Assembly: GCA_965202585.1 (NCBI GenBank)
Contig: OZ241827.1
Coordinates: forward strand, 64,170,001-64,234,000
Direction of reading: 5' to 3'
Length of the DNA: 64,000 bases
Source: Thalia democratica
Taxonomy: Eukaryota
The notes under the pieces are model-generated. The model did not search any database and had not been told where the DNA came from. It worked only from the letters and a program-made list of their open reading frames with translations. Positions 1 through 64,000 of this stretch are shown here, piece after piece. A program made the position numbers and the translations under genes. How positions within the stretch are numbered: position 1 is the first letter of the stretch; each line of letters starts with the position of its first letter.

Positions 1-98
1 TAAATTTAGCTGGCTGATGATTAAGGCGTCTAGTCTTCTGAAACACGTGTACCAGTATTTTTAAAATCTTATTTTTCTAATAAATTATATATATATAT

Positions 99-356
99 AA
101 AGGTTTATTTCAAGATGTAAAACTTGAAGAACTTGAGTTTTGTGTTTATGCACTTATAAACTTCAAACAAGTTCAATATTTAGCAAAAAACAAAACACAC
201 AAATAAAAGTTAAAAAAATTAAGCATAAATAGATTATGACGTAATTTTGAAACTATCAAAAGGTTTTGTGCTTTATTTTGAACTTGTTTTGAAATTGATG
301 AGTGCATAAGCACGAAACTTGAGTCCTTCAAATTTTAAATTTTGAAATAAACCTTT
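99..356. repeat. MITE-like imperfect inverted repeat (~90-bp arms)
   Basis: AAAGGTTTATTTCAAGATGTAAAACTTGAAG...CAAGTTCAA (99-180) is the approximate reverse complement of TTGAACTTG...CTTCAAATTTTAAATTTTGAAATAAACCTTT (about 278-356). Confidence 0.6.
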
Positions 357-1010
357 TTATTTAAAAAGCCCTTAAGGTCGGCTCCGTGTGAAAGATTTAT
401 TTTATTATTTCAATTAACTTATTTCTATATATATATATATATGTATATATATAGAAATAAGTTAATTAAGTTATATTTAGTTATATATATATATATATAG
501 AAATAAGTTAATTAAGTTAATAAATTAAATAGAAATATATATATATATATGTTTAAAACACAACTTAATGTGAATCCTCAATTTATCCATGAAATTTAAA
601 AAATAATACTACACTTGATTTCGATTGGTTTTACAGAAAATAAAATTCTATGGTTTATTATTGTAAATCTTACAGTTATACTTATGCAGCATTAGTTTCA
701 AATCATATGGAGAAAATGCATTCTGCACAACACGTAATTATTATAGCATCAGAGCACTACGGGAATATTGTTTTGAAACTTTTTGTCCTTTTGCAAAAGT
801 ATTCATAATCAGATATGGGAACAGCTTTAAAACTCTTTAAGTTTACTGAACAGAATAGTATAATAATTTTACAACTCTACTGGTTAGTTTAATTACACTT
901 TTGGATTTATTTACTTTTTAAGTAAATGCTATAATAATTACGTGTTTAAATTACTTTTCCTGGGCATAACTTTAAACTGTTCTGTCCAGGGCATGACGTT
1001 AAACTGTTCT

Positions 1011-1097
1011 GGTGTATGACTCGATAACCGAAAGGTTTTTTGTACACCAGGTCCTCAGACCAAACCTTTTGAGCGTATTTTTTGTCCTTCAATAAAC
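1011..1097. repeat. Dispersed ~90-bp repeat with an inverted copy at about 9953-10042
   Basis: GGTGTATGACTCGATAACCGAAAGG...TGTACACCAGGTC is the reverse complement, with few mismatches, of GACCTGGTGTACA...CCTTTCGGTTATCGAGTCGTACACC at 10000-10042. Confidence 0.75.
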
Positions 1098-2096
1098 ATT
1101 ACTTTCCTAAAGTTAAAAGCTTAAATAAATTTAAATTAGTCAATTTATATAGTGAGGTCAACATTATCTATATTCACAGTATGTTATGTTTATATATCAT
1201 TCTTTTAAACATTTTTTTTATCTTTTAATAAACATTACTATGTTCGTTTTATTTTTCAATGTTCTTTATTTCTTTGTAAATGTCTTTATTTTACATTAAC
1301 TAACTTAATGTTCAATGCCATACAACATTTTCTTATCTAAAATAAACCATAACTTTTTAATATTTCGTCAATTTGTTTTAATGCTAATTGAGTAATTGTT
1401 AAAGGGTTTTTTGAACAATTAAAGCTAAATGAACTATGACATCAAATATCCCGCTAATATACATACCCGAATCGGGTAACCCGATCACCTAAGCTTTTAA
1501 AGGTGAGTAAGTATACCTAAAAAGTTTTGAAATAAAATGTTTTATTAATATTATTAACAAGCTACGCTTTTTAATTTTTCAAAACTCTTCATTTTACAGA
1601 CAAAATTTGCATATTTAGGGCGATTATGACGTCATAATACATCAAAAACAGTTAAAATGCCTTTTAATCTGTGTCAATAAGTATAAACCTTCGTTTAGGA
1701 TAAAAGTTATAAATCTAGGACATGAATAAGTGATTTTATTATTGTTTAAACAAAAAAAATCAAAAAAAATTTGTAACTTTTAGAGTTGAAAATATTTCTT
1801 TGGGCGGCACACTTTTTTTTGCAACTTTTTTATTTAGTTTCTTCTGATCAAGCAATAAGAAAATTAAATCATATAGACTCATAAGATGAGCAGACATCAC
1901 CCAAGTACTCCCTACCCCTACTTTTGTTTTTTTTAATGAAAACTTCTTTAATCTTAAATCATTATCATATGATATATAAGTTTAACTTGATGGTTTCTTT
2001 AAAAAATATTAGTATTTTTTTCTGGAATATAATCAATTATAACTTTTTTACTACCATGGTGCAACCTTTCTAAGCTCCTTTTGTTTTTAATTCTTA

Positions 2097-2170
2097 TGGA
2101 GTTTATGCATTGAAAAAAAAGACTTTTGGAGTTTATGCATTGAAAAAAAAAACTTTTGGAGTTTATGCAT
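2097..2170. repeat. Short tandem repeat, ~30-bp unit, about 2.5 copies
   Basis: GGAGTTTATGCAT starts three consecutive units separated by TGAAAAAAAA(A/G)ACTTTT. Confidence 0.8.
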
Positions 2171-2981
2171 CAAAACAACGATACAATTCTTTCTGCGCTT
2201 TAGATATACTAACTTTTCGAATGCTAAGTATACAAAGTAAAAAAAATAATTTAGTATAAAAATTAAATACTCAAAGGATCAAGCTAATACATTTTATACA
2301 CTTGCTTCTTTTTTTTAGAAGGAACGCTCCGGTGGGTTCCCCACACTTCGGTCCTGCTACCTTGATAAAGTAGAGACTTATATTTATGTATTTACATCTA
2401 AACAAGAATAAAATCCTTGGTAATACATTGATGAGTAGTAATGCACTTTGATTATGTTAAATAAAACTAGAAACCAATTCGTAAATTTTAAAATTTCAGG
2501 TTGTAAATGAAGACACTTAGGTGACATTAATCTGATTTTCAAAGTTTGATACTATGATAACAGTCTTTAGGTCTCTTACATTTTTATCATATATTCTATA
2601 TTTAACAAGTTTTATTGTTTTATAAATAAGCATGTTGCGTTACTTATTTTGATTTTATTTGTAGAAACTTTATATTAGTTATAAAAAGTAAATTAAAGGT
2701 TAAATACACAAATTCATATCTGACAAGGTATGTTGTTTTATATGAAAAATGTATTTTGCCTTCGATCATATAGTTGTTATTATTTTTAAATGTTATGTCA
2801 TTTAATCAATGTACACATTAAGGTTATTCCTTAATTATAAAATAACTTATAGTGTATTCTTTATTATATTAATTATATTATTACTAAATGTGGAAATTGT
2901 TTACATAGTAACTTTTGTAAATTATGCTTTTTTTGAAGAACAAAAGGTAAGTCATCTTTAGTTATAGAATTAAGATGGTTA

Positions 2982-3634
2982 AGGGTCTTAATTGCACGAA
3001 GATAAAAATGCACAAGGGGACTAAATTGCACCAGAAGAAAACTGCATAAGTGCACAAAATTGCACGAAGCTACTTTTGCAAGAAGACAAATTTGTACGTA
3101 GACAATTTTGCACAAAAAGTCAATTTTGCATGAATTAGATTTTTGCACGAGAGTAAAAATTAACAAAAAAATATAAATAAAAATAAACAGAAAAAAAAAG
3201 ATAAATTAATAAAAAAAAAGTTACTGACCGAGGGTAAGGGTTAGGGTTAACAGTGATAGTGAAAATAAAAATAAAAAAGAACAAATAAAAATAACTCATA
3301 AAATTTATAATAATAAAAAAAGTAAAAACAAAAGTAAAAGAAAGCTACCGACCAGGGTAAGGCTTAGGGTTATCAGTGTAAATAAAAAACAAAAATAAAA
3401 TTAAAAAAAAAAACATAATTAAAATAACAATTTAAAAAATATATATATAATACCGACCGAGGGTAAGGTTTAAAGGTAACCGTGATAGAAAAGAAAATCT
3501 AAAAAGTTAACATAAAAATTCAACCCGTGCAAAAATGTCTCCGTGCAAAATTGTCTGCTCGTGCAAAAGTATCTTGATGCGATTTTGTCCTCTCGTGCAA
3601 TTTTGTACGATCGTGTAAATTTTACAGCTACCCT
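2982..3634. mobile_element. Non-autonomous repeat with TTGCACGA/CGTGCAAA subterminal arrays; partial inverted copy at about 3790-4055
   Basis: Arrays of TTGCAC(G/A)A at the left end and CGTGCAA at the right end; AGGGT...ACCCT ends; internal CCGAGGGTAAGGGTTAGGG motif three times, with its reverse complement at about 3820-3845. Confidence 0.55.
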
Positions 3635-6600
3635 AATAAGATAAATGTACTGTGCTATTAACTTATGTTGTTCAAGATGATTTTATCAAAATACTCAATC
3701 AAAAGAACTTATTAATAATTATTTATGTTTTATTTATAAGTTTTCAGATAATTAATGTAAAGTTATCTTTAGGTTAATTTTAAGTTGTTTACTAGAGTTT
3801 TTTTTTCTATCACTGTTACCCCTAACCCTTACCCTCGGTCAGTAACATTTTTTTTTGTTTTTTTATTAATTTAGCTTTTAGTTTTTTTTTCTGATTTTCA
3901 TTTATTTTTTTACTCTCTTGTAAAAGTGTAACCTGTGCCGAATTGACCCTCGGTGCAAAAGTATCTTCGTGCAACTTTGTGCCGTCGTGCAATTTTGTCT
4001 TTATGGAATTTAGTGCCTCGTGCAACTTTGTCTTCGTGCAGTTTTGACCCATTCCCCTTGAAAATATATAAAACATTTCCGCCTTTGGAAGTTTTCTTAG
4101 GTACTTAATTAAAGTATACAAAGTTTCCGCGCAAATGGAAACTTTCCCCAGAAGAAAAGTCAATTCTCTCAAATAATTTCTGCATATAAGCTTAGTTTTG
4201 CTTAATGCAGGGCTTTTTTCGTATTATACGAGTCAAAGTTTTCCGGGCTTTCAGTATACATTAAAAGTCAGAAATTTCTTTCCGAAGTTGTAAAGTTTCG
4301 CCATTTTTTACGTCATCCGTTACATCATTTTAGTCGAAGCTCGCTATTTTTCTATTAGTCAATCAAGTTAAGTCAAGTTGAGTCAAGAAGCTCTAAAAGT
4401 CAGACAGTAAATTTTTTGCCTGACTCAAGCTTTTACCGTCCTAAATCTTGAGAAAATTCTCCCATCTAATCTTCCAGCTTACTCTCTTGAGGTGTTTCTC
4501 CTGAAGTGTTCAATCGTTGTTGAATGTGTTAGGTTTTTTTTGTATTTTTTTCTGGTTAAACCTAATAATAAATATTTGTTGTGTATTTTACTCGTTTAAA
4601 CTTAAACTGTAACGTAAATACTTAGTTCAAGTTAAAATTAGTTTCTTTTAACAAAATTGAAAACTAATTTTGCTATTTTTAGGGTTTTCCTATACTATTA
4701 AAGTTATTAGTATTCTTACTCTTACAAGAGTTGGTTTTATGTATATTTTGTTAATGAGCTTTATTACTAAGACATTTAATCATTAGCCTATATATTCGAT
4801 ATAGGATTAAGTAGTATTTAAATAATTACTTAGTTTTTAGTAGAACAGTAACAACCTTTCCCGAATCGTCCTCTTAATACGTACTTACCCCGGTAACCAC
4901 CCTTTCAGTTGGTTATAACCCATTAGTTTATCATTGAAATCCCGAGTAATACATCTTAGGCATGTTTATAAAATAAAAATCTTAAACTATTTAAAATGAT
5001 ATTCTGCAATTTAATGATAGCTGAAAAAAGCTACTCACAAGACATTATTTTAAGTTGGCTCGATCAATTAATAACTGAAAAAGTTTAGCTAGTTAAACTT
5101 TAAGTTTTAATATTAAATCTAATGTTAAATTTTTTTTACTTCAAGTCTTTGACAACTCATTTGTACAGGAATTAAAAATGAAAGGGTGTTATTAGTCTTG
5201 TTTATAAATTTTGTACATAAAAGTTTTGTCAAACTTTAGTATAAAGATCAGACAACGCAGACAAATTTTATTCAGTATTTAAAGCTTTTTTTTTGGAACA
5301 TAAATACTTAAGGTTACTAGCATATTTGCCAGGTTTTTTTTTGATCAAATTACTATTTCAGAGTTTCAACCTGGCAACTCTGTCAAAAAGTATTCAAAGT
5401 AAGTAAATTGATTTTTACAATACTTATCACATCATTAGTTTGTGAATGATAGCTTATCAGAAAACAATACGAAAATTGTTTTTTAAGCACGAACTTTAAG
5501 AAACTTTATTTAAATTTACAGCTTCAAAGAAGTAGATCAAATGAACCTAACAGTTATTGTATAATTCTGTTATGTTCGTCTAAGTTCTGATCATGACTTT
5601 TGTTGTCGAAAACATAACATGAGTTTTTGTAATGGCTGTTTAAATATTTAACTTCACTTAAAGCAAAAACTTGGCAATTAATAAACTTAAATAATAATTA
5701 TTAAATAATATTTCTGACGATGAATTTTTTTTTGTTTATTAAACTTTTGTTTTGTATGTAAAGAATTTTTTTTGTTTGTATTATTTTTTCTTAGTTTTTA
5801 ATAGGAATTGTTTCTTAGACAGTTTGTGAAAAATATATGTGAAATGTTTTTTAACTTTAAAGAGATACTATATATATTCAGTACAAAGTTTAAAGGTTAG
5901 TTTAAATAAAAAATAACAATTTAGTTTATTTTTAACTTAAGCTTTTATTAATTAAAATATTATCTTAATCAGTTATTGTGATCAAGACTTAAAATGTGAC
6001 AGATCTAATTTTTATTCAACAAGAATTTAACTAGTAAACTATATTAATTTATAATATAAACAATTAATCTTTTACTATTTTATTTATATATGTATCTGGA
6101 ATAACATTATTTTACTACCGAAAAATTAACGTTAAATAAAGGACTAATTTCAATCATATATTTAAAATAAAAAGTACTACAATACAAAAGTAAAAATCTT
6201 GAAACATTGAAATAATGTAAAAATTACCGAATTTTTACGAAAAAAAGTAGTTTATAATAGCCATTATTAGGTGTGATAAGGATAACATCTGTTTTAGAGG
6301 GTACGTATTTGACGCAAAGTTACTTATTCTGAATTCAAGGTGCGTACCTTTTAAATTTCTCTACAATAAATGTGAAAACTAAAAGTTTTAAACTGCTACA
6401 GTAAAACTAAGCAGAAATTAGAAAGTAGATTTGAATATATATATAAAACTACCACAAGTACTGTTCAGATTGTTGAAGTTTCTCCTAACATAATAAAAAA
6501 TAACATGTAACCACAAATACACGTTTGCTGTTTTGTGGATCTGTAAGATTCACACACTACTGAACCAAGGTTGTTTATCTAATGCAACTTTAAAAACCGT

Positions 6601-8371
6601 TTTGAGTATGATAAGGTGCTTAAAAAACGGGTTGAATAATATTTTTGAGGGATTTTTTAAAGAAAAACAGCTTCAAGCTTTAACTGAACATCTACGTTCT
6701 CATCAGCTGATCTCAGATTAAAAACAAAGATATTCATCAAGTAGAAAATAAACTGTTGGATCAGTGTTATCAAACTGAATAAAGTACTATTTTACTCACA
6801 CATTCGTTAATGCGTACTGTCAAAAATAACGTATCTAAATCAGCACAACTCAGCACCTGTAACATTGTAAATTTAAAACGATTTTGTAAACCGCCCATGA
6901 ACTAATTAGTTATCTATTTATAATGATTAAAATTAACATCATTTAAACCAGGGTTTATCGACCTCATTTTTACAGTCTCACTTGTAACAGTGGCTTGAAA
7001 ATAAATGCTTTAAAGAGGGCGGTAAGTACTTTGAGAAAACTTGGTCCAAATTGATATGACTTTTTATATCGTAACACGAATCGGTAGACTGTCTAGTATG
7101 GGGGTGGGCGACGTTTTCAGTTAGCGGACTGGAAGTGGTAAAAATTAGTCCTTGGTCGAAGGATTTCATTTAACTCACGAAAACTACTCAGTTATCAAAT
7201 TCATTTTGAACATTTTTTTTCTCTATTTTAAACCTCCGAATATCTAGTTTAATTTTATAGTTTATTTTGTGATACTTAGTTTAACAAAATTGAATTGAAA
7301 AATAGTTAAAACTTTCCCTAATTAAATATAAAAAACATCCTTTTTAAAAGGTTTTGAATACTAAATTTATTTTAACTGCCCTATTTAAGTTTACTTTACG
7401 TTATGCAGCATTTATAATGTAGGATTTTATAAATATGTACTCCTACAGAATAATTGAAAGGTTGTTTACTATTGACTATTCTTTAGTTGTATACCTTAAT
7501 AAATTTCTAAAAAAAATACCATTTTAACGATAAGTATGCTTTTAAGCTTGCAAAAAAACTTTAGAAAAATAAAATAGTTGATTTTTTTATACTCATCTTA
7601 ATATACTTTCATTTACAAAAAAAAAAAAAAAAAGTTCTCTAGAAAATTTAATTTGGAAACTTGATTTGTACTTGACATTTATATTTTTTAAACTTACCTG
7701 ACATTCACATATTTTTTTATTTAAGTTAACTTTCAGTTCAAAACATTCACTCCTAGCTCTTTTAGTTACAACTAACTATATAAAACACTTTTATGTATAA
7801 ATACAGTTTCAAAACAAGATTGTTTCTGATTAAAGGTTTTGTTTAGTTTTGATAAAATATATAAATAAAAATACTTTAAGATACTCAGCAATTTTATAAT
7901 GTCCTTATCTATGTAAAATGCTATAATGTAAAAAATATTCATCTGCAGTGAAAAAACCCAGTCTCCGTCAACCTTAATTTTCTTTTAATTTTGCAGTTAA
8001 TGCTATAAAATAAACTAGGTACCCTTGATCAGGTTAGAACGGAGAAAAATTGATAAATTGATTTTTTTTTATAACGAAATACGGCGTCCGATAAGATAGT
8101 ATTTTGATAAATGCGCTGTGAAAGACAGCCTAAATGAAAAACAAAATATAACATGAAAAAATGAAATCCTCCAGCAAATAAATAATTCTAAAAAAAATAA
8201 TAAAATCACACATTTTTACTGAAAACGTTGAAATGTGACGTCAAATTATGCAAATATTCGCTTAAAAAAGTTGCAAAACAGTTTATTTTTCAGCATAAAT
8301 TACAAAAACTGCAAACTTGCAGCTTTCTGTGTCTTCGTCTTTTTTTGTCTTTTTGTCTGTCAAAATAAAGT

Positions 8372-11300
8372 ATGGACGCGGAAGAGTACACGGTGGACTC
8401 GACGTTCTACTACAGCGGGCGGGACAGGTGTCCGGTGTGCGCGGACCACGGCGCGGCGGCCATGGACGGAAAGGGCGGGAACAACGGGTACGGGGGAAGC
8501 ACCAACAGCGAGTGCAACATCCAGTCGACCATGAACCTAAACCAGCAGGGCGGCAGGTGGAAATGATTTTTTTTTGTCTCAAAAAAAATATTTGGTATAA
8601 AAGATAGCTTTATTTTCAAATACGTTTTACAAAAAGCAGAGATGAAATAGAAATTTAAGACTTAAGAACAACTTTGTTAACTTTTTATATGTAAACGAGT
8701 TATATTATTTTTAGTTTTCAAAAGAATTGTTTAGTTGATATTGTTTTAACACGTGATTTTTAAAAACAGTTGTGTTTGATTATGTTTATGGGTTTTAATA
8801 GTTTGCATACTTTGTTATGCTTATTCGCTTAATACTGTTGTAATTCGTGTACTTAAAAAACTATTTTTGATGATTACATTTTAAAATAATAACTTTTAAA
8901 ATAAAGTTTAGTTTTTCTGTTTTAAAGAGCAAAGTTAAGTTTTGATTTTTTTCAAGAAAACTGTTGTTTAAGTATAAAAATGTCATTTCAACTTATCTTG
9001 TAAGAGTGTATACGTATTAATTTTCTAAAGTACCATACTCATCATCAGCTTACAGAGCAAGCTAAAAAAACGTAACCTTAAGCAAAACTTTTCGAATTAC
9101 GCCTCGTTTGTTTTCAAGGCAAGTTTAACAGCACTTGATTTTCAAGTGTAAATCACCTTTGGATTTTTTTTGACTTCGTCATTAAACACTTAGCTTGACC
9201 ATCAACCAACAAAACCCCCACTTTTTGAAACAGCAGCCAACTGGCGAGCCGGCAGTCGCTGAAGTCGCACGGGAGGGGCAACAAGTCGAGGCTGAGCAAC
9301 CACTCGTCCGCGAGCACTGTGACGTCACAGGTGATTCCCAGGAGGAACCTGAACTCACTGGTGCACCTGAAGAGGATACCAGAGTGGCGGAAGGACGACA
9401 GCAAGATTAAGCTATGGTTTTAAAAAGTTATATGTTAAAAGTAAAATAAAACATGACTGTTAGTACTGAAAATGTTCATCAAATTTTTTTTAAGTGGTTC
9501 ATATACCAAATCAAAACAACGATTTTGATTTTTTTTAGTTTGCATAAATAAGCGGTTTAGTTTACATAGATCGTTCAATGTTTCTTTATCTTAAACTCAA
9601 AATGAAAAAATGAAGTATTTAAAACTTGCTATCTGAAATTCTGTGCATGTAATAATGTAAAAATATGCTTTTTTTGTATGTTAGATAGATCTAATTTGCT
9701 TTTTTATTGCTATTCACAATAAAACCCCCATCAGGTGCAAATGCGGCTGCTGCGAAACCCAGACGAGGTCTCAGGACAACATCTGCTGCTTGGAATTCCC
9801 CGAAGCCAAGAGTAAGTTCAGCGAGCTGGACACTTTCAAGGAGGGACAGGTCAGCTGTCACCTTTAAATATATGGAAAAATAAATAGCTTTTTTGAGTTT
9901 AGAATACAAATAAAACTAAACTGCGATAAAAAAATATATTTAAATTTGTGTTGTTTATTGAACGATAAAAAAAAAGCGCTCAAAAAGTTTGGTCTAACGA
10001 CCTGGTGTACAAAGGAACCTTTCGGTTATCGAGTCGTACACCACCATTTTGACATGTTTATGGTCATAGTTGTCAAAGTTTGCAATTTTAGTATAGATTT
10101 TTTATTACAAATTTTATACTTCCTTGTTCTTATACCGTCATGTGTCCAGCGTTGAAGACTTGAGTGAAAAAAAAAATACATCTATTAGACTAAGAATGTT
10201 TTGTTTGAACGATTCTGACTTGAAAGCAAGTCTATACGTGGGCAATGGCATACATGCTTTTGTGATCTAGCAAAGATAATTCTCCTGATAGATCAATAAG
10301 TTTTATAATTTCTTTATCTGATCAAAAAATATGTGACACGCATCACCAACTGTTTTGTAATGTTTTAAACAACTTACTAAAAAGTTTAGTAAGTTTTTGT
10401 AAATATAACGATTTGTAACTAATGTTGCACATTTGAAATCAACTAAACAGACCACATGCATGCATATATAAAACATACAAATATTTTTTATTTATGAACA
10501 AGGTGACCTGCATCACGGAGCACCAAATGTATTTATATACGATATGATAAGTATCTATTTACATATGTGCTTTTTACACAATATATGTTACATGATATAT
10601 ACGATATGTTTATTTATAAACAGGTGACCTGCATCACTAAGCACCCTGCGTTCTTCTCGCTGGTTCTGGATGAGTGGGTGCTGCAAAAATGCTGGATGAC
10701 TCACAAGCACAAGTACGAAGAAGAGCTGCAAAGAGACGTCAAACAGAAAGAAAGGTGTTTGAAGTTGTTAGATTTATCAAAAAATACGTAAATCTTTGGA
10801 ATATTTTTACATATTTGTGTTTATATCATTTTAGTTATGTTCTGTTTAGTTTGTACAGAATAACAAAAAAAAAGTTTGATAGCTCTCTATTATTTTTATT
10901 ACAAAAGCGTGAATCAAATGGAGATGTTCAAAGTTATTTTGTTATTATTTGTAAACATAAGTTTTTTGAAAGAGTTTATATATTTTTGTCTTAACAACGA
11001 CTTAATTATGTTCTTATTTGGTTTGAAAGTATATCCTACAGAGAAGTTAGTGTTTTCCAAGTTCTTAATAATTTACAAAAAAAAAGTAGTGGTTGTTAAT
11101 ACCAACCACTCGGGTTTGGCTACATTAAAAAAAATATTGAAAATAGTAGTACGTACTCTACTCAAAAGTAGCTATTATAATTATTTTTATGGATTCTTAA
11201 TTAAATGTACTTACAACAAAATGTTATAAAGTACCTGGTCTGCAGCTATTTCAACATTGCGTGAAAATAGTTTTAAAATGATATGTTAGAATTTAAATAT

Positions 11301-11818
11301 ATTTACTAATAAGTCCTTTGTTAAAGACCTTTTAACTGAGAACAAGTACCAATACACAAGCGTAAATTTAACTCCTCTTTACAACAATTACTTTAGCCTG
11401 TCTGATAATTCAACAATTCCTTGTACACTTGATTACTATCTTTTTTTTTTTGAATTTTAAATTTGAGATCTGCTGACAAGATTTTAGATGTAGAGTCAAA
11501 ATTTTAAGCTTTTTTGTGTTAAAAATATTTTTTACAGATATTATTAAACTAATTTTACAAGCACCTCATCATCTTACATAAATAATTGAGCAATTAATAT
11601 AGAAAGCAGGGTATATAATTGATAATGGTAGTGATGTACAACCGAATAAATAAAATTTTACAACAAGGTACACGGAGATGGCCGTGCACCAGTTCGCGAT
11701 GTGGTACTGGGGTCACCATGACAACCAGGTTCGGTTGCCAAGCTGCGTGATGACGTCGATTGACAACAACTTCGCCACCGAGCGGATAAGAAGAAAGTCC
11801 TTTCCCAAGCTCAACTAA
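8372..11818 (+). CDS. Spliced gene for a stand-alone P2X7 cytoplasmic ballast-like (Cys-rich, nanor-like) protein; exons 8372-8556, 9735-9849, 10624-10754, 11668-11818; possible extra exon from 9194
   Basis: GC-rich exons with phase-compatible AG/GT junctions join to ...GGR-CKCGCCETQTRSQDNICCLEF...GQ-VTCITKHPAFFSLVLDEWVL...KER-YTEMAVHQFAMWYWGHHDNQVRLPSCVMTSIDNNF...PKLN*. This follows the CxCxxC...CC / CITxHxxF / YxxxAxxxFxxWxxG...LPSC pattern of the P2X7 ballast family. The exon 1 donor (CAG/GTGGAA) is weak. Confidence 0.72.
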
Positions 11819-12669
11819 AAATATTCAAAAATATACGTTTGATTTAAATAAATTTAATTTTTCTTGGTAGTTGTTTATTCTGCTTACACTAGAAATGGTA
11901 TCATTTATATTAAAAAGGCTAGAAATGAATACTTTCTAAAAACTTTGATCACATGTTTTTAAAATCGTTTCCATCATTAGTTATTATTGTATTTTGGCAA
12001 ATAAAATTTAGATATACTTTTGGATAGACCACACTGTTTTAAAGTTTATTTTGTTTTATGTAAAGACTTAATTGACAATTTTTCTTCATATTTCTACTAA
12101 GTTTTCATAAATGTATTATAATTTTAGACTAACTTAAGCTAGTTTGGTATTGTTTAGGCAATTTTTTTCAAACAAGTAGTATTTTTATTTTGAACAGTGG
12201 CAGCTCTGTTCTTATTACGATAAATATTACAAAGTTAAAACGTAAATAGTAAATATTATAAACTGAAATCTTTTTTTTTAGAGGTAACCTTTAATTTAAA
12301 ACATAATAAGTAAACAAATTAATTGTTTTTCGAAACTTTGTAATTTGATTAATTTTAATATGTTTGGATTAGATGGGTTAAGGATAAGGATATATAAAGA
12401 AAAATTCAAAAAGTTTTGCTGACATAAAGAAAATGCAAATCAAACTGACCTTTTTATTAATTTTTTTTTCGTTTTTAATCAACATTTATTTTTTTGATAA
12501 TAGCTAAAGATTTATTAAAGAAGGTTTAAAAAAAAAAAAAGATAAAATATTTTAAGAAAAATTTAAGTTATTTTTGCAAGTAAGCATTGTAACTAATTCC
12601 GTTAAAAAACTTCGTTTCAGTAATTATAAAAAAGCAACGATTTCCAAATTTAGTAATAATATAATCTGA

Positions 12670-14830
12670 TAACACCTGGTAAGACGTATGCGGTAGAAAG
12701 TGAAGATCTTTAAAGAAGAAGATCATGTGGCTGCAGAAAAACACGAAACATACGGGTTAAAAACTAGACGCACACCTAAGCCGATCCATTATACACAGGT
12801 ACTTGAAGAATATCTAATCAAAATGATGCAAAAAATGCAGTTCAGTAAGAGCAGCTAGCAACCGTTTCTAACATTAACTACTGAAGATTGTGCGGGATAT
12901 AAATTGAAATTTTTGGTTGTACATTCGGATAAAACTTTTAACTTTAACGACATTTCAGTGAGTGAGTATGAAAATTATCAAACGACAATATAACTAGAGG
13001 TTACAAAAAATGTACTGATAAAACTTTCAAAGATATTAATCTAGAGGCTAAAAATAAATGAAACAATTAACAAAATCTTTTTTAAAAAGCATACATAACG
13101 GTCAATGACCATAAAGAAAACTTCATGCCATATCTCAAGTGTAGATTAATCTACACTTCTATGGTCGATATTAAAGGTTAAGATTGACTGCATTAATATA
13201 GCTGTGCGTTTAAAGTCTAGACTTATACAATAGACTGATACAAACCAAGTCTTAAATTGGTTCACTGGTTTGGAAAAACCAAAAGTAAAACTTTTTTAAG
13301 TTTGATGTAGTCGACTTTTATTCTTTATCAGCGAAGAATTAGTAATCGTTAAATTTCGCTGATAACTATACAAGCGTACCTACTGAAGACTTAAGTCTAA
13401 AAAAAACACATGTAAGTCAGTACTTTATGTACAAGGAAATCCGTGCCGAAAGAATAAAGCTCTGTTTTAGATGTAGCACAGCGATCGTTTATGGGGCAGA
13501 ATTATACGAATTAGTAAGACTTTTAAATTACACGGGATAAAAATCTCTTCTGTCCCACAGATTCAAAATTTACGTTGAATGTAACTTAATCCGAACAAAA
13601 ATTTTGGATATTAACATGAATTTAAGCAGTAATACTTTAGCACATTAGAAAAAGGAAAACTTTGATGTAAAATACATAATAATGGGTCTAATCGCCCCAA
13701 AACAATAAGAAAAGCCTTAAGTCCAATTATTTATAATAGATTATACAAACTTTCTAGCAACAAAGAGATATTTGATATCATTAAAAAAGATTATAACGAA
13801 GCACTAGTTTCAAGTGGACATTACAACCTAAAAGACTATGACAAAAATGACCTGAACTGTAACAGTAAGAAAAAAAAAGATCAAGAAAAATCATATATTT
13901 TAACCTTCCATTTGTAATTATGCAAAAACTAATATAAGTAAGAAACTCTTGGATTTTGTTAGCCAAAATTTTCCTAAAAAACAAACAAATTTCATAATAT
14001 TTTTAACAAGAATACAATTAAAATCTCGTATAGCTGTCTGCCCTATATAAGAAATATTATCAATTCACACAACAAAAAGATTTTAGAGGCTGAAAACAAA
14101 AGAAATAGAACTCGCAACTGTAGAAATAAAATGAATTGCCCGTTTAACGTTAAATACCTTGTAAAAGAAGTATATAAAGCAAAAGTTGTAGACAAAGAAT
14201 ACATTGGTTCTACAGAAAACTCATTTAAAAAAAGGCGGCAGTAACACAAGCACAGCAATAATTTTTTTTAATAACGGTTATTGCCAAATTTATTACATCA
14301 AACAGTATAGATTCTCCGAAATCAAAGGGCAAATATTATTTAAAATTAACTGCTCAGTTCCCAGAAAAACCGACGATTGTACTATATGCAACCTAGAAAG
14401 AACGGACATTGCTAAATCGAACAGAGATAAAGCTCTTAATGAAAGAAAAAAACTAACATCGGTATGCCCCCACTTCAGAACTAGTTATTTTTAGCGTTAT
14501 TTTTAGTTTTTTTTTATTTATTGTTGTTGTTTTTGTTTATCATACCATATTAAGTTTCATCTATTTTTTCTTTGTATTGCTAGCAATTTGTTTATAAGTA
14601 CTTTTCATTTATATTTGATTTGAAGATTTTTTTTGCTTAGTTTTATAATACAGTTAACTAATTAACTTCCCTTGTATTTGCTAAAGTACGTAATTACTAA
14701 TTGATTCATAACTAATTATTTCTAATTACCTAACCTCATTATATATATTTGTGAGTTTCACTTCATTTTATTGTCATTTTGAAAAAACTCTGAAGACACT
14801 AGATGAAACGGTGTAAGCTTAAACTGACAA
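12670..14830 (+). mobile_element. Degenerate Penelope-like retroelement (RT plus GIY-YIG endonuclease remnants)
   Basis: HLVRRMR...KIFKEEDHVAAEKHETYGLKT N-terminal block; NCRNKMNCP...VYKAKVVDKEYIGST GIY-YIG block; CTICNLER...LNERKKLTSVCPH C-terminus; many stops and frameshifts. Confidence 0.85.
14784..14820 (+). ncRNA. Degenerate minimal hammerhead-ribozyme-like motif in PLE 3' region (C3:G8 core)
   Basis: AAACT-CTGAAGA-CACTAGAT-GAAAC-GGT-GTA-AGCTT: core boxes present, stem I 4/5 paired, stem II poorly paired. Confidence 0.4.
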
Positions 14831-15130
14831 TTGTTGAATTAATTATATTTAATAGTGCTAACAGAACAACTTAACATCTTTTATAGATTACTATAGTGTG
14901 AAGTTTTGGTTTTTTTAATTTTTTTAAAATTTATATAAAGTTAGCTATAAAAATAAAATTATACTAGTATGGAAATTAAAGAAAGCGTAATTCCTCGTAA
15001 TACTACTCCGACAATAATTTGTACTTAACACAAAACTAGTAAGTAAAAAAGACACAACAGTGTTTAATATGAAATTTATTAATATAATACCCTATAGTCT
15101 ATAATAATTTTTTTAATAAATTTAAGAGTC

Positions 15131-15811
15131 CTATTTATCTTCGAAATCTTCGCAGCACTCCATATCGACCAGCATGTCACGGACCTTCTTCATTTCCTCG
15201 CAATCTTCTCCTGCGCCTTCTCCGTGTTCTTCAGTAGGTTTCTTCAGGAGCGATGTCAACCTTTCTTTGATTTCCTTTTCCAATACAACTTCTGTTTTAA
15301 ACTCTTTCAAACCAATTTTCTCAATTCCGTCTCTTGCCACTTCGTCATCTGGTATATCTTCAATCCAAACCGTCAGATGTGTGAAGAGCTCTGAAAACGT
15401 GCGAATCGTGTCCTTGTGAGTTTTCCAGCTGGAAGCAAGTACTATAAGCAAGCTTTCATCGTCAACGGCTTTCAGCTTGGGCAAAACATTTAGCACGACA
15501 TGTCTGTGCACTTCTTCCACGAACATGTCGTACATTTCTTCGCCCTTTTGGTGATGAATGCAGTCGTACGAGTTACGGAACAAGTTGTCGTCGCCTTCAG
15601 TGAACTGCATGTCTGAAAAGTTGTTTTCCAAGTGATGCCTCGTACCCCGTCTCAAGCTGTTGATCACTCTTTCATGCCTGAGATCTTGATACTTTCTAAG
15701 CTCAGGATACCAGAACTTTTCGTTGAAAGATTTGAGGCAACCCTTGTTGAAAATGATGTCAGCGAGCTCTTCATCCGAGCAAACTTGGTAAACGTCGTTT
15801 AAATCTTCCAT
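15131..15811 (-). CDS. Truncated Cullin-3-like protein (N-terminal cullin-repeat region only), 226 aa, copy A
   Basis: NLFRNSYDCIHHQKGEEMYDMFVEEVHRHV...LASSWKTHKDTIRTFSELFTHL...IEKIGLKEFKTEVV...KVRDMLVDM aligns by eye to Cul3 [30 protein letters not shown]...[22 protein letters not shown]...VYNLGLIIFRDQVV...NACQMLMIL. CDS is uninterrupted; a TTTTACAG acceptor lies about 18 nt upstream of the ATG. Confidence 0.75.
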   Translation of the reverse strand: MEDLNDVYQVCSDEELADIIFNKGCLKSFNEKFWYPELRKYQDLRHERVINSLRRGTRHHLENNFSDMQFTEGDDNLFRNSYDCIHHQKGEEMYDMFVEEVHRHVVLNVLPKLKAVDDESLLIVLASSWKTHKDTIRTFSELFTHLTVWIEDIPDDEVARDGIEKIGLKEFKTEVVLEKEIKERLTSLLKKPTEEHGEGAGEDCEEMKKVRDMLVDMECCEDFEDK

Positions 15812-15917
15812 TTTTTAACTAAACTATCTGTAAAATGAATAAAATTTAAAATGCTAAACAATTAAGTAATTATTTTATTTCTTACACAGAAAGAACAATT
15901 AATTAAGAATCATTTTA

Positions 15918-16706
15918 CATGGTTGCCACTGATCAAGCTGAGAAAAATTTCCTGACTTTTCTTGACTTTTTACCAAATTTTTCCTGACTTTTCTAATTCA
16001 AACTCTTAAATTAAACTTATTTTAAAATACATAATCTAAAACTTAAAACCATATAAAGCTTTCAATCTAATTTTATTACAGGATAAAATCAACAGATTTT
16101 GCTTAATTCTATCAAACTTCAAGTACATCACTTAAATCATCTGTGTATGATTCATGTTTGTAATAAACAGCTCTATCAGCAAAATACTTGTATTTTCACC
16201 TTATAAACACAGCTTGTTTGAAAAAAGACACAATTTCTTAGCATTTCCTAGCATAAATATATCTAGATAAACAAATGATATTTAAGGAACTTTTAAAATT
16301 TTTGTCTATATCACAGTTTCACTATGGAAGTGTCCTTGCAACACATCATCAATACTAAAAAGCTTACAAAATCTGCTTGTTCAATATGTTAATAAAAAAT
16401 TTTTGCAGTTTTATAAAGGATATTTTACTAATTTTTACCAGGTGAAGGAATTGGAAATAAAATTAAATATTTTTGTTAATTTTCAGGAAAATTTTGGAAT
16501 TTTTTTCGGACTTTAAAAAACTTTTAATCAATTTTTACGATTTGAAGGCTTTGAAAAACAGGGAATTTTGTAAATTTAAAGTGACAACGTCTGAATATAT
16601 TTTTAATTTTATGAAATGTCCTGACTTTTCCTGACTTTTGTCATTAAAAAAAAATTTTCCTCGTTTTTCCTGATTTCCTGACTTTTCCTGACCGAGTGGC
16701 AACCCC
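15918..16706. mobile_element. MITE with (CAT)GGTTGCCACT terminal inverted repeats, present in left palindrome arm only
   Basis: GGTTGCCACT at 15921 and AGTGGCAACC at 16695-16704; CCTGACTTTT subterminal motifs at both ends; CATTTTA on both flanks (15911-15917, 16707-16713). Confidence 0.7.
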
Positions 16707-19700
16707 CATTTTATCATTGTAATTTTTACTTGAAAGTTTACATAATATTTAATAACAGTATCTGAAATTTTTGATTTTAACTAAACTATCTGTAAAATAA
16801 ATAAAATTCAAAATATTTAATAGTTTAGTAATTATATGTTTTGTGTAACCGAAGGAGCGATCAATAAAGAACCATATTATCATTATAATTAATACTGAGA
16901 GAATTACTAAAAATTCAATAACTATACAATCCTAGAAATTTCCTATCTTTTTTTGTAAAAAGTTTACATCTATTATAATCCAATTGTGCTTAAAGGAACT
17001 ACACAAGGAAAATATTTTTTTTACATAAGTCGAACAAAAATTTTGTACCATAACTCCTAAAACTGTTTGTTATGATATACTAACCTTTATTTTTTAATAC
17101 GAATATTTATTAGCTCCAAAATTGTAAATACAAAACAAATATTTAAAAACAAACTACTTGAGTATAATTTTTTACAATAACTTTAAATGTTTACAATTGA
17201 GGTTAGTTAAACTGTATTGCAACTAATAAAAAGTTGTATATGATACATTTATGTGTTAAATCAATATTTTATTGCAATAAACGTACTAAACTTTAAACTC
17301 TAAGTTTTTCTTTTTTTTTTAAGTAATTTTTGTTAAATTCTTGGTTTTTCCAGGTATTATTCAAAATGTCCCAAATTCCAGTTTATTTTTCTAAATTTAA
17401 CAAATTCCAGGTTTTTTGGAAATTGTGTAAATTGTGAAAATATTTAAACTTTAAACTAATAATTTTAAAAACCTTACAACTTTTATATGAATTTCAATTT
17501 ATTTGTTTAATAAATTTAACAGGATTGCTACTGTTCAAAAACAAAAATAAATTTCCTGTGTCATCATGAGTATTTTCAAAAACTTTCATTTGCTTTTTAA
17601 GTATAAAAAAATTATTCTTCAACAATACTAGACATCAAATAACAAAATATTGCAATTTAATGAAGTAAATTTTACTTTAAAGATTTATTAAAACTGTCTT
17701 GAGATTCATAAAAAATCTTTAAATTATGCTTTTTTTTAAAAAAACAAAAATTTATTGCGTCAGCCTGGGCCTAAGAATTAAATTCATAACACCCTCAGTT
17801 GTTTTAAGATTTTTAAAAACTTCAAGATATGCTTAGTTATCATGAGTGTGTGGCAACCCTATTTCAATAGTGCTTCTTCTCAAAATTGTCTGATTCAAGG
17901 GCATATGAGAGAGAAGTAAGGACTTTATTTAAGTAATATTGGTTTAAAATGAACAGGGTTGCTATTTTATTTTGGAAAATTTTTTCCATGTTTGCAAAAT
18001 GTGTTACAGTTTTTTTAAATTACACGTTTTAGGGTCTATAGGAGGTTTAAAATTAAGTTTAATGTAAAAATGACTGTGTTAAGTAGTATAACAGCATTGA
18101 AGAGATACTGTACAGCTACTCTAAAAGTGTTTATCAATAAAAAAAAAATTATGATGACAAAAGTTTTACATATGATGAGATTTTTGTGTCAATTTAAAGT
18201 TTTACTACTTACAGTTAAAACTTGTTTTGAAATTTCAGTTTCTTTTACTAAGTTCTGTTTAAAACTCTATTTTTATTTTCAAAATTTTTAACATTACAAG
18301 TTTTTTCCAAATCTTTTTTAGCTTAAATTGTCAAATTTAAGGATATCAGCTTTTTGGCAACCCTGATTAATTATTACAGTATAAATTAGGGTTTTCTACA
18401 ATCAGTACTTTCAAAATAATCATATAGCTAGCAAAAATTTATAAAATAGTTTAGTTCTAAAAAAAAACATTAGGTTGTTTGTATAAATATTAAAGAGAAA
18501 AAATGGCATTATTCTGTATTAAAGTATTAAATATCCAGAAATTTTGTTTACATTTAATTGTGTTTAATAAATCTCTAACCGATAAAGAAATCTCTGCTAT
18601 AACATAATTGTTTTAAACCAACAATGATTTCATTAAAATGATCTTTCTGCTCAGTGTTAGAAATAAATAACTAACAAAACTGATTATTTTTAACTTGTAT
18701 TTTATTTTTTTTTTACAGTAAGGGAATGAAAACTACATTGGCTTTTGTAAAAATCAATGTAAAAGGTTTGTATTAAATGATAAAACAAAAAATCAAGCTA
18801 TCTAAAAGGTAAAAAAGACTAATCATTAGCTGAGAAAAACTTTTAGTAAGTTACCTTAAGGTGGGCTAACAAAAAAGAATAAATATATAGTCATTCTAGT
18901 TGAATTATTTATACCTTGATGTAATAGTAGAATTCCAGGTTTCTTATTTAATTTTTTTTAGTCTCAAAACTTTTAAAAAGGTTTTAACTGCGCGGACGAA
19001 ATTTTAACAAAATACTAACTTTTTTTTAGAGATTTTAGACATTTACTGAAAATATATCTTATTCATATTAATATCAATTAAAAAAAAGGTTCAAAAACTA
19101 CCAGTTGGTGTTTCAATTTTTTTTATGAAGTTAAGTTGAAGTAAAAATTTATTTAATGATGTGGTTTTAATAAAAAAAAAGATATTAAAAATAACTTATA
19201 TATATGATAGATTTTTTGTGTTTAATCCAAATTTTATTACTTGAAACTTAAAAAATTTGTAGATGTCCAGGTTTTCCAGATTTTTAAGTAATTCTAGTGA
19301 AAAAAATTTTATTCTTTATAGGCTCTTTTTTTTAAATGTTTGACATCACAGGTTTTTTCAGATTAACAAATTCCAGGGTGCTTGTTTTTTGGCAACTCTG
19401 TAAATTGTGAACATTTTTGAACTATAAACACAGGCAGATGAGCTTTCAATATAATTATAACTAATATTTTAAACGTTTCTATTGATTTAAATTATTATTT
19501 TTTTATGGGTTTGAGGAAAAAAAAGCAGTCCTTAGTTAAAAGAATTTAAAAAAAAGTTATTTGCTTTTTAACTATAAAAACCTAATTCTACAACAATATT
19601 AGATATCAAATAACCAACTATTGCAACTATATGAATTAAATCTTAATTCAATAAGATATAAAAACTGTCTTAGATTTATTAAAATTCTTAAAACTATCAT

Positions 19701-22700
19701 GAGTTTTTTGTTTAAAAAAAAATATATCGAGTCAGCCTGGCCTTAAGAAATAAATTCATAAGACTCTGAGTTGTCTTAAGATTTTTACAAACTACAAAAC
19801 ATACTGAGTTATCGTGAGTGTGTGGCAAACCTGTTTCAAAAATACTTTTTCTTAAACTTGGTTTTTTAAGGGTACAGAAGAGAGGAGTAGGTACTTTTAA
19901 GTAGTATTTGTAAAGAATCATTACTGTATAAACCAGGGTTTCTAGAAATAGGCACTTATAGAATTTTACCATATCACTAATAAAAGATTATTAAAATAGT
20001 TTTGTACTTAAAATGTTAATATTTACTTGTTTGTATAAATAATATTTTGTTTTAAATAATATATTTGGTTATTAGAAAAAAAAAAAATTAGCAATTGAAA
20101 TCAGGTTCTCAAAAGTACCATTTTTTTGTCTATTTTTTATATAAACTTAAGTTTGAGGTAAAAAATCATCTTCAATGTAAATTAAAATAAACTTAAACAA
20201 ATTAGTGTAAACTTTAGCATATTTAAAAACTAGAATTATATAAATTTACCTGTACGTACAAAAGAAAAGTTACTTTGGTAAATAGAAAAAAAAAGTAGAA
20301 ATTTCTGTAAATCTTTCACACCTTTTTTAATGTTGCCCAACTTGTAATCTTGTAAATGTTAAAAAAAAATAGACTTTTTTATTACTGCTCTTAACTAAAT
20401 GGTCTTTTTAATGGAAATATGTAGAAGACACTACACAATTCTAGAATGGTCTGAGAAAGCAAAATATAATGTATTTTTTATAGCCTGTAAAGTTCATATT
20501 TTACAAATACCATCTATAATCCAATACTGCCTTATGACGTTGTAATCATTGTTTCAAATATTAATACTACGTCAATGAAAAAATTCATAAATTTTTTTTA
20601 ACATCTTAAAACACTTACAAAGATTTATATCTGAGTTTTGGAAATAACGAGTTTTGAACATTGAATAATAATTATTTTAACTTATATTTTATGCTCAAGT
20701 AATTTTGTGGTGAATTTGAAAAGAAACCTGGCAACTATGCTGACGATGTTGTCAACAAAATTGCAATTTTTGAATCAGCAAGTCGCTACGACTACACAAA
20801 TTTTACAGTTTAATTTAAAAAAAACAAGCGCTTACTAAGTATTCAGAAATAATTTGCTATTAAAGTTCTGGCAACTCGTATATTGTCCTAAATAACTTAC
20901 TGAACTATTTATAATTTTTCGTTTTGTATCTTCTTTAAATGCTGACAACTAAGGATAGGCCACATATTTAGACACAAAAAGTTATTAAGAATGAACATAA
21001 ACTTCATTATTCAACAAAAAAAAATAATTTCAACCTCGAGTAAATATGAGTGATTTTGTTCTATAAGAATAGCAATAGTACTTCGAATTGTAGCTTAAAA
21101 AAAACTAAATGGCAATATTAAATATTCTAAACGAAAACTGTTATATAACTTTCAATAATTGGTTAATTTTGAAATTCTAGTTAAAAACGTAGATGATAAA
21201 AATCAACTCCTTATGAACAACAATGAACAAAATGAAGAAGCTTTTACAGATTTGAAAACAATTCTGTAGGATGGAAAAAAATTTAAAATAAAATAATTTA
21301 CTTTAACTTAATTGCTATTTTTTTTACTTCAATTAGTAAAAAACGCATATTGTTTGGTATAACAATTTATAAAGAGTTTAAATTGATTTTAAAAATTCAT
21401 TTTCTGCTTAATTTAAACTTATTTTTTTGTCAGCCTTGTGGTTATACTACTATTTGTTTGCAGCGTCAGATGTCAACAGTCTTTTTACTTAGAATCATAA
21501 CTGAGAATATAGAATGAAACATAAGAATTATTTTTTGAACATTCTTTTAGTTTTATCATTGTATCTTCACATTTGTTTGAAAATATTTCAATTCAAAGCT
21601 GATTTTTTTTATAACGAAAATAAAAGTTTCAAGTATTTTTAGATTCTTTGACGCCTGACAACTGTGGTCTTCCTGAAAAACTTCTCAACGGATTCGAGAC
21701 GACTGAGACCAAAGTAACTTCCTACTACAGCTACAGAGAACGTCAGTTTAACTAACCACAGATAACTTTGTTTAACTAACTTAAAACGTAATCGGACTAT
21801 TTCAAAAACAGAACATGATTTAATTAGGAGCAATATCAACGCTGTACTGCTCACAATCTTGGAACTAAGTTTAACCTTCTCTACAGAAAAAAAAGAGGAT
21901 AAAAAAAGTGTATTTTCTAAACATAAACAAATTGTGAAGCTTAAAAATGTTCAAAAATCTATTGCCATTTGATTTTTAATTCGAGTTTTAAAGATAAGTG
22001 AACACTAATACACTTTTTGTATAATATTTTAAAAGCTACATTTGAACATTTAACATCTTATAAAGAATAACTAAAACAAACTATTTTTACAGAAAGATGC
22101 GACGCCCCTGTGGCGCAAGTAAACGGATCAAAACAACTTGTGGTTTTTACAATGGAGCTGCTGTTCCTACTTTCAATAAACTCCTGTGCCCTGTTAGTAC
22201 AGTGCCAATGTATCTTAGGAAATCTTTTGTTTTTTAAATAGTCTTTTTTTGTTGTGGTGAAAGTGTTCAAAAATGAAGTATCTGAAATTATTTTGCAAAT
22301 ACGAGCACGTTTTGCTAAAAAAAAATATAAATAAATTTTTAAACTAAATTTCAGGAGTTATTGTAAAGTTAATCTTTACAGTCAGAATATTGTAAGTGTT
22401 TTTTACACTATCAAACGTATCATGTAACGAAGAAATCATTGTTAAGAGCGCTTTGCGACGCTCTAGCCGCCCCTGATAATGAAAACATCGGTTGTGAGAG
22501 CAGTGTGTTGTTGGCTGGTGTTATCTAGCTGTAATGAAAGTAAATTAAACAATATTAATAAGCAACAAAATGTATCTTAATCTAAAAATCTAAATACTTT
22601 TAATAAGTAAACATTAAATTTACTAAAGCTTAGTTAGGCCTATTTTAGTTATTTCCTTTTTTTTTGATTATAGATAAAAATTAAATAATTGTAAAGAATG

Positions 22701-25700
22701 ATAAAACTTACAATTAAAACACAATTTTATACTCTGTGTAAAGCACCTCTTGCACCAGAAATTAATGAAATTTTTGACAAGAAGAACTTGTTATTGGAAG
22801 GAATACTAGCCATTCAGATTGTAACGTTGGTTAGTAAGATTTTGTTTTATTTTTTGTTAGAAAACTAATATCATATATCTAATAAAGAACGTTAAATAGA
22901 AACTACAGAAATCTTTACTTAGTTTGTGAAGCCGTAAAAACTAAATCCTTAAAACATGTCTTAAAACCAATAAAAGCAAATAAAGATTATTTTTTTGTTT
23001 TCAGAATGCAGCCTTGTTGGAAACACAGATACTGGTTATACTGCTATTGATTGATAAAAGTTTTCTGAATTTAATAACCTGTGTATATGTCAGATACTTT
23101 TTTAAAATGTAAAAATCTATAAACCTTCGTTGTAGTGTATTAAATATATCTTATGTCTTTAGAGTTAAAGTTTAATCTTATGTTTTTGTAAACTCAATGA
23201 TTAAGTAGAATTTAAATAAGTGTAACAAAACTTTTATTTCCACAAAATTACTTAAGCATGAAATTTCAAGTTAAAATAAATAATTTTTTTTCATTATTCA
23301 AATTTCTTTATTTCCGAAATTCAGAAATAACTTTTTGTAAGTATTTAAAAAAAACGTTAAAACAAATTTATAAACTTTTACGTTGACTTAATATTTAAAA
23401 CAAAGATTAAAATGTCATGAGACAATATTGGACCATATATGGTATTTGTATTAATTAAACAGTACAGCTACAATCTATGTAAAGTATTAATATTATGTTA
23501 TATCTTTTGCTATTTTTCTTACCATCAGGAAATTTCTAGTGTTTTTTACATATTCCCATTAAAAAGACCATTTTGTTTATAGCAAAATTATAGAAAAAAA
23601 ATTCTAAGCTTTTATTAAGTTTCTGCAAGTTTACAAGTCAGGCAACAAAAAAAGGTGTGAAAGTTTTTACAAGTATTAGTACTTTTTATTTTCTATTTAC
23701 CAAAGTAACTTTTCTTTTGTTTGTACAGGTAAGTTTTAAATAAATTTAGTGGTTAGATTAGGTTTACACTATTGTGTTAAAACAGTACTTGTGAAGATAA
23801 ACTTTTGTTTTAGACACAAAAACTGGAACTTTTAAAAGTCTGATTTTAATTGCTAAAAAAATAAAAATTAATATTTTATAATATCTAAATACAATATTTA
23901 TAAAACAAATATTATAAGCTAAACTTTTTTTTAAGTGCTAAATTATTTAATTTTTTTATTTTAAAATTTTGTTAGTTATATGGTAATACTTAAAAATACC
24001 TATTTTGGGAACCCTGGTTTATACTGTAAGAGTTCATTTTAAATGTTATTTAAAGAGAGTCCCTAATACTCTGCAATGCCCGAATATATGGCTAATTTGA
24101 GAGGAAGTATTATTGAAACTTGGTTGCCACACACTCAGAAGTCAGGATAGCTCAGTATATTTTTAATTTTGTAAAAGTCTTAAAACAATTGAGGGTATTA
24201 TGAATTTATTTTTAGGCCCAGGCTGACTTAGTACAGTTATGTTTAATAAAAAACAATTCAGAATAGTTTTAAAACTAAACTTTTTTTAAAATCTCAGGGA
24301 ATTTTTTATATATCAGTAAAATAAGATTTACTTTATTTAGGTTCAATATATTGTTATTTTATAATCAACTTTGTTGAAGAATTAAGTTTTAATAGTTAAA
24401 AAGCGAAAAAAAATATCAGGATGACTTAGGAGTTTAGGACTATTTATTTTTTGACTCAAACAGTGGCAACTTAGTTTAAAATATGAATTTAAATCAATAG
24501 GAAAGTTTAAAGTTATAAGTTTACAAATACATTTGTAACTTAATTGCCTGTGTTTAGAATTCTAATATTTTCACAAATTACAGGGATGGCAAAAGACCTG
24601 GAGCCCTGGAATTTGTTTTAGTCTGAAAATCCTGTAATATCAAACATTAAAAAAAAAGTTAGAAAGACTATTATTTTTTAACAAAAGTTATTTAAAAAAC
24701 TAGAAAACCTGGAATTCTAAACAATTTCTAAGTTTTAAGTAAAAACAATTGTTTAGACACAAAAAATCTATCATATAAATAAATAATTTTTGATGTATTT
24801 ATTTTTGTTTTCTTAAAAAGACATTGAAAGATAAATCTTCACTAAAACTTAACTTTATACAAAAGATTGAAACACAAACTGGTAGTTTTTAGAACCTTAT
24901 TTTAAATTGCTAAAAAAATTAATAAGATATGTTTACAGTAAATATCTTAAGAACCTAAAAAATAAGGTACTATTTTGTTAAAGTTTAGTCCGCGCGGACA
25001 ATATATTTAAAAAAATTTTTGCACAAAAAAAATTAAATAAGAAACCTGGAATTTCTACAATACATCAACGTATAAAAAAGTTGCACTATTAAAGAAATTC
25101 GACTATTTATTCTTATTTTTTAGCCCAACCTTAAGGTAACTTACTAAAAGTTTATTCCAGCTAATGATTAGTCTTTTTTCTTATTAGGTAGTTTGGTTTT
25201 TTATTTTATCATTAAATACACATCTTTTACATTGACATATTCAAAAGCCAATGTAGTTTCATCCACTTACTGCATAATAAATCAAAAAAATAATGAGTTT
25301 TGTTAGTTACTTATTTCTAACATAGAGCAGAAAGATCATTTTAAAGAAACTCATCTTATTTTAAAAGAATCATATTATAGCAAAGATTTATTTAACAGTT
25401 AGAGAAAAATATTAACAAAATTTCTGGATATTAAATAATTAATAAATGAATAATACCATAACTTTCTCCATAACATTTATAAAACAAGTCAATGTTTTTT
25501 TTTCAGGGTTAAATTATTTTGATAAATTTTTGTTGTCTATATGGTAACCTTCTGAAAGTACTGATTTTAGAGTTCCCTGATTTATACTGTAATAACTCAT
25601 TCAGGGTTGCCAAAAAACTGTTAGCCAGGAATTTGACAATTTATGCTAAAAAAGCTGGTAAAAGCTGATATTTAAGAAATTTTGAAAAAAAAACTGGAGT

Positions 25701-27189
25701 TTTAAACAAAATTCAGTTAAAGAAACTGAAAGTTTAAAACAAGTTTTAAATGTTAAGTAGTAAAATTTTGAATAGACACAAAGATCTCATCATATATAAA
25801 CTTTTTGTCATCATCAATATTTTTTTACTGAAAAACACTTTTAAAGTAGCTGTACAGTATCTCTTCAAAGCTGTTATACAACTTAACACAGTCTTTTTTA
25901 CATTAAACTTAATTTTAAACTTCCAATAGACCCTAAAACGTGTAATTTAAAAAAAAAACTGTAACTTATTTTGCAAACCTGAAGAAAATTTTCCAAAAAA
26001 AGTTTGCAACCTTGTTTATTTTAAACCAATATTAGATAATTAAAGTCCTTACTTCTCTCTCATATACCCTTGAATCAGACAAATTTGAGAAGAAGCACTA
26101 TTGAAACAGGGTTGCCACACACTCATGATAACTCAGCATATTTTGAAGGTTTTAAATATCTTAAAACAACTGAGTGTGTTATGAATTTTTTTTCTTAGGC
26201 CCAGGCTGACTCAGTACAGTTTTGTTTTTTTTTTCAAAAAAAAGGTAGTTTAAAGACTTTTTATAAATCTCAGAACAGTTTTTATTACTTTTTGAAGTAA
26301 AATCTGCTTAATTTAATTGCACTGTTTTGTTATTTAAAATCTAATATTGTTGAAAAATTAGGTACATCTATATAAAAAACAATAAAAGATTTTGAAAATA
26401 CTTATGTGACTCAGAACATTTATATTTGACTTAAACAGTGACAATCCTGTAGAAAATATGAATTTAAATCAATATAAAATTTGTAAGGTTTTTAAAATTA
26501 TTTGTTTAAAATTTAAATATTTTCACAACTTACACGGTTTCCAAAAAACCTGGAACTTGTTAATTTAGGAATAATAAACTGGAGTTTGGGACATTTTGAA
26601 TAACACCTGGAAAAACCAAGAGACTCTAATAAAAGAAAATCTTTTCAACTTTAATTTTTTAATATTTTAATTTTAAACAGTTGGTACACTTAATGCAATA
26701 AAATATTGACTTAACACATAAATGTATTATATCAATTTTTTATAATTGCAATACAGTTTAACTAACCTAAATTGTAAACATTTAGAGTTAAGGTAACAAC
26801 TCAAGTAGGTTGTTTTTAAATGTTTTTTTGTATTTAGAATTTTGAAACTAATAAATGTTAGTATTTAAAAATACAAATTAGTACATAATTAACAAACAGT
26901 TTTAGGAGTTATATTTAAAAATTTTCGTTTTACTTATATAAAAAAACATTTTCTTTATGTAATTCCTTTGCATTATATATTTGCATTTTAATACATGTAA
27001 ATTTTTTGCATAAAAACAAAGGAGTTTTCTATAAATATATTTATATAGTTTTTAGTAAATCTCTAAGTATTAATTATAGTGATAATATGGTTCTTTATTG
27101 ATTGCTCCTCCAGTTAAACAAAACATATAATTACTAACCTATTAAATAATTTGAATTTATTCATTTTACAGATAGTTTATCTAAAAATA

Positions 27190-27873
27190 ATGGCAGATCC
27201 AAACGACAAAAAGTACCAAAGTTGCTCGGATGAAGAGTTTTATGACATTGTTTTCAATAAGGGATGCCTTGATAGTTTCAACGAAAAGTACTGGTATCCT
27301 CAGCTTAGAAAGTATCAAGACTTCAGGCATGAAAGAGTGATTAACAGCTTGAGACGGGGTACAAGGCATCACTTGGAAAAAAACTTTTCAGACATGCAGT
27401 TCGCTGAAGGCGAAGACAACATGTGGTACAATTCGTACGACTGCACACACCACCAAAAAGGCGATGAAATGTACGATATGTTTGTGGAAGAAGTGCACAG
27501 ACATGTCGTGCTAAATGTTTTGCCCAAGCTGAAAGCCGTTGATGATGAGAACTTACTTGGTGTACTTGCTTCCAGCTGGAAAACTCACATGGACACAATT
27601 AGCACGTTTTCAAAGCTCTTCGAGCATCTGACGCTTTGGATTGAAACAGTTCCAGAGGATGAAAAGCCAAGAGACGGAATTAAGAAAATAGGTATGAAAA
27701 AGTTTAAAACAGAAGTTGTATTGAATGAGGAAGTCAAAGAAAGGTTGACATCGCTCCTGAAGAAACCTACTGAAGAACACGGAGAAGACGCAGGTGAAGG
27801 ATGGGAGGAGATAAAAGAGGTCTATGATATGCTGGTCGATGTGTATTGCTGCGAAGATTTTGAAAATAAATAG
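27190..27873 (+). CDS. Truncated Cullin-3-like protein, 227 aa, copy B (about 79% aa identity to copy A by manual count)
   Basis: Intact ORF from ATG 27190 (MADPNDKKYQSC...), preceded by a TTCATTTTACAG acceptor; colinear with copy A over its full length. Confidence 0.75.
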   Translation: MADPNDKKYQSCSDEEFYDIVFNKGCLDSFNEKYWYPQLRKYQDFRHERVINSLRRGTRHHLEKNFSDMQFAEGEDNMWYNSYDCTHHQKGDEMYDMFVEEVHRHVVLNVLPKLKAVDDENLLGVLASSWKTHMDTISTFSKLFEHLTLWIETVPEDEKPRDGIKKIGMKKFKTEVVLNEEVKERLTSLLKKPTEEHGEDAGEGWEEIKEVYDMLVDVYCCEDFENK

Positions 27874-29637
27874 AGTTGTTTAATATATATAAGTAGTCAT
27901 GTAGACCATAGGGTATTATGTTAATAAATTTCGTATTAAACGCTGTTGTGGTTTTTTATACTAACTAATTTTGTGTTTAGTACAAGTTATTGTTTGAGTA
28001 GTATTACGAGGAATTACTCTTTCCTTAAATTCCATACCAATTCAAATACATTTTTATTGCTAACTCTACATAAGAATTTTTTAAATATTATCAAAAAAAA
28101 AACAATATTTGACAGTACAGTAATCTATAAAAATTATTAAGTTGTTAGTTAGCCCTTATTGTTTTGTTTATATCAAAAAATTTACTGTTGCGATATAAAA
28201 ACAAAGTAAAAAGCTCTTCAAGTAGGCTCTATAGAAGGAGGTTTAGTCTATCTAGTTACAATATTTTCTATATACATATAGTTTATTTTGAAAATTGGAA
28301 TTAAACAAGATGATATGTTTCATAAAAAAAAGTTTTTAATCGTTAAATGTAGTTTTTTTTTAAATTACACAGAATAAGAAATTAAACGAATTTAGTTGCA
28401 CTTTGCTAAATATTAATACAAAGGTTATATAAAAAACATTGACGTAATTACTAAATGTTGCAGAGGACAAATTCCTAGATTAAAATTTAATCTTTCTTCT
28501 AAACCAGGGTTTTTCAAACTTTTTTTTTAAATTTCACCATAAAAGAAATCAAAAAGCGATGGCCCTCTTCAACAAGATTACTCAAAAAACTAATATAAAA
28601 AACACCTAGCTTATTTTTTTCTTTTACTTTTAAATATCAACTCCAGATTGGAGTTTAAATTCCAAAACTACCATCCAAAACACCTAGAACCTTTAATTTT
28701 GCTTTTCATCATCGACTCCAGAATAACTATTGTGAATTTTAATTTATGACCTCGTGACCTTCTGAATACCTGTCATATTTTTTTAAGACTGTGCACTTTT
28801 TATCACCTTTTAAGTTGTATTTAAATAAATGTTTGTGTGGTTAAGTTACAAACTTTTCAAAAAGCTCAGTCTCATTTTCACATACACCACTTTTGAAATA
28901 TTTTTATGGTAAGCATACCGGAATCTGAACTGAGCTAAGCATAAGCTGATGTAGAACTTCATCTGAAAGTGAAAGTTAACTATTGCCTTGTAAATAATGT
29001 TTCATGAACGACTTTTGCCCCCTTTAGATCAGCAGCGCAGTTACTTTAGACTATTTTCGTTAAGTATTTTTGTTATGTGTCTTAGTTGATATCTCCAAAT
29101 CAAGCCTACATGAATAACTATTTGCATATTATGTATGTTGAAGATTTTCGATAATAGATAATTATAGGTAAATTTTTCTTTGCTAGATTTATAAACTGTC
29201 TGCCGAAATTTGTATAAACTAAACTAATAAAAGGGGGATTATACCAAATTAAATTTTGTTTTTATTTTATTTTTGTTTTAGTTTTTTGCTTCGTTTTTTC
29301 GAAATTAAGTTTATATTGTAATTAAATTTTTTCATTATTAATTCGTGATGAGTTTTTATCTTAAATTTTTTTTCTACGTTTCTTGATCTTTTATTTAAAC
29401 GTTGATTAATTATATTTGTCAGTTGTTAAACAGTATTTTTGGGTGACTAGAAACTTTATTAATATGAATAATTTTTGCGCTTTGCCTTTTATAAGGCATA
29501 AAGGAAAGACACACAAATTGAGGTAGCCAGTTGTAATCATTGGTTATTTAACGGTCGATCGCAACTCCATAGACTTGAATGAGGCATGCGTGAGTATTAT
29601 TAGCTTTCAACTTTAAAGCCAGAAGAGTTAGGCAGTA

Positions 29638-30650
29638 AAGCTAGACCATCGTTTATGTACAACCAAACTTTTTCTAAATCAAAACTATTTTTTAACCCGT
29701 CTAACAAAAAAAAAGTCCCACTAATTCATATAATTCTCCACCCGTTAACGATCCCTGTGCAATATCAAAAATAGAGAATTGCTTTTTTCTTTTGCCACAG
29801 GTTTCCTTGTTCATAAAGTACTGACCAAAATGTGTTTTATATTGACTTAAGTCTTCAGCAGGTACGCTAGTATAATTATCAGCCAATTTTAGTGATTACT
29901 AACTCTTCGCTGATAAACGGATAAAATCGACTACGTATAACTTAATGTACTTTTGTTTTTCAAAACTAGTGTAACAATTAGAGACTTGGCCCGCATCGGT
30001 CCATGGTCCAAGTTTAAATTTTAAAAGCACAACGTTGTTGACGCAGTCAATCTTTACCTTTAATATTCGACCTACATCAGACATAGAAGCGTTGATTAAT
30101 CTACACTTTAGTTGTGGTAGGAAGTTATACTTATGGTCATTGACCGTTATGTATGTTTTTTTAACGAGATTTTTTTAATTCTGTCATGTATTTTTAGCCT
30201 TCAGACTAATATCTTTAAAAGTTTTGTCAGTACATTTTTTGTGACCATTAGTTATATTGACGTTTAATAAGGTTGATACTCACTCACTGAATTGTCATTG
30301 CAGTCAGAAGTTTTATCCGAAAGTACAACTAAACTTTTAATTTATACCCGCACAATCTTCAGCAGTTGTTAGAAACGGTTGCTAGTTGTTCTTACTGAAC
30401 TCCATTTTTTGCACCATTTTGATTAGATATTCTTTTAAAGCCTGCATATGTTGGATTGGCTTAGGTGTGCGTGTTGTTTTTAATCCTAATGTTTCGTGTT
30501 CTCCTGCAGCCACATGATCTTCTTCTTTAAAGATCTTCGCTCTCCACCGCATACGTCTTACCAGGTGTTGAGTATTTTGTATCAGTGCTTCCTTATATGC
30601 ATCTTGTTTAGCACACATGATAGTTCTTGGTATAGTGCTTGATTTTATAC
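29638..30650 (-). mobile_element. Degenerate Penelope-like RT fragment, same family as 12670-14830
   Basis: HLVRRMRWRAKIFKEEDHVAAGEHETLGLKT nearly matches the 12670 copy; GGELYELVGL and LYINDGLA (decayed LYRDDGL) RT motifs. Confidence 0.8.
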
Positions 30651-32229
30651 TTTTTAAAGTCTAACATTTTTAAGGAAAGAGATTTTTGTTAACTGTATAT
30701 ATAAAAATCCTAATTTCCTAATTTTTACAATAATAACTTTAAACAGCCTGAGTCGGTATAGTTTTTAATCAAACTAGCCTGGTTTTATTTGTTTTAGTCT
30801 AAGCTTAAATACTTTAAAACAATCCTAAATTTAACTAAACTATTCATAAATCTAAGATCTTCAGAGGTGTCTAATTTAGGAAAATATTGTCAAAACGTTT
30901 TCTAAACTTATTTTTAATGACTTACCTTATCTTAGAGAAAATAAAATTTGAGTTACAATAAAAATAGTTTGAGTCAGTCTTAAATATTACGAGCGTTAAC
31001 TTGGCTCAATTAGCATTTTTTTACAATTTATTTAAAACTCCCAAACTTTAGATCCAATCATTTTCCTTGTCTTTAAAGCTAACTAAAGAATTTTTTTTAT
31101 TCTAGATTATGCTCTTTTGACTTTAATTAAAAAAATCGATTGGATTGGGGTTTGTATTTTTGAGTGAGGCCCTTTAGAAAAAAATGTTTGTTTTTGATTT
31201 TTCATTTTAATTTGAATTCACTCTAATAAATATTTTAGCCGAAAAACATATTAATTTTTTAAATTTTAATATTCTTTTTTTTACTGTGTTCTCAAGGGTT
31301 GTTGTTTTTTTTCCTAATTTCTAATTTTTTAGTAATATATATAAACATTTTCGGTTGTAAATTTCATAAACATTCAATTTTCTAACGGTCACCGTAGCAA
31401 AATATTTTTTTACACTTAATTGTTACTATTTTAAATCTAAACTGTTTTTATGTAAGACATAACCCATGTACAATTTACTAAAATTATCATTATTTCAACA
31501 TGAAAACCCTCATAAAAGGAATAAGTTTGTTTAAATTTAAACGGAAAAAATTGACTACAACTTTATTCAATAATATTTAGAAAAAATAATAGTGTTTTAT
31601 GAAATTCTAGTTTTTATGAATATTTCAGTATTATCTCAGTTCTTAAACTAACGTTTAGTATATGTAATCAATGTTTTTTTTGTTTATATAATTTAAAAAA
31701 GTTTAATTGAAAATGATTATAAACTGTAAGAATGTTATAAAAATAAAACATACAAAACTTTTGCATATAAAACATTTATAATTAGACTATTTTTAACTTT
31801 AATTCAAAAAACACTTTGTTTATTTTTAATTATATTGTTTTGGTTCGTAACTTTGGTATGTATAAAACTAAAACATATAAATATTAGTGATATATTGCTT
31901 ATTGTTTTCTTAGTAGTAATTTCTTGCCTTTATATTTCACATTGTTTAAAAATTGAGGTTGAAGTTGTTTAAATTGTAATTCTAACTTTATTGGTCTCTC
32001 TTTGGGTATAATTTTCTTATAGAACATTTTTGCAAGCTATCTGTGATTGGTTAGTTGAAAAGTTATTAAGCATATATTAAACTAAAAACATAGAAAACGT
32101 AACTTTTTGAATTTATACCTCATAACTTACATAGTTGTAAAAATTTTTGTTATACAACTGTTAAACATATATGATAACACAAACGTTCTTTGTACTGTTT
32201 TTTAGTCTACAATTTTTTAGATATTGCAG

Positions 32230-33660
32230 TTTAGTTCAAAATAAATATTTTAGTTATATCTTCAATTAAAAGTTTAACTGACAGTAATGCATTGATTACC
32301 TTTAAAGACCACAAGGAAAACTTTCTTGATAACTTAAAATGCAAACTCCTGAATCCAGCAAAATCAAGTATTGGAATATTCAGTAAAATAAATTTAGACG
32401 AAATAACCCCTAAAATTAAAGAAAAGACTAAATTGCAACAGTGGAAAAACAACGACAATGTTATAACATGGTTTAATAAAATCACCAACAAAAGTAGTTA
32501 CACGTTCATAAAATTAGAAGTAAACGAAAATAACCAGCTCAGACATAGAAACTATACTGCACTCTTGCAAGACAGTCCTTATACATGACAACATAGTTTG
32601 GATCAAAAAGGCTGCGAAAGAAGACCTATTTGACGTGCCGATTGGAAGTTACCATGGCGCGAATTAACCGATTTGTTCCTATTAAATAATCTAAACCAAC
32701 TTTTATCTAAAGAAAACTTCGGGTTATACCGCGATGATGGCCTTTTGATAATTAGAAAACGTTCAAAAAGAATCATAGAAAAAGGATATCAGAGCAGATT
32801 TCTCGGAACAAAACTTAAGAAATAAGATTGAAATAGACAGCAGCAAGGTATATTTCCTGGATATTTCACTTGATCTACAAAATACTTTTACCATCTCTAC
32901 AGAAAATCTAACGCAAAAGAAAAATACATACGTATAAATTCTAACCACCCACCAAGTGTCAAAAGAGTGCTACATAATATGATACAAAATAGATTATCTA
33001 CTCTGTCAAAAAACGAATCTATGCTTAACAAATACAAAGAACCGTACGAAGAAGCGTTAAAAACAGTGACTTTAATAAGGTCCTAGAATACTCAAATCAA
33101 AAGGTGGCACAGCTGACAAAAAAAGAAAAAGAAGAAAAAAAAAGAAAGTATTGTACTACAACCCTCCATTTAGCTCAACTTTAAAAACCAAACTAGGAAA
33201 AGAATTTCTAAAGCTAGTGGACAAACACTTCCCAGAAAAACGGACCTCTTAATAAAATTCTGAACAGAAACACGATCAAAATTAGTTACTCATCTATGCC
33301 TAACATAGAATCTGGAATTAGTAAATCAAATCTTAAAATCATAGAGGAGAGCAAAAGCCAAGAGAAAAATGAAACAACTTGCAATTGCAGAGTTAAAACA
33401 TCATGCCCAGTGGAAGGTAAATGTCTTTCCAGAAGTGTTATATACAAAGCCACGGTAACACACAACAACAAAGAGTACCATTATATTGGATCTACAGCAA
33501 AAAACCTTTAAAATAAGATAAAACGAGCATATGCACAGTTTCAGAAACAAAAATATGAGAGAATCAACGAAACTGAGCTCTTTCATCCAGGCCGCCAAAT
33601 CCAACAAAGAAATGACCAAAAAATGTTAAGTGGAAGATAATACATAAAATTAATCAACGC
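32230..33660 (+). mobile_element. Degenerate Penelope-like element, left part (RT and GIY-YIG), interrupted by the LTR element
   Basis: ITFKDHKENFLDNLKCKLLNPAKSSIG; FGLYRDDGL; NCRVKTSCPVEGKCLSRSVIYKATV...YIGST; frame ends ...VKWKIIHKINQR at the LTR junction. Confidence 0.88.
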
Positions 33661-34956
33661 TGTAGGACACTTGTGCAAAATCTTATTTTGCCTTGTGTCC
33701 AAATTTTTATAATTTAAAGGAATTAATGTTTTTCACTTGATATTATATTTTTTCCTTAAAAAAGAAAACATTGAATAAATATAGTAAAACTGTTTTCCGA
33801 AAAAAAAAACTATTTTTCACAAACAAAATAAGTGCTAGTTAAAATGATTGTTGTCTTTGATTTCTTGATTAAACTGGAAATTGCTGTTCATGGGTGTGGC
33901 TAAGAGAAAATGAGAGAATAAAATGAGAGATCAAGTGATCTACAGTCCAAAGTCCAGGAAAATGAGAGAATCAAATGAGAGATTGCGTGATTTATAGAAA
34001 ATTCTAGAAAAAGAATTCAAAATCTATAAATACGCCCGATCAGAGCATGAAGCGGGCAATCCACCACGAAACAAGCAAGAAGCGACACTCTGCTCCGCAA
34101 AAGAAATAACATCGTCAATAAACAAGCAAGATGATTTCAACAACCATCTAATCGAAGAAGCCCACGCATTCTGTGGCATCGAGAATTTCAGTACTGGAAG
34201 TACTCTTTCATCAAACACTCTAAGTTGGACTCCACGATCGAGTCACAGCGTTCAATCAAGTTTAAGTATACAATCATCTCAGCAAGTAAACCCACACAGA
34301 CTGGGCGCCAACCTTAGCTACACTTCAACGAACAAGTTGTTTTCATACTGTTTGATTCTATCGTATTGTTTATATATTCATATTATCATATATACTCACT
34401 ATTGTATTTGCATTGTAATATTTATATATATTTATATCACCGCATTTATTCACTATTGTATTTGTATTGTAATAATTATACATATTGATATCATCGTGCT
34501 TATTTATTATCGTATTTTATCGCCCGCTCTGCTTACGGAAAGGAAAGGAAAACAGACCACGCTACGTTTAGCAAGATTCTGCAAACGAGACGGACCAACG
34601 TCGAGTGCCAGAAGCTGAGCGAACGGAGACCAGTGACACGCCAAAGGGGGAATCCGGAGCGCGTTTCCTTCTATTTGTTAACATTAAGTGTCTAAACTTA
34701 TTGTGAGCTGTCATTGCGTATTTGTACATAATAAACCAAAATTATTTAGTTTCATTATATTTAGTTAAATAATTATATCATTATGTCCTTAAAACCCTTA
34801 AAAAAGGCATTAGTCCTGAAGGCACCCAGAACTCGGTCCAGAACCGAGATAAGTTGTTCCGAGACTACTGCTAACCTGGAATCCGATGAGATTGTTGAGA
34901 CTGAAACCGAGGCAATTGCGAAGGAAACCAGTGAGGCTCCTAGTCTGGGTAACAAT
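33661..34956 (+). repeat. 5' LTR (1296 bp, TGTAGG...GGTAACAAT)
   Basis: Matches 46097-47392 with only four substitutions noticed and no net indel; TATAAA at 34025-34030; AATAAA at 34730-34735; internal AAATGAGAGA repeats at about 33905-33985. Confidence 0.95.
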
Positions 34957-37596
34957 AATGGCGTCCTCCGAAGCGAACATCCGCCGACCACAGAAGACAA
35001 CACTAAAAAAATTATCGAATTAACTAAATTAGTAGAAAATAGTAACAAACTAATAGAAGATAGATTTAATACTATTTTAAAAACAATTTCTATACAGAAT
35101 TCTCAATCATCGAATATCCCTACAAATACCGAGGTAAGTACAATAAATAATCTTAACCCACATATAAATTTAACAGATCCTGAAAAAATACGACCAACAA
35201 TGACAACAGAGGCGGTATCGACATTACCTACCAACAAAATCCAGACACCAATTCCATTATCAAGCCATGCGTCCAAATCTTGCACAATACCAAGCAATTA
35301 CAATTCAATTTTAAACGTTGACCATTCAAACGAAAGAAATGGAATTCAACCACATGATAATAACCAGTCGATTGCACAGTTACAAAGGCAAATTGACAAC
35401 CTCCAGAAGACAATAAACCAAAATCCTATCCACGAACGTATAACAACCCAACCTAACACCAACCACATTTTTGGCAACCACGATCCGATACCCAGAAATC
35501 AACACTTCCAGCAAACAGTTAATTCGAGGCTATCAAATAGCATTTCTGATAAAGCATTCAGAAAAATTTCAGGGGAAAGACCAAGAGAGGAGTTAAGCCT
35601 CTTCGAGGTTCAATGTAAAAGCCAAGGAACTTTTGATGATCAAACACAATTTCAGATTATTATCGGAATCTGGCCAATTAATGACGTACTTTCTTATGTA
35701 AAAGCTGGCAAACCATCTAGTTATATCTGTTTTAAACAAGAAATCTTAAGTATGACCCCATGTTTGCCAGACATACTTAAACCTCCACCTATCTGGAGCA
35801 GCACTCCAACCTTTAAAGATATCCATCAACTAATATCAAAAGGTCTTACATGCTCTCAAGATGACCTTTACAAACATTTGGCACTGATTTATTGCCCGAA
35901 ATGGGCTAGTAACATTCTAAAAAAAGACCTTGAATTACAAATTGATAAGTTCAAAGGTCGGGTTATGTGGACTCTTGAACAAGGCCCAATTGATTTGAAA
36001 ACAAATTACAACAATAGAAAATCAAACAACCAGTATAATTTTAATGACAAATTTCACAACGCATTCAACCAACAACAAAACCAAAACTTTTCAAATTATA
36101 ACCAGAACAGATACAATCAAGCACAAAACTATAGACCAAATCTAAACCAGTTTGATAATAAAAATAATAACAGGTGTAGTTATCACGTTAGGTTCGGTGA
36201 AAAATCCAATAATTGTGAAGGCCAACAATGCGATATGTACCAAAAATTTTTAGAGAAAAAATTAAGCTTTCTCAAAAATAAACCTGCAGCAGTTAACATG
36301 TCAATAATACAAGATATTTCGAATGCTGAACAAAGTAAAAATTCCACTCAAGACAAACCAGCAAACAGTAATAAAGTAGATGAATGCATTACTAACGACA
36401 GAAATAATGAGGAAATTAAACAAGAAACAAACGAAATAGATGATAAATTCATTAAAAGGAAATTGCCTTATGAAACAAAACTAAAAAACAATACTGAACT
36501 ATTAATAATTGCCGACAATGAAACCTCTGTACAATATCTTTTTGATACTGGTGCAGAAGTTTCGATCATACCCAAATCCATGGTTGACACATATGAAAAG
36601 GACAAGTCAACGCCTAATATATGCGACATAAATGGCAAAACATCTAAAGCATTAGGTTATTCAATGAAGTACGTTAAAATTGGCCTGAAACCGGACCTGC
36701 CACATTCTTTCTACGTAATAGACACAGATATTCCTTTTGCAATTCTAGGGTTAGATTTCATAATTAAACATAAATTAACAATAATACCACAAGAGAAAAC
36801 TATCGTACAAGGTGATTCAGGAGTTAAACTGAAATTAAAACAGCTAACTACTCCTGAAACAAAAATGAAAATAGAAGTAGAAAATCTCCTAAATCTTTTT
36901 CCTGAAATCGACAAAGAACCAAACTACAAAGAAAAGCCCAAGCACAACCATGTCTTAGATATAAAACTTGAAAAAGAATTTTCACCCCGACACCAAAGAG
37001 CAAGGAAAACTAACAAAACTATTTCAAAGGAAATAGAAGATAATTTTGATAAATTACTCAAACAAGGGGCGGTAATAAGAGGCATTTCTGAAATAGTCTC
37101 ACCTTTAACTGTAGTCAGAAAAAAGAATGGAAAGCCAAGGGTATGTGAGGATTACCAATATATTAACCAATGCACTAAAATAATGAGCTACCCTTTACCA
37201 AATATTGACGATCTTTCTTCTATTATACCAGTCAACTCTAAAGTTTTTTCAACACTCGACCTGAGAGAAGCATATTTGAATCTTCCCTTAACTTACCGAG
37301 CACAAAAAGTAGCAGCCATGATTTCTCAATATGGCACATTTTTGCCGTTAAGAACAACCTTCGGCCTTAAGAATGCCCCAATGGCATTCCAAAGGCTTAT
37401 GGATGACATAATGGCTCCATGCCATAATTTCAGCTTTACATACATAGATGACATTATAATTTATTCGAAATCAATGGAAGAACACATGCAACATCTGTTT
37501 GAAGTATTGTTTCAACTTAACAAATTTGGATTGCATAACAATAGGAAAAATGTAAATTCGCCGCTGAAGAAGTTCAATACCTTGGACACATACTGA
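34783..37596 (+). CDS. gag-pol: Gag-protease-reverse transcriptase polyprotein (single frame; frameshifted near end of RT)
   Basis: CSYHVRFGEKSNNCEGQQC Gag CHCC-type motif; YLFDTGAEVSIIP and FAILGLDFI protease motifs; RT motifs PRVCEDY, FSTLDLREAY, FGLKNAPMAFQR, YIDDIII. RT continues in another frame as KCKFAAEEVQYLGHILSSKG from about 37550. Confidence 0.95.
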   Translation: MSLKPLKKALVLKAPRTRSRTEISCSETTANLESDEIVETETEAIAKETSEAPSLGNNNGVLRSEHPPTTEDNTKKIIELTKLVENSNKLIEDRFNTILKTISIQNSQSSNIPTNTEVSTINNLNPHINLTDPEKIRPTMTTEAVSTLPTNKIQTPIPLSSHASKSCTIPSNYNSILNVDHSNERNGIQPHDNNQSIAQLQRQIDNLQKTINQNPIHERITTQPNTNHIFGNHDPIPRNQHFQQTVNSRLSNSISDKAFRKISGERPREELSLFEVQCKSQGTFDDQTQFQIIIGIWPINDVLSYVKAGKPSSYICFKQEILSMTPCLPDILKPPPIWSSTPTFKDIHQLISKGLTCSQDDLYKHLALIYCPKWASNILKKDLELQIDKFKGRVMWTLEQGPIDLKTNYNNRKSNNQYNFNDKFHNAFNQQQNQNFSNYNQNRYNQAQNYRPNLNQFDNKNNNRCSYHVRFGEKSNNCEGQQCDMYQKFLEKKLSFLKNKPAAVNMSIIQDISNAEQSKNSTQDKPANSNKVDECITNDRNNEEIKQETNEIDDKFIKRKLPYETKLKNNTELLIIADNETSVQYLFDTGAEVSIIPKSMVDTYEKDKSTPNICDINGKTSKALGYSMKYVKIGLKPDLPHSFYVIDTDIPFAILGLDFIIKHKLTIIPQEKTIVQGDSGVKLKLKQLTTPETKMKIEVENLLNLFPEIDKEPNYKEKPKHNHVLDIKLEKEFSPRHQRARKTNKTISKEIEDNFDKLLKQGAVIRGISEIVSPLTVVRKKNGKPRVCEDYQYINQCTKIMSYPLPNIDDLSSIIPVNSKVFSTLDLREAYLNLPLTYRAQKVAAMISQYGTFLPLRTTFGLKNAPMAFQRLMDDIMAPCHNFSFTYIDDIIIYSKSMEEHMQHLFEVLFQLNKFGLHNNRKNVNSPLKKFNTLDTY
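34959..34976 (+). promoter_or_regulatory. Putative primer-binding site TGGCGTCCTCCGAAGCGA
   Basis: TGG (complement of tRNA CCA) starts 2 nt after the LTR end. The first 8 nt, TGGCGTCC, match the complement of a typical tRNA-Asn 3' end; tRNA identity is not established. Confidence 0.65.
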
Positions 37597-37613
37597 GTAG
37601 CAAAGGTTTCTAT

Positions 37614-39311
37614 ATGCAACAAAGTAAAGTTGAAGCTATCGAAAACTTCCAAACCCCACAAACCATCAAACATTTGCGGTCCTTTCTTAGCTGTCTAAAC
37701 TACTACAACAAATTCGCTCCGAAACTGGCAGAAATACTTCAACCATTATATAAATTAACAACAGGAGAGCCAAAAAATTCTAGAAAAAAATTAATCTGGG
37801 AAACTGAACACCAAGCAGCATTTGAAAAAGCTATACAAACTCTAGTTTCGGCCACTCATCTCTCTTATGAAGACCCAAAAAAAGAACTAGTTCTTTCTAC
37901 AGACGCATCCTCTACTCATATTGGAGCCGTCCTAGAACAAAAGCATGAACCAGGAAATTATAAACCTTTAGCATTTTTTTCAAAAAAACTACCAGTCCTT
38001 AAATCAGTAAGATCCGTATTTTTCAGAGAACTCACAGGTCTTTATCTGAGTATTAAACATTTTAAGGTCAGAATCATAGGAAGACAGCTTCGGGTAAGAA
38101 CAGACCATAGAGCCTTGGTAGATGCTATTAACAATGCTACGGGAAATCATTCACCAAAAGAAGAAAAATATATTGCTATAATAAAAGAATATGCCCCCTT
38201 GATGGAATTTATTCCAGGCGATCAAAACACAACAGCTGACTTATTAAGCCGTCCGGTACTCGTTGCATACAACGATAAAAACTCAGAAGAAGAGGAAGAA
38301 AACAGTGGAGAAATTGATGTTAACGATAAAACAATAAATTCTTACACAAATTATGATTTAGACCAGGAAATCACACAAAATGAATCAGAATCTAATCAAT
38401 TTATTCCCTTAAATATTAAGATAATTTCAGAAACGCAAAGTCAAGCCAATGTACATTTACCTACCCTCATAGCAAACTCTCAAAAGCAACAAAACCAGAT
38501 CATTTTTGAGTCTAGATTGATAGATAATTGTGTAGTACAAGGTATCATTGAAACAAAAACCCATAGTTTTCGTATATGGGTTCCGCCCAAATTAAGATCT
38601 AATATCTTAAATCAAAATCATAACATCTTACACCAAGGAATTGATAAAACTTTAACAGCAGTAGGATCTAATTTCTGGTGGCCAAAAACGAAAAAAGATG
38701 TTGAACTCTTTGTAAAAACTTGTATAACATGCCAAAAAGTGAAGGTAAGGAAATATAATAGACCTAAATTAGGTTGTTACCCAAATTCACTTGGAAGATT
38801 TGACTATGTTCATGCAGACTTGGTAGGACCTTTGGTTGAATCTCAAAACATGAAATATATACTTACCATTAAAGAACGGTATACTGGTCTTTTTGCATCA
38901 TGTCCCTTACCCAACAAAATGGCAGAGACCGTAAAGAACGCATTTCTCCAAAATTGGATTGGTCATTATGGAATACCATGTACAATAGTTACAGATAATG
39001 GCAAAGAATTCTTTAACCATCATTTCGAAACTATGTGTTCGGATCTATCTATCAAACATAATCTCACCGCGCCATACCACCCTGAAACCAACGGAATGGT
39101 AGAAAGACAACATAGAGAGTTAAAAACGGCCTTAAGAACATTGAAGAATAAACTTAACTGGGTGCAACATCTTCCTATTATCACTCTAGCTCTAAACAAT
39201 CAGAGCATTGGTCGTAAAGGATTTAGCCCTGCTCAATATACTTTTGGAACACCCTTAAATATTCCTGGAAAGTTATTCTTTCCGAACACAAACACATTCG
39301 AACCTCCTTAA
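37614..39311 (+). CDS. pol: RT connection, RNase H and integrase (HHCC, DDE); ends at an in-frame TAA within integrase
   Basis: LSTDASSTHIGAVL, RELTGL, RTDHRAL, NTTADLLSR (RNase H); HNILHQG...CITC (Zn finger); VHADLVGPL, IVTDNGKEF, PETNGMVERQHRELK (DDE). Confidence 0.95.
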   Translation: MQQSKVEAIENFQTPQTIKHLRSFLSCLNYYNKFAPKLAEILQPLYKLTTGEPKNSRKKLIWETEHQAAFEKAIQTLVSATHLSYEDPKKELVLSTDASSTHIGAVLEQKHEPGNYKPLAFFSKKLPVLKSVRSVFFRELTGLYLSIKHFKVRIIGRQLRVRTDHRALVDAINNATGNHSPKEEKYIAIIKEYAPLMEFIPGDQNTTADLLSRPVLVAYNDKNSEEEEENSGEIDVNDKTINSYTNYDLDQEITQNESESNQFIPLNIKIISETQSQANVHLPTLIANSQKQQNQIIFESRLIDNCVVQGIIETKTHSFRIWVPPKLRSNILNQNHNILHQGIDKTLTAVGSNFWWPKTKKDVELFVKTCITCQKVKVRKYNRPKLGCYPNSLGRFDYVHADLVGPLVESQNMKYILTIKERYTGLFASCPLPNKMAETVKNAFLQNWIGHYGIPCTIVTDNGKEFFNHHFETMCSDLSIKHNLTAPYHPETNGMVERQHRELKTALRTLKNKLNWVQHLPIITLALNNQSIGRKGFSPAQYTFGTPLNIPGKLFFPNTNTFEPP

Positions 39312-40451
39312 TTATTTGAAACAGAGATATTTATAAAAAATATGAAAGAATTTACTAGGGAGTGGAGAAACCCAGACGAAGCTACAACATATATCGAAAA
39401 ACATTTACATGAAGCAAAACAAGTTCTAGTAAAAAATCACACAAGACATTCACTAGATCATTTGTACAAAGGCCCTTTTAATGTAATAGAACGAGGTCCG
39501 CATTCTTTCATAATTGACCAAGGGTCAGAATTTAAAAAAATTGCTATTGGAAATTTGAAAGCATATTTTCCTAGATATCCAACTGCAAGTAGGGACAGAT
39601 CTGAAAATACTAACTATAATTTGAGAGCGAGAAACAAACTCAAAATTAATACAAAATTCAGCATGATGAGCGAAAACAAACTAAAATATATTCAACGTCC
39701 ATTAATCAGAGACAAATCTAATGGGCTACTATATTTAATTGATTCAGGCTCGGATGTTTCCATCATGCCTGCACATCTAACTAATTACATAAATTGCGCC
39801 AAAACTGATGAAATAAAGAGTTTCTCTGGTCAAACTGAAAGAGCACTAGGGATAAGTCAAGCTAACATTAACATCGGTATTCCCAAACTGTACTCCTACG
39901 AATTTTCAGTTTTTCCCAATGGGCACAATTTTGCAATTCTGGGACTAGATTTCATAAATCAATGGAATATCGTTATTGCTATAGCTGCAAACGCGATTTT
40001 TCATGTCAATGGCAACGATTCGCCAATCAGAATAGAAATAGAAAGAAACCATATTGAAAAAATGCAAGAAAAACCATTAGATCTTAGGACAGATCGCTCT
40101 AAAAATGATAGCAAAATAACAATACCAAAAATGAAAAAATCAATAAAGGAAACAGTTGAAGTTACAAGAATGGAAAAATATCAAAGTAAGCACGAAGGTC
40201 TTAAAAACCTCTTGACAAAGAAAGTTCGAAAGAAATTTAACCCAAGAGACCAAAAATATAATAACAACGATTTAATACATAATAAAAAAACATGTTGCAA
40301 AACTCTTTGGAACTATATCCAACTCAGAACTCAACTAGAACAGGACCGCTTCACCAATATTTTACAGCGAAATATTAAGCAAATCATGGTTGGTTTTCAC
40401 AACAAACGTAAAAAAAGTTTAAAAAAAAAAAAAACTATAATAAATAGCTAG
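39312..40451 (+). CDS. Integrase C-terminal GPY/F domain followed by a second retropepsin-like protease and a basic tail (same frame as 37614 ORF)
   Basis: 39342-37614 = 1728, so both ORFs share a frame and only TAA 39309-39311 separates them. HLYKGPFNVIERG (GPY/F); YLIDSGSDVSIMP (Asp at 39741) and FAILGLDFI. Confidence 0.88.
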   Translation, partial: LFETEIFIKNMKEFTREWRNPDEATTYIEKHLHEAKQVLVKNHTRHSLDHLYKGPFNVIERGPHSFIIDQGSEFKKIAIGNLKAYFPRYPTASRDRSENTNYNLRARNKLKINTKFSMMSENKLKYIQRPLIRDKSNGLLYLIDSGSDVSIMPAHLTNYINCAKTDEIKSFSGQTERALGISQANINIGIPKLYSYEFSVFPNGHNFAILGLDFINQWNIVIAIAANAIFHVNGNDSPIRIEIERNHIEKMQEKPLDLRTDRSKNDSKITIPKMKKSIKETVEVTRMEKYQSKHEGLKNLLTKKVRKKFNPRDQKYNNNDLIHNKKTCCKTLWNYIQLRTQLEQDRFTNILQRNIKQIMVGFHNKRKKSLKKKKTIINS

Positions 40452-42433
40452 TATCAACGTTTTAAAATTCAAATAGATTCTTTTAATTAGCTTTTATTTA
40501 ATTGATAATAATTATTTATTAACCAATTAATTCGTTTTTTTTTTTTTGTTTTTTTTTTTTTTTTAACTTAATTGAAAGACATGATAAAACAAAGGCTTAA
40601 TATAACAATACGGGTTGGAAACTAATAAATAAAGGAATCCAAAACATCACACTTAACAGTCATAACGATCATTTACACTTTGCTTCGTACAATTAAAATT
40701 ATATCGATAAATTAACTAATAGCATTTTTTTTTTAACAATCAAAAACTTTATGTATAAAACTATGTTTAAAAAAATATATAAACATAAAACTAAATAATT
40801 TAAATAAAAAGTATTAAAAATAAAAAATAATAAACAAGAAAAAAAAACAAAAAAATATATATATATATCTAAATATAAATATATTAGTATATATAAAATA
40901 TATCTGAATTCTTAAACTAACACCAAAATTTATGTACAAACACGCTTTTACTTTTTCTCAATGCATATTGGTACTACTCCATCTAATGCGAATGACTAAA
41001 TGCAGTAAACTTAGTGTGTACATACTAAATGTAAAGAAAAATCGTTTTTCTATTTTTCTCTATTTAGCTTCACTTCTGTTATTTTTATCTTTCCCGTGCA
41101 CCTGTAATTAATTTTAAATTGACATTTTTGTGTTATTATAGATAAATTTAGTAACTAAACAAGGGAATCATGTTTACGACACACCTGCAAAACAAACTTA
41201 ACTATTAGGGTTAAATTCTTTCGAATGAACTCGCTTTAAGTTTTATTAAACGTTTCCCAATTTGAATCGCTACACGTGCTTCGTTACATTGATGCACGTG
41301 TCAATAAAATCAGAAGGGCTTAAAGACTCCCTTTAACGCTTTGTTACTATCGTTAATTCTAAAATTAAAACTTAATAGCACTTGTGAACAAATTGGTAAA
41401 CGTTTCTTATCTTTTTTTCTTTCGAGTTATAACTTTCATTCACTGAAACAAGATTTATTTCAGATTTGTATTCATTTAGAACAGCTTTCATTAGAATATG
41501 TAACTCAATCTTAAAATTGTAAGTTTAGATTATGTGTTTTTGCTTCTTAGTTTGTTAATTTTTTTTAAAATAAACAAAAGTTTATTTTTGTAAAAATAAT
41601 TCTGTGTTTATTCTTTTTTCGAAATTGAATTAATAATTGTGTTAATCATAATCAAATTAGTTGCCAGATGTATGTTATTTTAATTTTCGTTATTAGAAGT
41701 ATGCATTATTACTTTTTGTCTTCGTTTTTTCTTTTCACTTTGTTTATCAAACACAGATTATAATTGACATTAAATATATCCACTGACTATTTGAATTTTA
41801 ATTTACTCTACAATTTTCTTTTTTTCTTTCTTTCCGCTTTCCACCAATCAATTGTCCCATCTTCATAAAAAAACAATACTTAAAACATGAATTATATATA
41901 TTTATACACCCTAAAAAAGAAACTTAATAGTAATAATTGTGGAATTAAGTAAATAAAAACAAAAAATTATCAAATTAGTAATACATAATTAAATATCAAA
42001 AATAAAGATATCTATAAATATACAATAATAAATATAAAACCTTGTAGTAAATATTTTGAACAATAACCAAACAAAATACGCGTAATATCAGACGATATCT
42101 CAAAATGACTACCAAGTTAATCAAACCAAACTCAATTAACCATAAGTATAATAATTTGTTTATGTAATTCCTGACCAATACATTTCAGAACAACATTCAA
42201 AATGCATGTGTAATCTATCCGCTTAATTCAGTTTAGCAATCTTCAGTCATCATCACTATTAAATAAACACTAAAAAGAACTAATATTCGGCGTTATGCCG
42301 TACATTTTGTTGATTATACATGCATTTACACAAATACACTATACACATAATTGCCTTGCCACATATCGCATAAAAACATTATTAACAAAGCTAATAACAA
42401 ACTAATATTTTCCAGATTTAGCTTTTAATAATT

Positions 42434-44257
42434 ATGAAGTTATTCTTTCTCAATATAAGTCTGTTTGCCTGTCTTTTCTTTCTTGGAGACAACGTTTTTT
42501 GTCAATCTAATAAAACAATCTTAGACCTAAGATTTCAAAATGTAGACATATGCTTCGATAAGCACATTGTAAAAACTTACTTTATAACTCCTTCAATCGG
42601 AGGTTGCGCTGAACCGGACACAACTTACCAAATAATTAAAGATATTAATATATACCCGCCTGCAGATACGACAATACACATAAACGCAATAGCGTGCAGA
42701 GAGGTCGTGTCCACGTATAAAAACATAATGTGGTGGACTTTCACAAAAAGGTCTACATTAATAAATAAAAGGTCTTTTTCAGTCGCAAGCGATCGCTGTG
42801 TAAGGTGGGTTAAGCAAAGAACTGACCCAATTCTTGGGGATCTATTTAAACATTCAATAACTCCTCATACTTATGTTACACTGAACAAAAAACAAAATAT
42901 TTTCTATTATCTTCAGGGAGTGACTGAGAATGTTAGAAACGCACAAACTTTAGAAACAACCTTAATCTTTAGTAGGCAAACCCTAACAGGTAGCCATTTT
43001 ACCACGTCAGACTTAGAATGTAATGTTTTAAAGGGGGTATGTATTTCCAAGACTGACACATTCTTATTCACTCCTTTTGAGAATAAATGTAAAACTTGGA
43101 AACCATATAAAGGGTTATCTCTACTTAAATACAACATGAAAAATGGAAACCTTTACCAGGTTCCTGAACTAGACCTTGCGTTTCATAGGTTAATACCTTG
43201 CCCTGAATATGTACACAAATGCATTAGAGAAGTCGATGAAAATAAACAAATAAGGTGTACACCCACAAATTTTGCTCTTAGTTTTTCAAATATTTCGACG
43301 CTAGTAGATGATAACTTAAAAATAAAACTAAACCAATATAATAATATAAGTGCACGAGACAATATATTAAGTCAAGCTATTCAATCTTTAGCCATTAAAA
43401 CAAATTCAGCCATAGAAAAGCTCGCCCAAGAGTTCTCAAGTGTGCTGTGCAAATTGGGTGAAATCTCAATAACCAACTTGCGCAACACCCAATATCGCAA
43501 ACCCAGTGAGACTTTGAGTCTCATGCTGGGCAGGAAAGTTAAGGCAACCATGATAGGTGAGTTACTTGCACAAATCTCGTGCACCAAAGTAAACGCAACC
43601 TTAGTACCAACTCTACGTATCGGCGATGAAATGTCTCCAAGGCCTCTATTTAGGATTCATTTCGCAAACGAGTCAAAAATCGCACAATACACTTCGGAGG
43701 GCTATTTAAGATGGGGTCTCAAAGGCTTAACCTCTCATTTAACTGAACAAGTAACCATATTTGTAATAGAAGGAATCGCCATAGCGTTTAAAAATGGGTC
43801 TCTCTTAAATGAACTGCCTGAGATAAATAAATTAGGGCTTCATCCTACTTCTGTTATTCCTGATTCTATAGACTATGATGAAGGAATACTTTTAAATGAA
43901 TTATCGACTGCGTCAGACCCAAATAATTTGGGTTCAATGAACCACATGCTGCAAAGCATACTGGGAATCACTTCTGAGCATCTTATAGCTAATGGGGTAA
44001 ACAAGGAGCTGTTAAATAAATATTTGACTGTCCCTATGAATAAAAATGAACATCTGTCCTTCATTAAAGAAATTAAACAATTCTTCCGCCCCAAAGTTTC
44101 TAACATTATAAAAAAAATCGCTCTATTCGGATCTTTAACAATCACCTTTCTAACTACGCTCTTAATAACGTATATCTTTTGTGGATTTACACTTAAAGCT
44201 ATTATTAAGAGTACCAGAACAAAAACAAAAAATAATAAAAATGAAAACCAGAGTTAA
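42434..44257 (+). CDS. env: Envelope-like type I membrane glycoprotein, 607 aa, probably class III (gB-like) fusogen
   Basis: N-terminal hydrophobic signal MKLFFLNISLFACLFFLG; Cys-rich ectodomain with NKT, NIS, NAT, NES, NGS sequons; C-terminal TM IALFGSLTITFLTTLLITYIFCGF; short basic tail; lies between pol and 3' LTR. Confidence 0.85.
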   Translation: MKLFFLNISLFACLFFLGDNVFCQSNKTILDLRFQNVDICFDKHIVKTYFITPSIGGCAEPDTTYQIIKDINIYPPADTTIHINAIACREVVSTYKNIMWWTFTKRSTLINKRSFSVASDRCVRWVKQRTDPILGDLFKHSITPHTYVTLNKKQNIFYYLQGVTENVRNAQTLETTLIFSRQTLTGSHFTTSDLECNVLKGVCISKTDTFLFTPFENKCKTWKPYKGLSLLKYNMKNGNLYQVPELDLAFHRLIPCPEYVHKCIREVDENKQIRCTPTNFALSFSNISTLVDDNLKIKLNQYNNISARDNILSQAIQSLAIKTNSAIEKLAQEFSSVLCKLGEISITNLRNTQYRKPSETLSLMLGRKVKATMIGELLAQISCTKVNATLVPTLRIGDEMSPRPLFRIHFANESKIAQYTSEGYLRWGLKGLTSHLTEQVTIFVIEGIAIAFKNGSLLNELPEINKLGLHPTSVIPDSIDYDEGILLNELSTASDPNNLGSMNHMLQSILGITSEHLIANGVNKELLNKYLTVPMNKNEHLSFIKEIKQFFRPKVSNIIKKIALFGSLTITFLTTLLITYIFCGFTLKAIIKSTRTKTKNNKNENQS

Positions 44258-44670
44258 TGACATTATAATTTGTAGCTCATACTTAATTTTTTTTTCTCTT
44301 CTTCTCCTTCTTCAAATTCTTTTGATTAATGTAAAAGCTCGCTACTTTTATTCTATTTTCTTGTCTTTATTTGGTATATCAATAAAAAAAGAAAAAATTA
44401 TACAAAACAATCTTTCTATTCTAAACACTATCTTTGCCATCCTTGACTTGAAGGACCTCTTTCTCATTTTTCTGCATAAGTCTAGATAAAAAGAAAAAGA
44501 TAGCCAAAAATTCTTTTGTTTTCTTTTTACAATAAAACAAGTTTAGTACCAATCCTTACTACATTTATGAATCGTTGATAATTTATTTTTGCTTTCTTTT
44601 TGTTACTGTAACTATAAAAAAACATTTGAATTGTCAACAGTCATTAAAAATTAAAAAAAAAAAAAAAGAG

Positions 44671-45018
44671 ATGAATCTTTTACAAGTAGAAGACCTTGAC
44701 TTTCTGTTGGACGAAGAACTACCTGAATTAGATCATGAAATGGTTGAAAACTTCTTCCGGCCAATCCAACAAGAAGAAGAGTTTGAAAAGGATAGCGACC
44801 TAGGTTATGAAAGTGACGACGAAAACAAGTACATCGAAGAGAGAGAAGCTCCACTGATAGCTCCACCAGTGCCAATCATTGAACAGAATTGGCATCGTTT
44901 GAGGGATGACGAAAGGATGTTGGATCCCGAGCTTCTAACAATCCTAATCGACATCATGTTAGAGGCCGAAAGACTGGGAGATAACGTTTTTGAAGAAGTG
45001 TATGAGGGCGACTTTTAA
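44671..45018 (+). CDS. Small acidic accessory ORF (115 aa) of the LTR element, unknown function
   Basis: ATG 44671 to TAA 45018; GC and codon-like composition clearly above the flanks; D/E-rich with PLIAPPVP; AATAAA follows at about 45045. Confidence 0.65.
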   Translation: MNLLQVEDLDFLLDEELPELDHEMVENFFRPIQQEEEFEKDSDLGYESDDENKYIEEREAPLIAPPVPIIEQNWHRLRDDERMLDPELLTILIDIMLEAERLGDNVFEEVYEGDF

Positions 45019-45125
45019 AGGAAAGGTATGTGAACATTAATGCTAAATAAAAGATTTTTTTTTTAAATTATAATAGTCATAAAAAAATTAACATGTTTTT
45101 TTTTTGTTGTTTCTTCCCAAGTATT

Positions 45126-45291
45126 NNNNNNNNNNNNNNNNNNNNNNNNNNNNNNNNNNNNNNNNNNNNNNNNNNNNNNNNNNNNNNNNNNNNNNNNNNN
45201 NNNNNNNNNNNNNNNNNNNNNNNNNNNNNNNNNNNNNNNNNNNNNNNNNNNNNNNNNNNNNNNNNNNNNNNNNNNNNNNNNNNNNNNNNNN
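45126..45291. other. Assembly gap (166 N)
   Basis: Run of N inside the 3' non-coding part of the LTR element. Confidence 1.
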
Positions 45292-46096
45292 TTGTCTATA
45301 TATGTGTGTTTATTTTTTATTATTATTATTTGTTTTTCAGATTTTTTTTTGTGTGTACCTTTGACCTTATAAACTACAATAACTCCAGGTAATTAAATAA
45401 TATTAACATTGATTTGCTTCTATCTATTCACTTTTAACCTTAAGCAATCTAGAATTCAAATCTATTATCAACACGTTTATTTGAGTTGTTACCTTTACAC
45501 ATTTTATTACCGAAATCTATCTGAGTAATTCTTTTGAAATACAAAATTTTAATATGACAACGTTGTATACTTATCGAATTAATTTTTTTTTTGAATGTTT
45601 GAACAAGTACATCATTTGAATCAGTTATAAGTTAAACTCAATTTTCTTCTATCCTTCGATGTTTAAAATTTTTCATTGTAAACCTGTTTTGTTTCTCAGT
45701 AAATCTTTGATTTTCTAATAATACATTTTTCCATTAAATATTAATATTTCTTAACTAAAGAAAATAGAAAAATAAAAAACATTGTTAAAATTGTTATTTG
45801 TACTTTAAATTTATTTGCATTTATCATCTCAACCCTCCGACAACTTGATAATGTATCATTTTTTTTTAGAAAGATTAAAGTTATTAATTTGAACATTTTT
45901 TTTTTTTTTTTTCAAGCATGATAAACCCGCTCTAATTCCTTATTATTCTTTTCTTTCAAAAGTTATTTTACACTTAGACATTTTAAGTTAATTTTCGTCC
46001 CCTTAATAATAGTTTTTTCTCATAAGTTTTTTTTACAAGTTAATAAAAAATTTTTTTAGTAAAAGAAAAATAAAAAAAAAGAAAAACATAAGTCGA

Positions 46097-47392
46097 TGTA
46101 GGACACTTGTGCAAAATCTTATTTTGCCTTGTGTCCAAATTTTTATAATTTAAAGGAATTAATGTTTTTCACTTGATATTATATTTTTTCCTTAAAAAAG
46201 AAAACATTGAATAAATATAGTAAAACTGTTTTCCGAAAAAAAAAACTATTTTTCACAAACAAAATAAGTGCTAGTTAAAATGATTGTTGTCTTTGATTTC
46301 TTGATTAAACTGGAAATTGCTGTTCATGGGTGTGGCTAAGAGAAAATGAGAGAATAAAATGAGAGATCAAGTGATCTACAGTCCAAAGTCCAGGAAAATG
46401 AGAGAATCAAATGAGAGATCGCGTGATTTATAGAAAATTCTAGAAAAAGAATTCAAAATCTATAAATACGCCCGATCAGAGCATGAAGCGGGCAATCCAC
46501 CACGAAACAAGCAAGAAGCGACACTCTGCTCCGCAAAAGAAATAACATCGTCAATAAACAAGCAAGAAGATTTCAACAACCATCTAATCGAAGAAGCCCA
46601 CGCATTCTGTGGCATCGAGAATTTCAGTACTGGAAGTACTCTTTCATCAAACACTCTAAGTTGGACTCCACGATCGAGTCACAGCGTTCAATCAAGTTTA
46701 AGTATACATTCATCTCAGCAAGTAAACCCACACAGACTGGGCGCCAACCTTAGCTACACTTCAACGAACAAGTTGTTTTCATACTGTTTGATTCTATCGT
46801 ATTGTTTATATATTCATATTATCATATATACTCACTATTGTATTTGCATTGTAATATTTATATATATTTATATCACCGCATTTATTCACTATTGTATTTG
46901 TATTGTAATAATTATACATATTGATATCATCGTGCTTATTTATTATCGTATTTTATCGCCCGCTCTGCTTACGGAAAGGAAAGGAAAACAGACCACGCTA
47001 CGTTTAGCAAGATTCTGCAAACGAGACGGACCAACGTCGAGTGCCAGAAGCTGAGCGAACGGAGACCAGTGACACGCCAAAGGGGGAATCCGGAGCGCGT
47101 TTCCTTCTATTTGTTAACATTAAGTGTCTAAACTTATTGTGAGCTGTCATTGCGTATTTGTACATAATAAACCAACATTATTTAGTTTCATTATATTTAG
47201 TTAAATAATTATATCATTATGTCCTTAAAACCCTTAAAAAAGGCATTAGTCCTGAAGGCACCCAGAACTCGGTCCAGAACCGAGATAAGTTGTTCCGAGA
47301 CTACTGCTAACCTGGAATCCGATGAGATTGTTGAGACTGAAACCGAGGCAATTGCGAAGGAAACCAGTGAGGCTCCTAGTCTGGGTAACAAT
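46097..47392 (+). repeat. 3' LTR
   Basis: Copy of 33661-34956; followed by AACGC. Confidence 0.95.
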
Positions 47393-47397
47393 AACGC

Positions 47398-47910
47398 AAA
47401 CCGAGCAAAATTTGCTTTCTGTGCAATGTAAAAAGACTTGAAATAGCATTTGCCGACAAAAATTTATCCCTCAACTCCAGAACTGAGTTAATTGGCAAAT
47501 GCAGACACTTCGCTAAATTTTATTTAAAATCATAATGTTGTCATGTCCACATTTACAAATTTTATAAGTATATTACATCCGTGCTTGCAGTTTATTTTAT
47601 TTTGTTTTTAATTTATTTATTTTGACATTATTATTTTTATTGTATTATTGTTGCATTTGTGTTTTCTAGCTATTTATTTATTTATCTATTTTGTACTTAT
47701 CTAATAGGTTTTCTTAATTGGCCATTAATCATTTTGGTGTCTTGTTAATCTAGCAAGCTCATTTAATTTAATCAGTTGTAATAAGAATACAATAAGTGTT
47801 GATTAGTGTTGTTTAGTATATATGGCTTTGTCTATCTTACTTTATAGCGTTTTTAATCGTGATCATTGCTTTGCATGAAACACCGTGTTGAATAAAACTC
47901 TCAATCTGAA
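47398..47910 (+). mobile_element. Right part of the interrupted Penelope-like element (endonuclease C-terminus and 3' region)
   Basis: KPSKICFLCNVKRLEIAFADKNLSLNSRTELIGKCRHFAKFYLKS* (stop 47533-47535) continues the frame that ends at 33660. Confidence 0.88.
47851..47897 (+). ncRNA. Minimal type I hammerhead-ribozyme-like motif, G3:C8 variant
   Basis: TTTTAATC-GTGATCA-tTGCtttGCAt-GAAACA-ccg-TGT-T-GAATAAAA: stem I 7/8 paired, stem II 3 bp, stem III 3 bp, GUU cleavage triplet. Confidence 0.55.
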
Positions 47911-49599
47911 ATTGTCTAATTAAAGTTATATCATCAATGAATAAACTTAGTCTGTTTTAATGTATTGTTTCATTTTTTATAAATAAGTAAAGTTTTTTCG
48001 AATGAGTACAAAAGTACTAAGTTTAAATAGATTATGGAAAACATTGTGCCGTCGTCTTTAAAACGTATAAAATGTTACTAAGGCAATTATGCTTAATTTA
48101 ATTTAGTTCAATTTTAAAAATACTTATATGCATAATATAATGATAAAGTTAGTACTGTTTAGCAAAACAAAAATTTGATTACGTCAAACATTGTACTTTA
48201 GATAAATAATCATTAAAACTAAAAAAAAAGAAAATTTTAAGCCTTTTCGTTTAAAAGTTATCATAGAATCAGTTTGGTTACTCTTTTTTACAAATTAAAA
48301 TGAAAATAAAGTGATTAACATACTTTTAATATAAATATTCCTAGATCTGACAAAATTGCTTGAAATAGAGTTAGTTTATAAAACCAGTGTAAAAAATCTT
48401 AATTAAAAACTTTAAACGAAACAAAGGCCTTAGTTGTGCTAAAAGACATAACAGACTTGCTTAAAATGTGTTTATTTTGCAAGCAACGCAAACTTTAAAG
48501 CTAGCTAAGCAGTGATAAAAAGATAAAAAACTTGCAAAATAAAACTCTATTCATAAAAAATGATTATTCCTGTCTAAGCTCAATTTGTTTAATTGTTTTT
48601 AAGTTTCATAGTCCTGTTAAAAAATAAAAACAAGTTTTATAATTTTAAAAGAGACAGTAAGTCCGTTACAAGTTTGTGTTAAGCTATTTCCAGTGTCTTA
48701 GATTTATTTTGATTTTATGCAAACTTCGTAAACTTTTAACTATCTTTTAAATAAAATAATAAATACTTTAACTATATACTCTCGGTTTAAACATTGATGC
48801 CCATTATAAAAATTTAAAATGGTTTCATGATAGAAACCTTATATCACATTATACACACTTTGATAGCAAGTTATATAAGCATAATAAAAGATAAAATAAA
48901 TTTGTTTGAATTTTTTATTAAAATCTTATTTATTAAAAATAAGTTGAACTAAGTTTAAAACTTTTAAATTCAAGTGGGGTTTTAATATTTGTAACATATT
49001 AAAGACAAATAAAGTTTAGCCACTCACAGTGACTTTAAAAATAGACTAATGGTGGTCGTGAATCAACTGTAGTTAATTAAGAAAAACTTCTTTATGAAAT
49101 TTCAAAACTAACCTTTTATTGCTTTTATTGCGTCATTACGTCACTACAAGTTTCAGAATGCATTGCGCTTACTTGCGTTTCTAGTGAAATTTGTTACATG
49201 ACAGTTCAAATTCGGACATATAAAATTCTAGAAATAATATTCAAATTAATTATATCAAAAAAAGTAAAGTATATGTTAAACAATTAAATATGTGTTTGTA
49301 AGTCATGTTAATATCTACAGATCTTTTTTTTCTATACTTAAAAATTTATTTTAAATATCCTAAAATTACTAAAGATAATTATATTTTTAAGTTTTTTTTA
49401 GCCAGATCTCAAAAAACATTTAAAATTTTGCAAAAATAAAAATAGGCTTGTAGATATTAAAAAAGCCTACCTACATAAATATATTCATCTTTTTTATTAT
49501 ACATTACTTTTAAGGTATAACAAATTTTATACATCTTTTTTAAATTTGAATTGTCGCAATTTGGATTGTTGTGCACCCATTGAAGTTGAACCATGTATC

Positions 49600-50940
49600 A
49601 GAAAAACAATATATAAAGTCTTTTAAAGTCGGTTACTGGAGGTTTGTTCCAATATAATAAGCAATTATATACACAAATAGATGGCGTAAGCATGGGAAAC
49701 CCACTAGCGCCTACTATAGCAAATTACTTCATGGGAACATTGGAAAAAAAATCTCTTTAACACCGAAGATGAAAATAATCCAGTTTTATACCTTCGATAT
49801 GTCGACGACATATTCTGTATCTTCCGAAAAGATGTCTCATTCGAAAAATTCCACAAAAAGTTAAATAAACTACATAAGTCTATCAACTTCACATATGAAT
49901 TAGGTGGAAACGAACTCCCATTTTTGGACATTAATATCAAACTAAAGAGAGAGGAAATAACAACAAAGGTACACAAAAAAGACATTGATACAGATGTCAT
50001 TTTAAATTTTAGTGCAGTGGCACCAATTAAATGGAAAAGAGCTCTAATACTGTGGTTTGTAAACAGAGCGAGAATTATAGCTTCTATGCATAACATTTAC
50101 AAACAAGAAATCACAAGCTTAAAAGAAAAATTCTTTAAGAATGGTTATCCAAAGAAATTTGTTGATGACATAATTGAAAGATCTCTTAATATTAATAAAG
50201 ACTGCACTAAACAAAAACTAAGTAACTCAGATTTCAAAAATGTGATAAAGATACCTTATATTGGAAAACCTAGTATCGAGTATAAAAAGAAACTAGAAAA
50301 GCTTCTAAACAATTACATCGAAGAATTCAAAGTAATCTTTACCACAACAAAAGTAAGCAATTACTTCAGTAATAAAGATAGGACACCCCATGAATTAAAA
50401 TCAAACGTGGTCTATGAGTATAAATGCTCTTATGATAAGAGTATCCAATATATTGGATTCACTTCACGACCATTAGTAGAAAGAATTAAAGAACATTTAA
50501 AAGGCAAAACATCGGTATCGGACCATATTAGCAATTGTAATGTTTGTAAAAATGAAAAAATAACTGTTAATAATTTTGGAATTTTGAAAGAATGTAGAAA
50601 TAAATTTGAGACCCTGATAAGTGAAGCTCTACTAATTAAACGCTATAATCCAATTTTAAATAAACAATTAATTAAACCGGGTATTACCCACACATTAAGA
50701 ATTTTTGATTAGTTTGATATATATTAGTTTAACAATTTGTTAGTACTTATGTAAAATGTTATTTTATTAGAGTTTATAATCTTAATTTATAAAATTTTTA
50801 TATAATGTATCACTTATAAATTTTTTTTTGTATATTTAGTTGTTTATCACTAATTTTATTTATTTTGCACAGTATTTTGTTGATAATGACTTATTGAAAG
50901 TCGAAACGTCGTCATGCGAATAAATTTTAAACGTAGAATG
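49600..50940 (+). mobile_element. 5'-truncated Penelope-like element (different family), RT C-terminal half plus GIY-YIG ORF
   Basis: QIDGVSMGNPLAPTIANYFMG; frameshift in poly-A at about 49750; YLRYVDDIFCIF, LPFLDI; VVYEYKC...YIGFTSRPLVERIKEH; open to 50712. Confidence 0.9.
50861..50922 (+). ncRNA. Hammerhead-ribozyme-like motif, U3:A8 variant, at PLE 3' end
   Basis: TTGATAA-t-GACTT-attga-AAGTC-GAAAC-gtc-GTC: perfect 5-bp stem II and GUC triplet; stem I only partly paired. Confidence 0.5.
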
Positions 50941-52044
50941 TGTTTCTTACTGAATTGGTATTTAATATATAAAATGTTTTAATAATCATGATTTTAAAAG
51001 ACACTTATGTACTGCAATTAATTTAATAATTAGTATTTTTATTATTTATTTGGATGAGCTGTTTTACAACTTTAATTGTTTAACTTGACAAAAAATTAGT
51101 AATGCATCTTTTTTTAAATGTTTAACTAATATAAAAAAGATAAACTAACTAAATGCTTTAAACGATAAATATGTTTTTAAGAAACTTGACAACTTTTTAT
51201 GCTTTTAACCAAACATAACAATTGTTAAGTTTATTTTATCAAGTTCTATCAACAACTTTTTTTCTTTAATTAATGGTTTTTAACTATTTTGTTTACAGTT
51301 ATTAAACAGTAGTGTAGAAGACTAAAATTTACGAACATATACACAAATGCTGTTGGAAAAATTAAATGAAAAAAAAAAATATATAAATATATTTATATAC
51401 TTTCAAAAAAAAAAAACGTATGTTACGTTATTTGAGGTGATGTTGTAGTAAAAGTAAATACAATGTTTAAAATATAGTTTAAAGTGCTCCTTTGATTTAG
51501 TAAATTATTAACTTTTTATTTTAAGGTTTTTTTTACGACAAGATAGCATTGTTTTTTTTTGTTTCTCAATAGAACTTAATTTTTTAAATTAAATATAACC
51601 ACGTGTTTACAAATCTCTTTCAGAAGTTTCATTTACAAAATCTTATAAACGTAACAGTGCAGCTATAAAGTTTTGAAAAAAAATACAAAAACTTAACAAC
51701 AATTAATTTGAAAACACACGATATCTGCAATTACTTGCAAAAAAAAACAGTACATATTTGTATAAACGAATGTAGTCTGATATATTGATTATTAACACTT
51801 CTTAAAGTCATTACAAATATATTCCAACCAAAGTTGTACACAGAAAAACGTTCTTCAAGGTAATAAAGCTATAAAGCTATAGTAAACAAAGTATATATCA
51901 TATCGAGGATACATGAACACTAGAAATAAATCAAAAAGTCATAACAAAAGGCATAGAAGTTGATTAAATAAATATTTTTTCTTCATAAAACATAAATAAA
52001 AAGTTTTTATAACACGCAAAAAAAAAGTATAATTGTAGTCCTGC

Positions 52045-52750
52045 AGGGCCTGAGGTAGGAACTATCTTTAATTGGGGGGAGTCCCCTTTTTTGTGCTAAA
52101 CACTTAGCGCGTTTAGCTCTTAAGGTTTTTACTGAATTCACCTTACTCCTTAGGTTTAACTTAGTAATTAATAAGTATGTAATAAGAATATATATAATTT
52201 ATTTAATGAAGTGAGTTTATTCAACACGTGATTTTATTGTGAAAATTTGGAAGTAGAAATGATAAAGCAGCTAATAAATCAATTGAATAAAGCTGCGAAT
52301 ATAAACACAATAAATAAACACAAAGTTCTACAAATAGAAATGTTCTTAAAATTTTAAAATCTTAAATACTAAAATAGCTCTTACTAATAAAAGTACTAAT
52401 AATACAGAGTCTTAATATATATTGTGCTTCATGCACAACGATGGCTAAACTAAGCACAATATAATACGATAACGCAAATAAGCATCAAGATCTTATAGAA
52501 CGAAAATAATAAAAAAGTTCTTATAATAATTTCGTGTGCGTCTCGCACGGTCTTATGGCTTAACTGAGCGTAATAACATACATATTTTAAGTTTTATTGT
52601 GTGTTGATTTGATAAACAATCGTCTAACGTCCCCTGGCGGTCATTTAAAAAACAACAAAATGCATATTTTGTTACATAATTACTAAAACAATTCACATTT
52701 TTATTAAATTCGTGTTTAAATAAGTAGAAGTAAAAGTCTTTTTATAAATG
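52045..52750. repeat. Diverged dispersed repeat with direct copy at about 55235-55760
   Basis: Shared colinear blocks such as TAAGGTTTT..TGAATT, AATTAATAAGT, AATACAGAGTCTT, CAATCGTCTAA.GTC.CTGGCGGT.ATTTA.AAAACAACAAAATG. Confidence 0.65.
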
Positions 52751-55700
52751 AAGTCTTATTCTATGAATAGTGGTGTAGAGTATAATTCACAAAAGTTTTC
52801 AAAAAATACGAGTTTTATTCTTAAGTGGTAAACGTAAAATGAAACTGAAAAAAACTTTACTTAGTAAGACAGTTTAAAAAATAAGTTTAACTTATGACGT
52901 ATGAATAAATCTAAATAAATACAAACTTGAGAGTTTAGCAAGTAAAACTTGAGTAAAGATAAATAACTAACAAATTGATAATAACTTTTCTTTACTATTT
53001 AATGTTATTTGCGTATTTAACTTATGTCGCTCTTCCTCAATTAATAATGATTTCCGACTTATTTACATATTATATTGAGTTTGCTTTAGTTACATCGTTT
53101 TTCAAAAATTTTAAAGTTTTGAACTATTTCAGAGTTGAACACCTCTTAAATTGCACAAGCTGTTTATGTGCTCTAACAAATGTCTTTGCAAATATCAAGC
53201 TTTTTTAAACTAATGACTTTTTCTATTTCTTTCTCTCTCTCATTTATTGTTATAAATGTTTGAAATTTTAACAAAATTATTTTATATCATAACAAAAACT
53301 TAAGATTTATCTTGCTAAAACTTTATCGTCGGTCTGTTTTTATCAATTTATATAAATCTTTTTTTTTTAATATTCTATTTTCATTCTTGTTTATTTAAGA
53401 CTTTTATATATTGTAGTTTTTCACAAGTTTACAATGATTTAATACAAAAATATTTATAAGTAGTTATTTTTTATACTCAAGTAAAAATTCAAATCTTTTA
53501 TACTTGTTTTTTCTCATTGTTAACATTTATTAAACAAAGATATAATCAAAAATAGTTGAGTAGTATATTTTTAAACGTATATAGAAAATTATTATTCTAC
53601 AAGCAAAACTAAACACCTACATGCAAACTTAAAAAAATTCTAATCTGTAAAAATTATTTCAATTGATATTTAATAAATTAGTTTTGTATGAATTAATATT
53701 TATGTTAAATACCAAATGCTTACTTTTAAAGATTTTAATTTTAATGAAACATTATAATAACAAATTTTAAACTATAATTTTAATGTAATGTTTTATTTTT
53801 AACAATATGTAATTGCATAACTTATTTTATTTTCACTTTTTGTAACTACAAAAATCTTTATGGGATAGCTCAAAATACTTTTAATGTTAGAAATATCTTG
53901 AAAACATTGTTTTGCTTTGTTTAAACTTATATACGAGTTATTTTACTAATTTTAATGTGAATCTTGTTTATTATAGATTACGATTTATTAGGAGAAAGTG
54001 TTTACCTAACTGTTAACTATGTAAAAGCGAATTAAACTTGTAGTTAATTTTTTAATAGTTGATATCTTTTTAACCTAATATAAAATTGTTCATTATAAAA
54101 TTCTATAGTAATTAAAAACACTTACTTAGAAAACTTATAGGTAGTTCAATTTAAATTAAAAAAACTTACTTAATAAATTTATCTGTAACTAAGCGGGGGT
54201 CAAATAGAAAACATCTGCACTGTTTTTATAAGTTTATAAATTGCAAAACGACATCTATCTATAACTTTTAATTTAATTTATTGTTTAAAAGATGCTTTTA
54301 AAATAAAATAATATTTTTTGTTCGTAGTAAATTGTATAACTTAATGTTTGCAAAGGTAATTGTATAATTTTTTTCGACATTTTAAAAGCTCTAAAACTTT
54401 TAGAAAAATTTAGTTTAATTAAGAAGATAAATTACAACATAGATCTTTTTTTATACACAAATACAAAAATATAAAAATAAAATCTTTAGAATTGACTAAG
54501 ATACTATACGTTTTTTTATGATAAAAAAAATCAAACACATTTTAATATTTAATTAAATAAAAAATCTTCACGTACGGTAAACTAAAATTCAAAAATGTAA
54601 TACTAGTTTAAAAGTTCATTTAAAAGACAAATTATGACATACTTAACTGTATATTGCACGAAAATTGAAACTTAGCACTTTAAAATTTTTTAATCTTTTG
54701 AATGATTTTACGAAGTCATTATCATCATAATCCAATTTTTCCTTACCTCACTGTTGCAAACTTACACTTTTGAGAATTTAGTTCGAAAATTTACCTTTTG
54801 TAATTCAAACCTGCTAAGAACTTAACCAACAAAAGAACAACAAAGGACTTAAAAAGCTGTAATTAACCTGATAGAGCTAGTCATGCATTATCTTGTGTTA
54901 TTGCATGAGCTAGTATCTATTTAAAGTTTTATTTAAAGTTTTATTTAAAAAAGTAAGTATACTCATTTTTAAGTTTTGATAAATGCATTACAATACAAAA
55001 ACTAGTCTTTTACTATTTAGAGTTACGCGTTTTCTAAAAGTAAAAGCCATATATTTGTGTTGAGAACCGTATTAAATCTTCAGATTATAATAAAACAAAA
55101 CATCTTCTTCTGAAAGTTTATAGTTTGTTTTTTATTTTGTTTGTTGATTATAATATTCATTCAAAAAAATAATTACACCTAAGTTTTTTTCGTGTTTTAA
55201 AACGTATTTCATGTAACTAAAACTACCCCAGCATGTTTTGGGGTGGTACTATCAATTAGGGAAGCTTGGCTCTTTTTGTGCCAAACGCTTTGTTTGTTTT
55301 ACTTTTAAGGTTTTATTGAATTTACCAAAGTCATTAAGTGTAACTTAATAATTAATAAGTTTATCATTAGTTTTTAGTGTATAGTTTCTTTAATGTGCTG
55401 AGTTTATTAAAATGGAAAAGCAACCAATGTACCAGTGAAATAAAACTGCAAATATAAACACAACAAGTAATACAATGTTCTACAAATTGTAATGTTCTTA
55501 ATGTTCTGAAAATGCTTGCATGTAACAGTATAAAACGTAAGAACAAATTTAATAACAATACAGAGTCTTCAGTTGTTGTAGGCTTCTTGCACAACAATGG
55601 TTAAAATGAGCAAAAAAACATTATTAAGATTTAATATGTGATTTGATGATCAATCGTCTAAAGTCTCTGGCGGTTATTTAGAAAACAACAAAATGTATAC

Positions 55701-55953
55701 ACTTTGTTACAACATCATTAGCAAAAAATTGAATTTATTAACTCTTTTTTATAAAAGAATAAGGTTAAATATTGATATGCAAGTTTAAGAATAACCAAAA
55801 AGGTCATAAAAAAAATTAAAACTAAACTTATTTTAAATAACTTGAAAGTTTTAAACGAAGTTAAGAAATAATAATTGATTCGTGTACATTATTGATTTAT
55901 AACAAACTTTTAACCAAGTGTAATGCAAAAGGGGATTTAAAAAAGTCAAATTC

Positions 55954-56690
55954 TGTCTTCTGTCACCAACAAAAATGACGTTAACGCTTTAAAAGAGCTG
56001 ATTATAAAAACATCAAGATGTTTTCAAAACATTAAGAGGTTTGCAATTACCAGTTATGTAACATATCACAGTAAAGCAGAGTTTACAACTATCATATCAC
56101 AGTAGTAATGAGCTACAACTATCACATCACAGTAGTAATGAGCTACAACTATCACATCACAGTAGTGAGGCGCTACAACTATCACATCACAGTGGTAATG
56201 AGGTACAACTATCACATCACAGTAGTTAGTATATACAACTCTCACATCACAGTAGTAAGGAGCTACAACTATCACATCACAGTGTTTAGTACTCTTCACT
56301 ACTGTGATGTGATAGTTGTAGCTCGTCACCGCTGTGATGTGATAGTTGTGGCTCATTCCTACTGTGATATGATAGTTGTAGTTCCTCATCACTGTGATAT
56401 GATAGTTGTAGTTCCTAACTACTGTGATGTGATAGTTGTAGCTCATTACTACTGTGATGTGATAGTTGTAGTTCCTTACTACTGTGATGTGATAGTTGTA
56501 GCTCATTACTACTGTGATGTGATAGTTGTAGTTCCTAACTACTGTGATGTGATAGTTATGAACTCTTCTTTACTACGATGTGTTACATAACTGGTAATTG
56601 CAAACTTCTCAATGTTTTAGAAACATCTTGATGTTTTTATAATCAGCTCTTTTAAAACGTTAACGTCATTTTTGTTCGTGACAGAAGACA
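55954..56690. repeat. Foldback element: ~360-bp inverted arms containing a 30-bp minisatellite
   Basis: TGTCTTCTGTCAC..ACAAAAATGACGTTAACG...GCAATTACCAGTTATGTAACA mirrored at 56580-56690; 30-bp unit (CAGTAGTAATGAGCTACAACTATCACATCA) about 7 times forward and 9 times reversed around a ~20-nt centre near 56290. Confidence 0.92.
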
Positions 56691-59600
56691 CACTTAGGAT
56701 AACTCAGGACAATTTGAATTTTTTTTTAAATCTCAGGGATTCAGGATATTTTGAAATTTTAAACACCTTAAAAACAAAAAAAAAAACTTACCTGAGAGCC
56801 CAAAAATATTTCTAAGTCATTCCTACTCATACACTTAACTCAGAATAACTCAGGTCAGTTTGATTATATTGTAAAAAGCTCAATTAATTTTAAGACTTTT
56901 TTTTTTACTTTCTTAAATAGTTTATTAAAGTTTAGAAAAATGTTTCAAAAATTAAGTAAAGAAGAATGAATGACTTATAGCTATTCTTGGGCACTCAGAT
57001 TAGTTTTTTGTTTTAAAGATAGCAACCCTAAAGATCTATGTTACTTTGATATTTATTAATTGTTGTTTAATAGGTAGAAAGTTCAAGAGAAAATTGAACA
57101 AGGAGTATTACAAAACGCACAAGTGGCTGTGTGGATACGAACAAGCTTTAGCTCTACACTGCATATTGTTTGATGGTGAGGATGCTTGGACAAAATCAGA
57201 TTTTATAAATTTAGGAATAATTGCTGTGAGAACTAGAAACCATGCCAAGTCGCCAAAGCACGTCGACAATATACTTTCTTTAAATTTACTTGGCAAAAAA
57301 TGTATACAAGCTCATTTGAGCAAAAACTACCAGAATAGCATTGATAAATACAATAAAGAAGTAATGAAAAACAGAAAAGTATTCTTAACTATAATTGATA
57401 GTGTGCTTTTCTGCGGATTCAAAGAAATAGCTTTGAGAGGGCATAATGAAATGGAAGATTATTTAAATCATTTTAGATATTTTCTTAATTTTGATACCAA
57501 ACATGACAAAGATCTTAAAACGCACTTTGAAACAAGTAGAGCATTTTCAGGAGTGTTTCCAACAATACAAAGTGAAATTTTGTTATGTGCCTGGAAAGTT
57601 AACAGGAAGGAATTTAAACCTCAAGTCTTGCAGGCAAACTTTATAGCAGTAATTGCGGACTAAACAACAGATGTGAGCGTGCAAAACCAATTGTCTATAG
57701 TGATAAGAGATACTTTCAATGAACAACGACAGTGTCGTTAAGAGGTTTTGGGATTTTTTCAGCCAAAAAGAGTAAATACAGAAGATAGTTCAGAAGTTAT
57801 TTTAAATGAGCTAGAGAAAATCCTGCAGGGTGACAAAAATAATTAATTGCTCAGACTTATGACGGTGCTTCGGTCATGAGGGGAAGAATAGCAGGGGTTC
57901 ATGTGAAAGTAAAGGAAGTTTATGAAAACGCTTATTACGTACATTGTGCTGCTCATCAGCTAAACTTAGTGCTTTCAATGGCTGCTAGTTGCAAGAGAGA
58001 GGCTAAACTTTTTTTTGTTAAACTAGATCAGATTCCTACTTTTTTAAGTCAACAGAAAGAAGACGTGTAGTTGAAGTGAATGTTCCTTCTGGATGCAAAA
58101 CTAGATGGAAATTCAACTCAAAAACCGTTTGCAAAGTTGCATAAAGAAAAGATGAGTTACTAACAGGGTTTGAATATTTTGTTAGTTACACTGACGGTTA
58201 CGGATATTCCACTACAGCTGCAGCAGAAAACTGCTCTTAAATGATAAAAAGTTCAACTTTTGGTTGAAATTCTTTTCTAAGCTTATGCCTGAAATGGGAG
58301 CCGATCATTTTAACCCGATCACTTCTAACCCGATCATTTCTAACCCGAACGTTTCCAACCCATTCTACTTGTTTATTTTCTTTTTATTTTTTAATTTTGA
58401 TTTCATGCAAAAACAAACTAGTCTTAATAAAGTTATTAAAAAAATGTGTATTCATATTTTTAGTTTCTTTATAAAATTATGATTATCATGTGTTACGTAA
58501 ATAACATTGTTTGTATAAACTTTAATTTTAGTATTAGCTTAACATAGGTTTAATTTATTTTTTTTCACCTTATTTTTTGATATTTCATTCTACACATATT
58601 TAATTTTTTTTTTCATTGTTTCATATTTTGTTGTTCTTTCAATCCACTTTAACAGACGTTTTTTGATAATAATATACAATTTACTTAATTATTTACTTTA
58701 TGTTTACTTTACAATATTTCGAACTATTCTTTGTAGGGTTTTAAAGTAAGCATTTATAATTATATTTAAGAATGATCTTATAGTAATTCACGTTACTATA
58801 ACGATTTTAACATAAGCAAATTAAAAAAAGTAAACCTTTACCATTGTAATATTTAGATACGAAATTTTTTATATTACGGTCTAAAAACTATATTGTAGGT
58901 CTGTTGTAAATGTTGTATTATTGCTGACTAATGTATTTACGTTTTATAGTAGGTTAGTTTTAAGTTTAATTTTAATAACTTTTACAAGTTGTTATACAAC
59001 TTGCCTATTAAGATAAAGGAATTCAACCAAATACTAGGAGAAATTTTAAAACTTTTGCTATATTAAGTGGAAAAGCATGATTTTTAGGTTTTATCTAGTT
59101 AAATATTAGTTATAAAAGGTACTAGGTATAAAATTGTAGTTCATATAAATTTGCCCTAAATTTAAATTCAACTTGCCAATCTGGTCTTCATACTTGAAAA
59201 ATATGTATAAACCGTATACAATTTCATCAAAGAAAAAGTACGGAGTAGTCTTTAACGGCTGCAATACTCATTATATTTCTTACATTGACAACTATCACAA
59301 CTTAATATTTAATATTTAGAATTCAAAAGACATACTTTTCCTAATGCTTTCTAAAACTAATTAAATACAATTAATTTATAATCCATTTTGAACCTTTTTA
59401 AAATAATTAATTACCACGAAAATAAATCAAAAACTCATGCAGTCATAGTTATCTTTCAGTTTAAATGGGAAATTAGCTTTTAAACAAAACTAATCTTTGT
59501 AAAAAATTTGAATAACTTTGATTTCAGTTTACTTGATTAAGATAAGATACATTATATTAGCAACTATGAGTAATTTAACAAGTTTTAAACTTATAAACCA

Positions 59601-59900
59601 TTGATTTAGTATGTAGAATTCAGTTTATTATATAGTTTGATTTTATTAGCAGCGCCTTTCCTCTGTAAGTAATAAACCGGTATCAATATCTTCGATAAAT
59701 ATTAATGTGACCTGTGTTCATAATGTGATTTGGACTTTATATTTAGTGCTTAGTCAATGCAATTAAAGTTTTGATTTTTTTACAAATGTCTGTACCTTAA
59801 TTCCAATAGTATTTATTTTAATTGTATCGATTATGCTTTGGCAAAGCGACTAAAATAATTGATATAAAAACAACAAAATACCAAACGGTTGCACAAATAT

Positions 59901-60190
59901 TTAAAAGCTAACTCTAAAAGTCAGGATGTGTATATCCGGTTGATGTTTGAACAAGAATAAATTTAATTCATGAACCTTTGGAGTTTGTTTGAATTCTGAC
60001 ATTCTAGTATATTCTAAATGAAATTTATAAAAGTTGTGGGCTTCGGATGTTGGTGGCCCAACATCTAAAGCCTCAGTTGGGTCAGGTTGACTTCCTGTGG
60101 GCAGATAGTCAACCTGACCTTTTTGTTCATACTTTTTTTGCAACCGGGGTGACCTTCTAACAGGCTTATGTTAAGAACCCGCTGCAGGCA
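59901..60190 (-). mobile_element. Possible 5' fragment of a non-LTR retrotransposon (APE-endonuclease-like start, hairpin-rich leader)
   Basis: KVHELNLFLFKHQPDIHILT resembles APE N-terminal K..EL..L....PDI..LTET; perfect 12-bp stem GGTCAGGTTGAC/GTCAACCTGACC. Confidence 0.4.
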
Positions 60191-60734
60191 ACTTATCATT
60201 AATATTATCTAAGTTGGACATAATAACTTTATACTACTTAATGTTACTCTAGGCTACTTTATTTAAAGAAGACAGACAGTTTTGAGTGATGAATCTTTTA
60301 TATAAAAAAAAAACAAGAAATACAAGCATATACAAAATTATAAATTACTGTTATAACACTTTAGAAACTGAAAGCTACTTAAATCTATATCAAAAGACCT
60401 AAAACAATAAACTAAAAAATAATAAAAACATTTAGTAAACATAAACTGTAAAAGGTTTAATAAACTATTAAAATACAAATCTTGCTTAAATATTCAAACA
60501 ATAAAACACCAATTGAAATATTAATTAAAAAAAAAAACTAATAATAAATATTTACAAATCAGTTCAAGATATGTTGTTGCTTTCAGCCGCAAACTCACTG
60601 ACTCACTGTTTACATGAAACTGCCTGTCATGTTTTGATGCTTTGTTGCATCAGTATTTATTTTGAAACATTACGTCAGATGATTCTCATTGGCTCGTGCA
60701 TTCAAGCGTATCTAATTTTAAATATTCTCTAAAT

Positions 60735-61042
60735 CAGGGTTTCCCAAAGTGGGCCAAGTGGCCCTCTAGGGGGCCATAGGGGGCCATGACAGATACTCAG
60801 GGAGCCACGAGGAGCAAATGGGTAAGAGGGGGGGCCATGAAAGTAAAGGAGCCACAGAGGGGCCATGAGGCCATAACTAGAAACTTACACTAAATATTCT
60901 TGAGTTGCAGATGAAGCGCAAAAAAACAAAAAAGGTCTTATGTGTATTTTATCGTAGTTTAAGAGTAATCTTGTTGAAGGGGGCCATTGCCTTTTCAAAT
61001 TACTTAAAGGGGGCCATTTGCAAAAAAGTTTGGGAAACCCTG
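60735..61042. mobile_element. hAT-type MITE, 308 bp
   Basis: Perfect TIR CAGGGTTTCCCAAA / TTTGGGAAACCCTG; perfect 8-bp TSD CTCTAAAT (60727-60734, 61043-61050); repeated GGGGCCA subterminal motifs. Confidence 0.95.
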
Positions 61043-64000
61043 CTCTAAATCAATTACAATGCAAGGAATTTTGCACTGTCATTACAAAGTAACCATGAAA
61101 CTTATTTTAATAAAGAAGAGCTTCATTCAGACTATTTTGCTGATTGCTGCACTGAAACTATTGAAACAATTTACTAAATCGTCTCAATATGTCTTGCTAA
61201 ATTTGAAGAGAAGGTTTTCTGTTGCAAAGAAATTGGAGGTTAATTCTAAATTGAAATATTGTGCAGATGTGTTTGGTTTTATTTGAACTGACTGATCGAT
61301 TAAAGAGTTGATGTTAAACTTGCTTATTATGAAATTAAACCAAATTTGTTAAAAACCGTTTCCCTCAAATCATAAATAAGTCAATTAGTATTATACTAAA
61401 TTGTTGATTTATTTTACTGTTAATCTATAAATGTTTGATAAAACTGAAGTTTTTGATTTTTACAGATAATAAACTCTCGTCTCTTTGTTAAGTGTCATTT
61501 GGTTAAAAATGCCCAGATTTTGATGCCTGGGTCTAGCGTAGGATAACAAACTTCCAATAGCAATAAGTATCAAAATTATATTTTAACAAAAGCTTTCTGA
61601 AGAATAAGTTTTATTTTAAACAAAAAAACTAAATTTCATTAAAAAAACAATATTATTGGTTTTAGTTTGTATCCAAAACAAACCCTTATTTTGAAACAAA
61701 ACATATTAATACAGATCGGGTTAATGAGTGTCAGGTTAGTTCGGGTTAGAAATGATCGGGTTGGAAATGATCGGGTTAGAAATGATTAGGTTAAATCAGA
61801 AATGATCAGGTTAGAAATGATCTTGTTAGAAATGATCGGGTTAGAAGTGATCGGGTTAGAAATGATCGGGTTAGAAGTGATCGGGTTAGAACTGATAGCG
61901 AGTTAGAAATGATAGTAAACCACCTGAAGTAGATCTTTTATATATTGTAATGCGAAGCACTAATCTAACTGTGCAAAAATTTGAACAATATCTGAAAAAA
62001 AACTTTCAAGATGCTGTAAATAGAGTTCGTAATTCTAGTATTACAGGTCAGGTAAAAATATGCCTCTCTTTTTCCGCAAAAGAAGTTTGTGACAGTGTAA
62101 GGATAAATTTTGCTAAAATATTTAACTTTTCAGGACAATTAAGAATATCCTAGTTGTTTTTAGAAAATTCGTATTCTTTTTATTTTTAATATTTTCTTTC
62201 TGACCTTATCGAAGCAGTGAACAACTTTTATCCTGTTGTAGATTGTAAAAAGCTACAAACCGAATTAAAGGTTATTTACAATCGACATGAAATACACAAA
62301 GGGGGAATACTAATAACTCTGCTGTACATAAAACTAACAATATTTCGGGTTATTTTTGTGAAACAATAAAAATTCTAGAAGTTCTAACAACTATACCTAT
62401 GTGTTCAACCAAAGCTAAAAGGACAATTTCATCACTAAAAAGAATAAAAACGTATTTACGAAATACAATGGGTCAGTCTAGATTAAACTTCCTAAGTGTT
62501 ATTTCTATTGGTAGAGACTTAATTAAAAACTATAGTGCTTTTAATAAGGAAGTTCTGAGTTTAATTTTAAACAAAAAAATAGAAGGATGCATTTTCATTA
62601 CAAAGGTTAAAAATAAGCATTTAAGTTTTTGTTTAGAACAATCATTGGTTTTTCTTTGTAACTACTTTAGCTTTTGATAAATATGACATGTTTCAGATAA
62701 TTATTTTTTATTTTTAGATGTTACCACTTGTAGCTTGTTTTACAAATTCTCTGCTTTGTCTGACTTAAATTACTTTTTATTTTGTTTTTTATTTTACAAC
62801 TTTTGTAAAATCAATCACTGAACAAAGTTGGTATTTATTTCAAAAGAAAAACAATAGGTAGTAGTCGAATATAAAAAATTCTGAGTAGCATATTTAAATT
62901 AAAAAATCAAACAACAGAAAATGATTTATGTTAAACGTTCAGTTTACACAAAAATTAAGTTTTGAAAAAATCTGTTGAATATAAAAAAAACTACTAGGAT
63001 CTTTAAAATATTTATTGGTTAAACATGTATGCACTTTACGATCTTAAAGCCAAGTGTTTTGAATATTGTACGAGTCTGTCAAAGCAAAATAAAACACACA
63101 TGCTAATATCCAGCGCCTCTTTACGCACAGAAACAGCAATCAGGAAAGTGGAAAAAATCACCTTGAAATCCCACAAAACCCCCATTCCACCCGAAACCTT
63201 TATAGCCAACGGCAAGCTCCAAACCAATACTTTTACAGAAATTGGCGCCCTGTGTTTTAATTGTACGCCTTTAGAAAAAATATTTAGAATCAAATAACAA
63301 TTATAAAAATCTTTGGTAGAAGCATGTATATTTTTTCTTAAGTTAAATATCTGTATATAAACTGCAAGTAAATTACTTGTCGACTAAATTTAGTTAATTT
63401 AACAAATTCAAATGTCAAACTAAGCACATGTAATGCAATGCATTGTAATAGCTCTTGTCGGGTTTTTATCCAATTAGAAAAAGTTTAGTAATAAAAACTG
63501 CTGTTATAGTTTGTATATAGTTACAATAACAGACGACAGTGCGAGTTAAAAAATGTTTTTTTTTTTAAATGATAATCTGTTTTTAAAACATTAAAAGTAG
63601 TTTATTTTATTAAATTTACTAACACTAAATAAATTTACATTTAATAAACACGCTTATAAAAGTAAACTTAAATTTTTAATTGAATAACGTCAGTTTGTTA
63701 ATTTTTTATGAAGATTTTGTTTAATAGTTAATAAAGTTGAGCTCTTAGTTTTCATAATCATTTAAGTTTAGCCTCAATAAATAAATTTATAACTTTAACT
63801 AAAGTTTCATACTTTTTGAAAGTTTAACATTTTTAGCTGAATCTTTATTATTGAAATGTTTATGTTAACACAGCAATTTACCGACTTTTAGGTTTCTAAC
63901 ACATGCATTTAAACTTCTCCTTACCTCGATTGTACAGAGCTTAAATGCGACATTAAAACTATTCAAATGATTTTCTGTCTCTTCCTCGTAGATTTCGCAA

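Follow-up and report, generated by a model that had tools for sequence, protein, structure and literature searches.

Two intact reading frames lie on opposite strands of the 64 kb window, the whole stretch of DNA that was analyzed, in the AT-rich genome of a marine animal. ORF1 (15131–15811, minus strand) is a complete single-exon coding sequence of 226 aa from its ATG, and its paralogue ORF2 (27190–27873, plus strand) encodes 227 aa. The mechanical ORF that contains the latter opens at a TTG at 27151, and the ATG is taken as the start at the position aligned with the start of the paralogues. The two proteins are 79% identical, and a scan of every frame from 14000 to 29000 gives no further ORF of ≥100 aa. 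The GC content of the genes (44% in ORF1 and 41% in ORF2, with GC3 of 0.53 and 0.47) stands well above the 24–29% of the flanks. Because the surrounding DNA is so AT-rich, the length of both open frames is far beyond chance. An earlier note, made from the letters alone, had described two intact frames of 226 and 227 aa with coding-like composition, and the coordinates, frames, GC and GC3 agree with that description. The locus is present in only three public sequencing runs, all of them DNA contigs in which genes and flanks are covered alike.

Each coding sequence is bordered by recognizable signals. The 3′ UTR of ORF1 (15046–15130, minus strand) has AATAAA at 15075–15080, followed by AAACACTGTTGTG and a T-run; that of ORF2 (27874–27957, plus strand) has AATAAA at 27923–27928, followed by AAACGCTGTTGTGG and a T-run. 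The AATAAA/AAACACTGTTGTG/T-run block behind ORF1 is probably its cleavage and polyadenylation region. The AATAAA block of the 3′ UTR is kept in the clade-A paralogues and in a metagenome relative (L037). On the 5′ side, the leader of ORF1 (15812–15873, minus strand) has a conserved, TATA-like ATAATTACT at 15865–15873 and contains a pyrimidine tract plus CAG (15828–15830), 16 nt ahead of the ATG; an in-frame TAA sits between this CAG and the ATG. The CAG is a candidate acceptor for cis- or trans-splicing. In the leader of ORF2 (27127–27189, plus strand), ATAATTACT occupies 27127–27135 and ttcattttaCAG ends at 27171. Short and full-length members of the family share this 5′ layout.

Both proteins match the Pfam Cullin profile (PF00888) with scores of 47.6 and 40.4 bits, against a curated cut-off of 33.2, and both matches are confined to profile positions 4–162 of 620. 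The closest solved structures are those of Cul3, at E 8e-4 in a single-sequence search; a search with the family profile gives E 6e-18 for Cul3 versus E 2e-6 for Cul4A. In an AlphaFold2 model (pLDDT 88.8, pTM 0.84), residues 41–226 superpose on residues 25–208 of human Cul3 with Z of 18–20 and an rmsd of 2.1–2.4 Å. The PDB matches of the model include CAND1–cullin complexes in which repeat 1 is contacted. ORF1 consists of a family-specific N-terminal extension (residues 1–40), followed by cullin repeat 1 and then the opening helices of repeat 2. Since the Cul3-equivalent end lies at about residue 208, the protein lacks everything from repeat 3 onward, including the cullin-homology/Rbx1 region and the neddylation domain; indeed, neither the C-terminal Rbx1-binding domain of the cullin-homology region nor the WH-B neddylation domain (PF10557) is present in ORF1 or ORF2. 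The earlier characterization of the frames as Cul3-like and limited to the N-terminal repeats is thus borne out by the Pfam range, the Cul3 profile score and the fold match. The comparison with the Cul3 N-terminal domain that had been proposed as a check was made with the structure model, and where the note had allowed for there being no match to a cullin profile, both frames exceed the Pfam cut-off.

The parents of these short genes are more than 25 single-exon Cul3-like genes of ~680 aa, which form a lineage-specific expansion. Over residues 1–226, ORF1 and ORF2 are 57–61% identical to single-exon cullins of 679–680 aa (C9; C2:15.93 Mb). The ~680 aa parent is itself closest to Cul3 (E 2e-52, as compared with 2e-38 for Cul4 and 3e-30 for Cul1). 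These parents are also without a neddylation domain, and no PF10557 match was found near their clusters. In the tree, ORF1 and ORF2 are sisters (98/96) inside a clade of seven members (100/99) that are all short and all on the same chromosome. Other short lineages also stop in the inter-helix loop where these proteins end. Stops or frameshifts disrupt about six of the clade-A copies, and the family undergoes birth-and-death turnover. Word-indexed protein searches retrieved only 5–8 short relatives, all of them ocean-metagenome proteins. The survey of related genomes and viruses suggested by the earlier note has been productive in part: it yielded these ocean relatives, but no homologues in viral contigs and no relatives in JGI metagenome contigs. 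A scan of the neighboring ORFs at all of the family loci retrieved for comparison gave no partner gene; the only ORFs there are alternative frames within the cullin genes themselves.

Might ORF1 and ORF2 be merely the initial coding exons of larger cullin genes whose downstream exons were missed? Some metagenome “short cullins” are such artefacts or frameshifted full-length genes (P0035, P0040; P0078/L080), and a more distant short clade, located at C6:27.9 Mb and C9:53.4–54.1 Mb, keeps a conserved, donor-like CAG|GTA at its end. The parent genes, however, are single uninterrupted ORFs, and GT is absent between the last conserved codons and the stop. When three full-length parents were compared by tblastn with the whole 64 kb window, nothing was found beyond residue 227 (best E 0.9); no cullin sequence lies within ~1.4 kb downstream of any short locus, and none past residue 229. 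Six paralogues share the codon position of the stop, the AATAAA block is conserved, and both the stop and the poly(A) signal of the short genes are also kept in an ocean-metagenome relative. At the other end, an in-frame stop precedes the ATG of ORF1. Missed exons are exceedingly improbable in the face of these observations, and the claim that the ORFs end before the further cullin regions as genes of their own is upheld by the intronless parents, the tblastn search and the conserved stop and 3′ UTR.

The two genes occupy the arms of an inverted segmental duplication, the left arm (~12671–20575) holding ORF1 and the right arm (~23377–30569) holding ORF2. Collinear inverted matches of 71–91% identity connect the arms, from an outermost pair at 12671–12873/30367–30569 to an innermost pair at 20485–20575/23377–23467, with a further pair at 16804–16926/27036–27158. 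The arms contain no genes other than ORF1 and ORF2; the region around them is rich in TEs and poor in genes, and the neighboring retroelement is unrelated. A very high-copy repeat of ~790 bp (15918–16705; word depth ~600,000 versus ~1,000 in its flanks), with loose ends at 15918 and 16705, sits 107 nt upstream of the ORF1 ATG. It is missing at the matching place upstream of ORF2, and its insertion postdates the duplication. ORF1 and ORF2 are a young inverted-duplicate pair in a lineage-specific, stand-alone family descended from intronless Cul3-like genes; this identity is the part of the interpretation that merits high confidence.

The substitution pattern bears on whether the genes are maintained. 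Between ORF1 and ORF2 dN/dS is 0.42 (CI 0.26–0.68), a range that excludes 1. Values for clade-A pairs are 0.28–0.72, and for most of the short clade 0.2–0.5; comparisons with the metagenome relative give 0.21–0.31, the pair P0003 and P0004 gives 0.36, and the full-length family 0.24–0.43. Two damaged copies, which serve as an internal control, give 0.98. Since damaged copies evolve at dN/dS ~1, the test can see neutrality. The branch leading to ORF1 carries 16 synonymous and 19 non-synonymous changes (p 2e-4 to 6e-3) and has been under purifying selection. The ORF2 branch, with 14 synonymous and 39 non-synonymous changes, is relaxed (p 0.1–0.46 against neutrality), and its frame would be open by chance with p ~0.09. 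Taken alone, ORF2 is indistinguishable from neutral drift since the duplication. Neutral evolution, which together with a lack of expression had been named beforehand as telling against the decoy proposal, is contradicted for the family and for the ORF1 branch, but not for the ORF2 branch.

The state of ORF2 is what would be expected if one or both ORFs were nonfunctional, decaying duplicates that are open only because the duplication is young. The damaged clade-A copies in a family subject to birth and death would fit the same picture, as would the repeat inserted 107 nt upstream of ORF1 and the TE-rich, gene-poor surroundings. Such decay is nevertheless quite unlikely, because the ORF1 branch is significantly constrained, the pairwise ratio excludes 1, and copies known to be damaged do show the expected value near 1. 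In addition, five full-length clade members have stayed intact at dS 0.3–0.5, and the open frame is shared by relatives from another species, which also retain the intron signals, the stop and the poly(A) signal; the intron of the metagenome relatives is a frame-preserving GT–AG intron.

How the short forms arose is constrained by several negative findings. A single origin that includes a young C9 copy is rejected by the AU test (p 1e-48), as is a single origin of clades A, B and C (p 0.016, for groups named after the tree was seen); A and B together are not rejected. An internal deletion fusing the N-terminus to a parental 3′ UTR is ruled out by the 3′ UTRs of the full-length genes, which are unrelated. 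Retroposition of a prematurely polyadenylated transcript is not supported: the young short copy L050 carries A-rich sequence behind its stop, it is without a target-site duplication, and homology with the parent continues upstream of the ATG. In a broader scenario, which appears rather doubtful as a whole, a scaffold derived from Cul3 multiplied into dozens of copies without a neddylation domain and, in repeated and independent events, was truncated at a single inter-helix loop (~residue 208). This would have given at least two to three persistent headless families, which selection would keep as competitors or tuners of adaptor–cullin pairing, perhaps within a rapidly evolving conflict system. 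The connection with immunity or with TE/virus conflict that the earlier note drew is speculation, prompted solely by the birth-and-death dynamics of the family.

The Cul3 N-terminal domain does bind BTB adaptors, as the earlier note stated, through helix H2, the H1–H2 loop and H5 of the first repeat, with Phe54, Tyr58 and Tyr62 contacting the BTB domain (PMC3616122). The family equivalents of these three residues are Phe, Trp (Phe in ORF1) and Tyr. Leu66 is replaced by His, Tyr125 and Arg128 are not conserved, and relative to Cul3 there are four-residue insertions in the H1–H2 loop and after H5. The H2 helix of ORF2 matches the family consensus (NMWYNSYDCTHH); that of ORF1 carries four substitutions, M77L, W78F, Y79R and T85I. 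The blocks most conserved across short and full-length members are GTRHHL, NFSD..EGDDNMWYNSYDCTHH in the H1–H2 loop and H2, and FSELFxHLTLWIEDVPEDE in the H5 region. What makes a decoy function plausible is that no part of the protein is better conserved than the adaptor-binding helix region. The adaptor pocket differs from that of Cul3, and the partner need not be a BTB protein; BTB genes are plentiful in the same genome, with at least 76 matches, for example at C8:42794543, C7:49360445, C2:71073584 and C5:27323097.

As in decoy cullins, the adaptor-binding end is present in ORF1 and ORF2, the catalytic end is absent, and a complete protein is encoded. Having no Rbx1-binding or neddylation part, the short proteins cannot build a ligase. 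If expressed, each would constitute the substrate-adaptor-binding end of a Cul3-derived scaffold, made up of the N-terminal extension, repeat 1 and the capping helices of repeat 2. The short proteins would most likely bind the same adaptors as their full-length relatives, of BTB type by homology with Cul3, and hold them in non-catalytic complexes, which would tune or block the ligases of those relatives. The overall explanation, that these are stand-alone genes for a Cul3 N-terminal domain that compete for adaptors, has a little less than an even chance of being correct; its mechanistic step, sequestration of adaptors by the short proteins, is somewhat more tentative. Counting against a decoy function are the remodelled pocket, the atypical parents without a neddylation domain, the relaxed ORF2 branch, and, in ORF1, the H2 substitutions and the repeat 107 nt upstream.

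It is also possible that the genes are real and selected but that the role of the short protein is not adaptor sequestration. The protein might bind a CAND1-like exchange factor, stabilize or chaperone adaptors, or join a non-degradative complex by way of the 40-residue N-terminal extension and the acidic, Cys-rich tail. In favor of such a role, the short genes are no less constrained than the full-length family, the pocket is remodelled relative to Cul3, and clade members have both the extension and the tail DMLVDMECCEDFEDK in conserved form. CAND1 also contacts cullin repeat 1, and the complexes among the PDB matches of the model display this contact. Moreover, CACUL1 lowered ligase activity without displacing Keap1 from Cul3 (PMC4523873). 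The best-conserved blocks, however, fall on the H2/H5 adaptor surface common to full-length relatives, as a competitor would need, and no positive evidence for another partner was found. A different role seems somewhat unlikely.

By sequence, the short proteins and the parents alike are closest to human Cul3; the H2 aromatics are kept, and the N-terminal domain of Cul3 (PDB 4HXI, 4AP2, 4EOZ, 5NLB) matches in fold over residues 25–208. Identity to human Cul3 is only ~20%, however, and the short protein, which comes from a gene of its own, breaks off within repeat 2 and differs in its N-terminal extension of 40 residues. The dominant-negative Cul3 used in the laboratory likewise keeps the adaptor end without the catalytic end. 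As a rule, these constructs retain all three repeats. They are engineered pieces of canonical Cul3, whereas ORF1 and ORF2 are natural, shorter, multi-copy and under selection, and their inhibitory effect is putative. The earlier statement that Cul3 fragments act as dominant negatives holds for Cul3 lacking the Rbx1 site, which abolishes CRL3-dependent ubiquitination (PMC4447969).

A natural protein with only a cullin-repeat domain, CACUL1/CAC1 (Q86Y37, 369 aa), matches the model at the fold level over its residues 130–293; this cullin-domain-only protein associates with the BTB protein Keap1 and with Cul3, and it reduces the ubiquitination of Nrf2 (PMC4523873). CACUL1 is no orthologue: identity is 15%, and it ranks 15–17 among the structure matches. 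ORF1 and ORF2 are multi-copy and do not have the N-terminal region of CACUL1, and their identity of 57–61% to lineage-specific full-length cullins implies that they arose independently of it. Natural proteins limited to the N-terminal repeats occur in Arabidopsis as well: cullin-like protein 3 (Q9XIE8, 255 aa), whose residues 6–189 align with the model (TM by hit 0.56), and putative cullin-like protein 2 (Q9XIE9, 374 aa). These belong to the plant lineage and represent an independent truncation; no functional studies of either were found in the literature searched. Natural short cullins are thus already known, in CACUL1 and in Arabidopsis cullin-like protein 3.

Cullin–RING ligases are usually regarded as regulated by neddylation, CAND1 exchange and adaptor abundance. 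If the short proteins do compete for adaptors, they would be a natural counterpart of the laboratory dominant-negative fragments, kept by selection and having arisen on more than one occasion at a single structural boundary, and scaffold decoys would represent an evolvable layer of ligase control. With more than 25 neddylation-less intronless Cul3-like genes, full-length intronless cullins and several truncated series, the genome is unusual and offers a good system for studying how a family of ligase scaffolds diversifies. The short proteins are small and confidently folded in prediction, and direct tests of BTB binding are feasible.

Two intact open frames of coding-like composition, which the earlier note had likened only to the N-terminal repeats of cullins, are indeed present: ORF1 (15131-15811, minus strand, 226 aa) and ORF2 (27190-27873, plus strand, 227 aa counted from the ATG that aligns with the start of its paralogues). 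Their GC contents are 44% and 41%, in surroundings of 24-29%; GC3 is near 0.5, and from 14 to 29 kb of the window no frame holds another open stretch of 100 aa or more. The two proteins are 79% identical. Both exceed the curated threshold of the Pfam Cullin profile, covering only positions 4-162 of its 620, and all of their relatives of solved structure are cullins, with Cul3 ranked first (E 8e-4 for a single-sequence query). A profile of 16 family sequences gives E 6e-18 for Cul3 versus 2e-6 for Cul4A. The AlphaFold2 model computed from this 16-sequence alignment is confident (pLDDT 88.8, pTM 0.84), and its top Foldseek matches are Cul3 N-terminal domains taken from BTB complexes. VIA-align superposes human Cul3 residues 25-208 on model residues 41-226 (Z 18.5-20, rmsd 2.1-2.4 Å); the proposed likeness to the N-terminal cullin repeats is confirmed. 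From this superposition and the Pfam coverage it follows that the protein carries cullin repeat 1 behind an N-terminal extension and enters repeat 2 only as far as its first helices; it ends well short of the Rbx1-binding and neddylation parts.

Such ORFs might be thought to be exons of a longer cullin. In six members of a seven-gene clade containing ORF1 and ORF2 (clade A), the stop codon occupies a common position, directly after ...DMLVDMECCE[DE]FE[DE]K; in metagenome relatives it falls 2-4 codons farther on. The 80-90 nt 3′ of the stop are conserved among the paralogues and in the metagenome locus L037, in the order AATAAA, about 15 nt, AAACGCTGTTGTG, and a T-run; L037 has kept this block although dS to it is 0.7-0.9. 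Searching the 64 kb window by tblastn with three full-length parents, the single-exon Cul3-like genes of ~680 aa, yielded nothing past residue 227 (best E 0.9). Nor was cullin sequence found in the ~1.4 kb downstream of the ORF at any short locus, and the parents are themselves uninterrupted ORFs. Since an in-frame TAA lies between a conserved pyrimidine-CAG and the ATG, upstream extension of the frame is impossible. The conserved stop and 3′ block, with no cullin sequence found downstream, lead us to reject the exon interpretation in favour of complete, stand-alone genes. Short and full-length members have in common a conserved ATAATTACT motif, ~55-60 nt ahead of the ATG, and a yCAG 16 nt before the ATG; these may represent a compact promoter/leader, or else an acceptor for splicing or trans-splicing, carried along by each duplicate.

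When the genome was searched in six frames with the Cullin profile, at least 72 matches emerged, which fall into four groups: a few canonical multi-exon cullins; several single-exon cullins of 730-780 aa that have a neddylation domain; single-exon Cul3-like genes of 678-683 aa, of which more than 25 are located at 38.7-48.7 Mb of chromosome C9 (L011-L028, L049-L067) and one at 15.93 Mb of C2 (L008/L046); and many fragments. The nearest full-length relatives of ORF1 and ORF2 are the ~680 aa genes (57-61% identity across residues 1-226). These are also nearest to Cul3 (E 2e-52 versus 2e-38 for Cul4), match the Pfam Cullin profile up to its last position, and have the C-terminus ...ILLKNPSGNTYSPTDSFTVNQGLDHESDRIYVQMLPKA. 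No Cullin_Nedd8 domain is found in them, nor any PF10557 match near them; the domain is retained in P0007, a metagenome relative of 758 aa (58% identical). With dN/dS of 0.24-0.43 within the family, the parents are therefore selected cullins lacking a neddylation domain. A maximum-likelihood tree built on the N-terminal region pairs ORF1 with ORF2 (98/96) within the all-short clade A (100/99), whose members all lie on C2, at 61.8-61.9, 64.18-64.20, and 72.8 Mb. The short gene at C2:25.64 Mb groups with the metagenome protein P0001 (100/100), an older short group unites C6:27.9, C5:13.0, and C9:53.4-54.1 Mb (100/99), and a very young short copy at C9:48.39 Mb is nested within the full-length genes. 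The genome also has at least 76 BTB-domain matches, many of which fall within one uninterrupted frame of 430-670 aa, so that BTB genes without introns are numerous too. None of the BTB matches listed lies in the C9 cullin cluster.

Nei-Gojobori estimates with a codon bootstrap give dN/dS of 0.42 (CI 0.26-0.68) for ORF1 against ORF2 (dS 0.29), 0.28-0.72 for pairs inside clade A, and 0.21-0.31 for clade A against the metagenome relative P0003; the values for P0003 against P0004 and for C2:25.64 against P0001 are 0.36 and 0.28. For C2:61.80 and C2:61.93, two copies with visible damage, the value is 0.98, so the method is able to detect neutrality. P0003 and P0004 (L037:90-370 and L082:1-160), clade-A-like short genes of a related organism, carry a canonical GT-AG phase-1 intron of ~275 nt in the loop between helices H1 and H2; this intron preserves the frame and is hard to reconcile with untranscribed DNA. 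Absent from the window copies and the full-length parents, it represents either a gain in the related organism or a loss in this genome. When the differences between ORF1 and ORF2 are polarised using three outgroups, 16 synonymous and 19 non-synonymous changes fall on the ORF1 branch (neutrality p 2e-4 to 6e-3), and 14 and 39, respectively, on the ORF2 branch (p 0.1-0.46). Constraint is clear for ORF1; for ORF2 the branch indicates relaxation or diversification, and the gene is supported mainly by its intact frame (chance ~0.09). About six additional clade-A copies have stops or frameshifts, a pattern of birth and death. The fold, conserved ends, and dN/dS values bear out the view that these are real, selected genes for a free-standing Cul3-like N-terminal domain.

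All short lineages terminate within ~10 codons of parent residue 227, in the loop after helix ...CDMLVEMECYEEVFE, equivalent to human Cul3 residue ~208. AU tests reject the grouping of the young C9 copy with short-gene clades A and B (p 1e-48) and the union of A, B, and C (p 0.016, for groups picked after the tree was viewed), and do not reject A with B. Two or three origins at the minimum, or else gene conversion, remain. The young copy (L050; G000:C9:48389905-48390561, minus strand) matches its full-length neighbour at 95.6% identity as far as residue 229 and ends GAAAAAAATTTAAAATAG, after which comes an A-rich stretch, (AAAATAGTAAAA)x2. Its homology to the parent begins 94 nt upstream of the ATG; a target-site duplication was sought at this copy and not found. 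The 3′UTR of the short genes differs from that of the parents, and an A-run at the end-point site is present in some parents and not conserved. Cuts elsewhere occur as singletons only (open frames of 344, 564, and 567 aa). We prefer a selective filter, by which only cuts at the shared end point would yield a foldable, useful unit. In the oldest short clade (L073, L070-L072, L081; C6:27.9 and C9:53.4-54.1 Mb, and metagenome P0079), with ORFs of 220-227 aa, the conserved ...CYDFxLLxSG end coincides with a donor-like CAG|GTAWT in three genes, one from another species; this clade may be spliced to an additional exon. A full-length relative on an ocean-metagenome contig (L080:2840-2905), just downstream of another full-length cullin, has a 1-nt frameshift at the exact end codon of the short genes (AAT TTC TGA; AAT TTC TTG A in relatives), which may reflect either an error in sequencing or a hot spot of mutation.

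In Cul3, BTB adaptors are bound by H2, the H1-H2 loop, and H5 of the first repeat (PMC3616122). The matching blocks of this family, NFSD.QF.EGDDNMWYNSYDCTHH and FSELFxHLTLWIEDVPEDE, are its best-conserved stretches, in short and full-length members alike. With the H2 and H5 blocks conserved, the short proteins therefore retain the putative partner-binding surface of their full-length relatives, and nothing able to recruit Rbx1. Cul3 F54, Y58, and Y62 correspond to F, W/F, and Y, and L66 to H; the H1-H2 loop and the segment after H5 carry 4-residue insertions relative to Cul3. Four ORF1 substitutions cluster in H2 (M77L, W78F, Y79R, T85I) and could signify altered specificity or lost function. 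By analogy, the short proteins would sequester adaptors. The dominant-negative action mentioned in the earlier note is confirmed in the literature for Cul3 lacking the Rbx1 site (PMC4447969), and CACUL1, a natural cullin-domain protein, associates with Keap1/Cul3 and reduces Nrf2 ubiquitination (PMC4523873). We regard the interpretation in the earlier note as supported in part, with a decoy or competitor role as the leading hypothesis. Sequestration of adaptors as the mechanism is put forward tentatively, however, as the parents themselves lack the neddylation domain, and the partner may be something other than a BTB protein.

In a fold search of Swiss-Prot models, Cul3 orthologues came out on top, and natural short cullin-like proteins were also listed: Arabidopsis cullin-like protein 3 (Q9XIE8, 255 aa), Arabidopsis putative cullin-like protein 2 (Q9XIE9, 374 aa), and CACUL1. 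Clusters of "cullin N-terminal" predictions of 167-216 aa, from fungi, plants, and nematodes, occur in the ESM Atlas; many of these predictions may be fragments. Short cullins as a kind are therefore already known. What is new is an independent animal origin from Cul3, multi-copy birth-and-death dynamics, and demonstrated constraint, together with a recurrent end point and parents that lack the neddylation domain. A literature search for a paper on such a short Cul3-like gene family found none. Among 1.84 billion representatives searched exhaustively with HMMER, only 45 proteins reached E <= 1e-3; relatives outside the genome come only from ocean-metagenome assemblies, including Tara Oceans, and no viral relatives were found in IMG/VR.

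The window corresponds to G000:C2:64.17-64.23 Mb in an AT-rich genome of 802 Mb. ORF1 and ORF2, oriented away from each other, are the sole genes in two arms (~12671-20575 and ~23377-30569) that form an inverted segmental duplication, with 71-91% identity in the non-coding matches. A repeat of ~790 bp and extreme copy number (15918-16705; summed contig word depth ~600,000 versus ~1,000 in the flanks) is inserted 107 nt ahead of the ORF1 start codon and is absent from the matching site upstream of ORF2; another stretch, repeated to a moderate degree, spans 17342-17508. The retrovirus-like element at 34783-44257, unrelated to the cullin genes, includes a 937 aa ORF with aspartic protease and reverse transcriptase domains and a 607 aa ORF (42434-44257) with weak matches, both below cut-off, to herpesvirus glycoprotein B and Monjiviricetes fusion glycoprotein profiles. 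A 262 aa ORF at 49924-50712 contains a GIY-YIG nuclease domain (29.4 bits versus a cut-off of 22.6) and may be part of a mobile element.

Follow-up and report, generated by a model that had tools for sequence, protein, structure and literature searches.

A multicopy tunicate Ty3/gypsy element with a plausible glycoprotein-B-like envelope gene and a likely active second protease downstream of integrase

Introduction

Chary and Hayashi (2026; PMC13524379) catalogued 1512 Ty3/gypsy elements with env, of either F type or HSV/gB type, in several lineages. In the accessible portion of that catalogue, nine of the 15 tunicate rows are ascidian gB-type elements (C3 env type) belonging to one RT clade, all six appendicularian rows have F-type env, and the only thaliacean genome screened gave no hits. 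The survey's prefilter accepted pol-env distances of up to 1000 nt, and entry by a gB-type Env without partner glycoproteins is raised there as an open question.

Other relevant systems are described in the available text of three further papers. The CsRN1 clade (CsRn1, PwRn1, Kabuki, Boudicca and Saci-3) is defined by the Gag signature C-x2-H-x9-C-x3-C, priming by tRNA-Trp and 4-bp target duplications, and an env-like third ORF is on record for Boudicca and Saci-3 (PMC2582038). Tor elements of Oikopleura make their env product by splicing or from an internal promoter (PMC4402516). Burro/GYPSM1 and other LTR elements have captured extra domains or ORFs, which lie within pol, behind it, or behind env (PMC6431247).

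The element described here lies in an assembly of Thalia democratica (GenBank GCA_965202585.1, contig OZ241827.1), within a stretch of 64,000 nt (positions 64,170,001 to 64,234,000 of the forward strand) that we call the window and to which all coordinates refer unless another locus is named. The mitochondrial COX1 of this assembly scores 423.8 bits under the ascidian code, against 383.7 under table 5 and 349.6 under table 4, and has AGA/AGG at conserved glycines, which identifies the host as a tunicate; a search for the cellulose-synthase family gave no candidate and was uninformative on this point. A preliminary description of the locus had proposed a young Ty3/gypsy element with retrovirus-like architecture and four extra modules, possibly an independently derived lineage.

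Results

Boundaries, insertion site and copies

Comparison of the LTRs and of sibling copies places the element at 33661-47393, inserted into a Penelope-like repeat. Its terminal features are as follows.

33657..33660 (+), left target-site duplication, 4 bp (ACGC), the same four bases recurring at 47394-47397
33661..34957 (+), 5′ LTR, 1297 bp, TG...TA, with TATAAA at 34025 and AATAAA at 34730
34959..34968 (+), primer-binding site, a 10-nt complement of the host tRNA-Asn(GTT) 3′ end
46097..47393 (+), 3′ LTR, from the LTR alignment
47394..47397 (+), right target-site duplication, from sibling-copy comparison

The LTRs are near-identical, as had been reported: 33661-34957 and 46097-47393 align without gaps and with four mismatches in 1297 bp. 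The target duplication is also present, at a length of 4 bp rather than the 5 bp first given, and the element accordingly ends at 47393 with LTR termini TG...TA. We infer limits for U3, R and U5 within the 5′ LTR; a 206-aa frame in the LTR was rejected as a gene, being unconserved among copies. The primer-binding site, likewise confirmed, starts one base past the 5′ LTR and matches the tRNA 3′ end over 10 nt; the matching tRNA gave 132 pattern matches genome-wide, and all three loci scanned were tRNA-Asn(GTT).

The repeat hosting the insertion is a broken Penelope-like GIY-YIG element (32874-33660 and 47398-47640) for which the genome has 40 or more similar loci, its GIY-YIG-type motifs having been recognised by eye. 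Because the left and right flanks adjoin each other in four of four other copies of this repeat, the insertion is genuine.

A search of the genome with the env protein gave at least 72 scored matches (72 of 166 candidates were scored). Eighteen places, whose env is 95-100% identical to that of the window, constitute family A. A sister family, B, occupies seven places with env about 61% identical, one further degraded place lying outside the analysis, and many further matches stand at 24-28%. Identity between the window copy and most other members of family A is about 97-98.5%. LTR pairs in family A are 98-100% identical, with six of 17 fully so, which bears out the reading of a young Ty3/gypsy element. 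Of the 18 family-A copies, the one in the window included, 15 show the 4-bp target duplication and the remaining three yielded no matching pair; all seven family-B copies show it. When the LTR itself was used as query, 40 of 324 candidates were scored, and 11 of these lie away from the 18 elements and are probably solo LTRs. At least nine related families that carry env and include recent copies are present in this genome. One family-B copy (L045-L046) has an internal duplication of 2.25 kb that takes in the last part of env as well as the acidic ORF described below.

A single Gag-Pol frame, broken twice in the window copy

The coding features upstream of env are listed here.

34783..37596 (+), gag-PR1-RT (5′ part) frame, ending at an RT frameshift private to the window copy
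36175..36231 (+), Gag Cys-His motif C-x2-H-x9-C-x4-C, a sequence motif
36517..36783 (+), PR1, canonical retropepsin (D-T-G), Pfam RVP E 5.6e-6
37545..39311 (+), RT (3′ part)-RNase H-integrase frame, closed by a stop that only the window copy has
39312..40451 (+), the same frame past the stop: integrase C-terminus, GPY/F (about 39468-39488) and PR2, followed by a basic tail that varies
39684..40031 (+), PR2, the second retropepsin domain, on the C-terminal side of integrase and with D-S-G, flap and ILGLDF; its Pfam match (E 2.8e-4) falls below the cut-off

The protease, RT, RNase H and integrase domains of the described gag-pol were all found by Pfam in the window element, where their frame is interrupted by a frameshift in RT, at which the two frames overlap (37545-37596), and by an in-frame stop at 39309-39311, past the integrase core. 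Both lesions are private to this copy: the frameshift occurs in 0 of 17 other copies and the stop in 0 of 16. A single frame runs from PR1 through RT to PR2 in ten of 18 family-A copies, in five of seven family-B copies and in the public protein P0203. The full frame, of about 1820-1950 codons, comprises Gag, PR1, RT, RNase H, integrase, GPY/F, PR2 and a variable tail. The second protease noted in the preliminary description therefore exists as a motif, but it is a domain of Gag-Pol in those ten copies and not an extra ORF; it seems separate in the window only because of the private stop and the RT frameshift. In nine of the 18 family-A copies gag-pol, env and the acidic ORF are all open, gag-pol lacking its initial codons in one of them. 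The window copy is not among these, and it is incapable of moving on its own.

A gag start inside the LTR is typical of Ty1 and is not known to be typical of Ty3/gypsy. The first gag ATG of the window element nevertheless lies 175 nt inside the LTR, and the same holds for eight of nine related families including the window's own (34783-34968), so that the primer site is read as coding sequence.

The second protease

To our knowledge, all well-studied LTR retroelements have a single dimer-activated protease, placed before RT. PR2 departs from this arrangement. Its catalytic D-[ST]-G is kept in 17 of 18 family-A copies, in all seven family-B copies and in P0203, and D-S/T-G, the flap glycine and ILGLDF are intact in all three lineages. 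P0203, a protein of 1964 aa that is 75% identical and represents a cluster of 18, has the same layout and was the sole public protein found with a PR2-region query among 1156 candidates.

Between families A and B (one natural copy of each), PR2 is 52% identical (pN 0.30, pS 0.74, dN/dS about 0.11) and PR1 68% identical (pN 0.18, pS 0.74), whereas the tail flanking PR2 is only 30% identical (pN 0.46, pS 0.68). By this comparison PR2 is under purifying selection, the dN/dS values being rough because pS is near saturation. PR2 diverges about twice as fast as PR1 (dN 0.39 versus 0.20), which also fits a relaxed or non-catalytic role. Taken with the intact motifs, these substitution patterns make it likely that PR2 is kept by selection and is proteolytically active.

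The best non-orthologous matches of PR2 in the genome are the PR1 domains of its own family, at 34-36% identity. Tree building with 43 protease domains unites the three PR2 domains and makes them sister to the three PR1 domains of the same elements (87/81), although support for this sister relationship is moderate and the bootstrap unsettled; by pairwise score, two of three PR2 queries matched a protease of another family slightly better than PR1. The domain is thus likely, on these comparisons, to be an internal duplicate of the element's own PR1.

We examined 130 other proteins, 76 of which have a protease domain; in none of the 76 does that domain lie past 60% of the protein length, and four have two protease domains ahead of RT. 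These four are public Pol proteins of a neighbouring branch (P0022, P0028, P0047 and P0056) with tandem proteases before RT, so protease duplication recurs in this region of the tree. PR2 is absent from seven related families of the genome that carry env and replicate, one of them with a one-frame gag-pol; PR2 is therefore dispensable both for carrying env and for one-frame expression. Our search of the open-access literature found no description of a duplicated or post-integrase protease.

Env

42434..44257 (+), env, 607 aa, class III (glycoprotein-B-like) fusogen according to Pfam, Atlas and structure search

The env-like ORF is present as described and its 607-aa product is a plausible fusogen. 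It has a hydrophobic N-terminus or signal peptide, a cysteine-rich ectodomain, one C-terminal anchor at about residues 563-590 and eight sequons, and a scan of its 607 residues gave no furin motif. Pfam matches to herpes gB (E 1e-5) and to the Monjiviricetes fusion protein (E 7e-5) both fell below the cut-off, and the gB match recurs in six of 15 aligned env relatives. Nearly all Atlas matches at 0.92-1.00 are class III viral fusogens, with a low recognition value. A model was built from the 15-sequence alignment (pLDDT 68, pTM 0.36). When it was submitted to Foldseek, all listed PDB matches were herpes gB, with HSV gB at the top (best E 1.2e-18), TM-scores against gB being about 0.3-0.4 (highest 0.40); among viral models, the matches included gB and chu-, rhabdo- and nyami-like glycoproteins. 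A profile search of PDB sequences with the env alignment gave no matches, env searches of a 5.8-billion protein set gave only two proteins each, and no env relatives were found in viral and metagenome contigs. The model and the structural matches place Env in the class III, gB-like fold and make it a plausible fusogen.

Env is open in 12 of 18 family-A copies, and the family-A and family-B sequences differ with pN 0.24 and pS 0.76, values that speak for purifying selection on env. Insect errantiviruses (gypsy, ZAM and Idefix) are marked by an F-type env with a furin site, which this element lacks; their exclusion in the preliminary description is upheld by the class III Env without a furin motif.

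The acidic ORF, the spacers and candidate subgenomic RNAs

35128..35139 (+), candidate splice donor in gag (a weak lead), at the same place and phase in the sister family
40452..42433 (no strand), pol-env spacer, about 2 kb, AT-rich and indel-rich, with candidate splice acceptors in its last 20 nt
44671..45018 (+), acidic ORF, 115 aa, 32% Asp+Glu, from copy comparison
45019..46096 (no strand), 3′ spacer, partly masked in the window, ending in an A-rich purine tract

The small acidic ORF of 115 aa, already noted in the preliminary description, has no Pfam family match. It is open, at 113-115 aa, in 16 of 18 family-A copies, and in family B the corresponding position is occupied by an acidic ORF of 121 aa (five of seven copies, by motif); the two are 27% identical, a similarity reached by one in 2000 shuffles. 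Among family-A copies, distinct indels per kb come to 8.6 for the acidic ORF; gag-pol and env have 3-4, and the spacers 50-65. By these counts the acidic ORF behaves like a constrained gene.

The long non-coding spacers are likewise present, and the sequence that they have in common between families A and B is only of low complexity. Across related families the pol-env gap ranges from 0.75 to 6.6 kb, so that long spacers are a trait of the clade. Of the four extra modules proposed, env is thus a known gene, in-frame PR2 is new, and the small ORF stands, but the spacers are unconserved as sequence.

A donor-like site occurs in gag at +351 in family A and at +357 in six of seven family-B copies, in phase 0 in both, and acceptor-like sites lie upstream of env and upstream of the acidic ORF. 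These sites suggest subgenomic RNAs, the conservation of the donor being weak evidence because the surrounding region is about 65-70% alike between the families. A 234-aa public fragment, P0029, is 90% identical to the RT/RNase H of the window and bears the source label 'merc', which we take to denote a marine metatranscriptome-derived catalogue; it hints that a close relative of the window element is transcribed.

Comparison with described elements

The element has the LTRs, target duplication, primer site and PR-RT-RH-IN order of Ty3/gypsy (Metaviridae) elements. It also corresponds to the operational class of Ty3/gypsy elements with a gB-type env, termed 'errantiviruses', as the accessible text of PMC13524379 describes it, having gag, pol and env between LTRs, open in copies, and an env with a predicted class III gB-like fold, a signal peptide and an anchor (pLDDT 68, pTM 0.36). 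With the ascidian gB-type elements of that catalogue it shares a Ty3/gypsy Pol, the order gag-pol-env, a class III env, a multicopy state and a tunicate host; by eye, the cysteine spacing of env domains I-II and several motifs also look similar. Since this class is described and widespread, with nine ascidian members catalogued (PMC13524379), the suggestion of an independently derived new lineage was not sustained and is unlikely.

Differences from the catalogued elements are nevertheless apparent in the portion of PMC13524379 available. Some related families in the Thalia genome appear to have a Trp-type primer site, as one catalogued ascidian element does; the Asn primer of the window element occurs in none of the nine ascidian rows. 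That portion makes no mention of a second protease, an acidic ORF or a gag start inside the LTR like those of the window element, and the 2-kb pol-env gap of the window exceeds the 1000-nt prefilter. Where pol and env lie this far apart, as they do across the related families, a survey that caps the distance would presumably overlook the element.

With the CsRN1 clade as described in PMC2582038 the element has in common the C-x2-H-x9-C core, the 4-bp duplication and GPY/F, and one-frame gag-pol is common to the window family and some CsRN1 members. It differs in its primer (Asn, against Trp) and in the last Gag spacing, which is x4 in A, B and P0203, against x3. The CsRN1-type Gag motif of the preliminary description is accordingly correct in its core, the motif as a whole being one residue longer than the published signature. 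Judged from these sequence features, the element is CsRN1-like in Gag and is probably not a member of the CsRN1 clade, lacking both the x3 signature and the tRNA-Trp primer. The Pol proteins of A, B and P0203 form a branch separate from public proteins with C-x2-H-x9-C-x3-C (100% SH-aLRT, 34-37% identity), in a tree with midpoint root and unnamed references. In an RT-RH-IN tree of 29 rows, built by a quick method with midpoint root and unnamed references and leaving out two broken-pol families, the cluster of A, B and P0203 (100) has as its sister group (99) two public proteins and five further families of the genome that carry env, none of them with PR2.

Oikopleura Tor elements are likewise tunicate Ty3/gypsy elements with env, and some have a gap separating pol from env; Tor Env is furin-cleaved (PMC4402516), unlike the class III env of the window, which has no furin motif. 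For elements of the Burro/GYPSM1 type, the available text of PMC6431247 describes no second retropepsin after integrase, in contrast to the window element. What is new here is a selected post-integrase protease together with a small accessory ORF, the envelope being already known.

Discussion

The reading that we favour, and consider reasonably probable, is that the copy in the window is a damaged member of a tunicate Ty3/gypsy family that multiplied recently, whose one-frame Gag-Pol ends in a likely active and likely duplicated PR2, and whose gB-like env is predicted to fuse particles with other cells of the same animal. In this scheme the LTR would drive genomic RNA, Gag-Pol would be translated from the ATG inside U5 and the polyprotein cut by PR1, reverse transcription would be primed by tRNA-Asn, and the 4-bp duplications would be made by integrase. 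PR2 would most likely be freed from the integrase C-terminus, dimerise like any retropepsin and serve as an auxiliary maturation protease of diverged specificity, for example in trimming or turning over surplus Pol of the one-frame Gag-Pol. Env and the acidic protein would most likely come from subgenomic RNAs, spliced or made via an internal promoter in the spacers, and the acidic protein would most likely be a disordered accessory factor.

A bolder reading sees a still infectious 'complex' metavirus of the chordate lineage, with a class III fusogen, an acidic accessory protein and two working retropepsins, PR2 having a job of its own either in a tethered dimer with PR1 or in cleaving a host protein; we think this unlikely, and none of the literature searched describes such an arrangement. 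Retropepsins are obligate dimers, and PR1 and PR2 lie in one frame with both active-site half motifs kept, so that they might pair within one chain into a tethered dimer active ahead of particle assembly. Tandem PR domains do occur in four of the 76 other Pol proteins examined; in the present element, however, some 1000 residues (RT, RH and IN) separate two domains that are only about 35% identical, and early protease activation is harmful in retroviruses, leaving this arrangement improbable. Scarcely better placed is an anti-host effector that cuts a restriction or signalling protein, the acidic ORF being a second accessory gene as in complex retroviruses. Its faster divergence than PR1 with the active site intact, its dispensability in sister families and the different accessory ORFs after env in other families of the clade would all suit PR2 to such a role; the two or three lineages compared are too few to reveal positive selection.

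PR2 sits directly past GPY/F, in the position that the chromodomain holds in chromoviruses, and its dN exceeds that of PR1, as might be expected of a non-catalytic dimerisation or targeting module on integrase. We doubt this interpretation about as much as the tethered dimer, given that three lineages, at a near-saturated synonymous distance, all retain Asp-Ser/Thr-Gly, the flap glycine and ILGLDF. That the assembly, or a one-off chimera, has brought unrelated pieces together between two LTRs would accord with the two breaks in the window copy and has a negligible claim: the genome-wide search for siblings called for in the preliminary description recovered at least 18 near-identical copies, the same order of parts is found in all 18 and in the divergent sister family B, and the flanks adjoin in four of four empty-site copies, so that this explanation is refuted. 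A selected retropepsin after integrase is a natural test case for how a one-frame Gag-Pol governs the dose, timing and specificity of its protease, and for how internal duplication gives rise to accessory genes. The env-bearing families with recent copies, moreover, sit in the sister group of vertebrates.

Related families and other features of the window

Several related families carry further parts. In a gB-env family of about 18.3 kb (L073-L075; G000:C7:46256000-46279000) the pol-env gap is 6.6 kb and, in a sibling, contains a tandem array with a 31-bp period; an acidic ORF of 694-736 aa after env (L073:4516-6597:-) has no Pfam match. A family of about 16 kb has a 404-aa ORF after env and a 148-aa ORF before it (L059:3362-4573:- and L060:362-805:-), with about 500 extra residues ahead of the protease, and its extra parts have no Pfam match. 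At L051-L052 and L071-L072, gag and env lie between near-identical LTRs with most of pol missing, likely a non-autonomous derivative that keeps env.

Elsewhere in the window, a second Penelope-like RT/GIY-YIG frame of 330 aa lies at 49720-50712 (+; Pfam GIY-YIG E 1.4e-6). Intronless inverted paralogues at 15131-15814 (-) and 27118-27873 (+) encode a short cullin N-terminal-like protein (Pfam Cullin E 2.2e-10 for the latter) and are possibly truncated cullin decoys or retrocopies. A tandem array with an inverted half at 56066-56590 produces repetitive open frames on both strands, and fragments at 57004-57663 and 62291-62677 look, by eye, like hAT-type transposases.

Follow-up and report, generated by a model that had tools for sequence, protein, structure and literature searches.

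The pol gene of a complete Ty3/gypsy-type LTR retroelement in the analysed window (i.e., the whole stretch of 64 kb of DNA) encodes two retropepsins. Apart from the canonical protease upstream of the reverse transcriptase (PR1, 36505–36783), a second domain, here termed PR2 (39693–40046), follows the integrase, and it is a genuine second retropepsin domain (family A2-type) that forms part of the pol gene of this lineage. The sequence-only reading that drew attention to this arrangement knew of no standard family with such a layout, and this has held throughout our searches: PR2 is absent from all other unfused pols examined, and no published description of the order PR-RT-RNaseH-IN-PR2 was found in the part of the literature searched. 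All genes, LTRs and domains given in the following lie on the plus strand.

The element spans positions 33661–47392 (13,732 nt including one N run) and was delimited by its direct repeats with an offset of 12436, by a target-site duplication and by its domain content, which comprises gag-pol and env. The 5-bp target-site duplication AACGC was read off both flanks (5′ copy 33656–33660, 3′ copy 47393–47397). Each LTR is 1296 nt long. The 5′ LTR (33661–34956) begins with TGTAGG and holds a tandem repeat of 54 nt (34371–34517; internal repeat family D2) as well as the start codon of gag, while a purine-rich tract is found just before the 3′ LTR (46097–47392). The two LTRs differ by 4 mismatches in 1296 nt (99.7% identity), so that the insertion must be young, and in combination with the unbroken env gene this identity indicates that the lineage of the element was recently active. 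Two nucleotides past the 5′ LTR and within the gag frame, a string starting with TGG (34959–34978) resembles a primer-binding site; we only infer this assignment, since the window offers no tRNA gene to match the string against (neither tRNA genes nor Rfam families were found within the 64 kb). Because the gag start codon lies within the 5′ LTR, the reading frame passes through this string. The N run (45126–45291) is located inside the element, downstream of env and upstream of the 3′ LTR. With a G+C content of about 25%, the window is very AT-rich, and its host ORFs match generic families only (Cullin, GIY-YIG and, weakly, LRR_5).

The gag-pol gene (34783–40378) is broken in the window copy, and its end was set by comparison with the homologous frame of the relative L007, which is unbroken with 1865 codons; as it stands, the last open frame of the window copy continues to 40451. 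Compared with a 98%-identical relative whose frame is unbroken, the window copy carries two single-base frameshifts and one premature stop, and as a whole it is not one open frame. Both protease domains, as well as the stretch that joins the GPY/F module to PR2, are free of these breaks. PR1 features the motif D-T-G and scores above the cut-offs of both Pfam models RVP (E = 2.7e-7) and gag-asp_proteas (E = 2.7e-7). It is followed by the reverse transcriptase core (37114–37542; RVT_1, E = 2.4e-20), RNase H (37797–38192; RT_RNaseH_2, E = 2.8e-23, and RT_RNaseH, E = 3.2e-17) and the zinc-binding (H2C2) and catalytic core modules of the integrase (38580–39149; Integrase_H2C2, E = 2.6e-18, and rve, E = 8.4e-12). 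The C-terminal GPY/F (SH3-like) module of the integrase (39384–39569) contains the string LYKGPF; about 40 Ty3/gypsy pols match it at their C-termini, and there is a weak match to an integrase C-terminal domain chain in the PDB. A linker (39570–39692), whose sequence is conserved between two families of the element (alignment A2; dN/dS 0.13–0.17), connects this module to PR2, which is in turn followed by a Lys-rich and fast-evolving C-terminal tail (40047–40378) without a recognisable domain; a Pfam search of this tail gave no domain match.

With its LTRs, the 5-bp target duplication, the order PR-RT-RNaseH-IN and the presence of H2C2, DDE core and GPY/F, the element resembles canonical Ty3/gypsy (Metaviridae) elements, and its nearest proteins are Ty3/gypsy-type pols. 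The best PR-RT matches all carry Ty3/gypsy-type domain sets. The single protease upstream of RT that is typical of Ty3/gypsy is, however, replaced by two retropepsin domains, the second of which lies past the integrase. Here, a retropepsin and a tail of ~110–230 residues follow the GPY/F module, whereas all other unfused full-length pols examined end 10–100 residues after it. Chromodomain models matched neither the PR2-bearing ORF nor the tails of L006 and L007, and membership in the chromoviruses was rejected because no chromodomain follows the integrase.

The frame that contains the GPY/F module (LYKGPF) runs stop-free into DKSNGLLYLIDSGSDVSIMP ... FAILGLDFI. The strings quoted for PR1 and PR2 by the sequence-only reading are present where it had placed them, and the catalytic Asp codons are found at 36544 (PR1) and 39741–39743 (PR2), as had been claimed. 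Its view of PR2 as a diverged paralogue of PR1 is borne out by BLASTP, which aligned the two over 86 residues with one gap at 37% identity (E = 2e-15, far beyond chance). In Pfam, PR2 matches gag-asp_proteas (E = 5.6e-5, 24.1 bits, cut-off 28.2) and RVP (E = 3.9e-3, 17.9 bits, cut-off 20.7); these scores are significant, yet remain under the curated gathering cut-offs, both of which are cleared by PR1. An alignment of 44 PR sequences (A1) showed that PR2 keeps 12 of the 12 invariant or near-invariant columns. In the sister family, 11 of the 12 are kept, one near-invariant glycine being replaced by Asn. The active-site string reads LYLIDSGSD in the window and in the relatives L003 and L007, and YLVDSGSD in the sister family, where the D-S-G-S motif and FAILGLDFI are identical.

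These findings at the sequence level are accompanied by a well-defined predicted fold. The AlphaFold2 model of PR2, which was built with the 44-sequence alignment, reached a pLDDT of 89.2 and a pTM of 0.82. In a Foldseek search against the PDB, the top 33 matches at E ≤ 1e-3 were all proteases of the retropepsin fold, led by the RVP domain of Ddi1 (TM 0.68) and followed by the proteases of XMRV, FIV and HIV, for which the probability was 1.00, and a search against BFVD returned aspartyl proteases as well as pararetrovirus and retrovirus pols. A longer loop before ILGLDF and the motif itself are common to PR2, PR1 and the nearest relatives of PR1, but not to most other PRs. When the whole PR2-bearing ORF was modelled, PR2 formed a domain of its own with high confidence, set off by a linker of low confidence; the pLDDT drops below 50 over residues 54–114, and this model suggests that the ~60-residue stretch between the integrase C-terminal module and PR2 is probably flexible. 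Sequence and structure thus support the view that PR2 has a genuine retropepsin fold and is paralogous to the protease type of the element itself. Where the sequence-only reading had allowed for a lack of HMM or structure hits, for an erosion of PR2 in other copies or for an origin as a nested fragment, we found matches at both levels, PR2 intact in other copies and no sign of nesting.

Relatives of the element were obtained by protein searches from ENA marine metagenome assemblies only, several of them being Tara Oceans scaffolds, which makes a planktonic eukaryote of the sea the likely host. The 90% cluster of P0107 includes P0232 and P0236 (unbroken 1865-aa gag-pol), P0229 (1595 aa) and P0227 (519 aa), and PR2 is present in all four with 1–2 amino-acid differences from the window. 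L007 encodes P0236 as a single stop-free frame, while L003 comprises integrase core, GPY/F, PR2 and tail within one frame of 519 codons. The sister family is represented by L005 and L006; its Env is 78% identical (P0002 cluster), and the gag-pol of L006 is unbroken with 1964 codons. In both families, PR1 is located at about residues 551–686 and the integrase C-terminus, PR2 and tail at residues 1521–1845.

Outside these two families, the unfused pols examined end soon after the integrase. This applies to the 15 nearest pols with sequence up to the integrase C-terminus (P0108–P0124; 34–39% identical in PR-RT), which end 10–50 residues past GPY/F, as well as to about 40 unfused full-length pols of greater distance, which were returned by an exhaustive search and show the canonical order. 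As far as the searched databases show, PR2 is therefore confined to two closely related families. In an exhaustive phmmer run against 1.84 billion representatives, the PR2-bearing ORF matched many canonical pols and no close relative except for a 50-aa read-end fragment. Residues 175–490 of the 519-aa IN-PR2 protein of L003, used as the query of a word-indexed search, gave no match, the protein itself included. No relative was found in two scans of JGI metagenome contigs and one scan of IMG/VR, and an exact look-up of the window PR2 ORF had no match. A third, more distant PR1-type relative, P0029, is encoded on a contig of just 1030 nt, which is too short to show whether its family has PR2.

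Selection on the individual domains was estimated by the Nei–Gojobori method from one pairwise comparison of L007 with L006 (overall dS 0.87; 95% bootstrap confidence intervals where given). The lowest dN/dS values were obtained for RT and RNase H (0.04 each), followed by the integrase zinc module and core (0.07), PR1 (0.09, CI 0.04–0.19), the integrase C-terminus with linker (0.13, CI 0.07–0.23) and gag (0.19). For PR2, the value is 0.32 (CI 0.16–0.58) and none of 1000 bootstraps reached 1, which shows purifying selection that is looser than on PR1; in fact, PR2 is about three times less constrained (0.32 vs. 0.09). The tail yielded 0.76 (CI 0.41–1.44), and across estimates its ratio ranges from 0.65 to 0.76 with an interval that includes 1. 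Its amino-acid identity between the two families is 42%, and the tail of the sister family contains 201-nt tandem repeats in two or three copies. As judged from these comparisons, the tail appears to evolve almost neutrally. Because PR2 is known from two closely related families only, the conservation of its active site has been sampled over limited divergence.

The sequence-only reading proposed that PR2 represents an old duplication kept under selection. Its age and the selection acting on it stand, the latter by the dN/dS between the two families given above. At third codon positions, PR1 and PR2 are 35% identical, roughly what base composition would give, and only 13 of 30 identical residues have the third base in common; the split is therefore old and was not followed by recent wholesale conversion. 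On duplication versus capture, the PR tree is weak. In a neighbour-joining tree of 44 PR domains with 300 bootstraps, the two PR2s pair in 99% of the replicates. PR2 adjoins PR1 and P0029 in the point tree, but does so in a minority of replicates, and an exclusive clade of PR1 and PR2 was obtained in 0 of the 300 bootstraps, as PR1 is closer to P0029 (43%) than to PR2 (30%). The regions downstream of PR1 and downstream of PR2 show no homology past the 86-residue core. From these data, the simplest reading would be an internal duplication of a PR1-type domain within the element; since the tree is weak and does not place PR2 firmly beside PR1, PR2 may possibly also have been captured from a closely related element.

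Downstream of gag-pol, an AT-rich spacer of about 2 kb leads to an env-like gene. The spacer contains a conserved non-coding island (41295–41488) with 72% identity to L005 and L006, around which it is unalignable. The env-like gene (42434–44257) is unbroken with 607 codons and encodes a putatively gB-like (class III fusogen-like) protein with a signal peptide and a C-terminal membrane anchor. Its similarity to herpesvirus gB and rhabdovirus-type fusion proteins is weak, and the Pfam matches to Glycoprotein_B (E = 1e-5, 25.6 bits vs. a cut-off of 43) and Monjiviricetes_fusion (E = 7e-5) both lie under cut-off. The relatives P0001 and P0002 are 99 and 78% identical, respectively, and PF00606 is precomputed on both.

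All retropepsins act as dimers. As the catalytic D-S-G and the other family-invariant positions are kept, PR2 is most likely a working protease, and we favour, at a rough probability of 55%, that it acts as a dimeric aspartic protease which shares in polyprotein processing, with PR1 as the main enzyme. The mechanism that we infer from sequence would be as follows. PR2 would have arisen long ago from a protease of the PR1 sub-lineage, in the simplest case by duplication within the element, and has since been kept by selection. In the translation product, a single Gag-PR1-RT-RNaseH-IN-PR2-tail polyprotein, it would be the final folded domain and, as one frame extends from gag to tail, would be as abundant as Gag and PR1. 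Two copies of PR2 could be brought together as a dimer by integrase multimerisation or by Gag-Pol packing, and PR2 might thereby take over some cleavages, e.g., freeing the integrase from the tail or making another late or extra cut. Candidate sites would be located at the integrase/linker/tail end of the polyprotein, while PR1 would keep the core processing role.

The sequence-only reading had suggested heterodimers, a second specificity (for Env or host substrates) or regulated integrase release as possible roles. Dimerization could in principle also involve both proteases, with PR1 and PR2 pairing as an asymmetric retropepsin heterodimer within or between Gag-Pol chains. We regard this as rather unlikely. 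The two domains have an identical block of nine residues in common, and there are hints of family-specific shared synonymous states; if the heterodimer were real, this block would reflect co-constraint at a common interface. Such an enzyme would represent a natural intermediate between symmetric viral homodimers and the two-lobed pepsin-like enzymes, and protease activation or specificity of the single-ORF Gag-Pol would not depend on PR1 homodimerisation alone. The main rival to an active protease, possible though less likely, is a role of PR2 as a non-catalytic module of retropepsin fold that serves dimerisation or tethering of the integrase or of Gag-Pol, or peptide binding, its active-site residues being kept for structure ("fireman's grip"). 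Such a role would be in line with the relaxed constraint on PR2 relative to PR1 and with the closest solved folds, the RVP domains of Ddi1, which are at work in larger adaptor proteins. Other lineages bear targeting or binding modules, e.g., chromodomains, at the integrase C-terminus (PMC13524379), and retropepsin-like domains devoid of the Asp do exist in nature, for instance in the tandem array P0003. Such derivatives, however, are usually without the Asp, as is the case in P0003, whereas D-S-G-S and ILGLDF are exact in both families and 12 of 12 invariant positions (11 of 12 in the sister family) persist despite ~30% identity to every other PR.

A subgenomic or spliced RNA that starts near a Met-Met pair might also give rise to PR2, either apart from Pol or in addition to it, and PR2 would then act as an accessory protease, e.g., for the Env precursor. 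The Met-Met pair is situated ~12 residues before the first PR2 strand and is conserved in both families; moreover, related env-carrying elements of a marine tunicate drive downstream genes by internal promoters (PMC4402516), and the 2-kb spacer between pol and env harbours the conserved island. Nevertheless, we consider this route unlikely, as the linker upstream of Met-Met is itself conserved at the protein level (dN/dS 0.13–0.17) and no stop occurs between integrase and PR2 in any intact copy. Even less probable is that PR2 represents a functionless relic, either a decaying duplicate or a nested or recombined fragment of another element. The almost neutral tail past PR2 with its variable repeat number and the broken state of gag-pol elsewhere in the window copy could be taken in this sense, but the comparisons of sequence largely refute it: dN/dS of PR2 stays below 1 in every bootstrap, the frame through PR2 is unbroken in seven sequences of two families that are separated by a dS of ~0.87, and neither LTR, target duplication nor other element fragments flank PR2. 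In addition, the homology to PR1 is confined to the 86-residue core, and the conserved linker ties PR2 to the integrase. Hardly credible, finally, is a misassembly or a pair of tandem copies read as one. Spurious IN-to-PR orders do occur in fused tandem-copy gene models, which are the only further cases of this order (P0034 with RT-RH-IN-PR-RT-RH-IN, and similarly P0005 and P0014). Here, PR2 is instead followed by tail, spacer, env and 3′ LTR with no second RT, it is only 30–37% identical to PR1, and the same layout is seen both in the genome window and in contigs that different assemblers produced from at least five samples.

Among known systems, the element appears to fit the env-carrying invertebrate Ty3/gypsy elements whose Env is of the herpesvirus gB type ("errantiviruses" sensu lato) surveyed in PMC13524379. 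Like these, it features gag-pol followed by an env-like gene with signal peptide and membrane anchor, here with a weak similarity to gB, and it occurs in multiple near-identical copies. In that survey, however, one PRO is given per pol, the C-terminal additions are chromodomains (in some clades), the duplication concerns RNase H and a second protease is unmentioned. The nearest conceptual precedent is provided by the dual RNase H domains of retroviruses, Tat-lineage plant elements and insect errantiviruses. There, too, an enzymatic domain of pol, duplicated or acquired, occurs twice and the two copies divide the labour, one of them being less constrained (PMC4408406, PMC10508981 and PMC13524379). 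The RNase H copies are adjacent, whereas here the two proteases are about 1000 residues apart and flank RT-RH-IN. Chromoviruses likewise carry an additional folded module at the C-terminal end of their integrase (PMC13524379); their module is a chromodomain, whereas here it is a retropepsin. At the level of fold, Ddi1-type RVP domains and retroviral proteases are like PR2 (Foldseek TM 0.6–0.7, E about 1e-5) and share the D-[ST]-G signature, but their sequence identity to PR2 amounts to 13–22%, and they represent cellular adaptor proteins or the sole retroviral PR, not a second PR in pol. Full-text searches for LTR elements with a duplicated, second or additional protease returned nothing relevant in the papers covered.

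Proteases of the retroviral type are obligate dimers, and particle maturation is controlled by the timing of their action; pepsin-like enzymes, in the classic view, go back to the duplication of a retropepsin-type domain. Annotation pipelines which class LTR elements by domain order, or which treat a PR located after IN as a sign of nesting or chimerism, would assign the lineage described here wrongly. Two diverged retropepsins in one polyprotein, under selection and in a recently active lineage, provide a natural case of protease duplication inside pol that parallels the duplication of RNase H. In this context, the lineage allows sequence and structure to address how a duplicated viral protease splits labour or switches its partner.

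The 27 nt coding for the motif FAILGLDFI, shared by the canonical retropepsin domain before the reverse transcriptase (PR1) and the second one behind the integrase in the same gag-pol frame (PR2), gave hints of exchange between both domains. Within L007, a contig of the window element's own family, and likewise within L006, a contig of its sister family, PR1 and PR2 have family-specific synonymous codon states in common at three codons, which hints that the two domains could have exchanged sequence by short conversion or template switching, the sites being too few to suggest more. In the sister family, the tail 3' of PR2 features tandem repeats of 201 nt (67 codons) in both contigs (L006, 6016–6417; L005, 5339–5941), but their copy number differs (two versus three), and gag-pol is consequently of variable length in this family.

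Database searches gave further proteins with retropepsin-like domains. The metagenome protein P0003 (1336 aa) comprises at least eight such domains in tandem, which carry a residue other than Asp at the position of the catalytic Asp, and the protein had no match to Pfam; it resembles a series of protease-fold repeats that has been domesticated or has degenerated. In P0025 (296 aa), a protease domain is directly followed by an integrase GPF module, and this protein is probably a pol with an internal deletion. The integrase-to-protease order of P0034, P0005 and P0014 was rejected as mimicry, as these gene models fuse tandem pol copies.

At the 5' end of the window element, the gag start codon is located within the LTR (33661–34956), so that 34783–34956 constitute the LTR-internal part of gag, and the open frame passes through a primer-binding-site-like string (34959–34978). 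An identical start was found in L007 and in L006, and nucleotide similarity between L006 and the window starts just 17 nt upstream of it. Each LTR additionally harbors a 54-nt tandem repeat (34371–34517 and 46807–46953).

Among the four host-side ORFs of the window (15131–15811, minus strand; 27151–27873, 49924–50712 and 63025–63297, plus strand), two are Cullin N-terminal-like and lie on opposite strands, one features a GIY-YIG nuclease domain and one gave a weak BspA-type LRR match. No tRNA genes or Rfam families were found across the 64,000 nt.

Between env and the 3' LTR, shortly before the N run, an acidic ORF of 147 codons (44575–45018) gave no significant match in the family search; the sister-family contigs at hand stop shortly downstream of env. 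Upstream of env, the AT-rich pol-env spacer contains a conserved island (window 41295–41488; L006 7024–7216) with 72% identity between the two families, the rest of the spacer being unalignable. This island may contribute to the expression of env, as a regulatory element or one related to splicing.

Follow-up and report, generated by a model that had tools for sequence, protein, structure and literature searches.

An unbroken env gene in a young Ty3/gypsy element of Thalia democratica, with a product predicted to be a gB-type (class III) fusion protein

Within the 64,000 nt of Thalia democratica DNA analysed here (the window), an open reading frame extends from an ATG at 42434 to a stop codon ending at 44257 and specifies a protein of 607 aa. 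A preliminary description, made from the letters alone, had taken this protein for an envelope protein of class III, similar to herpesvirus glycoprotein B (gB), captured by a Ty3/gypsy lineage. This raises the question of what carries the frame and what its product may do. We are highly confident that the frame is the unbroken env of a young, multi-copy Ty3/gypsy LTR element, its product being predicted as a gB-type (class III) fusion protein for entering new cells.

Env lies in a complete, multi-copy LTR element

The env frame is located inside a complete LTR element of 13.7 kb (window 33661-47393) with the following parts:

33657..33660 (left) and 47394-47397 (right): 4-bp target-site duplication
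33661..34957, + strand: 5' LTR, 1,297 bp, TG...TA ends
34783..37596, + strand: frame for gag, PR1 and the N-terminal part of RT (ORF list, Pfam)
34959..34968, + strand: primer-binding site, 10 nt complementary to the 3' end of tRNA-Asn(GTT) with CCA added
36490..36822, + strand: first aspartic protease domain (PR1), D-T-G (Pfam, motif)
37545..39311, + strand: frame for the C-terminal part of RT, RNase H and integrase
39312..40451, + strand: C-terminal part of the integrase with its GPF motif, followed in the same pol frame by the second protease and a basic tail
39687..40016, + strand: second aspartic protease domain (PR2), D-S-G, after the integrase (Pfam, motif)
42434..44257, + strand: env ORF, 607 aa, predicted class III (gB-type) fusion protein
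44671..45018, + strand: small acidic ORF downstream of env, 115 aa, without Pfam match
46097..47393, + strand: 3' LTR, 1,297 bp

The two LTRs of this copy differ by four mismatches, and the same LTR ends together with a 4-bp duplication were present in 10 of the 11 copies compared. The primer-binding site begins one base past the 5' LTR; the matching tRNA-Asn gene is found in the same genome, and the first 17 nt of the primer-site stretch occur there 18 times. At L086 802-2525, four tRNA genes, for Asn, Asp, Thr and Gly, lie clustered. The first ATG of gag lies 58 codons inside the 5' LTR and its frame traverses the primer site (34783-34968). A gag frame starting upstream of the LTR end was also seen in a sister subfamily and in all five distant loci with an LTR pair. 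Gag and Pol would be made as one polyprotein, with a translation start inside the LTR, from the genomic RNA of the 5' LTR.

The order of the pol domains is PR-RT-RH-IN, the RT motif reads YIDD (YXDD type), and the closest solved structure is that of Ty3 (E 5e-81; next best 4e-35). Therefore, this is a Ty3/gypsy element, and the carrier suggested before is borne out by the LTRs, the target duplication and the tRNA primer site as well. Kuafuorterviruses have an RT motif IADD, VADD or LADD and a length of 5-6 kb (PMC11673190); with YIDD and 13.7 kb the element cannot be one of them. Downstream of env, the acidic ORF is 113-115 aa long in 14 of 17 env loci. Its counterpart in the sister subfamily occupies the same place, has 121 aa, is 26% identical and has the GYE-D-D motif in common.

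In the window copy pol is broken by a frameshift in RT near 37545-37596 and by an in-frame stop at 39309-39311, after the integrase core. This copy lacks a full Pol of its own and would need Pol in trans. Among ten other copies fetched whole, nine carry gag and pol as a single continuous frame (1,822-1,898 codons), and env is open over 611 codons in each of the ten; hence gag, pol and env are in order and uninterrupted in at least some copies. When the genome was searched with env, 72 of 167 candidates were scored, to which the following counts refer. Twelve were intact at 99-100% identity and five had stops or truncations; five more were intact at 61%, nine others were partial or broken at 47-97%, and 41 matched at 24-28%. 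These 41 places hold further gB-type env families of about 570-610 codons, many of them intact, an unusually rich set. At L063/L064 and L067/L068, copies of distant families retain intact gag and env but lack pol largely or entirely; their LTR segments are identical.

In the window's subfamily the two LTRs of a copy are 98.1-100% identical (13 copies, six of them without any difference), in the sister subfamily 99.6-99.9% (six copies); therefore both are young. Env is under selection, with a pN/pS of 0.31, compared to 0.10 for RT, 0.27 for PR1, 0.44 (95% 0.33-0.60) for PR2 and 0.77 (0.58-1.04) for the tail behind PR2, these being uncorrected ratios from a single pair of copies whose synonymous sites are nearly saturated.

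Some features are found elsewhere in the window. A large, old inverted duplication (12671-30569) has arms 80-90% alike and a 2-kb internal repeat unit, and holds two paralogous ORFs of about 230 aa each (15131-15814 on the minus and 27118-27873 on the plus strand). A Penelope-like fragment at 49720-50712 consists of an RT end and a GIY-YIG domain (Pfam E 1e-6). Tandem repeats of 30 bp form an inverted pair of arrays at 55949-56695, a 15-bp array lies at 61726-61925 and, by eye, fragments at 57004-57663 and 62291-62677 resemble a hAT-type transposase. Another region of the genome (G000:C4:56844236-56944224; L088, L089) holds mitochondrial COX1 in several nuclear copies, which are broken. The COX1 of this genome has 32 AGA/AGG codons, including conserved glycine positions, ATA at methionine positions and TGA for tryptophan. 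Reading AGA/AGG as glycine, ATA as methionine and TGA as tryptophan is the tunicate mitochondrial code (NCBI table 13), in keeping with a tunicate as host.

The Env protein and its relation to glycoprotein B

Hydrophobic peaks of Env are at residues 1-23 (signal) and 561-591 (transmembrane segment). The ectodomain contains 12 cysteines and, in the mature part, five N-glycosylation sequons (residues 286, 304, 387, 412 and 454), with one more at residue 26. The signal peptide, Cys-rich glycosylated ectodomain and C-terminal anchor read from the letters are hence confirmed, and all motifs quoted at that time were located (IMWWTFT 98, NIFYYLQ 155, VLCKL 337, RKPSETLS 355, ISCTKV 381, MSPRPLF 400). 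A furin site R-X-[KR]-R is absent from the Env sequence. Since this site is missing and Pfam scans gave no F family, an errantivirus env of the F-type (class I) is ruled out. A structure model places the following elements:

42725..42745, + strand: residues 98-104, predicted as fusion loop 1, a turn joining strands 80-99 and 105-116
42896..42916, + strand: residues 155-161, predicted as fusion loop 2, flanked by strands 146-149 and 161-180
43352..43498, + strand: predicted long central helix, residues 307-355 (49 residues), equivalent of gB domain III
44114..44206, + strand: predicted transmembrane anchor, residues 561-591, followed by a 16-residue tail

Two aromatic patches had been proposed as bipartite fusion loops. 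When 430 six-residue windows of Env were ranked, the 11 most aromatic ones all fell within these two patches, the median window having 0.46 aromatics. At least two aromatics are present in 37 of 41 and 38 of 42 relatives, respectively, that have residues there. Judged by these sequence comparisons, the patches are not a matter of chance, and the assignment as fusion loops gains support from the topology of the model, from the aromatic conservation and from matches to Pfam PF00974 in relatives. According to the model, the product is predicted to have a signal peptide and one transmembrane anchor, together with a fusion domain bearing both aromatic loops on one tip, a PH-like domain, the 49-residue helix and a gB-like crown. 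Characteristic for class III are the elongated beta fusion domain with two hydrophobic loops, the PH-like domain and the long central helix, all present in the predicted model.

How close is Env to gB? The Pfam family Glycoprotein_B matches residues 322-417 with E 1e-5 and 25.6 bits, compared to a curated cut-off of 43, and one of 37 relatives passes the cut-off of this family (PF00606). Env is thus not a member of the herpesvirus gB family proper, to which it is 9-14% identical; it is built like gB. A PDB search with the single sequence returned gB in 11 of 12 rows at E values of 0.3-2.4, and a profile of 51 sequences matched gB at E 9e-20, so that the resemblance, though weak for a single sequence, is beyond chance at the sequence level. 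In the ranking gB came first, with 407-430 residues aligned (model 35-507), almost the entire ectodomain. The whole-chain fit of the model is loose (TM 0.26-0.41, rmsd mostly 12-14 Å, pTM 0.52), which may be due to the orientation of domains in a monomer model. The 51-sequence profile, the predicted model and the whole-ectodomain ranking together support the class III, gB-like fold put forward in the preliminary description.

Herpes gB depends on partner glycoproteins. Genes for such partners are lacking in the element, and compared with herpesvirus gB its Env has an ectodomain of about 530 aa and a very short cytoplasmic tail. By analogy with gB and rhabdovirus G, Env would form trimers on budding particles; the two loops would insert into the target membrane and refolding into a hairpin would follow, with furin cleavage unneeded. 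A class III fold might instead serve cell-to-cell passage, receptor blocking or superinfection resistance, or need a host partner, while the element spreads mainly within cells. This we regard as improbable. It agrees with the persistence of env where pol is broken or deleted, as in the window copy and at L063/64 and L067/68, and the discussion of PMC13524379 has functional data for none of the gB-type errantivirus env proteins and calls the entry mechanism of these elements unknown. Yet Env has retained its two loops, cysteines, signal peptide and anchor, env is constrained (pN/pS 0.31), and young mobile copies carry it along, all of which would be expected if the fusogen works.

The surprise attached earlier to a capture by a Ty3/gypsy lineage is not supported. 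Chary & Hayashi (eLife 2026, PMC13524379) describe 1,512 env-carrying Ty3/gypsy elements across animals, with gB-type env in several phyla, tunicates included; the nine ascidian elements listed there are all gB-type, and the authors argue that this env is ancient and not a fresh capture. With their tunicate group 'C3' of HSV/gB-type errantiviruses the element has in common the order LTR-gag-pol-env and a Ty3/gypsy pol, an env made of signal, ectodomain and transmembrane segment with gB-like domains, two hydrophobic loops and no fixed furin site, as well as multiple young copies. By eye, Env and its relatives follow the pattern of the published ascidian domain I-II rows, eight of whose ten cysteines have a counterpart in Env (supplement of PMC13524379). 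Unlike the group 'C3' as described there, the present element has an extra acidic ORF after env. Its LTRs measure 1.3 kb, compared to 0.27-0.79 kb in the six ascidian rows giving LTRs, and its primer is tRNA-Asn, which is named for no ascidian row (PMC13524379). Appendicularian errantiviruses are all listed with an F-type env in that paper, unlike the gB-type Env found here.

Very unlikely is a recent, separate capture from a rhabdo- or chuvirus-like negative-strand RNA virus, or a recombination that joined a G-like N-half to a gB-like C-half, in place of descent from the old gB-type errantivirus stock. It could draw on the N-half of Env, which by sequence profile leads to rhabdovirus-type G and not to gB, whereas the C-half alone leads to gB. 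A shallow N-half profile (12 sequences) gave no match in the PDB at E up to 10, hence the rhabdovirus-type link requires a deeper alignment. Further, the nearest ESM Atlas clusters are mostly Negarnaviricota (0.89), but as all Atlas matches are below 0.9, they are leads only. There is also a weak match to Monjiviricetes_fusion in Pfam (E 7e-5), a likeness to glycoproteins of mosquito BEL/Pao elements, whereas the carrier here is Ty3/gypsy; those elements, with their gB/chuvirus-like glycoproteins, are likewise LTR retroelements with a class III env (as cited in PMC13524379). Against a capture stand the first rank of gB along almost all of the ectodomain, the presence, in related elements of this genome, of several env families with an identity of only 24-28%, and the resemblance, by eye, of the fusion domain to the published ascidian set. 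Rhabdovirus G, and also orthomyxovirus GP75 and baculovirus gp64, differ in that the C-half of Env matches gB instead and the whole-protein ranking favours gB.

Expression of env

Env is preceded by a long spacer, and the signals bearing on its expression are the following:

35134..35139, + strand: candidate splice donor in gag
42400..42415, + strand: candidate splice acceptor, 18 nt upstream of the env ATG

The spacer of 1,973 nt contains this one pyrimidine-tract CAG only, and the spacer of the sister subfamily (1,548 nt) likewise has a single one. The candidate acceptor was found in 16 of 17 env loci. A consensus donor exists at the same gag codon in both subfamilies, with the GTAAG form in 16 of the 18 copies fetched. 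Env is likely translated from a second, spliced RNA with the candidate donor in gag and the candidate acceptor 18 nt before the ATG (expected junction 35133-42416). In eight loci of the sister subfamily the distance from acceptor to ATG varies between 43 and 46 nt; it is not constrained by frame and therefore env would start at its own ATG. In the window's subfamily an in-frame stop follows in all 16 loci having the acceptor. Both observations rule out a Gag-Env fusion via splicing.

Trans-splicing occurs in tunicates, and transcription of env could also begin at a promoter within the 2-kb spacer, the acceptor then being used by a short local intron or by a spliced leader and not by the gag donor. 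This alternative, with which the long spacer is compatible, appears rather unlikely to us. TATA-like words were found 20-60 nt before env in four of six distant families, none of these having an acceptor pattern within 70 nt, but such words are common in DNA as AT-rich as this. The Tor elements of Oikopleura, tunicate LTR elements with env, are expressed from the LTR or, in some cases, from an internal promoter (PMC4402516). In favour of splicing from gag, the consensus donor is kept at the same codon in both subfamilies, though coding constraint could explain part of this.

A second protease behind the integrase

The part setting this element apart is PR2, which follows the GPF motif of the integrase in the pol frame and was detected by Pfam as gag-asp_proteas (E 3e-4 / 6e-5). 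Two protease stretches were recognized by Pfam in each of three polyproteins; PR2 alone stays below the cut-offs. Over about 110 aa its sequence has the retropepsin features D-[ST]-G and a downstream hydrophobic-Gly motif. The catalytic motifs of both proteases are intact in all 19 copies examined (13 + 6) and in a third, 1,964-aa protein from the database. Of 631 candidates in a genome search with the integrase end plus PR2, 150 were scored, and 24 of these places matched the segment whole; all 24 belong to the two subfamilies, and PR2 was absent from the three distant env-bearing loci where the integrase end was found. By these searches PR2 is confined to this lineage, in which it is under selection.

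Beyond this genome, a metagenome scan with the segment of integrase end and PR2 gave 81 pattern matches with none confirmed, a protein search with PR2 and its tail gave none among 151 candidates, and the segment of integrase end and PR2 was found in one of 926 longer proteins, all three being word-limited searches and weak as to range. No precedent for a second protease in LTR elements was found in the literature, ascidian elements and the consulted parts of PMC13524379 included (subscription journals, RepBase and GyDB being outside the scope). The latter paper notes chromodomains after the integrase, where PR2 stands here; the word protease occurs once in its main text and is absent from its structure table. 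Rotifer elements have extra ORFs, and no second protease is among the eight mentions of 'protease' in the corresponding paper (PMC5408684).

PR1 and PR2 are 28-38% identical to each other and 18-33% to the proteases of other families. A tree of the proteases (own-genome rows and P0082) shows only three long branches; therefore a duplication of PR1 and a capture of PR2 are not separable. For P0082 and P0002 we guess, from their similar divergence, that they belong to one element.

From its sequence, PR2 is likely still active as an enzyme. Situated at the C-terminal end of the polyprotein, it would likely cut a site left by PR1, as its own substrate. With less probability, PR2 is a duplicate that is decaying or has no catalytic role and persists only as a spacer in the structure or as a partner in dimers. 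Its pN/pS exceeds that of PR1 (0.44 vs 0.27) and its identity among lineages is only 46-63%, compared to 66-83% for PR1. Moreover, a related non-autonomous element has a PR1-like domain with a changed catalytic motif, thus idle proteases do exist in the lineage. But all three lineages have kept D-[ST]-G and the ILGLDF motif of PR2 although synonymous sites are close to saturation, and the pN/pS of PR2 is lower than that of the tail downstream, though the intervals just touch. The non-autonomous relative mentioned (L090+L073+L091, G000:C7:3006000-3020000; also L074) is about 7.5 kb long, with identical LTRs of 1,173 bp, gag and the protease-like domain, and without a match to RT or env.

Summarizing, the gB-type Env is well supported and adds a member to an already published class, which is no discovery by itself; because of the second protease the element stands apart as a variant. 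More tentatively, and with rather less confidence than for an active PR2 as such, a tunicate env-bearing lineage may have fixed a second, active and separately evolving aspartic protease with its own task; for example, it might mature Env or the end of the integrase, pair with PR1, or cleave a protein of host defence. Env might also link rhabdovirus G and herpesvirus gB at the sequence level in one chain. As a compact, intact and recently spreading gB-type protein from an invertebrate chordate, without adjacent genes for partner glycoproteins, Env is a useful test object. It could show whether gB-type proteins fuse membranes unaided, a point left open in PMC13524379. To a specialist in retroelements PR2 is the unexpected part and, if active, it would be a new route of polyprotein processing or of countering the host.
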